A stretch of 62,260 bases of DNA, counting the filler, from Hausera hauseri (Eukaryota), in the NCBI GenBank assembly GCA_046269625.1. It is 9 parts of 9 records of this genome, joined end to end, with 100 filler letters (N's around TTAATTAATTAA, not from the genome) between each part and the next. Parts side by side here need not be neighbours in the genome. Positions count along the whole stretch, not along the records: positions 36,773 to 52,600 come from JBJURY010377701.1; 8 more parts are not named here. One strand, written 5' to 3'. Below are positions 1 to 62,260 of the stretch, piece after piece; positions within the stretch are counted from its first letter, which is position 1; each line of letters starts with the position of its first letter. Below the pieces are notes generated by a model. It did not search any database, had not been told where the DNA came from, and saw only the letters and a program-made list of their open reading frames with translations. Both the position numbers and the translations under genes were made by a program.

Positions 1-1132
1 TTTTTTGTTAGTTATTTTCGCTTTTTTTATAATAACATATTCATTTAGCTTTCATATTATATTTTTAACATTTATTTACTTAAATTTCTTTTCAGATTGC
101 CAATGCCAGCATAAATGTATGTTATTAATTTGCAACGGGTGTACTATTTGTCCAAAAGTGTCATATCTTACATAACATCTTTTGTATGTAATTATAATTT
201 TTATAGATGTTTGTAAGTACATTCTAAATTATTAATGCAACAAAAAAACTTTAATTTAGGTAAATTTTTTCATGAGTCTTATTAAATGTAACGTGGTGTA
301 AAAGAAATGAACAATAATGCAAAAGAAGCAATATCAGACTGTATCCGTAATTACAGAAAAAAGTACAATATCGGACTCAACCCATTTTCTAACCAGACGG
401 GAATGTTCAAGTAACAGTCGTGCCAATGTTATTGCGTAATAATGTATAATCCCTGCGTGAGGCTCGCCCATGATTTCTGTACAATAGCATTTTCTTCCTT
501 CATGGATCTCCATACAAATTTTTAAATTTATATTCGGAAAATAGTTTTAAAATGTGGAAGTTCTTTAGGAGTAACACTTATTGGTACATTAAACAATAAG
601 TCTTAGATGACAATAATTTTGAGGTTTATTTGGCTGTGATATTTCGATCTTGCTAATATCTTCCTCAGAGTATAGGCCTTTTTCTTTTTGTCTTCGTATG
701 AGTTCATTTTTTTGTTCTTTTTCTTTTTGTTCGTATTTTATAAATAAACGAATAAAAAAACAAATTTATCATTATAAAAACTGATTAATTCAAAGTACAA
801 AACCAAAAAATAAGTCACAAATTACAAAAAAGCAGACTAAAACGAATCAAATGCAAAATATAACAATAGAAATTGATAGAGACAAAATATCCGTTACATG
901 GGTAAATCGAACATCATTTCAGAAAATTTCAATGCGATAAAGAAATTTTAATTTCATTTATAAAACTAAAGTAAATATTGAAAATAAAAGGATACAAAAA
1001 TATAAAAATAAACAAAATTAAAATAATCTCCATGGCTACAGATTAAATGAAATTATGTTCATTTTACCCCATGAAACCCATCACCGATTAAAATAAAACA
1101 GTTACGACAAAAGGTACAAAGTCAAACACAGG

Positions 1133-1951
1133 TCAGTTGAATAGATCATATAAATCCTCTTCTATCGTTAAGAGGATTTCTTTGTATCCCTCATCTGTTC
1201 TGTCATCCTTATGAATCATACTTTTCACCGATTCCCTATGACATTCATAATGATCCTTGATTTTCTTGATTTCCTCGGAATAATCTTTCCCGTCTAACCA
1301 CTTTCTAACAGCAATCCGTTTACGGTCATTTTCCTTTCGATTTATGATTTGTAAATTCCAGGGCTTATTTAAAATTTTCGAAAAAACTCGATATTCGTCA
1401 AGCTGGCAGACGGTCATTAATATTTGCCTTTCTACAATATGATCGATTTCATATGTGGTAAATTCGTTTCTCAATTCAATTACCAATCTGCTGTTTCTAT
1501 GAACAGTTTCATTTAGAATGGCTGTTTGATCAAAATCATAAGATTTTCTTAAAAAATTGTGGAGAATTCCTTCGGTATACAGAAACTGTTGACTCCATTT
1601 ATGCCTTCTCATACGACTTCGTATTTCATCTCGATTATCTAAATAACGTTCGTATGACTTTCTAACATCGATTAAAGTTTTTTCATTAAGTTCTTCTATA
1701 CAATTATTTTTCAAACAATGTAGGTATTTATCAATTGTATCATCTGATTGCGGTTTGTTTTTTCTTTTACAAGGTGTCTGAAAAAACTGAACAAATTGAA
1801 TTTGTTCATCAATTGTGTATGGTTGGCTACATTGACAATCATACTGTTGAAGGGCAGCCACAATTATTTCAAATGGAACTTGGTAATCAATATAGAACTT
1901 ACCGCTCCATTGTATTTTAGGATAGTGTGAATTCTGAGCATAAACAGCCAT
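1133..1951 (-). CDS. Intact 272-aa protein with C-terminal HNH-like nuclease motif
   Basis: Uninterrupted ORF; YEIDHIVERQ...ILNKPWNLQIINRKENDRK fits the DH..E.Q / N...NL......N..K pattern of His-Me finger (HNH) nucleases. Confidence 0.5.
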   Translation of the reverse strand: MAVYAQNSHYPKIQWSGKFYIDYQVPFEIIVAALQQYDCQCSQPYTIDEQIQFVQFFQTPCKRKNKPQSDDTIDKYLHCLKNNCIEELNEKTLIDVRKSYERYLDNRDEIRSRMRRHKWSQQFLYTEGILHNFLRKSYDFDQTAILNETVHRNSRLVIELRNEFTTYEIDHIVERQILMTVCQLDEYRVFSKILNKPWNLQIINRKENDRKRIAVRKWLDGKDYSEEIKKIKDHYECHRESVKSMIHKDDRTDEGYKEILLTIEEDLYDLFN

Positions 1952-2804
1952 GCTGGAATTGACAGTAAAACTGGGGTATTTCCAAAATTCAGTAAATTAC
2001 TAAAAATAGATGACCTTGGAATGTGATCGTGAATTAGAGTGGATTAACAAAAAAGTGGAAACTTGGATAATTTCAGCTTTATTTAATTTTACTCATGTAA
2101 TCAGCACGTTGTAGTAAAGTTCTACAATTTGTCCGGTTTTTCACCGGATTTTTTTGGAAAACTTACTGTCAAACAACAAGTATTAGTTGACACGAAATTT
2201 GTTGTGAGAAAAGTAATATTGATGTTATTAACCGTTCATGCTTGTGTGTATAATTTATTGCGTATACATTTAGAAAATTATACTACACTATTTATGAAAA
2301 TTTTAACCCACTGTAAATATTTTAGTCATCACAAGACAATGTAAGTAGAATATTTGAATGATATAAACAGTTCTTCTAAATATTTTAAAATGATCTTGGC
2401 TAAAGTGAATAAACTGGAAAAATTTTGATAGATGAGGATCAAAATATACATAGATGCTTTGGTGGATCACAAAGCCGACTTCTACTCATTATTGATATCT
2501 CCTTATTTTACTTATTACAAATTGGGCAATGTCATTCTTGGTGTTGGTATTGGTATAGAAATGTGCCACTTAAGTTTTTCATGAAGAGATTTTGCTCCAT
2601 TTAAAACCAGAAAGGTGCACCTGTTAAAGCGCCGAGAATTAACTATGGACGTAGGCCGTTTGTGCTGTCTTTGGCATCTTGATAGTGCTTCAAAAGTCAA
2701 ATATTTTCGTACCATATATAATTTAAGAATTCTTCTGTTTACTGTTTAATCATCATTTTTTTAAATTAGGATATAATTTTTTTTCTTTTTTCGAAGATAA
2801 GAAT

Positions 2805-4193
2805 AGTAGTAGTTATAAAAGGAGGGTTTGGAAACGGACCCTCAAATTTTTTAAAAAATTTCCATAATTTTTAAAAAAATTTTTATAATTTTTAAAAAAA
2901 ATTTTCATAATTTTTGTAAAAAGTTTTCATAATTTTTTAAAAAATTTTCAAATATATTTATTCAATCTTTTAAAAAATATTCAATAAAAATGAGCGCAAA
3001 TAATTCAAATTGTAAATTTTGTGAAACAGGACACAATAATAAAATCAGATAATAAATACATCTGTAGTGAATGCACAATTTGTAAATGTTGTATAAATAT
3101 TATTGTCATAAAAATGAATACGATATTAATTTCCAAATGAATGAGGAAGTAAGTTGTTTAAATTCATCACTTTGTTATTAATAGTTTCTATTTAGATTTG
3201 GATTATTTCCATAGAATTAGTAAGTTTTTCTGTTTTGTTAATTAAATTATAATTTATTAATTATTATTCACAAGCTAATTGTGTTTTTTATCCCTTATAG
3301 ACCTAATAACTATCCATCTAATATTTAGCTCATAACATGTTATCGTTCATGTGTAAAGTTAATACTTATATAGAAAGAAGAAATATTAGTGATGTAACTG
3401 ATAATTAGACGAATTCATTGTATTTTGTGACATAACATGAGTGACAGTAGTTAGAAAATGGGGGTTCTGCCCCAGCTCCCAGGGTTCGGTAATCAACAAA
3501 TCGTTTTTGCACATGTGCTGATCGATAGTGCACCCGGAGCACTATCGATCCAGAAAGTGCCTAGCAACGGTGCAGCTAGGCACTGTTGCTAAGGGTACTT
3601 TTCACAAATCAATAACTGCACAGTGCACTATTGATCGAATCGATCTGCACTTTGTGCTAGTCGATAGGGCACATAAATGCACATAGATTGGTGCAAGTGC
3701 AAATGCGCAGCACATGTGCAAGTGTGCAAATATCAATAATATTGGATTTTCGAAAAATCAATAATCGATCATTAGGTCTCGGGACCGGGTGCAATCTGTA
3801 ATGCACTTGATGTTGTATGTGAATGTGAAATTAAAATTTAAATCGATTGATTGGTTTTCGAATAATTCTCAAGTTGGACAGAACCGCCACAGGCCTTTCC
3901 GCTATAAATTTTAAATCAATAATCTCAAAATGGCACATATACAGGCGTGTGCAGTACTTGATGTAGTATCGAATGGTGCACAATTCGAGTGTTCCGTGTT
4001 TATTGATCGGTGTGCATGAGCACTTTTTCACTTTACGCACTTATGCAATTGTGCAGCGTAGGATTGATGGAATTGATCAGGGTCAAGTGCAGGTGGATAG
4101 AGCGCATCGAGATGCACCCAGATATTTAATGTGCAGTGCAAAAATATGTGTGCAAGTGTGTAAAAATCAATAATATCGAATTTCCGATAAATC
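2805..4193 (+). mobile_element. Probable Polinton/Maverick terminus and terminal-repeat region
   Basis: Starts AGTAGTAGTTATAAAAGGAGG (Polinton-type AGTAGT end), then tandem AT-rich TTTTAAAAAATTTTCATAA units and a GTGCAC/ATCGAT/AATCAATAAT-rich block similar to the one beside pPolB at 35770-35960. Confidence 0.5.
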
Positions 4194-4293
4194 NNNNNNN
4201 NNNNNNNNNNNNNNNNNNNNNNNNNNNNNNNNNNNNNTTAATTAATTAANNNNNNNNNNNNNNNNNNNNNNNNNNNNNNNNNNNNNNNNNNNN
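4194..4293. other. Artificial contig linker (N-TTAATTAATTAA-N, stops in six frames); identical linkers at 8630-8729, 16392-16491, 22109-22208, 27126-27225, 36673-36772, 52601-52700, 58026-58125
   Basis: Eight 100-nt N blocks each centred on TTAATTAATTAA. Confidence 0.98.
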
Positions 4294-4402
4294 AAAATTT
4301 TCATTAAATTTTTTAAAAATTTACAATTTGAATAATTAATAATTAAAAATAAATAAATAAATAATTAATTAATTAAAAAGAATTAGTTTATAAAAAATTG
4401 GG

Positions 4403-4539
4403 AGTAGTTGTATAAGGAGGGATATGGGTCTGTTTTTTAATTTTTTAAAAAAATTTTCATGCGTGAGCGGTGGCGAACGGATGAAAATTTTTTAAAAAAA
4501 ATTGAGGAGCTGGTCCATAATCCTCCTTATACAACTACT
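4403..4539. mobile_element. ~137-bp foldback mini-element with AGTAGT...ACTACT ends (Polinton-end-derived MITE-like)
   Basis: AGTAGTTGTATAAGGAGG / CCTCCTTATACAACTACT perfect 18-bp inverted ends, complementary inner arms, ~20-nt GC-rich loop; arm resembles 2808-2865. Confidence 0.7.
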
Positions 4540-4540
4540 C

Positions 4541-7500
4541 TCAAATTGGATTTGTCTTGATCGCCAAGTACAATAATACTTTTCTTAGCTCTTCTATCGT
4601 ATTTTGAACCATAATTTTCTCAACTACTGCGTTGTCAGTTAGGCTACTTTTTGACAATTTGAAACTGAAACTTCTCATTGTCCTAGCTGTGTTGAATATC
4701 GCCTTTTCTTTCTCATCTAATATATCTCCGTAAAGATTCGAATAATTTACGATACGTATTAAATTCTTCATTAACTCGCTTAGTTTCTCATTATCTGTAC
4801 TAAAAGTAGGAATCGATATTTGTCTTAATTCTCTTATCAGTTTTTTGTTATAGTCGATTTCTTCTCGGGGCTTCCTAGGTCTGCCGACTGGGCGTTTTGG
4901 TCTTTGAGTATTAGCTGGCATTCCACTTAGCGGTACTAAATTCTTGTCGTATTGTTCCTTGTCATCATCCGTCTGTAAATACTCGAAATACATTGCCTCA
5001 TCTAGTACGTCCATGATTTTCCCTACACATTGTTCTGTTTTAGCCTTTCGCGTGGCTTCTTTTGCCTGTTCATTGGCTATTATTACTACTATTCGATTTA
5101 TTTCGTCGGGGATAATTCCGACGTTTATTAGCTGTTCTAAATCGTCGAGTATTCTTCCTCTAAAGTAAAATCTGTAATTTACTTTATTTGTTCCGCCATT
5201 GTTTAGTAACCATTCTCTTACATCATTTACGTAGGAATAAGTAGTTAACTCACATTCTTTTTCTTCCATCTACTAGGATGATACCATTATTTCCATCATT
5301 ACTTCGGGTTTAGTCTTCAAGATGTCTGTGTATTTTTTTATCAAAAGTTTTGGCACCGTGCTGTAAATCGTATTTTCTCTAGATAGTTTAGTCAAAGTCG
5401 GAATAAGTTGTTTGAGCTTATTTTCGGTGATATTTACGTTAATTAATTCAATCAGATTCTTCTCTGTTAGCGCTGAGTCCAGTAGCATCTCTACGTTGAA
5501 TTTCCTATTTTGCGGGTACCTTTCCATTTCATCTAGATGTACCGGAGTTGTAGGGTTTTCGGCCACTATTTCTTCTAAGTAAGCTTCCAATTCTGGTTCA
5601 TTTCCGATGTCAGGAAGTCCATAGTCTATCAGGGCGGTGTTTGTTCCTTGTACCTTTGCTCGGATTTCTTTTAATTTGGGTTGTATTTCTTTCATTTGCG
5701 TGGTATGGAAGCCTATTCAGTTTCCACAGGCATACTGAATCATTTTCAATAGCTCGCCTAATTTGTAAGAATCAATGAGTCCCTTTTAGTGGTAGTCAGT
5801 TAGTTCATTAATTACGTCTCTTTGCCATCTTTGTACAAACTCTCGCTTGTTCCTGATTTTTGCTTCGGTAAAAGCGTATTTGTCCCGGTAGTTCTTAAAT
5901 TTTTTTGCCAATTCGTCTAGTCTCGTTACTCTTTGTTTCGTTCGAATGCACGTTTCTTCAATTTGTCTTAGTTTTGGCATTAATTGTCTCATCTTTATAT
6001 TATCGATTTCTGCTATTTCTACTAATGTGTAGGCTTATACATTTCGTTTATGACCTTGGAATCTGGGTCTATTGCATCAAGAAATTTCTTCGCGAATTTA
6101 CATTCTTTGAGACTTAGATACTGATCGTTTCTCATTTTTGTTAGCTCGGTGTGGCAATTTTGGTCTGTACCGGCAATCCATTCCAGTGGCTTGTGTAAGA
6201 ATCTTACTGCCTCTATTAGAGCAGGCCTATATTGTGAACAAATATCTAATGTTTCGATGTCCGGAACTAAGATCTCTTAAAGAAATTTCTTTGTTAGTTG
6301 TCGGATTCCCTCTAATCGGATGCTTCTTAATTTTATATAAAAATTGTTAATCATTTTCTGTTTTTCTATAAAGTTGATCTCCTCGATCATTTTATAAATC
6401 TCTTCTAATATTGCGGTTTCCTGTTCTCTATTTATGAATTTTAATCGCCGCAAGGCTTCGATTTGTGTCCGGATATTTATCTATGTTTGTATCGTATCTA
6501 AGTTACGTGTTTCTTCTTCTTGTCGTTGTTTTACGGATGGCTCACTTTCCGGAAATTCTTCCTTACGGTCTTTTATTTATTTACTTATTCTTGTTATTAA
6601 TTCGGACCATTCTGATAATTTACTGCGATTATCGGTTTTGCTAATATTGAAATGTCTAACATTTTATATGCATCCTTTAGTTCGTCGTCTGGGCCTGTTA
6701 TAAAATTCATAATTTGGCTCACATAGTTAAACTCATCTCGATATTCATCCAACTCTATGATGCATGTTTTTATTATATATTTGGTTTCTTCATTATCCAT
6801 GAACGTGATCCGATTTCTTAAATTATTATTTTCCGTTCTTCTTTCATTTTCCATTTTAATGCGACACTCTAAGTCTGCATATTGCCTGGGTTCGGCAAAA
6901 GTGACTTTTATTATTATCATTAATGGGGGAATGTCTACCGGGTCTATGTCCAGTATCTCTATATCAATATCTCGTTGGTTATTGACCGGTTTCTCTCTAA
7001 GCCGATTAATCATCGAGTGACGTATTCCATCCATTTTTCATTCTAGGTTACAGGCTACTCTTTTCGACTTGGGGTTCACTTCTAAAGTGAATAATAATGT
7101 CTGTGCCTCGGCGACTCTTTCGCTCACACTATCTTCACCTTTGCTCCATCTTGACAAAAATTCGACTTCACTTTTTTTCATAAATCTAATTCATGGTTTC
7201 ATTTTGTCAACGTATCCTGTGATACCTCTTCCGGTTGTCTCGCTTCGATTGCTTCACCAAGCTTTCTCTCGCTGCACAATTTTAAACTCTTATATAATTT
7301 CTCTGCAAATTGTTGTTCTTTTCCAGATATGTCTGTCTGTTTGCTAATTTTTCTGAGTCTCTCCAAGTTATATTGGAGTACCTTCGGGTCGCAGCACTTA
7401 ATCCTCATTTTCTTTAATTCATCGTCATTCTTCCATGAACGTCTAATTTTCCATTTCTTTGCATCTAGATCATTGCTATTTTCTGTTTCTTCTTCACTCT

Positions 7501-8629
7501 TGGGGAGTGGGCAAATTTTATTTATTTCGTCGTTAGTATTTACTATCTCCGGTGTTTCCAAGTTTTCCAGAGTCTTTTCAGGTATGATGAAAATGTCTGA
7601 TGAAGGCGAATCATCTACGAAAGTGATAGTATAGGAGCTTCCTTTTTCTTCCAATTCCTTCTTAATGGGTGAACGAGAGCGAGTCTTAGACCTTCTCTTA
7701 AGTGATGGACATCTGCCTCCTTTCTTTGTTATTTTAAGGACTAAGGGCCCTATAAATTCACTTTCGACTTCGTATGTTGTCTCGTCAGGTTTGTATATTT
7801 CAGCTTCTATTTCTGCGTCTAAGTCTACATTTTGAGATGTTGATGGTTTCTCGGACTGCTCTATACCTTGCGGAACAGACTTCTTACGTGCCATATTCGT
7901 ACTGTTCGGTGCCAATGCCCATTCTTCTTTGGCTTGTGGTTCTCGTAATCCATGATAAACTTCCATTAGTAGTAATTTCTTTTCATATTCTTTCCTAGCG
8001 TTCATTACTTGAGGGTTTTTAGTTTCGCTTAGATTTCTTACAGATCTGCGTAAATCTTGCATTTCAATGATCAGACTTATATCACCCTGTTTACCATAGA
8101 TGGCTTCTAAGTAATTTTTAATCATACTTGTTTTGTTCGGTTCGGTAAATGTGACACTTCTAGGATTTGGACATGACCTAGCAACGTGTCCTTCTTTTCC
8201 ACATGTAAAGCAGATTAAATTCCCATTCCAACCGATCCTTTGTCGGCCATCTTCATTTACAGGCGATTTTGCCCTGTTTGTATTCTTATTCTGGCTCTGT
8301 AGCGTTTGTCTATTATCTCCGTCATATCTGTTATCCGCATATTTATTGTTAGATCGGTAACCACTTTGGTTCCTATCTGAATTGTAACTAGATTTATTAT
8401 ACGAGTTATTTCGGTTATTACTAAAATTTCTGTCATTCCTTTGATTTCTATTGTGAACGTTTTGATTTCAGTTATCAAAACCTCGGTTCCGGTTATTATC
8501 GTTAAATCGTCTGTTATCTTGATTATCGTTTCTATTCCGGTTATTGCGGTCATTATTCCTTTCATGTTTGTTACCTTGCTGAGCATATCTCTAATGCCAT
8601 TTCTAAATCTTGGACTAATTGTAATGTCC
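4541..8629 (-). pseudogene. Partial copy B of giant Gypsy element: Gag C-terminus with CCHC knuckle plus long extension with ubiquitin-like domain and AT-hook
   Basis: Reverse-strand CFTCGKEGHVARSC at ~8172-8213; peptides collinear with 38040-41750; YRFYFRGRILDD (Ubl) and KRPVGRPRK; many stops and frameshifts. Confidence 0.9.
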
Positions 8630-8744
8630 NNNNNNNNNNNNNNNNNNNNNNNNNNNNNNNNNNNNNNNNNNNNTTAATTAATTAANNNNNNNNNNNNNNN
8701 NNNNNNNNNNNNNNNNNNNNNNNNNNNNNGGGTTTTGTTGGTGT

Positions 8745-9660
8745 TCATTATTTGGTAAAAAATTTTGATAAAATGTTAAATGAAGTTTTGTTCCATAAAT
8801 ATGATTTCAGTTTATTTTCCGATTCTGACAAGTTTTATTTCTTCGTATGGGGAATTGCTTCAGACTCAGTCAAAACATCTTTTACTAAGATTATTTTGTC
8901 AAAAAAACAAATGGATTCGATTTGACAAAAATTAAATGATTCAGCTTGTCAATATTTCAATGATCTCTTAATAAACGGATTTACAATAAATGATTTTAAT
9001 GGGATTTCTTTGCAAGAAAAATTAAACTTCCTTAAATGTGACGAATTGCTTAGTTTGGATAAGCATTTCAGTCGAAAATATCGCATTAAACGTCGAGAAG
9101 AAATGATTTCAATTATCATCAAAGCATCCAATAATAAAGGTGAAATCCCTAATTTTTTCAAACCGAAATCGAATGTTTCTTTACGAAACAAAATCGACAC
9201 GGCTGTCAATGGATATTTATCATCGATGTTTAAAATTGTTCCGAGAATCTGCATAGTTCTATCGATGATTGTAACACTGTTTACGATAACCAGTGACCGA
9301 ATCGATAACTGTAATCACATCGGAGTTTTATTTCAGAAGGAAAATTTCTTTTTTCTGCAAATCGACAGAGGGAAATCGTACTTCCAATCTATAAATTGTC
9401 ACGAACTTCGAATATTTTCAATAATTCTCAATTGTTAATTCGGTACAGCGAGTTACTAGATCACACGATGAGGATGCGTTACTTAATCGACAGCAAACAA
9501 TTCGTTATTGCATTCGAGGAATATTGTGTCATCAAAAATTGTTTTCGGCAGATTTATTATTCGTCAAACAATCCGAATATTTATCGACAATGCTGCGAAA
9601 ATTCTGTTTGAGTATTTTGCTGACCTACGCGTATTCTATTGCTGTTGGTTTATTGGAAAA
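8745..9660 (+). pseudogene. FAN1: FAN1 (Fanconi-associated nuclease 1)-like fragment, intronless and frameshifted
   Basis: NFDKMLNEVLFHKYDFSLF, LLRLFCQKNKWIRFD, LNFLKCDELLSL (SAP-like), SNIFNNSQLLIRYSELL and DLRVFYCCWFI follow the order of conserved FAN1 segments. Confidence 0.6.
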
Positions 9661-9679
9661 ACGTTACCAGTACGATCCA

Positions 9680-10470
9680 AAATGGAGTGGAGATTATTAA
9701 CGACGAAGAATTATTTTCCAAAACGTTGATTCGAGGCAAACGGGGATTCAATGCAGCAGTGGCCAATATTCCAACAGGCGGAGATTTCCCCGGTGATGTT
9801 GCGTGGCATTTATATGAAACATTCGGTTATCCGAAAGATCTTACGATGTTGATGTGCCAAGAAAAGGGTCTGAATATGGATGGGGATTCATTCGATGATT
9901 GTCATAAACGAGCACAGGAAATATCCCAACACAAAATGTAGTCGGGGATAGATTGGAGTTGGACGTCCACGATACAAATTTGTTTCTGACTCAAGAAGTG
10001 AGATCAACAGACGACAGTAGAAAATACGATTATTCATTTGACAATAAAGGACAATATGAAATTAATCCGTGTCAAGCAAAAGTTATTGCCATTAAAATAA
10101 AGAGTGGATTCGTTGAGCAAGTGACCAACGTTGAGAAGTTAGTCGGTATCGTTCTTGATTCAACAAACTTTTATGCGGAACAAGGCGGACAAGTGGCAGA
10201 TTTTGGCAACTTGATTGCTGTTGATGGTGACTTTGAGGTGACAGATGTGCACCTGTTTAGTGAATACGTGTTACACATTGGTCATGTGCAGCAGGGCATA
10301 CTTCGAATTGGGGATTTGGTGAATTTGGATGTTCATGGGACTCGACATAGTGCTATAATATAAAATCACACTGGTACACACGTTCTCAATTACGCTTTGA
10401 GGGAAGCATTGAATGACACTGACCAAGAGGGATCTCTCGTTGCACCAGAAAAATTGCGATTCGATTTCAA
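9680..10470 (+). pseudogene. AARS1: Eukaryotic alanyl-tRNA synthetase internal fragment
   Basis: [64 protein letters not shown]; in-frame stops at 9939 and 10361. Confidence 0.92.
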
Positions 10471-10819
10471 ATCAGACGGAAGACGATGTGCATATTTAAT
10501 CGTGCTGAACATTGGATGGATTAGTAAAAAGGTAATGTTTCTTACATTATTAATATAGGTGAATATGTGCCACTTTTGAGGATAAAATGCTATAACTCTG
10601 CAATTATTCCTTGGCTGTTCTTATTTTCCCGTTTGTACAATTATTTAAAAAGTAGTGCCACCCTGTCATTCTCTCTGCGATCTGATAAAAAATCGTGTGC
10701 ACTAGCTCTAAAAAAGTTTTATTTTGTGTGGCCTAAAGCGATGGCTTGTATTGGGCTTCCGGATAATAACTTGGTTATCAGAGACAATCATACTAAAACA
10801 AATGTGGAAACAAATATAG

Positions 10820-11200
10820 TTTATCCGAAGCCATTACAGGTTCCTCTAGGTTTTGACTTCAAAGTTACGTTACCCGTAAACACTGTTATACCAGACTGCT
10901 GCATACCTTGCAATCGATACTATTTTAATGAATTTAATCTAAGAAAACTTGCCCGAATATACGTTGTCTTGTCGAGTTTTTTATATGTCGCTTCAACTGC
11001 ATTTACTATCTTAACTTTTCTTATTGATACAATACGTTTTCAATATCTAGACAGATCGATAATCTTCCTCTCGGCATGTTATCCAATCGGAATCACACAT
11101 GTTGCAGGGTTCTTTCTGAATTATCTTATTGCATGTGCTGGGTTATTCAACAATAAAGATATTGTTGATAATGAGTCAACGAATGAGTTGCGCATTATGT
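10820..11200 (+). pseudogene. Frizzled 7TM receptor fragment (linker, TM1, TM2)
   Basis: DCCIPC..YF, LARIY, STAFTILTFLIDTIRFQYLDRSIIFLSACY, AGFFL...IAC match the Frizzled TFLID..RF.YPERPIIFLS.CY motif; truncated at both ends. Confidence 0.88.
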
Positions 11201-11719
11201 ACACTCTGCTGTCATCCTATGACTTGTGCAGAAATGCGCAACAGACTACAGTCACGTTGTTGACGATGTACGAATGTATATCTTATCAACTTATGCAAAT
11301 ATGCCGAGCGCTCACACTCTGTTTACATCAGAAAGGATAAATTCCGCTGTAACCAATGGGAAAGCAATACAGGTGGGGAGGTCGGTCACTCCAAAATTTG
11401 GGACCCGCCGCGGCGAGACTAGTTCCCGGCCGCCCACCCTGCACCATTGCCTTAGACGACGCCGTTCGTTGCCGCCCTACGACACGCCTTCGGACATATC
11501 ACCTCACACTATTCCATCTTTTTTTGTCTAAATAACAAATATATACATATACACAGCATTGCATTTACACACTGCAACCAATCACAACGTCATCTCTACC
11601 TTATTTCGCTCCTCTGATTTCTACCTCACATACAATAGATTTGTAGTATCTTTCGCTGACCCCTCCAACTTTCTAAAACTTGCGTCTGCTTTCGTATTCA
11701 TTTTCGTATCAGTAGTGGC

Positions 11720-12211
11720 ATGGATTCGTCACCCACAAATGACACCACGGACAAACTCACTAAACAACAGATTTCCGTTATTCATTTACCAAATCACAGC
11801 GCTTTAAACATCTCGACACAACAAATTGCAATGCTGCAGCAACAAATTGCGCAATTAAGCACAGAAAATAAAATACTGCAAAAAACAATCAACAACATTA
11901 ACGACAAATTAAACGAATTAACGCTGCGTCGACGAGGTTTTCCTAGACCTGCTTCTCCTAATGTGCTTAATCAACATCAAAGATGGTCGCCTTCATCCGC
12001 GCGATCACTAATTTGCTATTATCGTAGCAAATTTTGTAGCAATGCTCAAAAATGCTGCATTGGTTGTAAATTTCTTTCCCCTGATTTTAATACAAACAAC
12101 GTCGTTTGCATCTACCATTTAAAATTTGGCACAAAAGCACAAAAATGCCTACCTGGCTGTACCTACAGCACACACAATAAGACCAACACTAACAAGCTCA
12201 CAAAGCAGTAG
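11720..12211 (+). pseudogene. Gag remnant of a conventional Ty3/Gypsy element with duplicated CxYHxxFGxxAxKC motif
   Basis: CYYRSKFCSNAQKC and CIYHLKFGTKAQKCLPGC directly upstream of protease. Confidence 0.75.
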
Positions 12212-12319
12212 TCCAAACTCACCAGCTCCAAAAAACTGATTTCGCCGCTAGGACACACGGCAAGCCCTAGCAAAGGCAACAACCAACAAAAACATAGTCG
12301 ACACATTCCTTTTGCTGTA

Positions 12320-15300
12320 TTCACGTTGGAAGCAACAGTCGTCACTCTAACACAGCAAAACATTAACTTTCTTATAGACACCGGCGCAGCAATCTATCCA
12401 CTGCCACCAACACAACATATTTAACACAATTACAATTCACAAAAGCAACTTTTTACTGCGTCCGGTAAACCTTTACAAATTTTTTGAGTCACCACATTAA
12501 CATTCACTCTCTCACACATCACAAACACATTCACATGGAAATTTACAATAGCTAATGTACGCACACTTATATTTGGTAGAGACTTTCTGTCCCACTACAA
12601 TTTATTTGTAGATTGCAAGCGATGTTCCTTAAAAAGCGGAAATAATCTCAATCAAATCAGCAGCATTTCGGTAACCACCCAGGCGATCGCCTCCAATAAG
12701 TCGATACTGAAACAAAAGACTTCCGATTTAAATTATTTTTATAACCATACATTATATAGAAATTTTTATAACGGCAACAAATACGATATTGCCAACTGCG
12801 TGGCACCTATTACCGATAGTACAGCTGCCAACACTATTTTCAACACGAACATCCTGCACCTAATACAACCTAGTCACAACACCTTGTCTACAACTCATAA
12901 CTCAACTGCATCCAGTCAAGATGCATCGATACAATCGGATAATTTGTCATCGTTGCCTTCTGATCTACAGCAATACATTTCGTCTTTCTGCACGCGTCTG
13001 CTGCAGAAGGACAAATTATTTGTACCAACTCAATCCACCTTTCATCATATAGTAACGGCACATCACAGACCAATACTTCAAAAGGTCCGTCCGCTATCGC
13101 CTGGACGCAGACAGGCAGTAGGGGCTCAGTTTCTCGACCTTGATAAATCAGGCATAATCAGAAGATCCAAATTCCCGTGGTCTTCACCACTGCACGTGAT
13201 TCCAAAAAAAACGCTACCTTTCGCCCATGCGGTGATTACCGCCAACTTAACACCATAACAACAATGGATGCCTACCCTTGACCATTAATCAACGATATTT
13301 TACTCCATGGCTCGACCATATTTTCCTGCATTAATCTACATAAAGCATACCACCAAATTCCGATGACCCCAGCAGACATTCCGGAAACGGCTGTCATTAC
13401 ACCTGTCGGCCTTTTAGAATAACTTTTTATGCCTTTTGGACTTCGTAACGCGTCCCAGACCTTCCAAAGGCATATCGATACAGTTCTTTCAGGTTTAGAC
13501 TTAGCCTATCCCTACATTTATTATATCTTAATTGCATCATATTCCTCCAAACAACACTCTGAACACTTACGCTTAATCGTCTAGCGCTTACACCAAAACA
13601 ACTTGCAAATCAATTTCTCTAAATGCTCCTTTTTCCAACATAAGGTCAATTTCCTGGGACATGTTATTAGCTGCTCCGCAAATTTACCTCAGCCAAAGCG
13701 CATCACACAGCTCAAAAACATACAACTACCACGTACATCTACAGAGATGCGTTCTTTCCTCGGAACTTTGCACGTTATTCATAAGTACGTTCCGCACTGT
13801 TCCACTCTAACCGTTCCATTTCATCAATAAGCTCTGGCAAGAAGAAACAGCTTATTCAATGGACCACCAAACTAGTCAACGCTTTCGATTACCTCAAAGA
13901 TAATCTAAAAACCTTGGAAATCCTGACCTCTCCTGACTTCCATGCAGAACTCTTCTTAACCACGGATGCATCCACAACAGCTGCAGTTGCTGTGCTCCAT
14001 TAAGTTAAAAATGGATTCCGTGAGCCATTGGAATTCTTTTCTAAAAGGTTCACAGAACAAGAGCAGAGATATTCCACCTTTGACAGAGTTGCTTGCAATG
14101 GTCCTTGCCGTAAAACACTTCAACCATTTTCTAACTGCACGAAATTTCACAACACAAACGGACCACAAGCCTCTGCTCCAAATTCTCGCCATGAAATCGC
14201 CATCTTCACGTCAGGAGAGGCAAATATTGTATTTTTCAACATCTAATTTTGAAATTAAGCACTTAAACGGAGTCGACTATTTAGTAGTTGAGTTTTTGAC
14301 CCGATCGGTCAGATCTATTGATTTTACACCAATTTTTCCTGAATCCAAACTTCAGAAAAACCAGCCACCTCCTGACATCTTTAAATCTTTTAAATCTTGC
14401 AAAACCATAGACGGTGTGACCTTTGACATCTCCAAACCTATTAATCCCAAAATCATTCTTTTTGAGTCGCTTTAAAAGGAAGCCTTCCACAGTGTACATT
14501 CGCTGCATCATCCCGGTGCCAAGGCCACTTTTCGCCTCTTACAACGCCAAGTAGTATGGCCATCGATGCGCTCTAACGTTCAGGCATGGATTAGGTAGTG
14601 TGTGGCATGCCAAAAATACAAAGTTGCTAAGCACTTAAAGCCACCATAATTTCATATTCCCTGCACGTCTCGTTTCGAATCTGTTCACATTGACCTTGTA
14701 GGGTCATTACCCTTAAATAACGGCCGTCAGTTCATCTTCCGAATGATGGACCGTTCCTCGCGATGGCCAGAAGCCGTTTCGCTTCGGAGCACCAACACAG
14801 AAACAATCGCAGACGTTTTCATCCGCACTTGGATTAGCAGGTTTAAATCACTTAGCCACATCATTTCGGTCCAACCTGTTTAAAGCTCTTGTCAATCGAT
14901 TGGGAATTAACCACATTCACACATCACCATATCATTTCCAATCGAATGGTCTTCTCGAACGCTTTCACCAAACAATGAAAACGTCTCTCAAAATTCTTGC
15001 AGAGTTCAATCGCAGTTGGACTACACTCCTTCCATATGTTCTGCTTGCCTGGCGAAACACACCATCAACTTCTACAGACTGTTCACCTGCAGAAGTATTA
15101 TATGGCACTTCCATCAGATCATTATTCTAGCTGACTGAGCTTGGCAATACTCCTACAGACGAAACTATACAAGCGGCACAGAGACACTTCGTTGACATCA
15201 GCAAAGGCTCATTTTGCAGATTGTTACACGCAAATAAACCCTACATACCAGATGATTTATATACTGCCAGGTTCGTTTGGCTAAACAATCAGACACAGTG

Positions 15301-15420
15301 TGGTTTTCAACTTTAGTATGTCGACCCTTACAAAGTAATTTGCATACACTCCCTCAACATCATCATTCTCAAAGACAACAAAAAAATAACAATTTACATC
15401 AATAATGCTTAACCGGCTTT
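12320..15420 (+). pseudogene. Ty3/Gypsy pol (PR-RT-RNase H-IN), decayed; unrelated to the giant family
   Basis: FLIDTGA (12377); PWSSPLHV, CGDYRQLN, MPFGLRNASQTFQR; TTDAS, YSTFDR, TDHKPL; HSLHHPG, HIDLVG, RWPEAV, SNGLLERFH. Confidence 0.93.
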
Positions 15421-15599
15421 ATTCGCTGACGACACGTCTCCCATTGAAACCACTTCTCCACCAACATCTTTATACAACGCGCAGCAGTCCAACAATTTAC
15501 CTTCCATCTCTACTCATTGTACTAATCCACTTTTTTTAAGTTTTATTCCAAAACTTCTATTTCAATTTTTTCTCACAATTCAGCCTCTTTCACCCCATA

Positions 15600-16070
15600 C
15601 GATTTTGCACCTTCAAGCCTTTTACCATCTTCTTCATCCCCTCACAACAACCTGCTTCCTCCTTTTACAGCACTTCCTCCATCAAACACCATTTCGACTT
15701 CACCAATCTCTTCATCCACACCTTTTATCATTCCAACTTCTTGCACACCAACCCCCAACTACTTTCCTTTGTCTTCTCCATCTTCTTGCTCTCTTTTAAT
15801 TTATACCTCTTCACCATTTTTTCTCTCTCTCTCTCCTTCTCCTTACACACCTTCATCATCTTCGGCGCTTTTTTCCTCCCTTTCTTCTCACACATCGCCT
15901 TCTACTCCTTTCACTTCCGCTTCACAACTTTTTCCTCTCTTTACCTCTTTCCCTATCCCTTTTCCTCTCTCCACTACTACGTCTGTTTCATATTCTACTT
16001 CCACTCTCTCGCACAATTCAATTTCAACCTCTACTACAACTCCTTCACCCTCTTCTTCTCTTTTTTCTGA
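15600..16070. repeat. Pyrimidine-rich low-complexity tract in the 3' region of the Gypsy element
   Basis: C/T-dominated sequence yielding spurious Ser/Phe/Leu-rich ORFs. Confidence 0.8.
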
Positions 16071-16491
16071 CTCAGCTTGGCAAGACAAAACACTAACAAC
16101 AAAATCTGACAATTTTGTTCCCCAACTTTAAACTCTGCAAACAAACACACAGTATAATGACAAAACACGCAGAGTCACACTCAATAAATATAGCAGGGAA
16201 AAATCACTAGAAGGCACCAAACGTCTTGTCTACACTAAGGCCAGCTAACAGACACTTTTTCGTCTTACGGTTTTTTCTTTCTTTTTTACCCTTTATAGTT
16301 TTCACTTTACTCCGGGGACGATGTGGTGCCCACAGCGGCCGGCGCCCTCTGGCCTATTTGGTTGGGCACGGCCGGGCCTCCGTTGCCGCCGNNNNNNNNN
16401 NNNNNNNNNNNNNNNNNNNNNNNNNNNNNNNNNNNTTAATTAATTAANNNNNNNNNNNNNNNNNNNNNNNNNNNNNNNNNNNNNNNNNNNN

Positions 16492-19375
16492 AAGAGCAGT
16501 TATGATAGGAGTCTTTTCATACGTGCCATGTGTATAGTTTACGTCGAATAGGTAGGGTACGTTGTCAAATTTTTTACTCAGGAAGGATTTTAATAAGAGG
16601 AATCGTTTGAACGCTACTGTGTGACGCAGTGGGGTACTAAGTAATTGTGGTTAGAAAATAGATTGAAACACTCTGTTGTCGTTGGCATAATCAAATATGA
16701 GGGTTGCAAGGTTATGTCGATCATGGCGTATAGCGAGTAGTAAGGGAATGTCCCCATTTACGTTGAGTAGATGTAAGGGTGCTTGTGACTGAATGAGCAT
16801 GAGTATAAAGAAATTATGACATTCGCTCATAATGGCTAAGTGAATAATGGTATTGCCGTTTGTATCTTGGAATTTTAATGATTTAGCTGCTTCGGCGCCT
16901 TGTTGGGTAATGGCTTCCTTGACTCTTTCCTCATTTTCTGATGTTACTGCTAACATTAATGGAGTTGTTCCGGCGTTGTTTACTGTTGTGTAGTCCATTG
17001 GTTTAGCTGGTTTGTCGGTACATTCTACCATGTAACGTTCATCCTTTTGTAGAACTTGTTCTTCGTTATTTTCTATATAACGGTAGTACTCATCTTCCTT
17101 GATGATTGATAACCATTTTTCTTAGACGTAAATTTCGAAGTAATATTCCAGATTGGTTAGAGGAATTTTAAATGGCCTGTTATCAGGTGTTACTCCGCAG
17201 GAGGTTGTATATTTTTTCTTGCGTTTTCGTTGATATATACATGTAGTAATGATTGTCGATACGACAAGTGTTATGATGATGGGTTTGCTGTTATTTTTAG
17301 AAAAAATATGTCGTAGTTTGCTTGGGCTTGTTTCACTGATTCAACTAATGGTGATGTGACTGTCAGTGTACGATTGTCTTTAGGTGGAACGGTAAATTTT
17401 ATAAAAATGAATTTCCCTCCCTTCATTATTTCCTCGAATGTTGGAAATCGGAATAATGAATTTACTCCTCTTTTGAATGTATTGGCCTTCATAATGCAGC
17501 TGTTCTGGGTTTGCGAAACGGGTCGTAGTATGATAGCTGGATATGAGCTAAGTAAGAGTAACCGGATATTAATTGAGTGCATTCAACGTAGGTACTAGAG
17601 ATTAGAAAGCAAGCGTCATTGGCGTTTTCTAATGTGACGATAAAATCTGGATTGCGTAAACTGAACATTACACGGTCAGATCTCACCTGGAGATAAATAT
17701 TCAGTGGTATGAATGGAATTATTTTGATTCGTTTTGGGGTTTGTCGTAATCCTGCTATCAGATACGGAATTTTGTTATGTACAGAATAGTTGATACTACT
17801 CAACCAAAGGGTATTTGGACAAGAAGATTGTAATTGTAATGTTAGGAGTATTTGTCTATTGTCATGTTTCGTGCATTATATAGGAGGTCGTGAGATCGTG
17901 AACTCTAGGGTATACACCTCCTCTCTATTGCGTTTCGCAGCGCAGGACAGAGCGTAGTGCGCTCTACTAATTTGTCGTGCTACTACTAAAATTTCGTTTT
18001 CGTAAAATATGTTTGCATTAATTCCCGGGGTACGTGGGATTATTGGTGCTTTTCTTTCAATTCCTTTTACAGTACTTCTCCATATACCATTTACGAGATA
18101 AATATGGAGAATATTAGGGATTTTTCCTGATCTGAATGCGCAAATATGCAGGTTGACTGGTTGTGTTCCCTGGAGTGATGGATGTTGTTATTGTTGATGG
18201 ATGTATCGGCGTATCGGGTGGTTATTTGAATTACCCTTCCTTTTGGTATTTTTCTGCCCCACTCATTTGGTAGACATTGCTTCTTATAGTTATGTTGATC
18301 TATAAATATTCTTTCTTGTAACAACAATTTGTCGATATTGGTTTGCTCTTTTTGTTTCTGTGAATTATCTGTTAAGGATAACGTAACGGTCTTTTGCTCT
18401 GTGGGTATCATTATTTTAATCGTCCGGTTTTCAGAGACAGGCAGATCCTTGCTTCTTGATGAATGTATTTGTACTGAAAAAATAGATCCTTGGGTAACTT
18501 TAAAACAATTTTCTTTATTGGTTGAAGCAGAAGTAAACGCTATTTTTGATTGTCGGTAAAGCGTTAATGTTCCCCATTCTTCGTTCATAGATTAACCATT
18601 TTTCTGTTTTGTTCCGTTGAGGGGAGAATTTTATAAGTAGGCACTTTTTTACGGTTATACTGAATGAAAAGTTTTTTGGTGCAGTTTCTTGGATATCCCA
18701 GGGTTTTGTTTTAGGGCTTCTTTTCAGAAATTTCATGAAATCTGAAAATGTGTTTGGTAATACCTGATTAGACATGCTTGCAATTATTTTTTGATGGCTT
18801 GGTATTGGTTGTGTCGAAGAATTTGGTATATGGCAAACTAATATTCTTAGGGGTAAAATCATCCGTCGAGATTTTGAGCCAATTCGGGTTACGTTTGGCC
18901 TTGCGCCATTATAATTGAGGGGTTGATTTGTCAATCTAGTACTGAATCGTACTTTGCGGGTAGTGGAATGCTTTTCAGCAAGTCGTTATATTCTAATGCA
19001 TAGAATTAATACGGGTGTTAATATAATTGCGACGGCAACAGGGGGTATAATAGTTACTAGTAATAATGATCTATGGTCTAGATTTGCTATTTTATTTGAT
19101 GATTTAATTTTTGTTAATATTTCGTCTTTCCTGATTGTTATCAGAGGTTTGGTAGGGAAAGCATGTTGTTCCTCAGTTATAGTTATGTGATGTAAAGCCA
19201 TTGTTTTTTGTTTGAAAGACGGTTCATGAGGTTGGTGTATTATCTGTACCCAATAATAGGTTCTTGGGTCTAAGTTTATTTCATTTGATGGATGTATTTG
19301 TGAGTAGAAAACAGGTGACAGTAGCGTCGCCGAATGAAACAGTATAATTTTGATCAGGAAAATTGAATATGACAT
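16492..19375 (-). pseudogene. Decayed intronless membrane-protein cassette ending in TM segment and cytoplasmic ankyrin repeats
   Basis: Signal-like MSYSIFLIKIILFHSATLLS; TM LLLVTIIPPVAVAIILTPVLILCI; second TM IITLVVSTIITTCIY+QRKRKK (~17215-17280); ankyrin repeats GTTPLMLA, GNTIIHLA, GDIPLLLA and a further EKTPIITAL at the contig edge. Confidence 0.6.
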
Positions 19376-20469
19376 GGTTGTCCTTTACATGGAACGAAAT
19401 ATATAAGGGGTTGAATTAAATGGTTTTAATACGCTCGGAAAGTTTTATACCATTATAAGATGCGCGTAATGGTGCATCGATAGCGTCAAAATGGGTAGTG
19501 CTTATCCAAAATGTATTGGGACATGTGGATGGTAGTTGCAAGGTTAACAATATCAGTTGATCGTCACTTGGTGTACAAATCATTGATGGTGTTAGGCTAG
19601 ATTATTCTATGTTGTAATCTTCTTTGTTCGTTAGTTTTGCCGTGCAGGTTATGATATACAGTGTGTTTTTATCCGAGGTATTATCCCTATAAGCCATACG
19701 GAATTTTCTGCTTCTGCATATCGACTGATCGTGTTCAGATACGAGGCGGCATGGAGTATCGGACAGTCATTCTTTGCTAAATTATCTGTTGTTTAAAGCT
19801 GAGCTCATTTTTCTTCAATTTTGGGTTTATTTTGTCGGGCCTGAAGTGTACATTTCTTTCCTTTACATCCATTCAGTCTGATCCACTCCGTAAACCTCCC
19901 TTCTAGTAAATAAGGTAAGAAAATAAAATAAGTTTAGAAGCAATATTTGAAGAAATAACATGCACATTCTTTTTGCTACAACAGCTTATTTGATCTGTGA
20001 CAAGAATTATATTAAGATAAAAACATGTCTATGTCAATGATAAAAGCATTAAAAAAAGAACTGCTTGAAACTTAATGCAGCCTTGCATCGAGCGTCTCTC
20101 TACGTCAGTCTCAGGGGACAATAACGAGAAAATGGACAAATGGGAGATCTCTACACTTGATTTGTGTACGGTCTTTCTAGCTTAACGTTTCATTCTCCAA
20201 TTGATTAATTTTTCACTCTCCACTACTCCCTCACTCTTTCTCCTACATTATCAGGAATGCTCGCGTCAAATTTTCAAGAAGTGGCATCTTGTTTTATTCA
20301 TTAAGAAATCCATTAAAGGGCCTTATTTCGTGCAAGCATGTAAAAGATGTGCCTTTCAAGGTAGAGCCAGGGCAAATCCACTCCATCAGCTAATGACGGC
20401 ACTCATTACGCGAAGAAGCTGGCTAATGAAGGCGCGGTGGCCGGCCGATCCCCTCCCCCTAATTACAAC

Positions 20470-20550
20470 GGCAATTGTAAGATTCGAACTCACACCTCCA
20501 AAGAGAGTGGCGCCTTAAACTGCTTTCTTAGACCGCTCGGCCACTCTACC
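20470..20550 (-). pseudogene. tRNA-Leu(AAG)-derived pseudogene or SINE head
   Basis: Reverse strand GGTAGAGTGGCCGAGCGGTCTAAG...TTAAGGC...GTTCGAATC...TGCC resembles eukaryotic tRNA-Leu; anticodon and acceptor stems mismatched. Confidence 0.75.
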
Positions 20551-20759
20551 CATACGATGAAAAAAGGATATTGTGAACATAATTTGAAACAAGTCTCTTT
20601 CTGTCTGTGTTTCTGTATCATCCCACAAATATGATAAGATTACAACGGAAACTGCAAAGAGAGACTCGGTGGATACCGATGAAAAGAAAGACGTTCTCCA
20701 AGGGTCGGTCCCGAAACAGGAAAACTCCATCCTGATAGTGGAGACACCAAAGCAAATTA

Positions 20760-21085
20760 TAATTAACTGACATCTAAATTTTGGCATGTGAATTGTGCAG
20801 TTGGAGTGTTTTCATCCTGAAGAGATGAAGTTGTAGTCTACAGTGTCCTGTGCGGATCCTGCCAATTTGAATTTGTTTAGCTCTAGGATAGGATCATGTC
20901 GATTATATGCTGCCTGTTCTCTGATGACATGAGATCTTGCATTTTGCCTTGATGGGAGTCTTTGCTTTATTAAGGATACCCTGTGATGGGCACTAACTTT
21001 GCCAATCAGTCGACTGCCTTATTTCCTTGTATACAGGAATCCATTGTAGTGATACTCTGTTGTTTGTAGATAGTTGTTACTGACT
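20760..21085 (-). mobile_element. 3' remnant of an RNase H-encoding non-LTR retrotransposon (I/Ingi-like)
   Basis: Reverse strand encodes RVSLQWIP, GNKAVD*LAK, RIRTGHCRLQLHLFRMK. Confidence 0.7.
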
Positions 21086-24000
21086 GATGATCAAGACAGT
21101 GTTTAATTTCCATTTAAAAAAAAAAGTGGTTAGCCCTTCAGTTTGTAAGGAAAGGTTTGTATAAAGCTCTAAATAAGTATGTAATAAACATACTCTGCTG
21201 AATTTAAAAATCAAGTGTAGCATGATGAATGCTGGTACCATTCTGGCACTGCCAGAGCATACAAAATATGCTTATGTGTCAACAGTAAATGGACTGTCTA
21301 ACAACATCTCCTCAAATGACACCGCCCGCCCTCCTCACAGCACACCGGACTACAGAGCAGCAAAGACGGAGCGGCCATTTTACCCAGGGCAAACGCCGCC
21401 ACCCCTGCGCCGCGTCAGCTCCAATCCCTCCGAGCTCGTCCCCCTGAGCTCGCACCGACGAGTTGAGGGTAGGTAGAGGACCACAGACCCGGTTCTGGGT
21501 CCAGTTAGACCAGAAATTGACCTGCTCAAACAGAACCCCTCAGTCAGAACAGAATCCTGACGAGAACAGAACGAGCCAGTCCAGTGAAGATATTCAGCTT
21601 TTTATACTTTCTGACATATTCAGCTTTTTATTTCTCATTAAATGAACACTTTTATACTTAAAACCCTTTAAAATAATTATAAATCTTTTATATTTTGTTC
21701 AGATTCTTTCTGCTCTCCTTCTGCTGACTTTAACTTTTTCTACCTTTTTAGTTCGAGCTTTTTAACTTAAATTCTCTTATGAGAAACACTAAGGATTTTT
21801 TCATATGTACATAAGTAACTTGTGGATCTGCAAAAAAGTACTTTGCTCTATTACATAAAAATAAAGTGAATCCATTAATGCATTGCCTCATTACTATGTA
21901 ATGAGAAGAGCCAATAAGAATTGTATGCATCTGTGTTTGGTGAAGCTTTGTTATTCCGATGCAGATTGTAGCCAATTCCAGTTTTTCTATAATTAATAAG
22001 ATATGAGAACGGCATTGAAAGTTTTTATTAGGAGATTTAAACGTGTGTAAAAGGACACACAGCAAGATGTTTTAAGCTAACATCTTATAGTAGCGATTAG
22101 CCTGGTTANNNNNNNNNNNNNNNNNNNNNNNNNNNNNNNNNNNNNNNNNNNNTTAATTAATTAANNNNNNNNNNNNNNNNNNNNNNNNNNNNNNNNNNNN
22201 NNNNNNNNTTCATAGTGATAATTAAAACTTTATGATACCCCCATGTATATTTACTTTTCTAGGGAAAATAACGAGATTATTTTAGATTTATTTTACTCCC
22301 AGACTGTCCTAAAATAATCATTTTCCGATGAAAAACGTATGAATGTTTCCGAATTTCAGCAAAGATGTGAACAACTACGTTACGAAATACTATCATAATT
22401 AATGTGTAAAGATGGAAAAAATAGATAAGCATGTTACAACATTATGAAAAGCTCAATCATTAAAACTTTCAACACTTTTAAATAAAAGAAGTTTAAAGAG
22501 AGTTTCAGAATTCAATAGATTGTTAACAGAAAATCTAGGGATGAAGCAAAAAGAAATATGTAAGATGAGAATTTATGTTAGAACTATTAAAAAATTTCCA
22601 AGATGCTAAAGTCTGTATAGACATAGAATTAGAGCGAAGCACGTCAAATCTATAGATCTTAGAGAATGAGAACATCAGATTATAGAAGCTAATAAACCCA
22701 TACAAAAAAAACAAAAATTATTAGTAAAATTGGTACTAGCAACAAAAGATTGGGTTCAAATGATACTTTCGGAGGTTCGACTTTACCAAATGATATAAAA
22801 ATAAATGATGATTTAACAGAACAATCTTTAAATTAAATATTTTGAAAATGAAAACTATATTAACACAAGTTAAAGATTTAATGGAGAAATATGAATGTAA
22901 AGTTCTGATTTACAAACAAAAATCAGAAAAATTTAAACTAACGTGCAAAATCACGGGATTAAACGTATAAATCAAATCATAAAGTACAACTTAAAATAAA
23001 TAAAAAAATATCAGATTCACCCAACAATTGGATTCAAAATCAACAAAATAACTACAAGTGCCGAAAAATAAATCACTACCGAAGTGACCAGCACTTGTAG
23101 TCAACCACAGTTATAAGCAAAATCTGTGGATTTAAACCCGTTTGTTTAAGTCCACAGTAAAAAATTAGAACGGAATATTCAAAAAAGAAAACGAAGAATC
23201 AGATTACTCAAAAAAGCGAAAGAAAAGAAACTCGTTAACCAGCACTACGCTAAGACTTTCGAAAGTCAACAACAAAGACAGTGAACCAAACACACGAGCT
23301 CTTGACGCGGTAGCGAAGCTCACGTCGTCGTCAACAAGGTTAATCAATCGCCAGTGGGAACGACCGTACCATTCCGGGGTACCGAGTTCCAAAGATACCT
23401 CGACCAGTCCTAGATGGAGACACGACGCAGATGTAGAACCATGTTGTAGTACGAGAACTCGCCGTTGGTGACGGCCAACGGCAAAATCGGCGAAACGCCA
23501 ACGTCAACAGAAGACAACTCTGCGTTCAGGATCGTCAAACGCCGCATCCATCATACTCGGACAATCGAACGGTGCATGAGTTTCTGCAGCGTAGCCGCTG
23601 TGTGCGGCACCTCAGCCGACTACCCGAATACGACCAGTGTTCGATACCGGTAAGTAACCTCGAAAGGTTCTATGCCTACGGAGAGAAGAGGAAGCTCCTT
23701 GATCCTTAAGCATACACTCCAATATTTTTCCGGTTGATGGCTGACGTCTAGCGCTTGTTCGAGTCACTGGTTCCGTCAGAGAGCCAGCTGATGCGGTATA
23801 CGACGCCTAAAGGTGTTAAGTTCTAGTTCAGATGACGTAACAATCCCGTCCATACACGGCGGGAACCTGCACAGTTGAACTTCAGTTCGGACAACGCGCC
23901 GACTCTTTTCCGACGGACTCATAGGACGGATTCAGCCCACTAGTCAACTGAGGAATCATATTAATCAGCGGATGAAGCAAATAATTATAATAAACTGTTT

Positions 24001-24400
24001 TCGAGTTGTTTTTCCGTTCATTTTATTCGCCCCCGTCGTTTTTTTTTCGACGGTTTTGTGAAATCTGAACGCCATATTGTGCACAGTTCTGGTAGGAGCA
24101 CAGCAAACACTTCTAAATGTACCTCATTTGTATTGGCCTCAATATTTTGGAAATTGTTAAGCGAATGTAAAACTTGTATTTTGTTTGGAGCAGTATAAGG
24201 TAGATTTTAATTAATGTCCTAGAAGTTCTAATCAAATGTTTATTACATATGGCAGTACAGAATATTGTGAACTTGGTCTATTATGTAATCATCACTATGT
24301 GCGGTATAATGCTGTATAATATGATAGTTGTAAGTGTTAGTTTCATTCTACTTTTGTAGTTGTAGTTGTAGCAGCTGAAATTGGTGCTGAGCTTAGAGAT

Positions 24401-24650
24401 GTGTGGCAGGAAAAAACGCCTTATGATTCGTGTATTAGGCAATGGATAAGTGATTACAAACAGGAGTCTTTTCAAGATGAAACGATGCTTTTAGTGGCTT
24501 TTACAGCAAACAGGCGTTTTCCCGTTCTTACGACTCCACCTAACGCAATCGTGAATGCGGAACAGTACATTGAATTCTTACGTTACACAGGGAACATCTG
24601 GAGAACTCGTTGCAGCAATTGTATTACAATTAACCGACGTCTTCTCCAAA
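24401..24650 (+). mobile_element. Tc1/mariner-like transposase fragment
   Basis: MLLVAFT...IVNAEQYIEFLR...R...LLQ matches the segment preceding the second catalytic Asp. Confidence 0.55.
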
Positions 24651-24654
24651 GTTA

Positions 24655-24782
24655 ACTTCTTACTCAGAGGTAATGCAATGGTCACACAAGAAGGAAAAAT
24701 TTGGATTCCAACATCGGTGAGAAGTCAATTTATTGAACACATCAGAAATCATTGTCATGCTGGAAGTAAGAAAATATATTGA
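24655..24782 (+). mobile_element. Gypsy integrase zinc-binding-domain fragment
   Basis: KIWIPTSVRSQFIEHIRNHCHAGSKK. Confidence 0.55.
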
Positions 24783-25083
24783 TACTCTATTGACTTATGT
24801 ACGAGTCTATTTGGGCCTAGTACATATAGATCATGCTGATCCTCCGGTACTGGATTCTCATCTGTTTCACTTTCTTCTTCGCCGTCATAAATCACTACTA
24901 TAGTGGTTCCTCTGGATTGATAGGAACTGGTCTTTCTTCGACAGAAGGGACACGTTTGGCTTTTTGATAACCATCTATCTGCACATTTGACACACATGAT
25001 GTGCGTGCATCGCAGCAATGCATAATTTCTTCCGAGCAGTCCACAGCATATTTCACATCGTAGTGGTGCATATCTGTCATCAT
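24755..25083 (-). pseudogene. RING-HC zinc finger fragment
   Basis: CTHIMCVKCADRWLSKSQTCPFCR; first Cys pair lies in another frame. Confidence 0.75.
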
Positions 25084-27225
25084 CTGAATTCCAAATTTAA
25101 GTAAGGATTTACCTTGAAATCATTGATTGTTTTAGCAATATGGTGCTCCTCACTCGGGGCACCAGTTTATATGTTATGTGTACAGGGGTTGTAATCAACC
25201 TTAAATAGTACTCAACATATAAATAATACGCACAGTGTACTTATGCTTTATAAATATTGATATTTATTTATGGGGTATATAATCGTGCTCCATGAACCCA
25301 TCAAAATCCATCTAAAAGTTGTTCATTGTGGGTTTTATTATTTTCTTCCAACTGAAGGTTGCTCGTGAGTTCCAAGATTCTCTTCCCTCTTCTGCGATCC
25401 ATTCCCGCTCATCCACTGGTGATAGATTTGTTCTGATGGTAATATTCGGCATGTCCAATCCTTGAATTTATGACATAGACCAAGGAATCAATATTTACTA
25501 TTTAGTGTCACTCTGTAGATTTATAAATACAATAGTTCACTAAAGGATGTTTTATAGCGTGTTCTTCTCATATCGAGGATTGTTGAAAGGTACATTCACT
25601 CTCATAATATATTCATGGATTACACTCAACTGATTTCCTCCTATAGATAGCTACTAATTTCCCTATTTCATAATCTCTTTTCTTTCTGGGTTAACTCTCA
25701 AACTTGCATTTTTGTAAAATACCCAAAGACCACCATAAAGTGACTCAACGAAATGTAATTCACTAAAAATTTAAAATTTAAAGAATGCAAATGAGTCTTA
25801 CTATGCTTAGACTAGTGCGAATCGTAACACATATTGCATATAAGAAGCTTTCCCATACTATTAATAAGACCCATCTACAAATGTGCAGAATTTCGCTTTC
25901 ACCAATGAATCGTTACCCAAGAAATATTTATAATATTAAAAAAAATGAAATGGAAATATTTATAATATTAAAGAAAATGAGATAGAAATATTCATAACAC
26001 TAAAGAAAATGAAATTCATCCCACATTACTTAAATAGTAATAGCTTAACATTTGTCTTCAATAAAATTGGTGAAATTTCTGAAACAGAACCTAACTCCTA
26101 CTACGTATTTTGACTTCCCTTTTTACTTTATTTTTACGGATAGTCACCTGACTACTGAACCACCATAATTGTAACCTTGTCCGACGCATGATTCGTCTTA
26201 CAATTCATTCAATTCTCACGACTCTCACGTACACCATCACTACGCAAGAAATTCACCTCTCCACAGGGGATATCGTAAAACTTTCATTATTGTACACCAA
26301 TCCCTACTAGATATCGGATCGAAACGCAGATGCTAGATGTTATGTAATCAGCAAAATTTGACCACCCCGGTTTACGATTTGCGGTATGTATAAATGTTTA
26401 ATTACTTTTCCTCAAATCAATGTGCTATATATGGTTTCTTCCATAGCGTTTTCCGTTATATTTTTGTATACTAAATGTTATACTACAAGCTTGGAAGTGG
26501 ATAACCACATCAAAACTCCTCGACACAATTTTAGTNNNNNNNNNNGAAAGAGATATCACAACATATACTAGGCCACTATAAAACGGATCTACAGACAAAC
26601 GAATATTTATATCCTCATTGAAGAACCCGTTATAAAAATATTTCATAATCGACCAAACAGCGTCTGAAGTTAAAAGGATCAAAGATAAATAAACAATACT
26701 ATCAGGTATTAGGTATACATTGTTCATTGCATCATTCGACTGCACTAACATTCCAAATTCTCAGATTCGATTATATTAATAATCTATTGTTTCATCCTTC
26801 CAGACTAGTCAAGCAACAGGGGGACTACTATCTAACTTTATGAACGAATTTTGCTGGTAAGTTGACAACATAATACTTCTATCTTTGGTAGTATTAACTT
26901 TCAAGTATTCATCAGCTCCAATATTACTCCGACTTCTACACAGTGCTAGTTATTGAACACTGCGAGACCATCACGTATCTATTATTAGCCATATTCTATT
27001 TGTCGGTATTTCAGCATTAATAGCAGAATTACACTAACCCTTGTTTATGTTATCACCACATGCATGAATCAATCAGCATCACACAATTAACGATGATCGA
27101 TGTCAAAACCGTAAGAGATGTACTANNNNNNNNNNNNNNNNNNNNNNNNNNNNNNNNNNNNNNNNNNNNTTAATTAATTAANNNNNNNNNNNNNNNNNNN
27201 NNNNNNNNNNNNNNNNNNNNNNNNN

Positions 27226-30200
27226 GACCGAGGCTATGAAAATAGAGCTAATCGCAGTATGAGGTATGATAATAGAAACTTTACTGATAATCGAAATACA
27301 TACAAAACAGGTTATAATCCGGATAGAAACCAAAATAATGACCGAAGTAACAAAAACCGATATCTAGATAATCGGAGTTTCGAAAATAGAAATAACGGAG
27401 TCAACAAATAGACTCAACCAGTTCAAAACAAAACAACAGGCAGACCCAAATCACCAGTGAACGAAGACGAACGACAAAGGATCGGCCGAGAAGGGAATCT
27501 GATTTGTTATTCATGTGGCAAGGAAGGACATATAGCTAGATCATGCCTTAATCTGCGAAGTGTATTATTTTCAGAGATCAGGAAAGCCAGTATGATAAAA
27601 GATAATTTGAAAAGAATATATGGAAAACAAGGTGATATAAGTATGATTATTGAGATGCAAGATCTACGAAGGTATATAAGAAATATGGGCGAATCTAGTA
27701 ACCCGCAAGTAGTTAAAGCCAGAAAGGAATATGAAGAAAAGTTGCAGCTAATGGAAGTTTATCATGGATTAAGAGAACCAAAAACGGAATACAAGAATGC
27801 TATAGCACCTAAGAATACTAATATGGCCATGAAAAGAAACCTAAATCAAGCAAAAAAGGAGGAAAAGCCGACGACGTCTCCAAGCGTAGACTTGAACGCA
27901 GACGCTGAGGTAGCGTCTTGAAACAAGGACAAGACAAAAGACGAGGTTGAAAGTGAATTCATTGGACCACTAATACTCAAGATAACAAAAAATAGGAGTA
28001 GAAGCTCTTCACTTAAGAGAAGGTCACGAACTCGTTCACGATCCCCTATTACAAAAGATTTAGAAAAGGAGGAAGATTTCACTATTACTTTAAGAGATTA
28101 AACAGAGTTAAATACTCCTGTTATAACCCAAGGCGTCCTGGAAACAACAGACATTTCGAATATCGATAAAATTAATGAAATATGTCCATTACCACTTAGT
28201 GAAGAGGAATCATAAGAGAAAAAGTCTACTAAATTAGGGAAGATTAGAAAATCCTGGTAAAACGCAAGAGAAATAACCAAAATAAGAGATGCACTAAATG
28301 ATCCCGAAAGGCTACAGGAGAGCTTACAAAAACTCCAGAAGATGAGCGAACAGTTGGATATCTCCGGAAAAGAACAACAATTTATAGAAAAGCTATATAA
28401 AAAGCTTAAACCCGGTTCTCAGAAAAAGGAAGAAAATACATCTTACGAACTGCAAGAAACGCCGAATGACTGGATAAAAAGTTGGAAAAATAAATTAGAA
28501 CTGTGGACAAGGAGTGGGATTGGTTTTACGAAAATATGGTGGAATAGAAACGAGCCCTTTTTCGAGCAAGTTAATCAAGCACAAGGACTATTAAACGCCC
28601 TAAAAGATAACCCAAAATTGAAACGCGTAAGACGTAATTTAGAAGGATTGCTATATGAGATCGAAGAAGCGATAATTTCTTATCTACATAATAAGTCAGT
28701 ATATAAACTGATTAATGCCGACCTAGAGATATTGGGTATAGACCAAATCGATATATTCCCTTTAATAACAATATACAGTCTGATAAAGGACCGCCCTCGA
28801 CAATATCCGGATTTGAAAATACGTATTGAAAGAGAAAAGGAAATACGAACCAGAATCAATGACTTAAGAATCGGCGTAGTTCACCCTGAAAAAGCAGAAG
28901 CACAGAGAATAATACGTGCTTGTCTTCTCGAATTAGATGAGTATAAAAAAGAATTCAACTATATGAAACATATAATAGAATTTGTACGAGGGCCAGATCA
29001 CGAACTAATGGAAGCTCTTGAGATATTAGACGATATAATCTACGCTAAACCGGCAATATCTGAACAAATTAAGAAGTGGGTAGACTTGTTACCTTCCATG
29101 GCAGAGATAATAAATAAAAGACTAAGAGAATTCGCTATGATTGAGCTTACAATGAGACACCAATTGGAAGAAATGTTACTAGATATGAGTACGATGGAGA
29201 ACGAAGCAAAATTTCGAATTAAATTTGAATCATTCCGAGAACTTGAATTTATGAGCAGGGATTAAGATCAAACGGCACTATCAGAGATATATAGTATAAT
29301 AGAGGAGAAGGAATTTTACAGAAATAGAAACAAGCTAAATGATCTTCAGCAAAGTTTAGCGAACATCCGTTGGGAAAGGATACAGAACCTAATGCAGAAA
29401 CCGTTGAATGAAATGTCATCACAGGAAATAGAAACATTAGAAGTATTTAACGATCACCGGATCGCTCTGGCGCAAACATCACAATATTTACAGAATCCAA
29501 CAGAATGAACACCAGGTTTCGATCTACATTGACACACCGAACTAACAAAAATTAGGAAGGATCTTCAGTTGACGAGCGACGAAGACAAGTTTATAGGCAG
29601 ATTAATGGACGCAATAGTTCCGGACGCTGAAGTATGAAATCAAATGCACAAATTAATTCTACTATTAACAGAAATAGCAGAAATTGACGAAGTAGTAGCC
29701 AAACGACTAAAAAGTCGAATACGCCTGGTAAAAGAAACCCGGTTATGCTCCGAGAAAAGATAACGCAAGCTAAACAAATTACTGAGAGAAGCAGAAGTCT
29801 ACAAGAACAAGTATTCCCTTACAGAATCTGAAATTAACGATAAAATGGAATTTATACGAAGATAGCAAAGGGACAGAATCGCAGAAGTAACTAACTACCA
29901 GGAGAAAGCCTTGATACAACCAGAAGAAATGTGCCGATTAATAAAATTGATACAACAAGCTTGTGGAAACGGCGATGGATTTAGGATATCCATAATGAAA
30001 ACATTGCAACCATAGATGAATGAACTACGCGAAAAAGTCCAGGTTGGACACGCAGTACGAATGAACTACAAGTTACCTGACGCAGGTAATGATGCCGAGT
30101 GGGATGAATACATCCAAGGTTTAACCGAACAAAATCAAAGAACTCCGGTACAAATTTATGAGTCACCTATTGTTACACAGAAGACAAAATGCAACGTGCA

Positions 30201-31224
30201 AATGCTACTTGATCCCACGCTAGCTGTAAAGGAATTGAGCAATGTGTTGAAAATAAACATAAGTGAAGAAAAGTTAAGGAAATTGATTCCAATCTTGACC
30301 AAACTATCCAGTGAAAACACCACTTACAGCGCTGCACCCAAGCTCTTAATAAGAGAATACGCCAAACTGTTGAAAAAAAACCAGAAGCGGAAATTAAAGT
30401 GAAAGTATCATCTGAAGGGATGGATGACGAGGCATTTGAATGCACTACCTACACCACAGTTGGAGATATAAAACAGCGGATAATGGATAAGGATAGTAGG
30501 AAAGGAGTTAATTATAGTCTGTATTTCAGAGGCAGGATATTAGACGAGCTAGAATCATTGACAGACGTAGGGATTATACCTCTCGAGGAAAATCGAATAA
30601 TAGCAATAATCATTAGTGAGCAAACTAAAGATGAAGCCATAAGAAAGGCACATACAGAGCATTACGTCGGAAGAATCATGGGGATTCAGGATGCCGCAAT
30701 GTACTTCGAATACTTACAGATTGATGAGGACAACCCGCAATACGATAAAAACTTAGTTCTCTTAAGTAAAACCTTACCACCGATGAAACCAAAGCGACCG
30801 GTCGGAAGACCAAGAAAAATGAAAGAAATCGACTATAACGCCGATCTGATTAGAGAATTATACCGGACATCAAGGCGATATATTATCCGAGAAAGAAAGA
30901 CTAATATATAATATAGCCCGGACAATGAAAACTTTGCGATTTAAATTATCTAAAAGCACTTTTCCTGACAAAACAATAATTGATAGAATTATGGTAGACA
31001 ATACAATGGAAAAATTAAGGAAAGTCTTAATATATTTAGCGGTAAGAACTAACCCTCTCCGCGAAAACGAATTTGACAAGACAATTGGGTTAGCTAGAAA
31101 AGCTGCAAGAATGGTACCTAAAGAGATAAAGTGGACGAAATTATTCGAAAAAGAGGAGGACGCAAAATGGACTAATAAGTTAGAGGACATGATACGAAAT
31201 ATCTCTCTGAACAAAGGAAACTAA
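27226..31224 (+). pseudogene. Partial copy F of giant Gypsy element: Gag end (CCHC) plus long extension with Ubl (30399-30620) and AT-hook (~30791-30817)
   Basis: CYSCGKEGHIARSC continues in frame into the extension; TVGDIKQRIMDKD...YSLYFRGRILDELESLTDVGI; KRPVGRPRK. Confidence 0.9.
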
Positions 31225-33180
31225 TCCAATTGGTTAATCAACTTGCTGACGATAATGATGCTAGTAAGGCAAATAGGAGTAGTCACTTTATACGATTGCG
31301 ACAATTTCAAGGTGGGTCAGAAATACTCCGTAATGGACTTAGAAACATGCGAAGATGCAAGACCTCATAAGCTCGAGACAACGGAAAAAAGGTATATATT
31401 ATATCAACAACGTGAATTAATCGCGATGGATGCGACGGAATGCATGATACGGAGATCTCGCCGCGTTTTTCATTGTGGTACTATGCACGGGCATTCTTCA
31501 ATAATCAAACCAACAACCCCATTAATCCCAATGAACGTGGACAGACAACACTGATTAGGAGCCCGCATGACCGGTAAAATGGTTTGGGACGGTATGGAGT
31601 TGGAAGCCCAAGAAGGGAAGATAATCAAAGCATACAAAGTGGCAGTTGGAAAATTGAACATGCACACCGGTTATTGTGTCGGAGTAGAATATGACACCGG
31701 AAAGGGAAAGGAAGAAGGAATAGTAGTCGTGGATTTTTACAAAACCGAGTTAAGATCCCTAAAAGCAATGTTTCATAGTGTTACCAAACTATTTACCGAA
31801 AATCAAAAATGTCACGTTCAAGACGGTGCTTGCATGTTCCGAATTTCAGTTGTTGTATGGAGCTCACCTTCCAAGAGAGATTTAATTTCATCAAAATCAA
31901 AGAGTTAAAGTTTAATGAGACAACTGGAAAACGTTATAGAAATAAGTTACACACAAATACCAGATCAAGGAAGACATAGTAGAACATCCCACACGAACGA
32001 TATTGATATCGGATGTACACGCATTAAAGGTTATTAGGAAGAATATGTTAACACGCTGCGATGTAGTTATGTATGCCACAAATTACGAAGTATTTTTCGT
32101 TGCAGAAATTGAAATCAACATGAAAATGTATGATTTAAAAACGCAAGATACAGGGATTGAAGATTACCTCAAAAATCGAGATGACTATTTCTATTACAAA
32201 GGACAGACCGGAATAGCAGAACTATACCACAAAATGATAACGCACGACTGTAGATTAAATATTGAAGTTATGCGAACCAAATTGGCCTTAATTTATGCCA
32301 ACCCAGAACTGGCATTACCAATTATAACAATAAAAGAAGGTGTCTTCAAACAAGTTACCGGAGAAGTCCTATTAACTTACAAATGCGAAAAAAGAGACGT
32401 GCCGATTAACGTGGAAGAAAAAAGATGCATGCAGGAATTACCAGTCATCTATGAGAATATGTCGAGACTAGCGATGCCACTCACCAGAGTATTACTGGAA
32501 AACTCGACCGAACCAAGAATATTCAAAAAATGCGAAACGAGCCTATGTGAACCCATGTTCCGACGCAGTAGAACCGACTGGATAAGTCTACCTAATGGAG
32601 GCGCTGCTGTAGTCCCTAGTAAGCTAACAGGGATCTAATCAAATGATTATTAGATTATTATTAATTATTATTAATGATTATTATTATTATTAATCTAATC
32701 AAAGGATTATTAGAGGATAAGTTCGAGGACACGGCCAATAAAGGAATTTATAGGCCAAAGGACACAGAAGCCTTTAGGCAATTCGTAGCCTTTCCGCGAC
32801 AGAGAACTTATGATCTGAATCGGGCCATGTCAATGGTCATGGATGACACCCGCTTCCAAGCGAAATGAGAATCGTTACTTGGTGCTAATCACTATCAAAG
32901 AGTAACTTCAGAAATACTGTATAAGATTTGGGGCAGGTTTCTAATCTTCGGACAAGCTGCATCTGGATTCCTAGCCATCTGCCTTTTAGTCCAGTTAATT
33001 AAAGCAGTAATCCAAGCCGTTATGAACGGATATGAAATATTCACATTAACAGGATTTTCCTGCAAAATATTAAATTCAGTTATCACACCATTTAGAAAAA
33101 TACTTAAGGCCTACGAAAAATATCGATGGACGAATGACGTAGAACGCCACGTCGGGTACTATAATCGCAAACGGCGACAG
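31225..33180 (+). pseudogene. env: Chuvirus-like (class III, gB-like) envelope glycoprotein, copy F
   Basis: Hydrophobic signal then VTLYDC; ECMIRRSRRVFHCGTMHGHSS; GEVLLTYKC; CMQELPV; GIYRPKD..FP; TM WGRFLIFGQ...NGYEIFTLTGFS. Confidence 0.8.
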
Positions 33181-35060
33181 AGAGAGAGACAGATGGAGAG
33201 AAAGAGGGAGACAGAGAGAGACAGAGAGAGAGACAGCGACACAGACAGAGAGAGACAGAGGCACAGAAAGAGAAACATAGAGAGACAGAGAGAGACAGAG
33301 ATAGAGATAGAGAGATTGACAGAGAAAGAGAGACAGAGAGAGACTGCGAGAGAGAGAAAGAGAGAGAAAAACAGAGATAGAAACAGCGAGACAGAGAGAA
33401 AGAGAGAGATAGACAGAGACAAAAAGACAGAAAGAGAAAGACAGAGAGAGACAGAGTGGGAGACACAGAGAGAAACAAAGAGAGAGACAGAGATAGAGGG
33501 AGACAGAGACAGATAGATAGAAAGAGAGAGGCAGAGAAAGAGAGACAGAATGAGAGACAGAGAGAGACGGTGAGAGGGACAGACCTAGACAGAGACAGAG
33601 AGACAGAGATAGAGAGAGACAGAGAAACAGACAGTGAGAGAGAAAGAGAAAAAGAGAAAGAGAGAGAAAGACATAGAGACACACAGAAAGAGCGAAAGAG
33701 AGAGAAACAGAGAGAAAGCCAGAGAGAGCGACAGAGGCAGAGGCAGAGAGAGAGACAGCGAGATACAGAGAGAGACCGAGAGAGACAACGAGGGAGACAG
33801 AAAGAGAGACAGAGAGGCAGAAAGAGAGGGACAGAGTGAGACAAAGACAGAGAGACAGAGATAGAAAAAGAGACAGAGACAGAGAAACATAGATAGACAG
33901 AGAGAATGAGACAGGGAGAGAGACAGAGAGAGGGAGAAAAAGAGAGAGACAGAGAGATATAGACATAGAAAGAGACAGAGGGGAGACAGAGCGAGAGACA
34001 GAGAGAGACAGAGAGAGAAATACATAGAGAGGCACACAGAGAGATAGGCACAGAAATAGCCAGAGTGCGACAGAGAGAGACAGATAGATACAGGGAGAGA
34101 GAGAAAAACATAGACAGAGAAAGAGACATAGAGAGAGAGAGAGACAAAGAAAGAGACAGATAGAGAGACAGAGAAATACAGTAAAAGACAGTAAGAGACA
34201 GAGATAAAGGAGAGACAGAGAGAGACAGAGGGAGACAGAGAGACAGAGACAGAGAGAGACAGAGAATGAGACAGAGATAGAGACAAAGAGAGGGAGAAAC
34301 AATGAGAGAATGATAGAGAGACAGAGAGTTATAGACATAAGGAGAGAGACAGAGAGAGAAATACATAGACAGAGATTGAAAGAGAGACAGAGAGATAGCG
34401 AGAGAGAGCGACAAAGAGAGAGACAGAGAGGGAGCGAGAAAGACAGAGAGAGACATAGAGAGAGAGAGAGACAGCGAAAGAAACAGAAAGTTATAGACCT
34501 AAAGAGNNNNNNNNNNNNNNNNNNNNNNNNNNNNNNNNNNNNNNNNNNNNNNNNNNNNNNNNNNNNNNNNNNNNNNNNNNNNNNNNNNNNNNNNNNNNNN
34601 NNNNNNNNNNNNNNNNNNNNNNNNNNNNNNNNNNNNNNNNNNNNNNNNNNNNNNNNNNNNACAGTAGGAAAGACAGAGAGAGAGACAGGGAGAGAGACAG
34701 GGAGAGAGAGACAGAGAAAGAGCGAGATAAACAGAGAGAGACATAGAGACAGAGAGACAGAGGTTGAGACAGAGAGAGAGAATCAGAGAGAAAGACAGAG
34801 AGAGACACAGAGAGAGACAAAGAGAGAGAGACTGAGATATAGACAGAGAGAGACAGAGCTAGAGGGACAGAGAGAAACAGAGAGAGACTGAAAGACAGAC
34901 AGAGAGAGAGACAGACAGAGGGACAGAAAGAGTTAGACAGAGAGAGACAGAGAGATAAAAAGACAGAGAGATAGAGACAGCGAGAGACAGAGAGAGACAG
35001 AGAGATAGAAACAGAGGAAGAGACAGAGAGAGATACCGAAAGAGACAGAGAGGGAGAGAC
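33177..35060. repeat. Degenerate (AG)n/(AGAC)n microsatellite, ~1.9 kb including N gap 34507-34660
   Basis: Continuous GAGA/GACA arrays. Confidence 0.97.
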
Positions 35061-35760
35061 CGACAAACTTGATCGCAGATCAATACGACGTTTGGGACTG
35101 AGATATTGAGTTTCGAATATTTTAAGCACTGAAAATCAAATTTGTTTTAAAGTGTAAGTCATCAATTTTAAGTGTAGTCGATAGAGAATTTTTTTCTGCA
35201 TCTAACCCACTTGATCGCATGTCAATACGATTTTTCGTTGCGGAGATATTTTATTTTGAAATTTTTTCCGAAATATTCGAATCGTTATATATTCTAAACG
35301 GTAAGTCATATTGACTTGCGACCTGTACCAGTCGATAGAGGTCAAAAAATGGAACATTCTTCATGTAGGACTCAAAATTATTCGAAAAGTCGGTAAATCG
35401 AAAAATCGAGTTCGAAAAAATTTTTTAGAATAATTTAAGCCCAAGATAGAGAATTTTTTTTCCATCCGACAAACTTGATCTCACTTCAATACGATATATG
35501 GGTGCCGAGATATTTCATTTTAAATTTTTTTTCGAAATATTCGAATCGCTATATATTCGGTTCCTTACGTCGTACAGAATTGCGACCTATACCATCCGAT
35601 AGAGCTCGAGAAACTGAACATTTTTTCCTTCCAACCAAAATTATTCCAAAACTTGCTGAAAATATATTCGAGTTCGAAAAAAATTTTTTTTTAATTTTTT
35701 CTAATAATACCATCATATACAGAATTCGAAAATAAACATTTTTCATTCTTCGAAAAGTTT
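35060..35760. repeat. Internally repeated interspersed element (three ACTTGATC...TCAATACGA...GAGATATT units)
   Basis: Related units at ~35060, ~35205 and ~35467; GATAGAGAATTTTTTT repeated. Confidence 0.6.
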
Positions 35761-36118
35761 CGAAATTTGCACCGAATAGTGCTAAAATCAATATTGCACT
35801 TTCGCAAATCAATAGTGCACTTTCGAAATCAATATTGCAAATAAAGGGAATGGAGGACACTGAGCCAAGCTTATTTTCCTATCTCGAGACCGCCCCCCAG
35901 GATCCATAATCAATAATTTTATATGGGGAAATTTTGGAAATCAATATTATTGATTGGCGCAGTCGTGGTTTCACTATTCTCACCACCAATTTGTTTAAAT
36001 TTTGCATATAAATACCCTTGTGTCACTTGTGAAAAAAATTTTTCAAAATGTACACTATGATAAAACATAAGACAAAGAAGTCTGTACAAATATTTATTAA
36101 TATAACAAATACAAACAA

Positions 36119-36672
36119 TCAAATATTTACAATACAATAATATGCATATGCGACACTTTTGTTTTTCGATATCCAGTGCCGTTTGTCGTCAAATGGATCT
36201 AGCGCTTTCTTTTTGGTACTGATCGTCATCAGCTGGTGATTTTTGGTGCCAATTCGTTCTTGATCTACAGTTGTTTCACATCCATTCTCATACGCTTGGA
36301 AGTAGTTGTCAAAGTGAAAATCCGTTTGCTTCAGATTGATACCCTTGCATTTCAGCACTGGTTTGCTTTTGGTTTTGAGGGCATATGATTTTGGTCTTAG
36401 GAAAATGGCTTCTTCATATTCAACACTACCCTTACTTTCATCCTTAAATTTTCCAATTACCGAAGCAAAACGGATAGAATAAAGAGGGTCTGTAGCATCA
36501 TAGTTGGAAGTGTCCAACTGCTCGTTTGCTATCATTGCTGGTAGGAATTGTGTTCGCAAATCTACACCACGACACTCAAGAAAGAAACTGTCAGCATCAC
36601 CAGCAACAATATTAAGTTCACAATTGAACTGATGTCTATATGATTCTAACTCTATGTAATTCAATTCATACA
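36119..36672 (-). mobile_element. Polinton/Maverick protein-primed DNA polymerase B, C-terminal part (runs off contig)
   Basis: DADSF (motif C variant), LDTSNY, IGKFKDE, FLRPKSYA, KCKGI, KKALDPFDDKR. Confidence 0.9.
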
Positions 36673-36772
36673 NNNNNNNNNNNNNNNNNNNNNNNNNNNN
36701 NNNNNNNNNNNNNNNNTTAATTAATTAANNNNNNNNNNNNNNNNNNNNNNNNNNNNNNNNNNNNNNNNNNNN

Positions 36773-37160
36773 CCTTTTATTTTGTGTATCGATTTCGTGT
36801 AACCAGTTGATTATTAATTCGATACCGCGGTGTATCCAGTGGAATACTTAATTGTTTTTGTTGTAAAAATACTTGTTATTTAAAACTTCTTATATAGTTT
36901 GCCATTGCCCCATAAGGGTGATTAGACTACACTAAGGTCTAAAATCCTACTGTAAAATCACAGTTAAGACGAGAATATTGTTAAACGTTTTTCACAGGAC
37001 CGCAAGATAGTACCATAATTACTGAACTAAACTTATTGAAATAAGGCACAATCTGTGTATGCGATAGCGATAGACCTTACTTGTATTAAGGTACTCAAAT
37101 CTCGGTTGTAACTATTGTTATATAGTGGGAGTTGTATAAGGGCCACCTTAATATATAACA
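36773..37160 (+). repeat. 5' LTR (3' part; start cut by contig edge)
   Basis: Ends TATAACA before the PBS; alignable to ~52255-52535. Confidence 0.88.
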
Positions 37161-37162
37161 TT

Positions 37163-37180
37163 TGGCGACCCTAGCAGGAC
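37163..37180 (+). promoter_or_regulatory. Primer-binding site, probably tRNA-Arg
   Basis: TGGCGACCCTAGCAGGAC 2 nt after the LTR; complement GTCCTGCTAGGGTCGCCA resembles the T-stem/acceptor/G-CCA end of animal tRNA-Arg. Confidence 0.85.
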
Positions 37181-37319
37181 AGATTAGTACCTCGCTAGAC
37201 TTTACTTCAGCTGAGAGTTAATTAACTACATACCGGCAATCAGCGCCACTTGCACCGAGTAATTGAATACAATTTGAGATTTAAAATTTCGGGTTATAAG
37301 TTTGGCAGGATTTAAAAAC

Positions 37320-38135
37320 ATGATTTATCAGAGAACAAATATTGATAAGTTCAAAGTGAACCTTGATTTAAACGATAAGGAAAACTTGCCTATACGCCAG
37401 AGGCGTAGAAATACATATAGGGATAATAAAAATTTGGATAAACATTCATTTTCTAAAACTAGTGTAAATTCAGTTAATACAGATTAACCGCCGTTGAGCG
37501 AACCGATAAGTTTAAAACTCCTCTTGTGAAAACTAAAGTTAATAAAGTAAATTTTGAGACTAATTGCGTAAATAATATGGCAGAAAATAACCCAACAGTA
37601 GCACAAAAGCTAGACATCTTTACTTTTGATTCTCTGAATCTTCCGGCATATAATGATGATCCGGACGGATTAAATGAATTTTTGAGAACTTATAAATTGC
37701 ACACAGAAGGTGTCAGTCTTAATCCTGAAGTAATTATTAAACGTTTGTCGACATATTTGAAGAATTTAGCGGCTGATGCTTACAGCGAGCTCACTAATGA
37801 TGAAAAGAATTCTTGGTCCATCCTGATAGGAGCATTGAACCGAAAATTATTGCCGAAAGTAACACCGCAACAGAAACTTATGCCTTTTCAGAATAGGATG
37901 CCAACCAGTAACCCAGTTTGCATTTGCATTGAAGAAACCCTCTAATAGTTATGTAAGTACATTGAGAACAGTCAACGTGGCAATAATATAAGGTTCGCCG
38001 AACCAGTACAATAGAAGCGCAAATAGGTCTAAGTCACCTGTGAATGAAGACGGTCGACAGAGAGGCGACGGGAATGGAAATTTAGTTTGCTTTACCTGCG
38101 GTAAAGAAGGACACATTGCCAGGTCATGTCCGAAT
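37320..38135 (+). pseudogene. gag: gag (capsid and CCHC), with ~0.5-kb internal deletion relative to copy I
   Basis: LPAYNDDPDGLNEFLRTY, YLKNLAADAY, SWSILIGAL, CFTCGKEGHIARSC. Confidence 0.88.
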
Positions 38136-41100
38136 CCGCATAGCGTCTCCTTCACCGAACCTAGTAAGACTAGTATGATTAAAGTCAATGAGAACTTAGA
38201 AGCGAAATATGGTGTTCGTGGTGATACAGGTACTATTATCGACATACAGGATTTGCTGAAATTTTTAGATGCTCAAGCGGAAACTACTAATCCACAAATT
38301 CTGACGATCAGAAGAGAGTATGGAGATAAGCTAAGACTGTTAGAAGTTCATCATGGTTTTTCAGAACCAGAAACTGAATATACTATGCGATCGCACCTAA
38401 GAGAATTGAGGTGACACGGAAAAAGAGTGTTCCCATGAGTAATAAAATAGCAGATACACCAGGAACTTCGACAGAAGTCGACTTAGGTGCAAAACCTGAG
38501 TTCACAATCAAAAAAGTAGATAAGACTACTAAAGTAGAAATAGCCGAAAAAGAATTCATGGAGCCATTGATACTTAAAATTATGAAAAATAGAGGCCTCG
38601 GCCCCTCTCTGAAAACGAAACGTAGGAGACGTTTAAGTTCGTAGGTACCTGGAGAAAAAATAGAAGAAACGAAAAATACGAACATTGATGCACACAACGA
38701 CGTAGAGCCTATCTTAAATACGCCAGTAATTGGCCAATTTACACTCATCGAGGCAAAAGAATCGGTAGAGTCAATTATGGAAATTAACAAAATTTGCCAA
38801 CTTTCCACTAATGAGGAAAAAACGGGAAACATTGATGAATCTGATCCAAGAAAATGGAAAGTCATATGTTCATGGAAAAACACCTATGAATTAAAGAAAA
38901 TGAGAATTAGATGTCACGGTCCAGAAACATTACGGTGTAATTTGGACAGACTTAAGTAGATTAGCGAACAAGTAGATATATCCGGTAAAGAGCAACAATT
39001 TGCTGAGAGGTTATATAAAAGTTTAAAATTATGTAGCAAAGGAAAGTTAGATGAAGCAATCGACTTAGGACAACTTAAAGAAGTACCATCTGAAACGTTG
39101 TCAAAATGAAAGCGTGAATTAGAAACATGGATTAAAAGTGGAGTCGAATTTTCGGAAGGATGGAGCAAGAATGAAGATAGTGTAAGATAGATAAAGCTCA
39201 GACGCTACTATCTACCTTAGAAGTAAATCCAAAACTGAATAGAGTAGTCCGTAATTTAGAGCGTACAATGGATGAAATTCGCTATGCAATAATTAATCGG
39301 CTTAGAGAAAAACCGGTTAACCATCGAAGTAACGTTGATTTACAGATATTGTGTATAGACCCAGTAGATATTCCTCCCTTAATGGCGATAAAAATCGCCT
39401 TCGCTATACCCAAACAATATACAAACCTAGAGGATCGTATCAAAATAAAAAATGAAAAGCGAACCCAAATTTTTAGTTTGAGAAACCGAATTGTTTCTAA
39501 ATAACGAGGAAACCAAAAACGTAATAAAAGCTTGTATCGTAGAATTCGACGAATATGAGGATGAGTTCAATTATGTCAGCCAGATCATAAATTTTATAAA
39601 GGGTATGGATGACGAATTAAAGGATGCATACAAGATGCCAGACAAATCTATATTGGCAAAGCCAATAATCGCCAATCAATTGTCGGAATGGTCCTATTTA
39701 ATAATGAGACTAAGCACATTAGTAGAAAATCGTAAGAAAGAATTTCCAGAAAGCAAACCATCGGTAAAAAGGCAATTAAAGGAAAATGCACGTAATTTGG
39801 ATACAATACAAGCAGAAATAGACATCCGGACGCAATTCGAAACATTACGACGACTAAACTTTATGAAGAATCAAGAAACGAAGATACTGGAAGAGATTTA
39901 TAAAATGATCGTCGAAACAAACTTTATAGAAAAGCGAAATATGATTTGTGATTAATACCCAAGGTTAAGAAACGTCTGACTAAAAGGAGTCCAACATTTA
40001 ACAGATAAACCTGTCGACGAAATTTCAATCCAAGATATCGAAACCTTAGATATTTGTCCGGAACATAGAGCCGCTTTAGAGGAAGCATTAAAATTCTTGA
40101 ATAAATCACAAGAATGGATGGCCGGAACTGATCAGTATTGCCATACCGGGTTGACAAAAATAAGAAACAACCAACATCTTAGTTTTGAAGAATCTAAGTT
40201 CGTAAAGAAATTGCTCAATGCAATAGATCTCGACTAAAATTATAAATGAGCTGTATGAGTTAGCCTTCCTGTTAGTAAAAATGGCAGAGATTAATTATGA
40301 GAAGATGAGGCAATTAATTCCCAAATTACGACAAGTCGAAGAAACGTGCATTAGAACCAAACAAAAGGCAACGAGGTTAGACGAATTAGTAAGAGCTCGA
40401 AATCTACCTGAACAAATATGCTTTTACCGAATCAGAAATCAAAAATAAGCGAGAATTTGTACAAAGATGGCAAAGAGATGTAATTATTGAACTAACTGAT
40501 TATCACTAAAAAGGATTCATCAATTCTAATGAATTAGGCGAACTACTGAAAATGATTAAGTATGTCTGAGGGAACGGAATAGAATTCCGGATCACACATA
40601 TAAAAGAAATACAGCCAAGGATAAAAGAGATTCAAGAGAAAATACAAAAGGCAAATACAACACTAGTAAACTATGGACTTCCAGACGTTGGAAATGAACC
40701 GGAATGAAATGCGTACTTAGATGCGTTAACGACCGAAAATCCTGTGACTCCAGTACAGCTAAATAAAATAGAAACGTGTCCGCAGAATAGAAGATTCGAT
40801 GTGGAGATGTGCCTGGATTCAGCGCTAACTGAAAAAGATTTAATTAAACTAAATAACGTAAACATTACTGAGAGTAAGTTAAGACAACTTATTCCGACCT
40901 TGACTAAATTATCCAGTGGGAGCACAGTTTATAGCGCGGTGCCGAAACTTTTGATAAGGAAATACGATAAAATCTTGAAAGCTAAACCCGAGGTAGTGAT
41001 GAAAGTAATGGTACCATCCGAGTGGATGGATGAAAAAGAATGTGAGCTAACTACTTATTCCTATGTAAGGGACGTAACAGAATGGTTATTAAACAATGGC

Positions 41101-41937
41101 GGAGCAAACGAGTTAAACTATAGATTCTATTTTAGAAGTAAAATATTAGACGATTTAGAACAGTTAATAGACGTCGGGATTATCCCAGACAAAACAAATC
41201 AAATAGTGGTGATAGTAACCAATGAACAGACTAAAGAAGTCAACCGTAAGGCTAAGACAGAACAATGAGTACGGCAAATCATAGGAGTCCGAGACGCTGC
41301 AATGTATTTCGAGCATTTACAAACGGATGAGGACAAGGAACAATAAGACAAGAATTTAGTGCCACTGAGTGAAATAATAATCAATGTCCCTAGGCCGAAG
41401 CGTACAGTCGATAGGCCTAAGAAGACGCGACAAAAAGTTCGCTATAACGGAGAATTGATTAGAGAATTAAGACAAATGTCGATACCTACCTTCAACACAA
41501 ACAACAAAGAATTAACTGAATTAATGAAGAATTTAATACGTATTGTAAATTATTCAAGCCTCCGAGGCGACACATTAGATGATAAAGAAAAAGTGATATT
41601 TGATGCAGCTAGGATGATGAGTTCACGTTTCAAATTATCAAAAAGCAACCTGACCAATGAATCGGTAATCGAAAAGATCATGGTGGAAAACACCATTGAA
41701 GAATTAAGAAAGGTATTACTAGACTTAGCTATGAAAATAAATCCCAGTCAAGAAAACGAAATTAATAGAGCTACAAGCTTGGCACAAAGAGCTGCTAGGA
41801 ATTTACCCTGTAAAGTAAATTGGTCAAAATTATTCCATAAAAAACGCAAACGGCCCGGAAATAGCAATAGGCTTGAAGATATGCTACGTAATTTAACAAC
41901 GACAGATAATAGTAACCGAAAAAACGAATCAAAATGA
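38136..41937 (+). pseudogene. Long Gag extension: SR-rich, helical/coiled-coil-like, ubiquitin-like domain (~41000-41220), degenerate AT-hook (~41398-41424)
   Basis: In frame with CCHC; collinear in four copies. Confidence 0.8.
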
Positions 41938-44357
41938 CTAATCAGCTTATTCACCTTAATGATCCTAATAAAGCATATAGGCGCTGTTACCGTCCATGAC
42001 TGAGATAAGTTTAAATTAGTACAGAAATGTTCTCTAATGGATCTGCAAGTGTGCGAAGATGCCAGACCGCACAAGTTAGAAACGAGAGAGAAAAGTTATT
42101 TTCTGTACTGACAACAAGAATTGATATTATTAGATGGAATGGAATGTATGCTGAGACGATCTCGTAGCATTTTTCACTGTGGGCCAATGCACGGACATAC
42201 TTCAATAATCAAACCAACAACTCTTCTGATCCCAATGAATTTGGAACGCCAGCATTGTAAGCTGGCCAAGGAAACCGGAAGATTAAAATGGGATAGGATG
42301 AAACTAGAGAATCAACCAAAAAAGATAATTAGGGCATACAAAGTAGTGGTCGGACGGTTAGACATGCATAACGGACATTGTAGTGGAGCGGAATACGACA
42401 CCGGAAAAGGATTAGAAGCAAATGTATTGGTCGTAGATTTCTATGAATCGGAGATGCAAGTACAGAAAGTAATGTTCCATAGTGTCACCAAACTATATAC
42501 CGAGAATCAAAAATGCCATTTACAAGACGGAACCTGTGCCTTCAGAAGTTCTGTTATAATGTGGAAACCTCCCTCTGGAAGAAACTGTAAATTTATCAAA
42601 ATTAAGGAATTGAAATTTAACAAAACTACCGGAAAACGATATGTAGATAAATCAGACACCAACTCAAGGACACGCGAGGATGTAGCAGAGCACCCTACAC
42701 CTACTATATTAATCTCTGACCAGCATGGGCTAAAATTCATCAAAAAAGAATGATTTCTCGTTGTGAAGTAGTGATGTTCGCCACCAATTATGAAACATTT
42801 TTCGTTGCAGAAACGAAAATAAATGAGAAAACGTACAAGCTAGAAAAGCATGACATTCGGATTGAGGACTACCTGAAAAACCACGACGATTATTTCTATT
42901 ACAAAGGGCAAGTTGGAATAACCGAATTATATCATAAAATGATAACGAACGATTGTAAATCAGATATGGAAATCATGAGGACAAAACTGGCTCTTACACT
43001 AATCCCGAGTTGGCATCCACAATAATTCGTATGAAAGAGGGAATTTTCGGTCGAGTTACCTGTGAAGTCATATTAACTTACGAATGCGAGAAAAGGGATG
43101 TACCAAGCAACGTTAAAAAAACGTTGCATACAGGAGCTTCCTGTTATTTACCAGAATACTCCAAGGTTAGCCACGCCAATCACTAGAGTGCTATTAGAAA
43201 ATGCAACTAAACCGACAATCCTTAAAGATTGTAAGGAAAGTTTAGGAGAACCCATGTAAAGGCGTAGTGAAACGGATTGGGTTAGTTTGCCAAATGGAGG
43301 TATTACTGCCGCTCAAAATAAACTAACAAACAAATCTTGCAAAAGGAATTACCAACGACAAATTTCAAGACACTTCATCAAAAGGCATATATAGGCCTAA
43401 GGAAATCGAAGCTTTCAGGCAATTTATCGCTTTCCCGCGACAACGGACATACAAATTAAATCGAGCCATGGCCTCCGTAGTAGATGATACTCGATATCAA
43501 GCAAAATTGGAATCATTAATCGACGTAAATCATTATCATGGAGTAACCACAGAAATCCTCTACAAAATTTGGGGAAGATTCCTAATTTTTGGACAAGTTG
43601 CATCTGGATTTTTAACAACATATTTCCTAATACAGATGATTAAGGTATTCATCCTAGCAGTGATAAATGGGTATGAAATATTTACGTTGACCGGATTTTC
43701 ATGTAAAATACTGACTGCAATTATAACGCCCTTTGGAAAGTTATTGAAAGCATATGAAGAAAATAAATGGAAATCGGACGTAAAACGCCACGCCGGGTAC
43801 CACAACCGTAAACGAAAAAGAAGATCTATGCTCTTATACAAGCGGAGGATCACAAAACCTAATACACGAAGGAATAATTCAGATGATGACAAGCCTAAGG
43901 AAGAAGTACTTTCAAAAATAGACAGGCACAAGACGTATTCCGTCATTAAAGCACTATTGTCTATGCTACCCCCTACTGCTCCAGTCTACGAAGACTGTGA
44001 CAAACGATCAATGAGCTCGTATCAGATAGAAATCTATAAGACAATTAGTTTAGAAGACCCCTACGAAGGAAGAAAAGTTATCGAGTCCTACGAAAAATGT
44101 GTTATCGACAGCCCATGGATGACCCCAGAATATTGTATTCCCCGAGAGAACCTCGGAATATAGAGACTAGATCACCTGTCTAAGATAATTCAAGGTTAAG
44201 AACCTTCCGGAATATAGAGTCACACACGAACAATCGAAAACCATTAATTAATACTCATGAAATAAAAGAATTAAATATCGAAAACAATGAATTATATCCT
44301 AACGAAGAATTAAGACAATTATCGGAAAACAGTATTCTCCCCAGAAATCCGAATTAA
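41938..44357 (+). pseudogene. env: Chuvirus-like envelope glycoprotein with TM and long cytoplasmic tail, copy G
   Basis: LISLFTLMILIKHIGA-VTVHD; ECMLRRSRSIFHCGPMHGHTS; IQELPV; TM at ~43570-43730 followed by NRKRKRR. Confidence 0.8.
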
Positions 44358-47300
44358 CGGGCATAAAATATCAGCAACTAAACGCCAAAAAGTTGCATCA
44401 AACTGTTTTGGAACAGTAATAGAAGGAAGACCCTTCGCCAAAATCATTATTGAAAAATAGGAAGTTTATGCATTAATCGATACAGGATTTGAGATGTCTT
44501 ACATCAAAAATGATTTAATACCTCAAACGCTAAGAGGACAATTATACCCACCATCTACAAAAGACCCAAGCAATACAAGAGTTTTTGGCCAAATGTCGAA
44601 ACCGATGTTCAAATGGAACCCAGAAGTTCAAATAGTTGGACAATTTTTCCGTCACGAATTTGCAGTTATAGAACAATTAACTGACGACGTGATTTTAGGG
44701 TGTGATCTACTAAAAAGACTATCGAATATAGCAATTGACTTACAAACGGGAAAATTAATACAAATTAAACCAAATAGAGGCGTAAAAAACACTAAGGATA
44801 GAAAATTTGGAGAAGTATGGATACCAGTAAATGAAAATATTCCACCGAGAACGGAGATAATAATTTACGCTCAGGTTCAACAGGATGACGATAAACCGGT
44901 ATATATCAAACCAAAGGAGATATTAAATCTGAATATAATACTTAGTAACATACAGACAAGAGTACACTCCGGTTGTGTGCCGATCAGGATAGCAAATAAT
45001 GCACCGACCCCCGTGAAGCTTCATGCCTATACAACTTTAGGGGATACATATAGGGTGTTTTCTATAACTATTGAAAAAAACCTTACAAGTATGCTGAATT
45101 CCCACCTCATGCTAAAACTAAGTTTCCCCCCCCCAATCTTATTGTCGATTCTATGACAATAATTATGTCGCTAAGTCGATTATTGCTAAAGACGACGAAG
45201 ACGTTGGTAGGGCAAAGGCATTAAAATTAACTATTCCGCTTAAGAAAAAGCCTGGCTCGAATGAAGAAATAGATTTCGAAGATCAAAAAATTCTGAAATG
45301 GTATCTCCGACCACATTCATTAAGACCCGAGATAACAAAAGAAGTGGAACGGATGCTTAAGATCGATATAATTAGGCCAAGTTATGGATCGTGGTATTCA
45401 CCAATCCTCATGGTTAAGAAGAAATGGACTATAAAACATCGATTCTGTATTGACTACAGAGCATTAAATAATCTTATGATAAAAGATTCTTTTCCACTGC
45501 TATTAGTAAAAGAGGCTATAGATAGGCTCTCAGGAGCAAAGTGGTTTACCACTCTGGACTTACAATCCGGGTATTGGCAAGTAGAAATTGAGGACGAAGA
45601 CCGATATAAAATAGGATTCAAGACACAAAATGGTGTTTATAAATTCAACGTCATGCTGTTTGGTTTTACTACCGGGCCGGCCATATTTACAAGGATGATG
45701 AACAAAATGTTATTGGGGTTAGATCATGCTTTTGCATACTCAGATGATGTAATGATAGCGTCCAGAACGGAGAGGGAACACCTGAAGGATATTGAACACA
45801 CGCTGATGCGACTAGAACAGGCCGGATTGAAATTAAATCCGAAATGTAAATGGGCTCAGAACAAAGTATCCTACCTTGGCCATATAGTTGGAAAAGGAGG
45901 ATCAAAACCAGATAAATCGTTATTGAACAAAATATCAGATTGCATGGAACCACAAAACCAGAAAGAGTTAAGGCATTGGCTAGGACTCTGCAGATATTAT
46001 GCCACTTATGTGCCTAGGAAAGGAATTAAATGGAAATGGACAGACAGAAAGCTTTCGACGAAAAGAAGATATTAACAAGAGAATCGGTTTTACGATACTC
46101 AAACTTTAACTTACCCTTTATAATCAAGACAGTTGCCGGTAAAACAGGCATTGAATACGAATTAGCACAAAAAAGAGAAGATGACAAATTAGAACACCCA
46201 ATTGCTTATGGAGGACGTTCCTTAAAGAAGGTCGAGAAAAACTATTCTGTCACCGAATTAGAAACTTTAGTCGTAAAAGAAGTGCTTCGACATTTCAACA
46301 TTTATGTGTATGGGGAGAAAATCATAATTGTTACTGATCATAAAGCCGTGACTACCCTAAAAGGACGAGCGAGTAATCCAACATGCAGACGTAATAGATG
46401 GATCGAAGAAATCTCTAGATATAATATCAAATTTCAGTATAAGCCAGAAAATAAACATGTTGACGCCGATGCACTATCAAAATTAAAGACCAAAACAAGT
46501 GCAGTCACTGTAATGAAGAAGTCAGCTTGAAGAAATAATAGATCGCCAACGCACCTTAACGATGGATAAAGCGATTAAAGTCTCAGCCGAACAAAGGAAG
46601 GATAGAATTATCCAGAACATTAAAGAATTTGATAAGAGGGACATAATACCAAAAGGACGACAATTAAAGAAACAACTATGTAGGCATGGATATAAATACT
46701 GCGTTCTGAACAACAAGAGCCTAAGAAACCTTCTATATTATGAACGAAAAGGAAGAAAACTAATAGGTATTCCAAAAAACTTACAAAATGAAGTTTTGAT
46801 GTCGGAATACAATTCATATTTGGCAGGACATATGTTCTGGAGGAAAACATTAGAATGAGTATTAAACAAATACTTTTGGCCCAACATTTATATTGATGTA
46901 AAGAATGGGGTAAATGCTTGTGAAGTATGTGCGACAAAGCAAAAGAACGAAAAAGTATATGGAGGAACTGAAACCAATCGACACACCGGACAGACCCATG
47001 CAGGCCATGCCAATGGATATCGACTAACTCATTTTGTTGAGTTGATAGCGCTAATTGATCAAAAAGCAGAAACCTTGGCCGAAGCCGTAGTTAGAAGAAT
47101 CATTTGCCTATATGGACCGCCAGACCAAATATCGACAGATCGAGGAAGAAATTTTACCACTGAACTATTCGAGAAGATTAGCAAAATATTTGAAATCGAA
47201 AGGTTAACCACAACTGCGTATCATCGTCAGTGCAATGGAATGGTTAAACGAATGAATGCAAATGTCATATGCATACTATCAACCGTAGTAGCCAAGGACC

Positions 47301-47800
47301 AAAATGATTAGTACGAATTTTTAGAAGGAACTCAATTTGCAATTAATACCGCTGCGCATCCAGCAACATGATTTACGCCAATTTTCATGATGTATGGACG
47401 TGAAGCTGTGTTACCCGCAGACTTAGGAATGACACCATACACCATCAATCCCGAAAATTTAGAACAAAACTTTGCAGAAGTATTGCAAACGTGACTACAA
47501 AAATGTTGGGAAATCGCCAAGAAGTTGCCCCAAGAATAACAAGAACAGTTTAAAAAGCAATATGATAAGGAAGCGAAACCGCATGATCTAGAACAGGGAA
47601 ATTGGGTCTATCTCCAATATTCAGCAGCCAAAAAAGGCACGTCATTAAAACTGACTCGTACAGGCAGAGGACCGTACGACGTTACCAGGGTTACTCCAAC
47701 CACAGTGCATATTAACAAAAACAGGAAAGAAGTCGTATCGGTGCAGAGTCGTTAAGACAGAGATACGGCCCAATAAATATTACAATTTACGTCAACGCGA
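44341..47800 (+). pseudogene. pol: pol: aspartic protease, RT, RNase H, integrase (Ty3/Gypsy order)
   Basis: ALIDTG (44479), ILGCD; WYSPI, FCIDYRALN, LDLQSGYWQV, YSDD; YSVTELE, TDHK, DADALS; AGH, CEVC, TDRGRNF, CNGMVKRMN, GPY, YNLRQR. Confidence 0.95.
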
Positions 47801-49236
47801 GATAAAAACTTACTCAATAATTACTAGACCGATATCATACGTTCAGACAGTTTTAGCACTATCATTAATTGATTCTTATATCCCAAGAGCACAAACTCAA
47901 TGGTGGGATGATGAATCTACGCTCGGAGACGTATATGGAATACGGAAAAGCGGACATAAGGCGGAAAACACCCTAGCGAAGAAACCAACAGCCGAAGAGA
48001 TCCAAAAACAAGAAGACAATACATTGTTACAATCAATGACGGTTCATTACTTCTCGCCAGACGCCGTGTGTATTGGACTTAAAACTTGGAGACCATATCA
48101 CGACTTTGGAAGATTTCAAATTGTTCTATACGATGTAGCAACAAAAGAGCGGAAAACTGTGATTTTAAACCCGGAGATTATGCCCAGTGCTGCGACAGAT
48201 TTTAAACATACCTACATCCTTACGTATCGCATGTATTTGCCGGACTCAGCAGAAGTTTATATCGAAGTAAACCCACAACTTCAGTTGGTTATTCCCCCTT
48301 GGTCCGGGCGATTCGGAGGGAAGCCCAGAGAAATGCTGCAATCCACTGACCCAGAGATAAGGTTATTAGACGAAAATATAAAAAGGATCTCAATAAATAA
48401 GGAAAAACATTGCATCCAAGTAGATACCCGAATAGGATTAAACCTTAGTCAAGAAATTAGTATTGTCTTCGAAGCAGTAAACGGACAAACTCCGAAAATA
48501 GAATACTCATCCGTCCGTGCAGGCGTACAACATCCATGTTGTAAACTGCCGGTAAACCGGGAATTCAAAATAAAATTTGACTTATATGAAGTGCGACCTA
48601 ACAAACCAAGTATACAGTTACGAACTTATTATCCCGAGAATAGAATATGGAAAATTTCAATAGAAATGACAACTACAAGACCGACCACTCGGATTAGTGC
48701 CCTTGCAAGAATCGTTACATCGGGCAGTACGCCTAAAAGAGAATTAGAAAGTATCCCTATCCAATATTTGGCACATCGATTCAAAATTGTGTTCTATGTG
48801 GAAGAGAAACTAAATTACGATATACACAAGCTGCCAAAAAACGTATAATAACCAAATTGTATCCTTACTTAAAAACACTCACCAGACAGAATGCAAATTG
48901 TTAAAAATACAATCCGATTACATAGTTCTGATATATGGAAAGAATAAACAAAACCAAACAATTATGTTGCGCACACTAGACAAAATTCGCGCACAATCGC
49001 ATATATACGAAAACATAGACGATGAAATCACAACCCCAATCACCACACAGGTACCAATGGGATTAACCGCTTTACCAATCACATCGATTGTCGTACTGTC
49101 AACGTTTGTTCTCACTACATTTATTACGATTTTTCGGTTAGTTGACATAAATTGTCATTCTAAGCGTCCTAAAATTACGGAACGGGAACTAAGAAAATTG
49201 GAAAACCCTATTGATCCGTATGATAAAATAACCTGA
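47800..49236 (+). pseudogene. Type I membrane protein with fibronectin-III-like repeats, in frame with the integrase tail
   Basis: Hydrophobic VQTVLALSLI after YNLRQR; beta-rich repeats with KLPVNREFKIKF and LKIQSDYIVLIYG; TM ITSIVVLSTFVLTTFITIF; tail ENPIDPY. Confidence 0.55.
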
Positions 49237-49320
49237 CAATTACAGAGCGGGTTATTCTGTCATCAAATGAAGAATTGGTTTTATTTTAAAACCGTTCTCT
49301 ATTGTAAGAGTAATCCGTAT

Positions 49321-49353
49321 TGTTTATTTTTCAGAACTGAGATCCACAAAATG
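49321..49353 (+). promoter_or_regulatory. Putative splice acceptor followed by ATG of the 3' ORF
   Basis: TGTTTATTTTTCAG (AG at 49333-49334) in an otherwise A-rich strand, then CACAAAATG at 49351. Confidence 0.5.
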
Positions 49354-51590
49354 TCCGAACGACGGAGGATCGACGAACGGGAAACAATAAACATTTCCGC
49401 ATGCCAACGTAGTATCGTATAATTTCTACAAGATTGCGCTACCATACTTATCATGAATTCTAATTCCGTCTATCGAGAGACCCACAACGAACTACACGGG
49501 AAAGCAGCCGTGAAATATGATCAGGTCCACACTATACCGAATATTTTAAGGGAACTACAGAAAAAGCCAGAGTTGTCTACCTTTATGCCATGAGAGAAGA
49601 CCAAAACGCTAGGACTTCTCCCCCAGACAGTTAGTAAACTACGAATTTGGCCGAGACCTTTATATCCATCTAGCCGATGGCGAAATTTATTACCGGATCC
49701 AAGACCAAGAGTGGAACACGAGAATTGAAAGACAGTGCAAGTTCAGTACTCTTAAATTACGAAGCGAAGATTTGCAGGATAAGGAATTAGAATTTCGAGT
49801 CACCGCTCTCCCCGTTAAGATGATGATTGAGGTGATCAATGATGAACAAGACCATGTCTCCTTACCGCACTTAAGATTTCGGCATAGACCGTTAGAATCA
49901 GAATTGGAAAAATCCTTATACTCCTATAGACTGGTATCGAATGCTAGAAACGTAAGAATTATCGCCATAAGTTGTGGAGAAGGAAGCGAAGCAGAGAAAA
50001 TCCCAATAGAAATTTCAGTCAAAGACAAATGGGACAGAATCTTATCACACAATTCTTAGTCCCAGGAAACGTGTCAGAGAAACGTTTTACGATCAGACAA
50101 AGATTCGTAAAGAAAGCCTAAAGGATGGAAGGGATATCAAGGTTGTACAGAGTTAGCCCATTGTCTATATGGGTACATCCTTGTTGGATACCGTGTGGAA
50201 AAAATTATATCCTTATTAGAAATTCCTTATTCAAAGCTCGAGGGGATAAGAGAACTTAACACACACCTGTGATCGCCGAACAGAAAAAGAAATTGTTACG
50301 GGAAATAGACTATCCAATGCCGAAAGTTATGGATGCTTACTTTAAGCTAATGGTGGAAGCCACAAATAACAGTCGTGTTAAGGTCAGTAAGCTATTGACA
50401 GAAGGTCAACGTACCCAACACCTCCGATATTTATGTAGGATTGTCATGGGAAAACGAATGGGATCCCCGGAATCCCGAGCACAACTTAGTCAGCTCCGCA
50501 AATCCAGATAGAATTAATGGAAAGTACTGGAAACAATACCAACCATATAAAATTAGTAAAATTACGGTACCTGGAACCAGTGAAAACCAACTACCCATTA
50601 CTAGTCAGGAGACTTCCGAATAACTGCCTAAAAAAGGGACCGACAGTATGACTTTCAAAGTTCCCCAAATTCCAAAGAATAAACAAAAGGTCGATTCACC
50701 GATCCAAAATACCTAAAAGAAGACTTCATCGTATGACCTTATATTTAAAAGAGCGCACAAACCAACTAAACCAGCGAGACAGAAAAGACTACCGAGATAA
50801 CAGATGGGACTAAAGAGTCACTGCCAGCAGAGAATCGACTAACGACCGAGGAAGAACCAAAAAAAGCAATAATCAGAAAACAAAAACCCCCAAAAGAACC
50901 CAAACGGTTTACGGAGGTAAACGTTCTTAGGAATAAACACCTCCCGGGAAATCAACATTTCGCAACAACAGAGAATCTACCCAGGATGCTAATCACAACC
51001 AAACATTAGTCATGGAAAAATCAAAGAAGCAGTATTTTACATCAGTCACCCAAAAGAGAGAAATATATGAAAATACTTACATATGGGAAAATTCCAAATG
51101 AGGAAAATACGTTGCACCGATTTTTTCATCAAAGAGGAATAGAAGACTGACAGTGCCAGTATACAAACAGATAAAACTCCTACTGAAAAAACAATATCAA
51201 AAGTACCAGTTAGCCAATAAAGTTCCCGATTTAGACCGTGAAATGATGGCAGATTGAACACTGGTAACCGTAAGCTGTGACCCAAGAAGGAGCTGTGTGG
51301 ATCCCAAGCAGAAGAGAATTCACGGATATCTATATCAAAATGAGGAAGGATTAGTTTTCGAGCAGATTTAACTTAAGATAAGGGTAGACCTGGACAACGA
51401 AAAGTAGGAAAGAAAAGAAAACGAATGCCCTATCTGTGAAGCTAATCTTCAACAAGGATTTGTCATCCTAGACAATAGAGATTGCCGACACAAATACTGC
51501 CGATAGTGTCTAGAAAAATGGACCCTTGAAAACGGTAAGACCACTTGCCCAGTATGTCCAACCGAAGCAGCTGACTTAAAGTGCTATTAA
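49351..51590 (+). pseudogene. 3' accessory ORF with C-terminal RING-HC finger (~51426-51558)
   Basis: CPICEANLQQGFVILDNRDCRHKYCR*CLEKWTLENGKTTCPVC read manually; missing from the ORF track because of a stop. Confidence 0.7.
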
Positions 51591-51762
51591 AATGGAAGTT
51601 ATACGAGAGTGGTCCGTATAAGACCCCACTATGCCTATGGAATAGAAACCAATAATAATATGGATTCCGGAGCAAGCTTACAAAGAAGGATAAATCTATT
51701 GAGACAACAGGGAACTGGCGGCATCTCTTCTGACGCAATAGGCGCCTTCGAGGATGGGGTTC

Positions 51763-51774
51763 AGGGAGAAGAAA
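51763..51774 (+). promoter_or_regulatory. Polypurine tract
   Basis: AGGGAGAAGAAA immediately before TGTTATA. Confidence 0.85.
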
Positions 51775-52535
51775 TGTTATAACGACAGCGACAAATTAAT
51801 AAAAATCTACGGCTGGCACTCGTAAATAGATTACTGAAATTCGATGGCACTTGTAAATAGATTATTTGAAATTCAATATAGTACCTGCTGCTGTAGATAA
51901 TTTTTTAAACCAATAGAAATTGTGAATAACTCGAATGTAAACAATTATGGTGTAGGTTGATTAATATAAAATCATAAAGAAGAAATTACAATAGCACTTA
52001 AAGCAGAAAATTGAGAAATTAAAACCATTGATTGGCAAGGCATGGTCATATAAATATGGAAGAGAAAATCATATCAAGCAGAAGTTGAAGTTAAGCAAGA
52101 AGAAAAGAGAAATCGACGAGAACTAATATTATTGGACTCATCTTGACGCTGATTTATCGTTTACGTGATTGCTGACGTTTCGATTTACGTGATCATTGAC
52201 GTTGTATTCGGAAGAAGTAGTGGTAATTGTTATATCATTAAATATTGTATTGTTAAATTCCTTGATATAGTTTTCCATTGCCCCATAAGTGTAAATAGAC
52301 AACATTAAGATATCAAAATCGCACTGTAAAATCATATAGATAAGACAAGAACACCTTAAAATATCTGCACAGGACCGCAAGAGAGTACAAGAACTACTGA
52401 TTAAATTATTTATTATAAGGCACAATCTGTCTACTCGATTAGGGTAGGCATTACCTGTAGTACAGAAGAAATAATTTCAAGTGTAAATACTGTTATATAG
52501 TGGGAGACGAATAAGGGCCACCCCAATATATAACA
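51775..52535 (+). repeat. 3' LTR, 761 bp, TGTTATA...TATAACA
   Basis: 7-bp terminal inverted repeat; TATAAATA at 52049; ~31-bp tandem repeat at 51815-51877. Confidence 0.92.
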
Positions 52536-52537
52536 TT

Positions 52538-52600
52538 TGGCGACCCTAGCAGGACAGATTAGTGCCTCGCTAGACTTACTTCAGCTGAGAATTAAATAAC
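52538..52600 (+). mobile_element. Second PBS and leader: start of a tandem downstream element
   Basis: Identical TGGCGACCCTAGCAGGAC and near-identical leader to 37163-37228. Confidence 0.88.
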
Positions 52601-53093
52601 NNNNNNNNNNNNNNNNNNNNNNNNNNNNNNNNNNNNNNNNNNNNTTAATTAATTAANNNNNNNNNNNNNNNNNNNNNNNNNNNNNNNNNNNNNNNNNNNN
52701 AGTGGAAAAACTGTTGTCTTGGGGATTCAGTCAATCAACTATGAGACGACTATTAATCAAATTAAATACCACATAAGTGTTTTACTGAATTAAAGTAATA
52801 TACTCTGGTCAGTGGACTATAAATATCATTCTCATATTTGTTCAGATATTACTATGATGGAAAATGACGATAAAATGATTATGCTCAACAATGACGAAGA
52901 TACCAATTGGTCATGACTGTTTGGTAAAAAGAATGACAATATCAACTGTCTGGAACCGAAAATAGAACCTGGCCAACAATTAAAAAGTCCCAAATTAAAA
53001 CGACAAGCGCGAATGACTAATGGAATACAGAAACGAAAATTAAAGCCCACGCATCATCACTGATATTTTTACCGACGCGACATTTTTGAAAGT

Positions 53094-53594
53094 ATGAAAT
53101 GCATTATCTGCAGACGCCCGTACAGATTTCATAATGATGTAAACATTATTTTGACAAATGAAAGGACTGCTATACCGAGACGTGTTGCGGCAAGCAGTGC
53201 GAACTATGATGTATTTTCCAATGTCAATACAAAAATTTCGGACAGGATAATAAAATACATAACGACTGGGATTTGATTGGTGATTTCACCCGGTTACAAC
53301 GGCCAACTTTTATCAAAAAGCGGAGTGACAAAGCTGGGACTGTCGGTTGTGGGCGGTATCATTTATTCAGACTTTTGTGGTGAAATTAAGGTGTTGCTGG
53401 AAAACCAATTCGGAAAACCGTATGTTTTTTCGAAAAGCAGTGCAATCGTACAAGTCGTTTTTCTTCGATGCGGAGAGACGCAATTCAGTGTAACGTCACC
53501 GGAAAAATGGCTATTGTTTTGTGTCAATAAAGGAACACGAAATGAACGCAAAGAATTTCGCTTTGGTGATATGGACAAAATCACATATGTTTAG
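53094..53594 (+). pseudogene. dut: dUTPase (one in-frame TGA at 53274)
   Basis: SANYDV, GQLLSKSG, VVGGIIYSDFCGEIKVLL, AIVQVVF, R..FRFG correspond to degenerate motifs I-V. Confidence 0.88.
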
Positions 53595-53674
53595 TGATTT
53601 GCGATGATAATAATAATAATAGTTAGTTGTTTTGTTTGTGTTATAAACAAAAATGATTCTGTACATAATATGTA

Positions 53675-54160
53675 ATGTCGATAGCATTTATAGATATTGA
53701 AGTTTTCCAAGATGATAATACCCGGTACCTAATAAAGAAATTATGCCTTATGGACGTCGGAAACATTTTCAGACAGCTTGTGTACGTATTCAAGCCCGCC
53801 GTTATATGGAATCAGTTGACAGAAAAGGTGAAAATTACCAATGGATATCTCATACAACGTTGCTATTGACTTTATTTGCACGAAGACAATTCAATGTTTT
53901 GCGTATCATATATTATGCGAGACATTTGAAATTGTTTTGACATTAAAAATACAATATTTTACAATAACGATCAAATTGACGAATAAAGTTTGCACAAGTA
54001 CATTCACACTTTTCCGAGTTGCGAATGACGACGTATTCAACAACATCAAACAGCTCTCTGGCGATGGTACCTGACAATATTAGATGTCGGTATCGTGATC
54101 ATAGACCGCATTGTGCTTACAAGAAATGTCTTCGGCTTTGTATTGATTATATTTCATGAA
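53675..54160 (+). pseudogene. Small DEDD-exonuclease-like Polinton accessory protein
   Basis: FIDIEVF...LIKKLC...YVFKP..W..L and C-terminal HCAYKKC; frameshifted. Confidence 0.5.
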
Positions 54161-54282
54161 AATAAATAAATGCATTTCTTTGTTTCTTTTTTTCTTTCCG
54201 TAAATAAGGTCCGCTGTGTTGGTCACTTGAATAATTCAAAAACTATAAATACGGGTAAATTATAGTAATAATAATAGTCATC

Positions 54283-54756
54283 ATGAAAATAGTTAATCAA
54301 CTAAAGCAACTGCAAAATTTTGATGGATTACCAACTTCAGACTTGGTACGATCGTGGCAAGTACTTGATAGTGAACTGGTTGCGAGAGCAGCAGGTGATT
54401 TTGGATTGAAAGAAGATTTAGAGTCAATAGCATTGATGACAGCAACAGGTTGTAGTTCTATAGAAAATCTAAATATTGTGTTAAATCAAATGTAAGTTCA
54501 CCGATTGTATGATACAAATTACTTTAATACTGTTGAAAAAGTACGCTGTTGATTAAAGAATTTGAAAGAGAAAATAATGGACAAAGCACTAGATTGTCAA
54601 TTTATGTGTATACTATGTAAACAAAGAAAAGTGGATACGGTATTCTTAATATGCGGCCATTTCCTTGTTTGTCAAATGTGTTCCACCAAAATAACCCACC
54701 AATGTTCAGAATGTAAATGTGATATAATGAAAATTGTACACATTTATTACGAATGA
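54283..54756 (+). pseudogene. Protein with IAP-type C3HC4 RING finger
   Basis: CILCKQRKVDTVFLICGHFLVCQMCSTKITHQCSECK; TATAAATA upstream at ~54244. Confidence 0.8.
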
Positions 54757-55699
54757 CTTCTTCAATAACGGAACGAAACAATGTCATGGACTTCAATGAC
54801 GTGGGGATAATTTGTATCATTGTGTAATGAGAAAATTCTCCCAAAGTAAATGTCTATTGTTTACAACGAAAACAAACAGGTATGGACAAATTTGATATAA
54901 ATATAAATGCAATTTCATTTCACGCTTGTCTTCTTTAAAATGTCTTTGGAAAACAATTCAGCAGATGACAGTTCCTCGAATCTCTTAAAAGAGCCAAGGT
55001 ACAGCGAACATTTGCCCAGAAATTCTCGGTTATATACTTGATAAAACTCACATTATATGCGCAACGCTATTCAGTTGCCATTGACGCAAACGGTCAAAGT
55101 TAAACTGGTGAAATATAGCCTATTGGGGAAAAAGACGGCGATAATGATTTTGATACAATGAAAGACACAATGAGAAAAGTTGACAATGATTTGATGTTGA
55201 GTAAGAATATCCGAGATACATTGTCGATTTTTCTTAAAGGAAATATGGCGAAAATTGTCAGTTCACATGGTGGAGAAGCAACAGCAGCAGCAAAAGAAGT
55301 TTTGCCACCGGAATGAAGTAAAGGCCATCTAACATTGAAGTTGAAAGGATACAAGTATCTGCACGGCGTTATATTACCAATATGGAAAATGGGGACGTTT
55401 ACTATGATTTAACTGACTTACTTTATGTTTTTTTTATTTTAATATTTCTCCGATCAATAAAGAAATGTATTCGTGTTACATATTTTGTTTTCTTCTGAAA
55501 GGTTATTGTTTTACTTCTACTTCTATCTTACATAATAATAATAGGTTAAGTAAGTTACCGAAAACAAAATACAAAAGACACTGAACAAAGTACATTATTA
55601 ACATTGAAATAAAACAATGTACAAAAGATAATCATTGTCAATAATTGTCACAATATCCAGACCAGATTGAATTGCCTGTATATGATCTGACACCACCGA

Positions 55700-58025
55700 A
55701 CGTTTTATTCCAATCTTCAGTATCCATACGCCCAACTATTATTTTGCCCACCTATTTTCGCTTATCATCGTTGCATGACAAAGCGAAGTTCGCACTATTT
55801 ATTGTATACACCTGGTGCTCAATCGATCGGTTTATCGTTTGACACAAAACAGCCACTGATTGTCCTCCTTCTTCTGCTGCTTCTTCATATATACGGCGAT
55901 AATCACCATAGCCAATTTCCGTCTGCTTCAGCTGGACTCCTTTTGCCCGCTTTTTCGGTCCACAGTCCGTCAAAAGACTGTAACACTTTGGGCGTAGGAA
56001 TACCATTCCAGTTACTTAACCCTGCCTTCACTTTCATCCTTGAAGCAGCCGATTTTGTTGGTGATAGCGCTGCAATACAACGAATGATCCGGTGGGTAGT
56101 TGAACGTGTCCATTAATCCACCTGACTGCATTTGCTGCAGTAGCTGTTAGCGATTGATTTCTTCAGCAGCAGTATAAAACTGCTAATGTCACAGCCGTCA
56201 AACATTTGCCAGAACGTGCAAAGTCGCAATACAGTAGCTGCGTGCAATATGTGAGGGGAACTGCATTAAGGTTATCGGCACATCCTGCAAGGCATTTACC
56301 AGCTGCATCAATGATTTATTGAGAAATTGCAATGAATCAAGGAAGCGTACCTGGAACCGGTTTATGCGTGCTGATAGAGACAGGTACTTCCCTATTATTG
56401 TTGGGATTATGGACAGTTCCTACTGCGGAAATTTGTTGATGGCCCATTTCGGTATATGATGCCAATTATAACCTCGGAAATTATGAAAGATCATCGATAG
56501 GAATGGCCGCACACACCTTGTTAAATTGCATGTTTTGCATGCTGCTCCCAGGTATCGACCAATAAAATGATTATGGTCCTCTACGAGCCTCTGCTCTGCA
56601 TCAAAAGGCAATATTTTGTGGCAGAGGTAACATTCATCGGTGGCAGCGAAAAGCCGCGGTTCATATTTGTCCATCCATATCAAGAGCTTAGTGCTATTAT
56701 TACTGTACCACGGTATGATTTCCGTTTCCACTATCGTTTTCAACTGTTGCAGGAAATCTCGTATACAGTTTCAGCCATGAAAAACGTAATATTGCGGTTG
56801 TCCGGCAGCTTTTATTGGAACAACCAACATACCGACGGCGATTGGAATGTGATTTTGGTCGTATACGTTGTGCCATGGTAGGATTGCCTCGATATCGGCA
56901 TATACCACATATGCCGGACTGTCTGTTTTCGACTAGTCACTGAATCTCAGGTCCTTTTTGACTGGCATGACATACATTATTGTCCCTGATGAATTTTGTC
57001 TGCACAGCGCCACATGTTTTCCCCATGTCGTTTATAATATGAATCCATGCAGACGTATATGGCATCATTTAAAATTTATACGTTTTTTGATGAATTGTTG
57101 GTGATCCATGTTCATCAATCTATCCAAATTGGTTACCACCAAGCCATGAAATTTATCTGCTTGCTGCAATAGCAACAAATTTACCGAGTGTCCATTCGGG
57201 TTCCGACTGCGGTAAATTATATTCACGTGTGGGTTTTTGTTTATCTCTTCCTCTGCTAATATATCTACTATTGTGTTGTACCGGAAAACGTTGATTGCCA
57301 GAATAGCAATACGCCGTTCAGTTTTATCGGCATCCAGCTTTCATCGAATTTCAAATAAAAAAAATACTGCCGATACTGCTTTGGAAGATTCGCATAATTT
57401 TTAACCTCTTCGTCGCATTTTAATATAGCCAGAATACTGTAAATAAAACAGTATTTGTCGTCGGTATTTTCTACATTCACTATCCACAGAGACTGCTTTA
57501 GAGCTGCAGGTGTCGGTATGAATGATCGTCCAAACAAATATATAATATCACTCGACTTGGTTATGATAAAGCAATTTTTATAATTCGCCAGCCATTACCC
57601 TTTTCGGTGTAGTTGGAGATTTTTTCATCCAGCTTTTCGTCTACGTCGGCGATAAAATCTTCCAAATATTGTACAGCTCTATGTGATAGGTACCACTGTT
57701 TCCTGTCACATTCAACATTTTCAAATTCTGCAAGTATGTAATATTGCACTTTGCATTGTTGCTATTGGAATTTCTCTACTTCCAATTCCAACCGGTTGCG
57801 CACACTGGACGAAACATTCCTCAGCTATAGTGTTGTTGTCTCCGACATGTTTACTTTCATGTGCACGTACGATTTGTTTATATCGTACTTGACAGTAATG
57901 GAGGGTTCCTGCTATTGCCGCTGCTGCTCAGTACTGTTTCGGATGTATTTTTTAAGACTTTTTAAGACCTGATATTTCCTACTTGTTGAAAGGATACAGG
58001 TTCTTCTTGTCGCTATTACTCTTTC
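55700..58025 (-). pseudogene. Polinton/Maverick pPolB, decayed, polymerase core largely deleted
   Basis: GNGW (GSGW), VNVENTDDKYCFIYSILA, YADIE, DHNHFIGRYLGAACKTCNL (endonuclease VII-like), FHNFRGY, IGCFKDE, FLRPKCYSL, AKGV, DDKR. Confidence 0.92.
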
Positions 58026-58125
58026 NNNNNNNNNNNNNNNNNNNNNNNNNNNNNNNNNNNNNNNNNNNNTTAATTAATTAANNNNNNNNNNNNNNNNNNN
58101 NNNNNNNNNNNNNNNNNNNNNNNNN

Positions 58126-61100
58126 CGGGGATAAGTAAGCAAAACTTAATTGAGAACAAACATTAATTCGTCAGGAATAAATCGTATATTAAAAGACAAT
58201 TCACCTATCCGTGAAACGCGTTGAAATATATACAGAGAAACAGAAAAGGTAGATAAACGTTCAAATTCTGAGAATAGAAATAAAATAGACGTTGTCGCGC
58301 AAAATAAACAGTTTAAAATTCCACTTGAGAAACCTAAAGTAAATAAAGGAAATTTAGAGCTAAATAACGTAAATAATATGTCAACGGATAACCCACCAGT
58401 ACCGCAGAAGCTGGACATTTTCACGTTTGATTCTCTTAATCTGCCGGCATATGATGGAGACCCAGATGGGCTCAACGAATTTTTGAGATCTTATAAATTT
58501 CACGCAGAATGTGCTAGTCTGACTCCCGAAGTGATGATTAAGCGATTGTCGTTGTATTTGAAGAATTTAGCTGCTGATGCCTATAGTGAACTCACAACGA
58601 CGAGAAAAAATCTTGGTCCTCCCTGGTAGGAGCATTAAATCGCAAATTACTGCCAACGGTAACACCGCAGCAGAAACTTATGGCCTTTCAGAATAGAGTA
58701 CAGCAAAAGGGTGAATCGGTAACCCAATTTGCATTTGCATTGAAGAAACTTGCTAATAGTTACCTAAGCACATTGAGAATAGCCATCGTGGCTAAAGCCA
58801 AAACGGATGCAGAATGCGACGCCGCAGAGAAGGCCTCACCGCCGGATTTAGAAGTCATGATGACAACGCAACTAATAAATGGTATTTGGTCGCGAGACTT
58901 GGTCAAACAATTGATTTTAGCTAGACCCGAGAATTTTGAAGGAACGTTACAATTAGCCCAATATTTAGAAATGGCGCTAGATAAATATGTTAGACATAAC
59001 GATAGAAACGACAGGAATAATCATCGGAATGACCGCAATGATAGAAATCGCAATGACAATAGTGAAAGAGACGACAGACGATTTTCGGGTAACAGAAATT
59101 ATGGGAATAAGAATAATAATGGCGGTTACAGAAATAGCAGAGGTAGTAATTATACTAATACGAATAGATCAAACTCTAACTGAGATAGGAATAGAGGAAA
59201 TTATAAAGGTTCAAACTACTCGAATCAAAATGCTGATTACCGGAATAATGATAATAGACGAAATGCCGATAATATGCAAAGTTTGTCAAATCAGTATAGT
59301 AAAGGTAGGAATAGATCGAAGTCACCAGTGAATGAAGACGGTCGACAGAGAGTCGGCAGGAATGGGAATTTGGTTTGTTTTACTTGTGGCAAAGAAAGAC
59401 ACATTTCAAGGTCATGTCCAAATTTACGTAGTGTTTCATTTACCGAACCAAATAAGGCTAGTATAATTAGAATCAATGAAAATTTGGAAGCAAAATAGGG
59501 CGTTCGTGGAAATACAGGCACTATTATTGATATACAGGATTTGAGAAAATTCTTAGATGCTCAGCCAGACACTACGAACTTACAAATATTGATGGCTAGA
59601 AGAGAATATGGAGATAAGTTGAGATTACTAGAAGTATATCACGGCTTAGCAGAACCCGAAACCGTATACGAATATAAAATAGCATCTAAGCGAAGTGATA
59701 TGACACGGAAAAAGAGTATTCCGACAAGTAATAAGCCGTCTGATAAACCAGGCACATCGACGGCAGTCGATTTAAATGCAGAACCTGAGCTCACAGTGGA
59801 AAAGGTAGCTAAGCTCACGGAGGCCGATACAGCGGAAAAAGAATTTATGGAGCCATTAATACTTAAAATCACGAAAAATAGAGGCCGTAGCCCTTCACTA
59901 AAAACCAAACGTAGAAGTCGTTCACGTTCCAAAATAACCAGAGAGAAAATTGAAGAAATGGAAAACCCAAATGTCGTTGAAGAAGGCGACACGGAGCATA
60001 GTTTGGATACACCATAAATTTGTTCATACACACCGGTCGGAGTAGCGGAGTCGATAGAGTCAATTAATGAAATTAGCGAAATCTGCCCACTTCCCATTAG
60101 TGAGGAAGAAACGTCCAACAATGACGATTTCAATTCAAAAAAGTGGAAAATCCGACGCTGATTGAAAAACGCCGACGAATTAAAGAAAATGAGAATTTAT
60201 TGTCTAGAGCCTGAAATATTACAGCGAAATTTAGCGAAGCTCAAGCAGATTAGTGAACAAGTCGACATATCCAGGAAAGAGCAGCAATACGCCGAGAAGC
60301 TATATAAAATCCTGAAATTACGTAGCGAAGTGAAGTTCGTTGAAGCAATCGATGTGTGACAGCCTGAAGAGGTGTCCCCGGAAATATTATTAAAATGAAA
60401 ACACGAATTGGAATCGTGGATTAAAAGTAGAGTCGAGTTTATAGAAGGATGGAATAAGAACAAAGATAGAGTTGACGTAAAAGTAACTGAGGCTCAAAAG
60501 CTATTATCTACTCTAGAAGAGAACCCAAAACTGAAGAGAGTAGTTCGTAACTTTAAACGTATCATGAACGAAATTCGGTATGCAATGATTAAAAGGCTTA
60601 TGGAAAAACCGGTTAACTAGCAGTAATATCGATCTGGAAGTATTGGGTATAGACCCGTTGGATATTCCTTTCCTAACGGAAATGATAAAAGTCGCATTTG
60701 CCAAGCACAAACAATATACAAACTTGGAAAATCGGCTGAAAATAGAAAATGAAAAGCGAGCACAGATCTATAGCTTAAGGAACCGAATCATGTCCCCAAA
60801 CCACGAAGAGACTCAATATGTAATAAAGGCTTGTATCGTAGAGTTGGACGAATACAAGGACGAGTTTAGCTATATCGGACGAGTTATGAATTTCCTAAAA
60901 GGACCGGATGATGAGTTAGAAGATGACTATAAGATGCTAGATAAAACCATAATGGAGAAACCGGTAATCGCAAATCAATTGTCGGAACGGTCCAAACTAG
61001 TAATGCGACTAACTAGATTGGTAAAAGACCGTAAAACAGAATTTCCACAAAGCGATCCAACGGTGAAGAAACAATTAGAGAAAAGTGCGCACAATTTAGC

Positions 61101-62260
61101 CAAGTTGCAAATAGAAATAGACATCCGTACTCGGTTTGAAGCGCTAAGACAACTAAAATTTACGGAACAGGAACTAGAAGCATCGACGATGGAAGAAATC
61201 TACAAATTAATTAAAGAGACAAACTTTACGGAGAAACGGAGTATGATTTAGGATGTGAATTCAAAGTTAAGGATTGTCCGACTAGAAGGGATTCAATACT
61301 TAACTGGTAAACCAATCGACGAAATTTCTGCACAAGACATTGAAATTCTCTACATTTGTCCAGGATACCGAGATATGTTAACCGATGCAATAAGGTTTTT
61401 ACATAAACCTCAAGAATGGATGGCCCTGTGAGACCAGAATTTTCATACAAAATTGATAGAAATAGGAAACGACCCGCATTTTAGTTTTTAGGAACACAAA
61501 TTTGTAAAGAAATTGTCGGATGCGATGGACCCTGATTCAAAGGTTATAAATGAGATGTACGAGTTAGCTTATTTATTGGTAGAAATGGCAGAAATCAGTG
61601 ACGAGCAGATGAGGCAATTGATGCCCAAGATACAGAAGGTAGAAGAAACATGTATCAAAACGAAACAAAGAGCGACAAGGTTAGATGAGTTAATAAAAGA
61701 GCTCGCAGTCTATCGTAACAAGTATGCTTTTACCGAATCAGAGATTAAAAATAAACGAGAATTTGTACAAAGGTGGCAAAAAGATGTGATTCTTGAATTG
61801 ACAGATTATCACCAAAAAGGGCTGATTGAATCTAACGAATTCGGTGAATTATTGAAGATGATTCAGTATGCTTGCGGAAATGGAGTAGGCTTCCGAACTA
61901 CGAAAATGAAAGAAATACAGCCTAAATTAAGGGAAATTCGAGAAAACATTCAAAGGGCCGATATAGCCTTAGTGGAATATCGACCCCCGGATGTTGGGAA
62001 CGAACCCGAATGGGATGCATACTTCGACGAAATACTTGCCGAGAAACCCATGACTCCAGTACAGCTTAACGAAATAGAAGTATGTCCCAAGGACAGGAGA
62101 TTCAATGTGGAAATGATACTGGATTCAGCGCTAACTGAAAGGGATCTGATGAAATTAATTAACGTAAATATTACTGAGAATAGACTACGACAACTTATTC
62201 CAACTTTAACTAAATTATCTAGCGAAAACACGATTTATAGTACGGTGCCGAAACTTTTGA
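58126..62260 (+). pseudogene. gag: Partial copy I of giant Gypsy element: leader, full gag and most of the extension
   Basis: FQNRVQQKGESVTQFAFALKKLA (major-homology-like), N/R-rich linker, CFTCGKERHISRSC, collinear with 37290-40950. Confidence 0.92.

Follow-up and report, generated by a model that had tools for sequence, protein, structure and literature searches.

How one chain could give rise to Gag and Pol in the cytosol and to Env in the lumen, and where an excess of Gag would come from, is the question raised by this locus. A sequence-only reading of the same DNA had proposed that Gag, an extension and Env were one polyprotein with an internal signal peptide. Our analysis of the window (the whole stretch of DNA that was analysed, 62,260 nucleotides with filler) makes it probable that the locus holds a decayed, high-copy Ty3/gypsy element with gag, extension and env in one frame, Env being likely freed by host signal peptidase at the internal signal. 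From the CCHC knuckle onward, a single frame takes in a ubiquitin-like domain (Ubl) and a hydrophobic stretch before entering a chuvirus-type Env, with pol downstream.

The window consists of nine contigs, joined by 100-base N44-TTAATTAATTAA-N44 spacers at 4194, 8630, 16392, 22109, 27126, 36673, 52601 and 58026. Because these spacers separate the contigs, copies F, G, I and B represent distinct loci and adjacency across the joins is meaningless. Comparison of the window with itself revealed one element in four copies, B (4548-8629, minus strand), F (27226-33175), G (36773-52600) and I (58126-62260), none of which is intact. In a four-way alignment, pairwise identity was 55-75% among all copies and 64-75% among G, B and I. 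The full plan is found in copy G: an LTR-like end with primer site, gag, CCHC, extension, Env, protease, RT, RNase H and integrase. The features from gag to Env are the following.

4548-8629, minus strand: copy B, with the gag end, CCHC, extension, Ubl and start of the helical domain, truncated ahead of the signal (self-comparison)
27505-27546, plus strand: copy F CCHC knuckle, in frame with the extension (PF00098, E 1.3e-5)
27547-30398, plus strand: copy F long helical extension, coding (divergence 0.57-0.58 at third versus 0.27-0.30 at second codon positions)
30399-30575, plus strand: copy F Ubl (PF00240, E 0.001, below the curated cut-off; ubiquitin chains matched in the PDB)
30850-31140, plus strand: copy F helical domain, probably Bcl-2-like (45% identity to the copy G domain, from which the fold evidence comes)
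31222-31224, plus strand: copy F in-frame stop just 5' of the signal, private decay (alignment, family contigs)
31234-31281, plus strand: copy F predicted internal signal peptide, with a hydrophobic core at 31234-31266 followed by the cleavage region (hydrophobicity)
31282-33175, plus strand: copy F Env, a chuvirus-type class III fusion glycoprotein with a TM at ~32968-33024; broken, and cut at 33176 by a GA repeat (PF24664 in four pieces, best E 2e-19)
37577-38129, plus strand: copy G gag start to CCHC, ~480 bp shorter than in copy I (Pfam, self-comparison)
41488-41850, plus strand: copy G helical domain, probably of Bcl-2 fold (structure search)
41935-41937, plus strand: copy G in-frame stop just 5' of the signal, absent from most of the family depth (X1 contigs)
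41938-41985, plus strand: copy G predicted internal signal peptide, with I-G-A at its end (mean KD 2.90, the highest in 40501-42750)
41986-44160, plus strand: copy G Env ectodomain, TM (~43609-43665) and tail; broken (PF24664, best E 1.4e-21)
58378-62260, plus strand: copy I gag, CCHC and extension up to the contig end (self-comparison, Pfam)

This is a Ty3/gypsy retroelement; its Env, which stands between gag and pol, is of the chuvirus type (gB-like). The protease-RT-RNase H-integrase order and the gag, with its capsid region and CCHC, are those of Ty3/gypsy elements (Metaviridae), and the gB/chuvirus-type Env with signal and TM, in the order gag, env, pol in copy G, is that of gB-type errantiviruses. 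PF24664 describes the Monjiviricetes (chuvirus-type) fusion glycoprotein. PF00098, the CCHC profile, was matched in four copies, PF03732 was matched weakly in copy I (E 0.044), and the capsid part of copy G matches the Gag of two relatives, P0004 and L002. At 90% likeness, 18,809 contigs of run X1 fell on copy G, with a summed depth of hundreds to thousands over the coding part versus 32-68 over 49445-51556. This depth, which is not a copy number, points to a large, high-copy family. Run X1 possibly has the same source as the window, and the junction test made with it reaches G-like copies only.

The proposal of one polyprotein had started from two stops ahead of the signal, read as NKGN-stop-SNWLINLLTIMMLVRQIGVVTLYDC in copy F and NRKNESK-stop-LISLFTLMILIKHIGAVTVHD in copy G. 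Both readings were correct: copy F has a TAA at 31222-31224 and copy G a TGA at 41935-41937. As had been claimed, the two do not overlap; in the alignment they are offset by three codons, opposite the stop of either copy the other one has a sense codon, and the frame is unchanged, the only gaps between F and G within 31140-31300 being of 3 and 12 nt. Among the 153 X1 contigs at the G junction, 30 have the third letter of the G stop altered into a sense codon, and these hold 549.8 of the 593.1 summed depth (93%), which is thus without the G stop. No indel reached a share of 15% or more among the 153, and no difference was listed in the X1 family contigs at G 41926-41928, the codon aligned with the F stop. 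Both junction stops are private decay.

A count of codon columns over the aligned window copies gave the same picture for the whole stretch between Gag and Env. None of its 1,895 columns in the coding frame of copy F has a stop in all copies, in comparison with 82 and 21 such columns in the two other frames. At least one copy has a stop in 54 of the 1,895 aligned codons, of which 48 concern a single copy. Of the six columns with a stop in more than one copy, four fall at misaligned ends or at frame changes of copy F itself, and the two that remain are at 28483 (three of four copies) and 29902 (two of four). Divergence was 0.53-0.64 at third and 0.10-0.30 at second codon positions in nine of ten regions, including the signal, for which F and G differ by 0.23/0.14/0.59 at the three positions over 22 codons. 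The exception is the 28-codon linker ahead of the signal, with 0.54/0.32/0.43. The CCHC knuckle had been said to run in frame into the extension in F, G and I; this holds for F and I, as well as for the fourth copy, B, but in G it holds for only ~95 codons, after which the frame changes. The single Gag-extension-Env frame itself is borne out by the copies, by the family contigs and by unbroken relatives. It is highly improbable that env was once a separate ORF and that decay brought the junction into frame by chance: both junction-spanning copies do have a stop at most 10 codons from the signal, but these stops are unaligned, that of G is missing from the family, and the relatives are open across the junction.

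One stop stands apart from these, being common to three copies.

39107-39109, plus strand: TGA of copy G, common to G, B (7199-7201, minus strand) and I (60396-60398), with a sense codon in F (four-way alignment)

This TGA, ~340 codons downstream of the CCHC, may be either a mutation hot spot or a read-through site. If it was inherited, it would be a read-through site with Gag excess, contrary to the 1:1 ratio of Env to Gag inferred in the sequence-only reading. Programmed read-through at G 39107 in the G/B/I lineage would stop most translation after a Gag of ~670 aa and keep the extension, Env and Pol far below Gag. We regard this as unlikely, even though it would solve the Gag:Pol ratio problem. 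The same TGA in three of four copies at an identity of only 64-75% and the codon-position constraint that persists downstream speak for it. By a rough estimate, such a triple would arise by chance in a few percent of cases. Nevertheless, the codon is a sense codon in F, L002 is free of a stop, the codon class is the one most often hit by stops (8 of 50 copy-codons, including these three), copy B has a further such stop seven codons on, and neither the downstream structure (consensus energy -2.4 kcal/mol) nor the downstream bases are conserved. A second aligned stop, a TAA, is common to G (40507) and B (5788, minus strand), with sense codons in F and I.

An HMMER search with the junction protein of copy G yielded 36 matches. 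In fourteen of these relatives the ORF of the signal extends at least 100 aa ahead of it, and six of the fourteen include a CCHC; 13 others start 0-99 aa before the signal and nine inside or after it. Against one polyprotein, it could be argued that 22 of the 36 start less than 100 aa before the signal or inside it, making free env ORFs possible; the relatives are, however, gene-caller products, many on short contigs, and the short ones, which may be fragments or called starts, are uninformative. The sequence-only reading had called for an intact copy; among the relatives, L002 has a single frame of 3,703 codons that spans Gag, the extension, an internal signal, Env and Pol. Its order is Gag, two CCHC, Ubl, signal, Env, TM, two protease-like domains, RT, RNase H, integrase, second signal and second TM. 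L001, which is open at its 5' end, resembles L002.

The suggested ancestral ORF of roughly 2,400 aa fits the distance from Gag to the Env tail, ~2,320-2,360 codons by the coordinates of the copies, but the product was probably longer, because the frame enters the protease in 9 of the 17 longer relatives scanned, four of which continue to RT and integrase in one ORF, and in L001 and L002. Against such continuity, the Env-to-protease stretch of copy G (44161-44428) has several stops in the Env frame; it is covered by G alone, and Env and protease are in the same frame on either side of it. From these reading frames, the polyprotein probably continues into Pol. The nematode ERVs of Sacco et al. 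2022 reportedly have a continuous gag-env-pro-pol ORF.

Word-index searches gave no close relative with the junction protein at longer lengths or with the helical-domain alignment of the window, and with the P0004 region they gave only P0004 itself and P0003. Locus scans gave none in metagenomes (single-protein query), viral sequences or prokaryote genomes, and a further scan gave two loci. One relative, P0009 (HBK71150.1), is a 2,627-aa Env-Pol polyprotein; its record lists it as a hypothetical protein from a Flavobacteriaceae MAG, where it is probably eukaryotic contamination. Two or three aspartic-protease-like domains stand in tandem after Env in P0006, P0008, L001 and L002. Between these domains L001 has an extra signal-ectodomain-TM unit, which resembles its own post-integrase unit (E 1e-4 to 5e-4, in a set of seven sequences). 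A separate exonuclease ORF (PF00929) lies downstream of the polyprotein in L001 (10617-12107, E 1.4e-5) and in L002 (12085-13473, E 1.1e-3), both being whole-protein E values.

With regard to the signal, its hydrophobic core is the most hydrophobic 11-mer of 30850-31908 in copy F (mean KD 2.55). Small residues at -3 and -1 are the cleavage rule of signal peptidase. With the cut assumed to lie five residues before the first conserved Cys of Env, the residue at -1 is small in 15 of the 16 long relatives (the 14 with at least 100 aa upstream of the signal, L001 and L002) and that at -3 in all 16, and the upstream flank is net positive in 14. Copy G fits the pattern, and copy F has a Val at the assumed -1. 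The internal signal peptide of the sequence-only reading is thus upheld by hydrophobicity and by the cleavage-site pattern in 15 of 16 relatives, whereas the peptide and its cleavage keep the standing of predictions. An uncleaved signal-anchor, with Env staying joined to the upstream part or being freed by the element protease on the cytosolic side, seems improbable to us. The Val of copy F would fit it, and the accessible part of PMC13524379 describes gB-type ectodomains that have either a signal peptide and a TM or two TMs at their flanks. The core is short, however, the best 19-mer reaching 1.9-2.0 versus 2.55-2.9 for the 11-mer, and the -3/-1 pattern and the spacing to the first Cys are the same as in the stand-alone glycoproteins P0035 and P0038.

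In the sequence-only reading, Env would be produced at Gag stoichiometry and with no env splice. A continuous frame could also be combined with an Env made mostly from a spliced or subgenomic RNA, as in retroviruses, starting at a Met near the signal. F and G have a common Met, 15 and 19 codons ahead of the hydrophobic core, respectively, at which a subgenomic Env could start, and the 13 relatives that start 0-99 aa ahead of the signal would agree with this. Only 6 of the 16 long relatives, in contrast, have a Met at most 20 aa ahead of the core (distances span 5-220, and several have one within the core), and the linker and the upstream domain were kept coding and in frame. No pyrimidine-rich yAG acceptor was found within 300 nt upstream, the highest value being 0.53 among 6 sites in F and 0.47 among 9 in G. 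Spliced or subgenomic Env therefore has a low probability in our view.

Release of Env from the polyprotein by signal peptidase, which we consider probable, would proceed as follows. Gag and the extension would be made by the ribosome in the cytosol, and the hydrophobic stretch would then enter the ER membrane co-translationally, N-in/C-out. The cut by signal peptidase would fall some five residues ahead of the first conserved Cys of Env, the ectodomain would pass into the lumen, and the TM of Env would serve as stop-transfer. Judging from the relatives, protease, RT, RNase H and integrase would be translated next on the cytosolic side, and a second signal and TM after the integrase would yield a further membrane protein. 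The products of Gag and Pol would be freed by the element's own protease. After cleavage, the probable Bcl-2-like domain would keep the signal as a C-terminal membrane anchor. A more far-reaching version, which is possible but doubtful, holds that one polyprotein makes four passes through the ER membrane (at the signal, the Env TM, the second signal and the second TM), that the Env signal is the tail anchor of a captured Bcl-2-like protein, so that cleavage would give a fusogen and a membrane-anchored apoptosis regulator together, and that the post-integrase product is a separate attachment protein.

The extension of copy F gave no Pfam match in 27922-30015. After the Ubl it has a KRPVGRPRK motif (~30792-30818), which we take to be AT-hook-like. 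For the helical domain that follows, position and the Burro precedent make a Bcl-2-like nature fairly probable. Pfam Bcl-2 matched four of the seven members of a mixed alignment (best E 3.1e-5), copy G not among them; these four are taken to be the four relatives in that alignment. The G model, built on this mixed alignment with Bcl-2-like relatives, has a mean pLDDT of 59.6 (70-80 in the core). The best 24 matches of a VIA search with it were all Bcl-2-fold chains (top Z 8.4, rmsd 3.5, 113 residues aligned), although a Z of about 8 is moderate among helical domains and the mixed alignment could have imposed the Bcl-2 fold on the model. Foldseek placed the Bcl-2 family in 16 of the best 17 matches, none at an E of 0.001 or below. 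With the mixed profile, Bcl-xL was outranked in the PDB by OspC, Nta1p and a hypothetical protein. A window-only profile matched no Bcl-2 in the PDB, and the window-only model reached a mean pLDDT of just 35. Comparison of window and relative profiles of the helical domain gave no significant match, and the ESM Atlas no usable one. A BH2-like Trp lies 28-64 residues upstream of the hydrophobic core in all eight sequences measured.

Downstream of Env and at the element ends, copy G shows the following.

36867-37175, plus strand: LTR-like end, then primer-binding-site-like sequence TGGCGACC at 37163 (self-comparison)
44428-47750, plus strand: pol in gypsy order, namely protease, spacer, RT, RNase H and integrase; broken (Pfam, alignment)
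47655-49236, plus strand: post-integrase coding stretch with a weak signal-like segment, a domain, a Thr-rich stalk and a TM (~49087-49143) (hydrophobicity)
52240-52600, plus strand: second LTR-like end, with the same primer-binding-site-like sequence at 52538 (repeat comparison)

The spacer between protease and RT is homologous to that of L002 and L001, and no Pfam dUTPase match was found on either side of this comparison. The post-integrase layout is the same in L001, L002, P0006 and P0009. The stretch of copy G itself had no match in Pfam or the ESM Atlas and no significant similarity to the counterparts in the relatives (best E 0.012, in a set of seven sequences). A repeat of 79% identity is found at both ends of the contig of G; both repeats run through the primer site, and their flanks, where a target-site duplication would lie, are hidden by the contig ends. 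These end repeats were rejected as the two LTRs of G, as the primer site lies inside both. We read 52240-52600 as the head of a following unit rather than as a plain closing LTR; the distance from primer site to primer site is 15,375 bp. The low-depth stretch at 49445-51556 sits between the post-integrase TM and this second LTR head with its primer site, and could represent unique cargo carried within a terminal repeat, or else a tandem junction.

The sequence-only reading had implied that env in frame with gag was new. This layout has already been published for Burro/GYPSM1: in the accessible part of the account by Arkhipova and Yushenova (2019, PMC6431247, citing Grohme 2018 and Jurka 2007), these giant gypsy elements of planarians (Dugesiidae) have an env that lies between gag and pol in the same frame, preceded by Ubl and BCL2. 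Also shared with Burro, as far as that text goes (PMC6431247), are the Gag with CCHC, the long accessory region with Ubl and then a domain that in our element is probably BCL2-like, the mononegavirus-like Env in frame with gag and ahead of pol, the decayed high-copy families and the protease-RT-RNase H-integrase order. The in-frame env-pol of Burro is seen in the relatives; in copy G, a single copy, 44161-44428 is broken. The order of Ubl before the probable BCL2-like domain recurs in the window, with the Ubl match below the cut-off, and in L002. According to the same part of PMC6431247, Burro exceeds 30 kb, encodes 4,873-5,140 aa and has two or three CCHC, whereas the unit described here is ~15.4 kb from primer site to primer site, with ~3,500-4,000 codons and one CCHC. 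Burro also has MATH, BIR and ankyrin domains (PMC6431247); the pieces of our element gave no such Pfam match, although decay could hide weak ones. The Burro text further places a dUTPase-like domain between protease and RT and, in its accessible part, makes no mention of signal peptides, topology or a post-integrase membrane protein (PMC6431247). Given that two Burro features, size and MATH/BIR/ankyrin, failed, we have chosen to file the element as a Burro-like GAG-ENV-POL gypsy element, not as Burro proper.

Chary and Hayashi (PMC13524379), in the portion available, describe GAG-ENV-POL errantiviruses of the gB type (HSV/gB) in Nematoda, Bryozoa and Platyhelminthes. They share with our element the Ty3/gypsy pol, the gB-type Env with signal and TM and the gag-env-pol order. 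That set requires intact ORFs, in contrast to the window copies, and the available text neither states a single gag-env frame nor mentions Ubl or Bcl-2 (PMC13524379). The Schmidtea ectodomain rows of its supplement 2 share motifs with P0003, P0008 and L001, as judged by eye from unaligned sequences. The non-canonical nematode ERVs (Sacco et al. 2022, as cited in the available part of PMC13524379) have env ahead of pol, as here. Atlas virus (Belpaoviridae) likewise has its Env within a single polyprotein, of 2,828 aa; it is a BEL/Pao element with a class II Env at the polyprotein end after Pol, whereas the present element is of gypsy type with Env before Pol (PMC9094657, accessible part). Anakin has a chuvirus-type glycoprotein in an LTR element, as here, but is BEL/Pao (PMC7642597, accessible part). 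A BEL/Pao element with Env of the Anakin or Atlas type was rejected for the window, as Env precedes the protease and pol matches gypsy-type profiles.

With the single-frame gag-env layout already on record, what is new here is a smaller, high-copy Burro-like family, and the Burro-like plan recurs in many unannotated contigs. We found no published account of the predicted internal signal, the possible Bcl-2 tail anchor or the putative post-integrase membrane protein, which Sacco 2022 or Grohme 2018 may already describe. A further question is whether such elements produce a Bcl-2 mimic with a tail anchor, together with a second surface protein. The questions of mechanism can be addressed by observation in planarians, in which Burro RNA goes up on loss of SMEDWI-2 (PMC8532177, accessible part).

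Several other features of the window were noted. Ankyrin-repeat and RING-finger fragments lie on other contigs, at 16651-17121 and 24755-25096 (minus strand), respectively, and the L001/L002 search gave no link between them and the element. A degenerate GA-rich tandem array (33176-35060) interrupts copy F within the Env tail. Fragments of alanyl-tRNA synthetase and Frizzled genes (9908-11340 and 12818-15130) stand just ahead of an unrelated gypsy pol on the same contig, and the Frizzled fragments identify the host as an animal.

Follow-up and report, generated by a model that had tools for sequence, protein, structure and literature searches.

Introduction

The first element reported to carry its env in frame after gag and ahead of pol was Burro, in 2019 (PMC6431247). 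Burro/GYPSM1 are giant gypsy-like elements of planarians that exceed 30 kb, with an internal region of up to 25 kb. As described in the sections of that paper drawn on here, Burro holds two or three CCHC zinc knuckles, a Ubi/SUMO-like domain, a BCL2-like domain between this domain and env, an env with mononegavirus matches in frame before the protease, and a dUTPase-like domain between protease and reverse transcriptase (RT), along with MATH, BIR and ankyrin domains. Elements with the layout GAG-ENV-POL and a gB-type env are catalogued from Platyhelminthes, Bryozoa and Nematoda, with 9 flatworm and 10 bryozoan rows (Chary and Hayashi, PMC13524379); according to that work the layout is not monophyletic, and it equates the Chuviridae-like glycoprotein with the HSV/gB type. 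Env-bearing BEL/Pao elements with a chuvirus glycoprotein are also known (Dezordi et al., PMC7642597; described in PMC13524379).

Here we describe a locus of similar layout from Hausera hauseri in a window of 62,260 nt, the whole stretch of DNA analysed, along which all positions are counted. An earlier note on this DNA had proposed a virus-like Ty3/Gypsy lineage with an undescribed gag-X-env-pol-Y-Z plan, holding that errantiviruses always place env 3' of pol. The plan stands; that view of errantiviruses and the claim to a new layout are outdated in view of Burro and its in-frame env ahead of pol (PMC6431247). Burro, cited in the note for its size only, is a characterised family of just the kind that the note itself had named as decisive against novelty.

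Structure and state of the element

The element lies on contig G (JBJURY010377701.1, positions 36773-52600), where all blocks share the + strand and follow one another as LTR, tRNA-Arg-type primer binding site (PBS), gag with its CCHC knuckle, a 3.8-kb extension from CCHC to env, env, protease, dUTPase-like domain, RT, RNase H, integrase, membrane ORF, RING and LTR. Every block that the earlier note had placed on this one contig is present, and its LTR-to-LTR span of ~15.8 kb is refined to 15,683 bp, counted from the outer ends of both LTRs. A Pfam run on the blocks matched CCHC, PF24664, RVP, RVT_1, RT_RNaseH, integrase and RING in order. The succession of protease, RT, RNase H and integrase, and TG...CA LTRs with a tRNA PBS, are Ty3/Gypsy (Metaviridae) traits.

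Copy G is dead, each of its genes being broken: besides many frameshifts, the eight blocks counted have 13 in-frame stops among their 2,557 codons. Uninterrupted ORFs, a criterion of the PMC13524379 catalogue and no lineage trait, are absent in G, where stops and frameshifts occur throughout; the catalogue holds intact copies, whereas G is broken. G is a broken copy of a multi-copy virus-like Ty3/Gypsy retroelement. We hold with high confidence that this dead copy has an env of chuvirus/gB type placed after an extended gag and before pol, and that it likely worked like Burro, as an enveloped endogenous retrovirus-like element with one long polyprotein.

Terminal repeats and the right end

The 5' LTR (36853..37160) spans 308 bp with TG...CA ends; its right end is sharp and its left end is placed by alignment with the 3' LTR. 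The latter (52228..52535) is likewise 308 bp long and has 7-bp inverted ends. A tRNA-Arg-type PBS follows the left LTR at 37163..37180; in the tRNA table of PMC13524379, as far as used here, 3' ends in GGTCGCCA are Arg in 4 tRNA-type rows. A second PBS with leader, identical to the first at 60 of 63 positions, runs from 52538 to the contig end at 52600. The purine-rich stretch at 52210..52227, directly before the 3' LTR, is a candidate degenerate polypurine tract. A cleaner run of purines occurs at 52097-52112, and no TG end adjoins it.

Two other readings of the ends were dropped. The 45-bp TG...CA hairpins before each PBS (37116-37160 and 52491-52535) could be taken as mini-LTRs, but they lack a preceding purine tract and the similarity extends ~260 bp farther upstream. 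Membership in Troyka was discarded since, as described in the source used, Troyka ends in CG...CG and G in TG...CA.

The two LTRs are 74% identical (228/308 columns). With such LTRs and a second PBS after the right one, a tandem, recombinant or assembly join at the right end of G is likely, and the right LTR probably comes from a neighbouring or recombined subfamily. LTR divergence was therefore left out of dating, as the two may not be a pair. No target-site duplication of 4-6 bp is visible at G, the right LTR abutting the second PBS and then the contig end.

We regard it as an even question whether contig G is a mosaic, in which the part from gag to integrase or to the membrane ORF (ORF Y) belongs to one subfamily and region Z, RING and the right LTR to another, the two having been brought together by recombination, by a tandem insertion or during assembly. 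The identity of the LTRs is close to the distance between subfamilies, and PBS and leader recur after the right LTR. Furthermore, similar stretches of 30-45 nt precede the two LTRs in an anchored test, whose score was reached by 7-8 of 2,000 shuffles, although an unanchored local test of the same similarity was not significant (313/2,000). Summed depth falls to 32-68 at 49.4-51.6 kb against 398-17,656 elsewhere, a weak hint, as contig depth cannot rank parts. On the other hand, the LTRs are equal in length, the order of parts is normal, and identical pieces from one sequencing run, the longest of 558 bp, cover region Z. A mosaic would fit the Burro-like reading of G; the one thing it bears on is whether the 15.7 kb are a single element.

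The extended gag and the envelope gene

Gag (37320..38135, start codon uncertain, 37320 or 37577) is broken and ends in a single CCHC zinc knuckle (zf-CCHC at 38085-38135, E 2.6e-7 in Pfam); Retrotrans_gag was matched only in sister I and at E 0.044. The first part of the extension (38136..40980) is broken, charged and likely helical, and gave no significant Pfam family. It is followed by a ubiquitin-like domain (40984..41265), weak but consistent: Pfam ubiquitin reached E 0.001 in sister F, under the gathering score, and all 37 PDB matches at E<=1 were ubiquitin-family or ubiquitin-containing chains, with a best single-domain E of 0.08. A helical domain (41347..41934) occupies the slot of Burro's BCL2-like domain; its model is of low confidence (pLDDT 45), and fold searches with this model as a test for BCL2 returned no informative match (best Z 5.7).

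Three sister contigs are collinear with G, including the first part of the extension. F (27427..33303, + strand) carries the zinc knuckle, extension, ubiquitin-like domain, env and the start of the linker, and then runs into a microsatellite; B (4547..8627, - strand) carries the end of gag with the extension; and I (58282..62260, + strand) carries gag and extension. G and its sisters B, F and I represent diverged subfamilies, 65-79% identical in nucleotides over blastn pieces, rather than almost identical copies. Scans of metagenome and viral contigs gave no true relative; four metagenome loci matched in the zinc knuckle only, one of them with a generic integrase in addition.

Against B and I, the dN/dS of G is 0.05-0.24 overall, 0.05-0.14 in gag and 0.14-0.15 in the extension, and synonymous sites are saturated against F. 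Env of F and G compared over 584 codons gives pS 0.84 and pN 0.17. Judged by these substitution patterns, extension and env are under purifying selection.

The env (41938..43815), also broken, is assigned to the chuvirus/gB-type (class III) fusion glycoproteins by PF24664. Three of its pieces matched PF24664 at E 2.5e-12, 1e-4 and 1.4e-21, and four pieces together take in positions 9-621 of the 653-position profile, in order, along ~41950-43815. Hydropathy places an internal signal peptide at ~41938-41995 and a membrane anchor at ~43606-43685. No env relative turned up among proteins of 252-2000 and 404-2000 residues; as Burro-sized polyproteins exceed this range, that counts for little. Between the env block and the protease, the tail of env and a linker (43816..44424) contain frame breaks.

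Could this env be a chuvirus-derived endogenous viral element or a nested insertion, or the env-pol junction a misassembly? Sister F stops short of pol, the linker has frame breaks, and no single piece spans env to protease, which would speak for such a reading. However, extension, ubiquitin-like domain and env form a single frame of 786 codons with 8 stops, the stop closest to the env start falling in different codons in F and G, and env sits at the same place in two subfamilies whose synonymous sites are saturated. The gag-extension-env order seen earlier in copy F is likewise borne out: F follows G in order from the zinc knuckle until shortly after env, and does not reach env-pol. In the same sequencing run as that covering region Z, possibly the source of the window itself, the junction (43500-45000) is covered in 30/30 bins by 3,815 pieces, each covering part of it; 3,574 of these are less than 99% identical, and among the pieces listed, ones with 16-36 differences cross both the env tail and the linker-protease boundary. 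Diverged pieces thus tile the junction. Env was skipped in none of the 15 joints shown out of 58, and among the joints shown of 29 at the junction the longest skip was 253 bases, each joint occurring in a single contig. The env of G is not a nested insertion, and we consider the whole set of insertion and misassembly readings, which the earlier note had raised against itself, highly improbable.

The pol region and likeness to Burro

The aspartyl protease (44425..44721) matches RVP at E 3e-6. Between it and RT, a profile with the PF00692 region of P0008 as its seed identifies a dUTPase-like domain (44836..45042; E 6e-15, 41 bits, against 4.6 bits for the best of 500 shuffles), while direct dUTPase tests on G without the profile were blank or weak. 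We call the domain degenerate because its profile misses a true dUTPase piece in contig H. Such a domain is common in gypsy Pol, with 94 domain matches among the proteins fetched. RT and RNase H (45416..46422; RT 45416-45889, RNase H 46102-46422) are of Ty3/Gypsy type: Pfam gives RVT_1 at E 2.5e-29 and RT_RNaseH at E 2.7e-25, a PDB search with the RT gives 4ol8 at E 3e-42 and the Ty3-G polyprotein 7q5b at E 2e-41, with retroviral RTs far behind, and the named matches are 412/17.6/297/Ty3-type Pol. The integrase (46769..47810, Pfam match 46769-47224) has H2C2, core and a GPY-type tail, and is broken.

As far as PMC6431247 is used here, G and Burro are alike in the extended gag, the ubiquitin/SUMO-like domain before env (weak in G), env between extension and protease, the dUTPase-like domain between protease and RT, and accessory domains tied to ubiquitin. 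Burro's in-frame trait is found in part: extension and env of G share one frame, and the env-to-protease linker has frame breaks. They differ in size, G with its 15.7 kb and 308-bp LTRs being about half of Burro's more than 30 kb, in CCHC number (one against two or three), and in an FN3 membrane ORF after integrase, absent from Burro's list in that source. MATH, BIR and ankyrin were not found in G (20 stop-free pieces, the 40393-41934 block, and 49.2-51.6 kb in all three frames), short decayed pieces in which these domains or further CCHC knuckles could hide.

With the "ancient errantiviruses" of PMC13524379, G shares a Ty3/Gypsy pol and a gB/chuvirus-type env upstream. It also falls within their spacing (env-pol <2 kb, gag within 5 kb), with a gap of ~0.6 kb and a gag start 4.4-4.6 kb upstream. 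From gag to integrase G measures ~10.3 kb, compared with 14.5-18.0 kb in six Schmidtea rows, or ~8.5-12 kb if, as we read it, those include the 3-kb flanks of the Methods. The gag extension and post-integrase ORFs of G are undescribed in the sections of that paper used here. Env-bearing BEL/Pao elements, as described there, have the glycoprotein family in common with G; BEL-type pol is absent from G, which has gypsy-type RT, RT_RNaseH and Integrase_H2C2. LTR elements of bdelloid rotifers resemble G in a dUTPase between protease and RT and in extra ORFs after pol, some membrane-anchored, but they carry a paramyxovirus F-type env after pol, and the words RING and fibronectin are absent from the paper on them (PMC5408684).

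The kinship of G with Burro and the published GAG-ENV-POL elements would be one of anatomy, and it is possible, if rather doubtful, that G reached gag-extension-env-pol independently of Burro, the common anatomy being convergent. The best RT matches among proteins of 556-2000 residues are generic gypsy Pol, 34-48% identical, with PF24664 in 0 of the 120 listed, and Burro's MATH, BIR and ankyrin are missing from the pieces scanned. Yet Burro-sized polyproteins lay outside that size range, and extended gag, ubiquitin-like domain, helical domain, env, protease and dUTPase-like domain match Burro slot by slot. Even an independent origin would leave the layout already known. Comparing published descriptions of anatomy, we file G as a new Burro-like family, apart from Burro itself.

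A predicted surface protein and a model for entry

The product of ORF Y (47814..49233, frame break near 48820) is a type I membrane protein in which three FN3 domains are predicted; it has an anchor at ~49051-49150 and a short tail with a tyrosine motif at its end. The ORF Y homolog P0001, to which a model and fold searches assign the FN3 fold, is an unbroken natural sequence, 36% identical (E 4e-52) and known as a protein alone. Region Z (49237..51400) holds coding-like remains, for which neither a family nor a counterpart in the window's other contigs was found. A C3HC4 RING finger follows at 51420..51557 with one stop inside (zf-RING_2 E 2.2e-9, X at the stop); a putative pseudo-nuclease ahead of it has no Pfam or PDB support.

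On the Burro-like reading of G, Gag would package the RNA, with tRNA-Arg as primer. The internal signal peptide would direct the ectodomain of env to the lumen of the ER, and with the env anchor the chain would come back to the cytosol, so that protease, RT and integrase lie there. The single polyprotein is a proposal, against which the frame breaks in the env-to-protease linker stand. With a class III fusogen, particles would be able to move from cell to cell, the ubiquitin-like domain and RING likely act on host ubiquitin pathways, and ORF Y, as a predicted FN3 surface protein, likely serves in attachment or as a receptor decoy.

We found no description of a fibronectin type III gene on a retroelement in the literature searched; Grohme et al. 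2018, supplements and Repbase, which lie outside it, may annotate one. This gene looks to be the sole part of G without an apparent earlier description. ORF Y is a candidate attachment partner for the fusogen env. How gB-type errantiviruses enter without gD, gH and gL is stated as an open question in PMC13524379. As a long shot, Burro-like elements may have a two-part entry, with a gB-type fusogen in the polyprotein and a three-FN3 type I membrane protein, encoded after integrase, that would attach to the target cell or set off the fusogen, in the role of herpesvirus gD/gH-gL.

Together, G extends a known layout to a smaller, unnamed family. The main lead is ORF Y, whose conserved, predicted FN3 surface protein shares its element with a gB-type env, and two-part entry, if true, would put a name to the partner that gB-type errantiviruses have been missing.

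Gene order and decay of the element

Pfam searches on the plus strand of contig G (36773-52600) reveal, from 5' to 3', a CCHC knuckle, PF24664, an aspartyl protease, RT, RNase H, integrase and a RING finger, an arrangement that, with the collinearity of sister copies, agrees with the gene order proposed in an earlier note. PF24664, the chuvirus-type fusion glycoprotein of Monjiviricetes, matches in three pieces covering profile positions 9-621 of 653, and hydropathy places a hydrophobic start of this env at 41938 and an anchor at ~43606-43685. Against solved structures the RT scored best with 4ol8 (E 3e-42) and the Ty3-G polyprotein (E 2e-41), retroviral RTs falling well behind, and the 120 listed of 514 database matches represent generic gypsy Pol, 34-48% identical. 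A degenerate dUTPase-like domain, also found in many gypsy Pol proteins, lies between protease and RT (E 6e-15 with a profile built on database Pol proteins; no score above 4.6 bits in 500 shuffles). The element is 15,683 bp long and this copy is dead, carrying 13 stops in 2,557 codons (eight blocks counted) as well as frameshifts.

Evidence for env as part of the element

The sister copies B (4547-8627, minus strand), F (27427-33303, plus strand) and I (58282-62260, plus strand) are collinear with contig G across gag and its extension, F additionally across the entire env. They are diverged subfamilies: dS to contig G is 0.5-2.35 for B and I and saturated for F, and dN/dS, where measurable, is 0.05-0.24. 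Over 584 codons of env, F and contig G differ with pS 0.84 and pN 0.17. Contig G 40393-42750 is a single frame of 786 codons with 8 stops, in which the extension runs into env; F and contig G have the stop closest to the env start at different codons.

Junction coverage was assessed with contig pieces of one public run, possibly the source of the window itself and hence not independent support. This run contains 59% of sampled words of 41000-48000. The env-protease region (43500-45000) is covered by 3,815 pieces occupying 30 of 30 bins, only 241 of them at least 99% identical. Among the pieces listed, some with 16-36 differences traverse the tail of env and the boundary between linker and protease, and none of the 15 joints listed of 58 skips env. 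Since the sisters are collinear, extension and env share a frame, diverged pieces tile the junction and the listed joints keep env, a nested insertion or misassembly there, which the earlier note had held would overturn its reading, is unlikely. That much stands in favor of a genuine junction; on the other side, F stops before pol and none of the 3,815 pieces contains the full junction. In F, a GA-rich microsatellite of ~1.9 kb (33105-35000) begins in the env tail and conceals the downstream sequence.

LTRs and integrity of the unit

Each LTR measures 308 bp, has TG...CA ends and precedes a tRNA-Arg-type PBS. We give about even odds that contig G is a single repeat of a tandem array, the product of recombination or a join made by the assembler. 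The two LTRs are only 74% identical, against 95% for the downstream PBS and leader, and in an anchored test the likeness of the bases upstream of each LTR was reached by 7-8 of 2,000 shuffles, whereas a local test found no significant likeness (313 of 2,000). Far lower depth of run pieces over region Z, between ORF Y and the RING finger, and over the RING itself is a weak hint in the same direction as the anchored test. Such an origin touches only the pairing of Z, RING and LTR with the rest; the position of env is unaffected. Each LTR closes with 45 bp (37116-37160, 52491-52535) that start with TGTTATA, end with TATAACA, can form a hairpin and are better conserved than the remaining LTR.

Accessory domains

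Contig G encodes a ubiquitin-like domain at 40984-41265 (Pfam E 0.001 in sister F, below cut-off). All 37 PDB matches at E<=1 are ubiquitin-type, polyubiquitin scores being inflated by repeats. The ~200 residues that follow are helical, and a structure model and fold searches gave no reliable match for their fold.

ORF Y, the post-integrase membrane-protein gene (47814-49233, plus strand), has 2 homologs, P0001 and P0002, among 1.84 billion representatives. P0001 is an unbroken protein of 479 residues that opens with a signal-like segment and has an anchor followed by a short tail. Its model, built from a four-row alignment, has a mean pLDDT of 58.7, rising to 70-82 across much of three beta domains, and matches fibronectin type III arrays: Foldseek returned fibronectin 10-12 at E 2e-10 among 371 matches at E<=0.001, and in VIA the third domain superposes on fibronectin type III with Z about 9 and rmsd 2.2-2.6 over 75-79 residues. 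The model does not fix domain orientation, which keeps whole-chain TM-scores low. Matches in a viral library were weaker, chiefly phage FN3 proteins. ORF Y (at 49222-49233), P0001 and P0002 all end in Y-x-x-I-T, which resembles a tyrosine-based sorting or signalling motif. Directly upstream of ORF Y and in its frame is an integrase-tail-like motif, which hints that ORF Y may formerly have been fused to pol. Pfam and PDB searches found no family for region Z (49.2-51.4 kb).

Other contigs of the window

The window comprises nine contigs; the artificial spacers between them consist of two 44-N runs flanking a fixed 12-mer, and adjoining contigs are not neighbours in the genome. Contig C (8730-16391) holds pieces of two host genes, alanyl-tRNA synthetase (9908-10360, PF01411, E 3e-21) and a Frizzled/Smoothened membrane region (10528-11337, E 4.5e-12), both just ahead of the remains of another gypsy pol (13.0-15.2 kb). 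Contig H (52701-58025) retains remains of a dUTPase (53277-53591, E 1.5e-9) and of endonuclease VII (56423-56770, minus strand, E 1.2e-5), a combination suggestive of a Polinton/Maverick-type element. An unbroken RING finger ORF in contig E (24758-25096, minus strand, E 5.5e-9) has no tblastx match to the contig G RING region. Ankyrin repeats, which Burro also has, occur in contig D (16654-17121, minus strand, E 2e-10); sequence comparison within the window found no link to the contig G family.

Comparison with described elements

The gag-X-env-pol plan, which the earlier note did not recognise from any description, is already in print: Chary and Hayashi (PMC13524379) describe nematode, bryozoan and flatworm elements of several clades, all with gB-type env and GAG-ENV-POL order, credit Sacco et al. 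2022 for the nematode elements and, in supplementary table 1, list 9 elements from flatworms and 10 from bryozoans, one of them present in 215 copies. Rotifer elements with dUTPase and extra ORFs are described by Rodriguez et al. (PMC5408684). The contig G element has everything in the GAG-ENV-POL gB-type definition except intactness. In its anatomy it works like Burro, the planarian giant gypsy-like elements, but differs in size, knuckle number and MATH/BIR/ankyrin content. Because of these differences, and because the comparison is one of anatomy, we file it as a new Burro-like family.

Proposed life cycle

A single long transcript with tRNA-Arg as its primer would yield one polyprotein (the env-protease linker of contig G contains frame breaks). 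The class III fusogen would reach the membrane by means of an internal signal peptide and anchor, with Gag and Pol kept in the cytosol; Env-bearing particles would then bud and enter adjacent cells, probably germline or stem cells. The ubiquitin-like and RING domains may tune host ubiquitination, and the predicted FN3 protein of ORF Y may serve in attachment or as a decoy. This putative FN3 membrane gene is the part of the element worth following.
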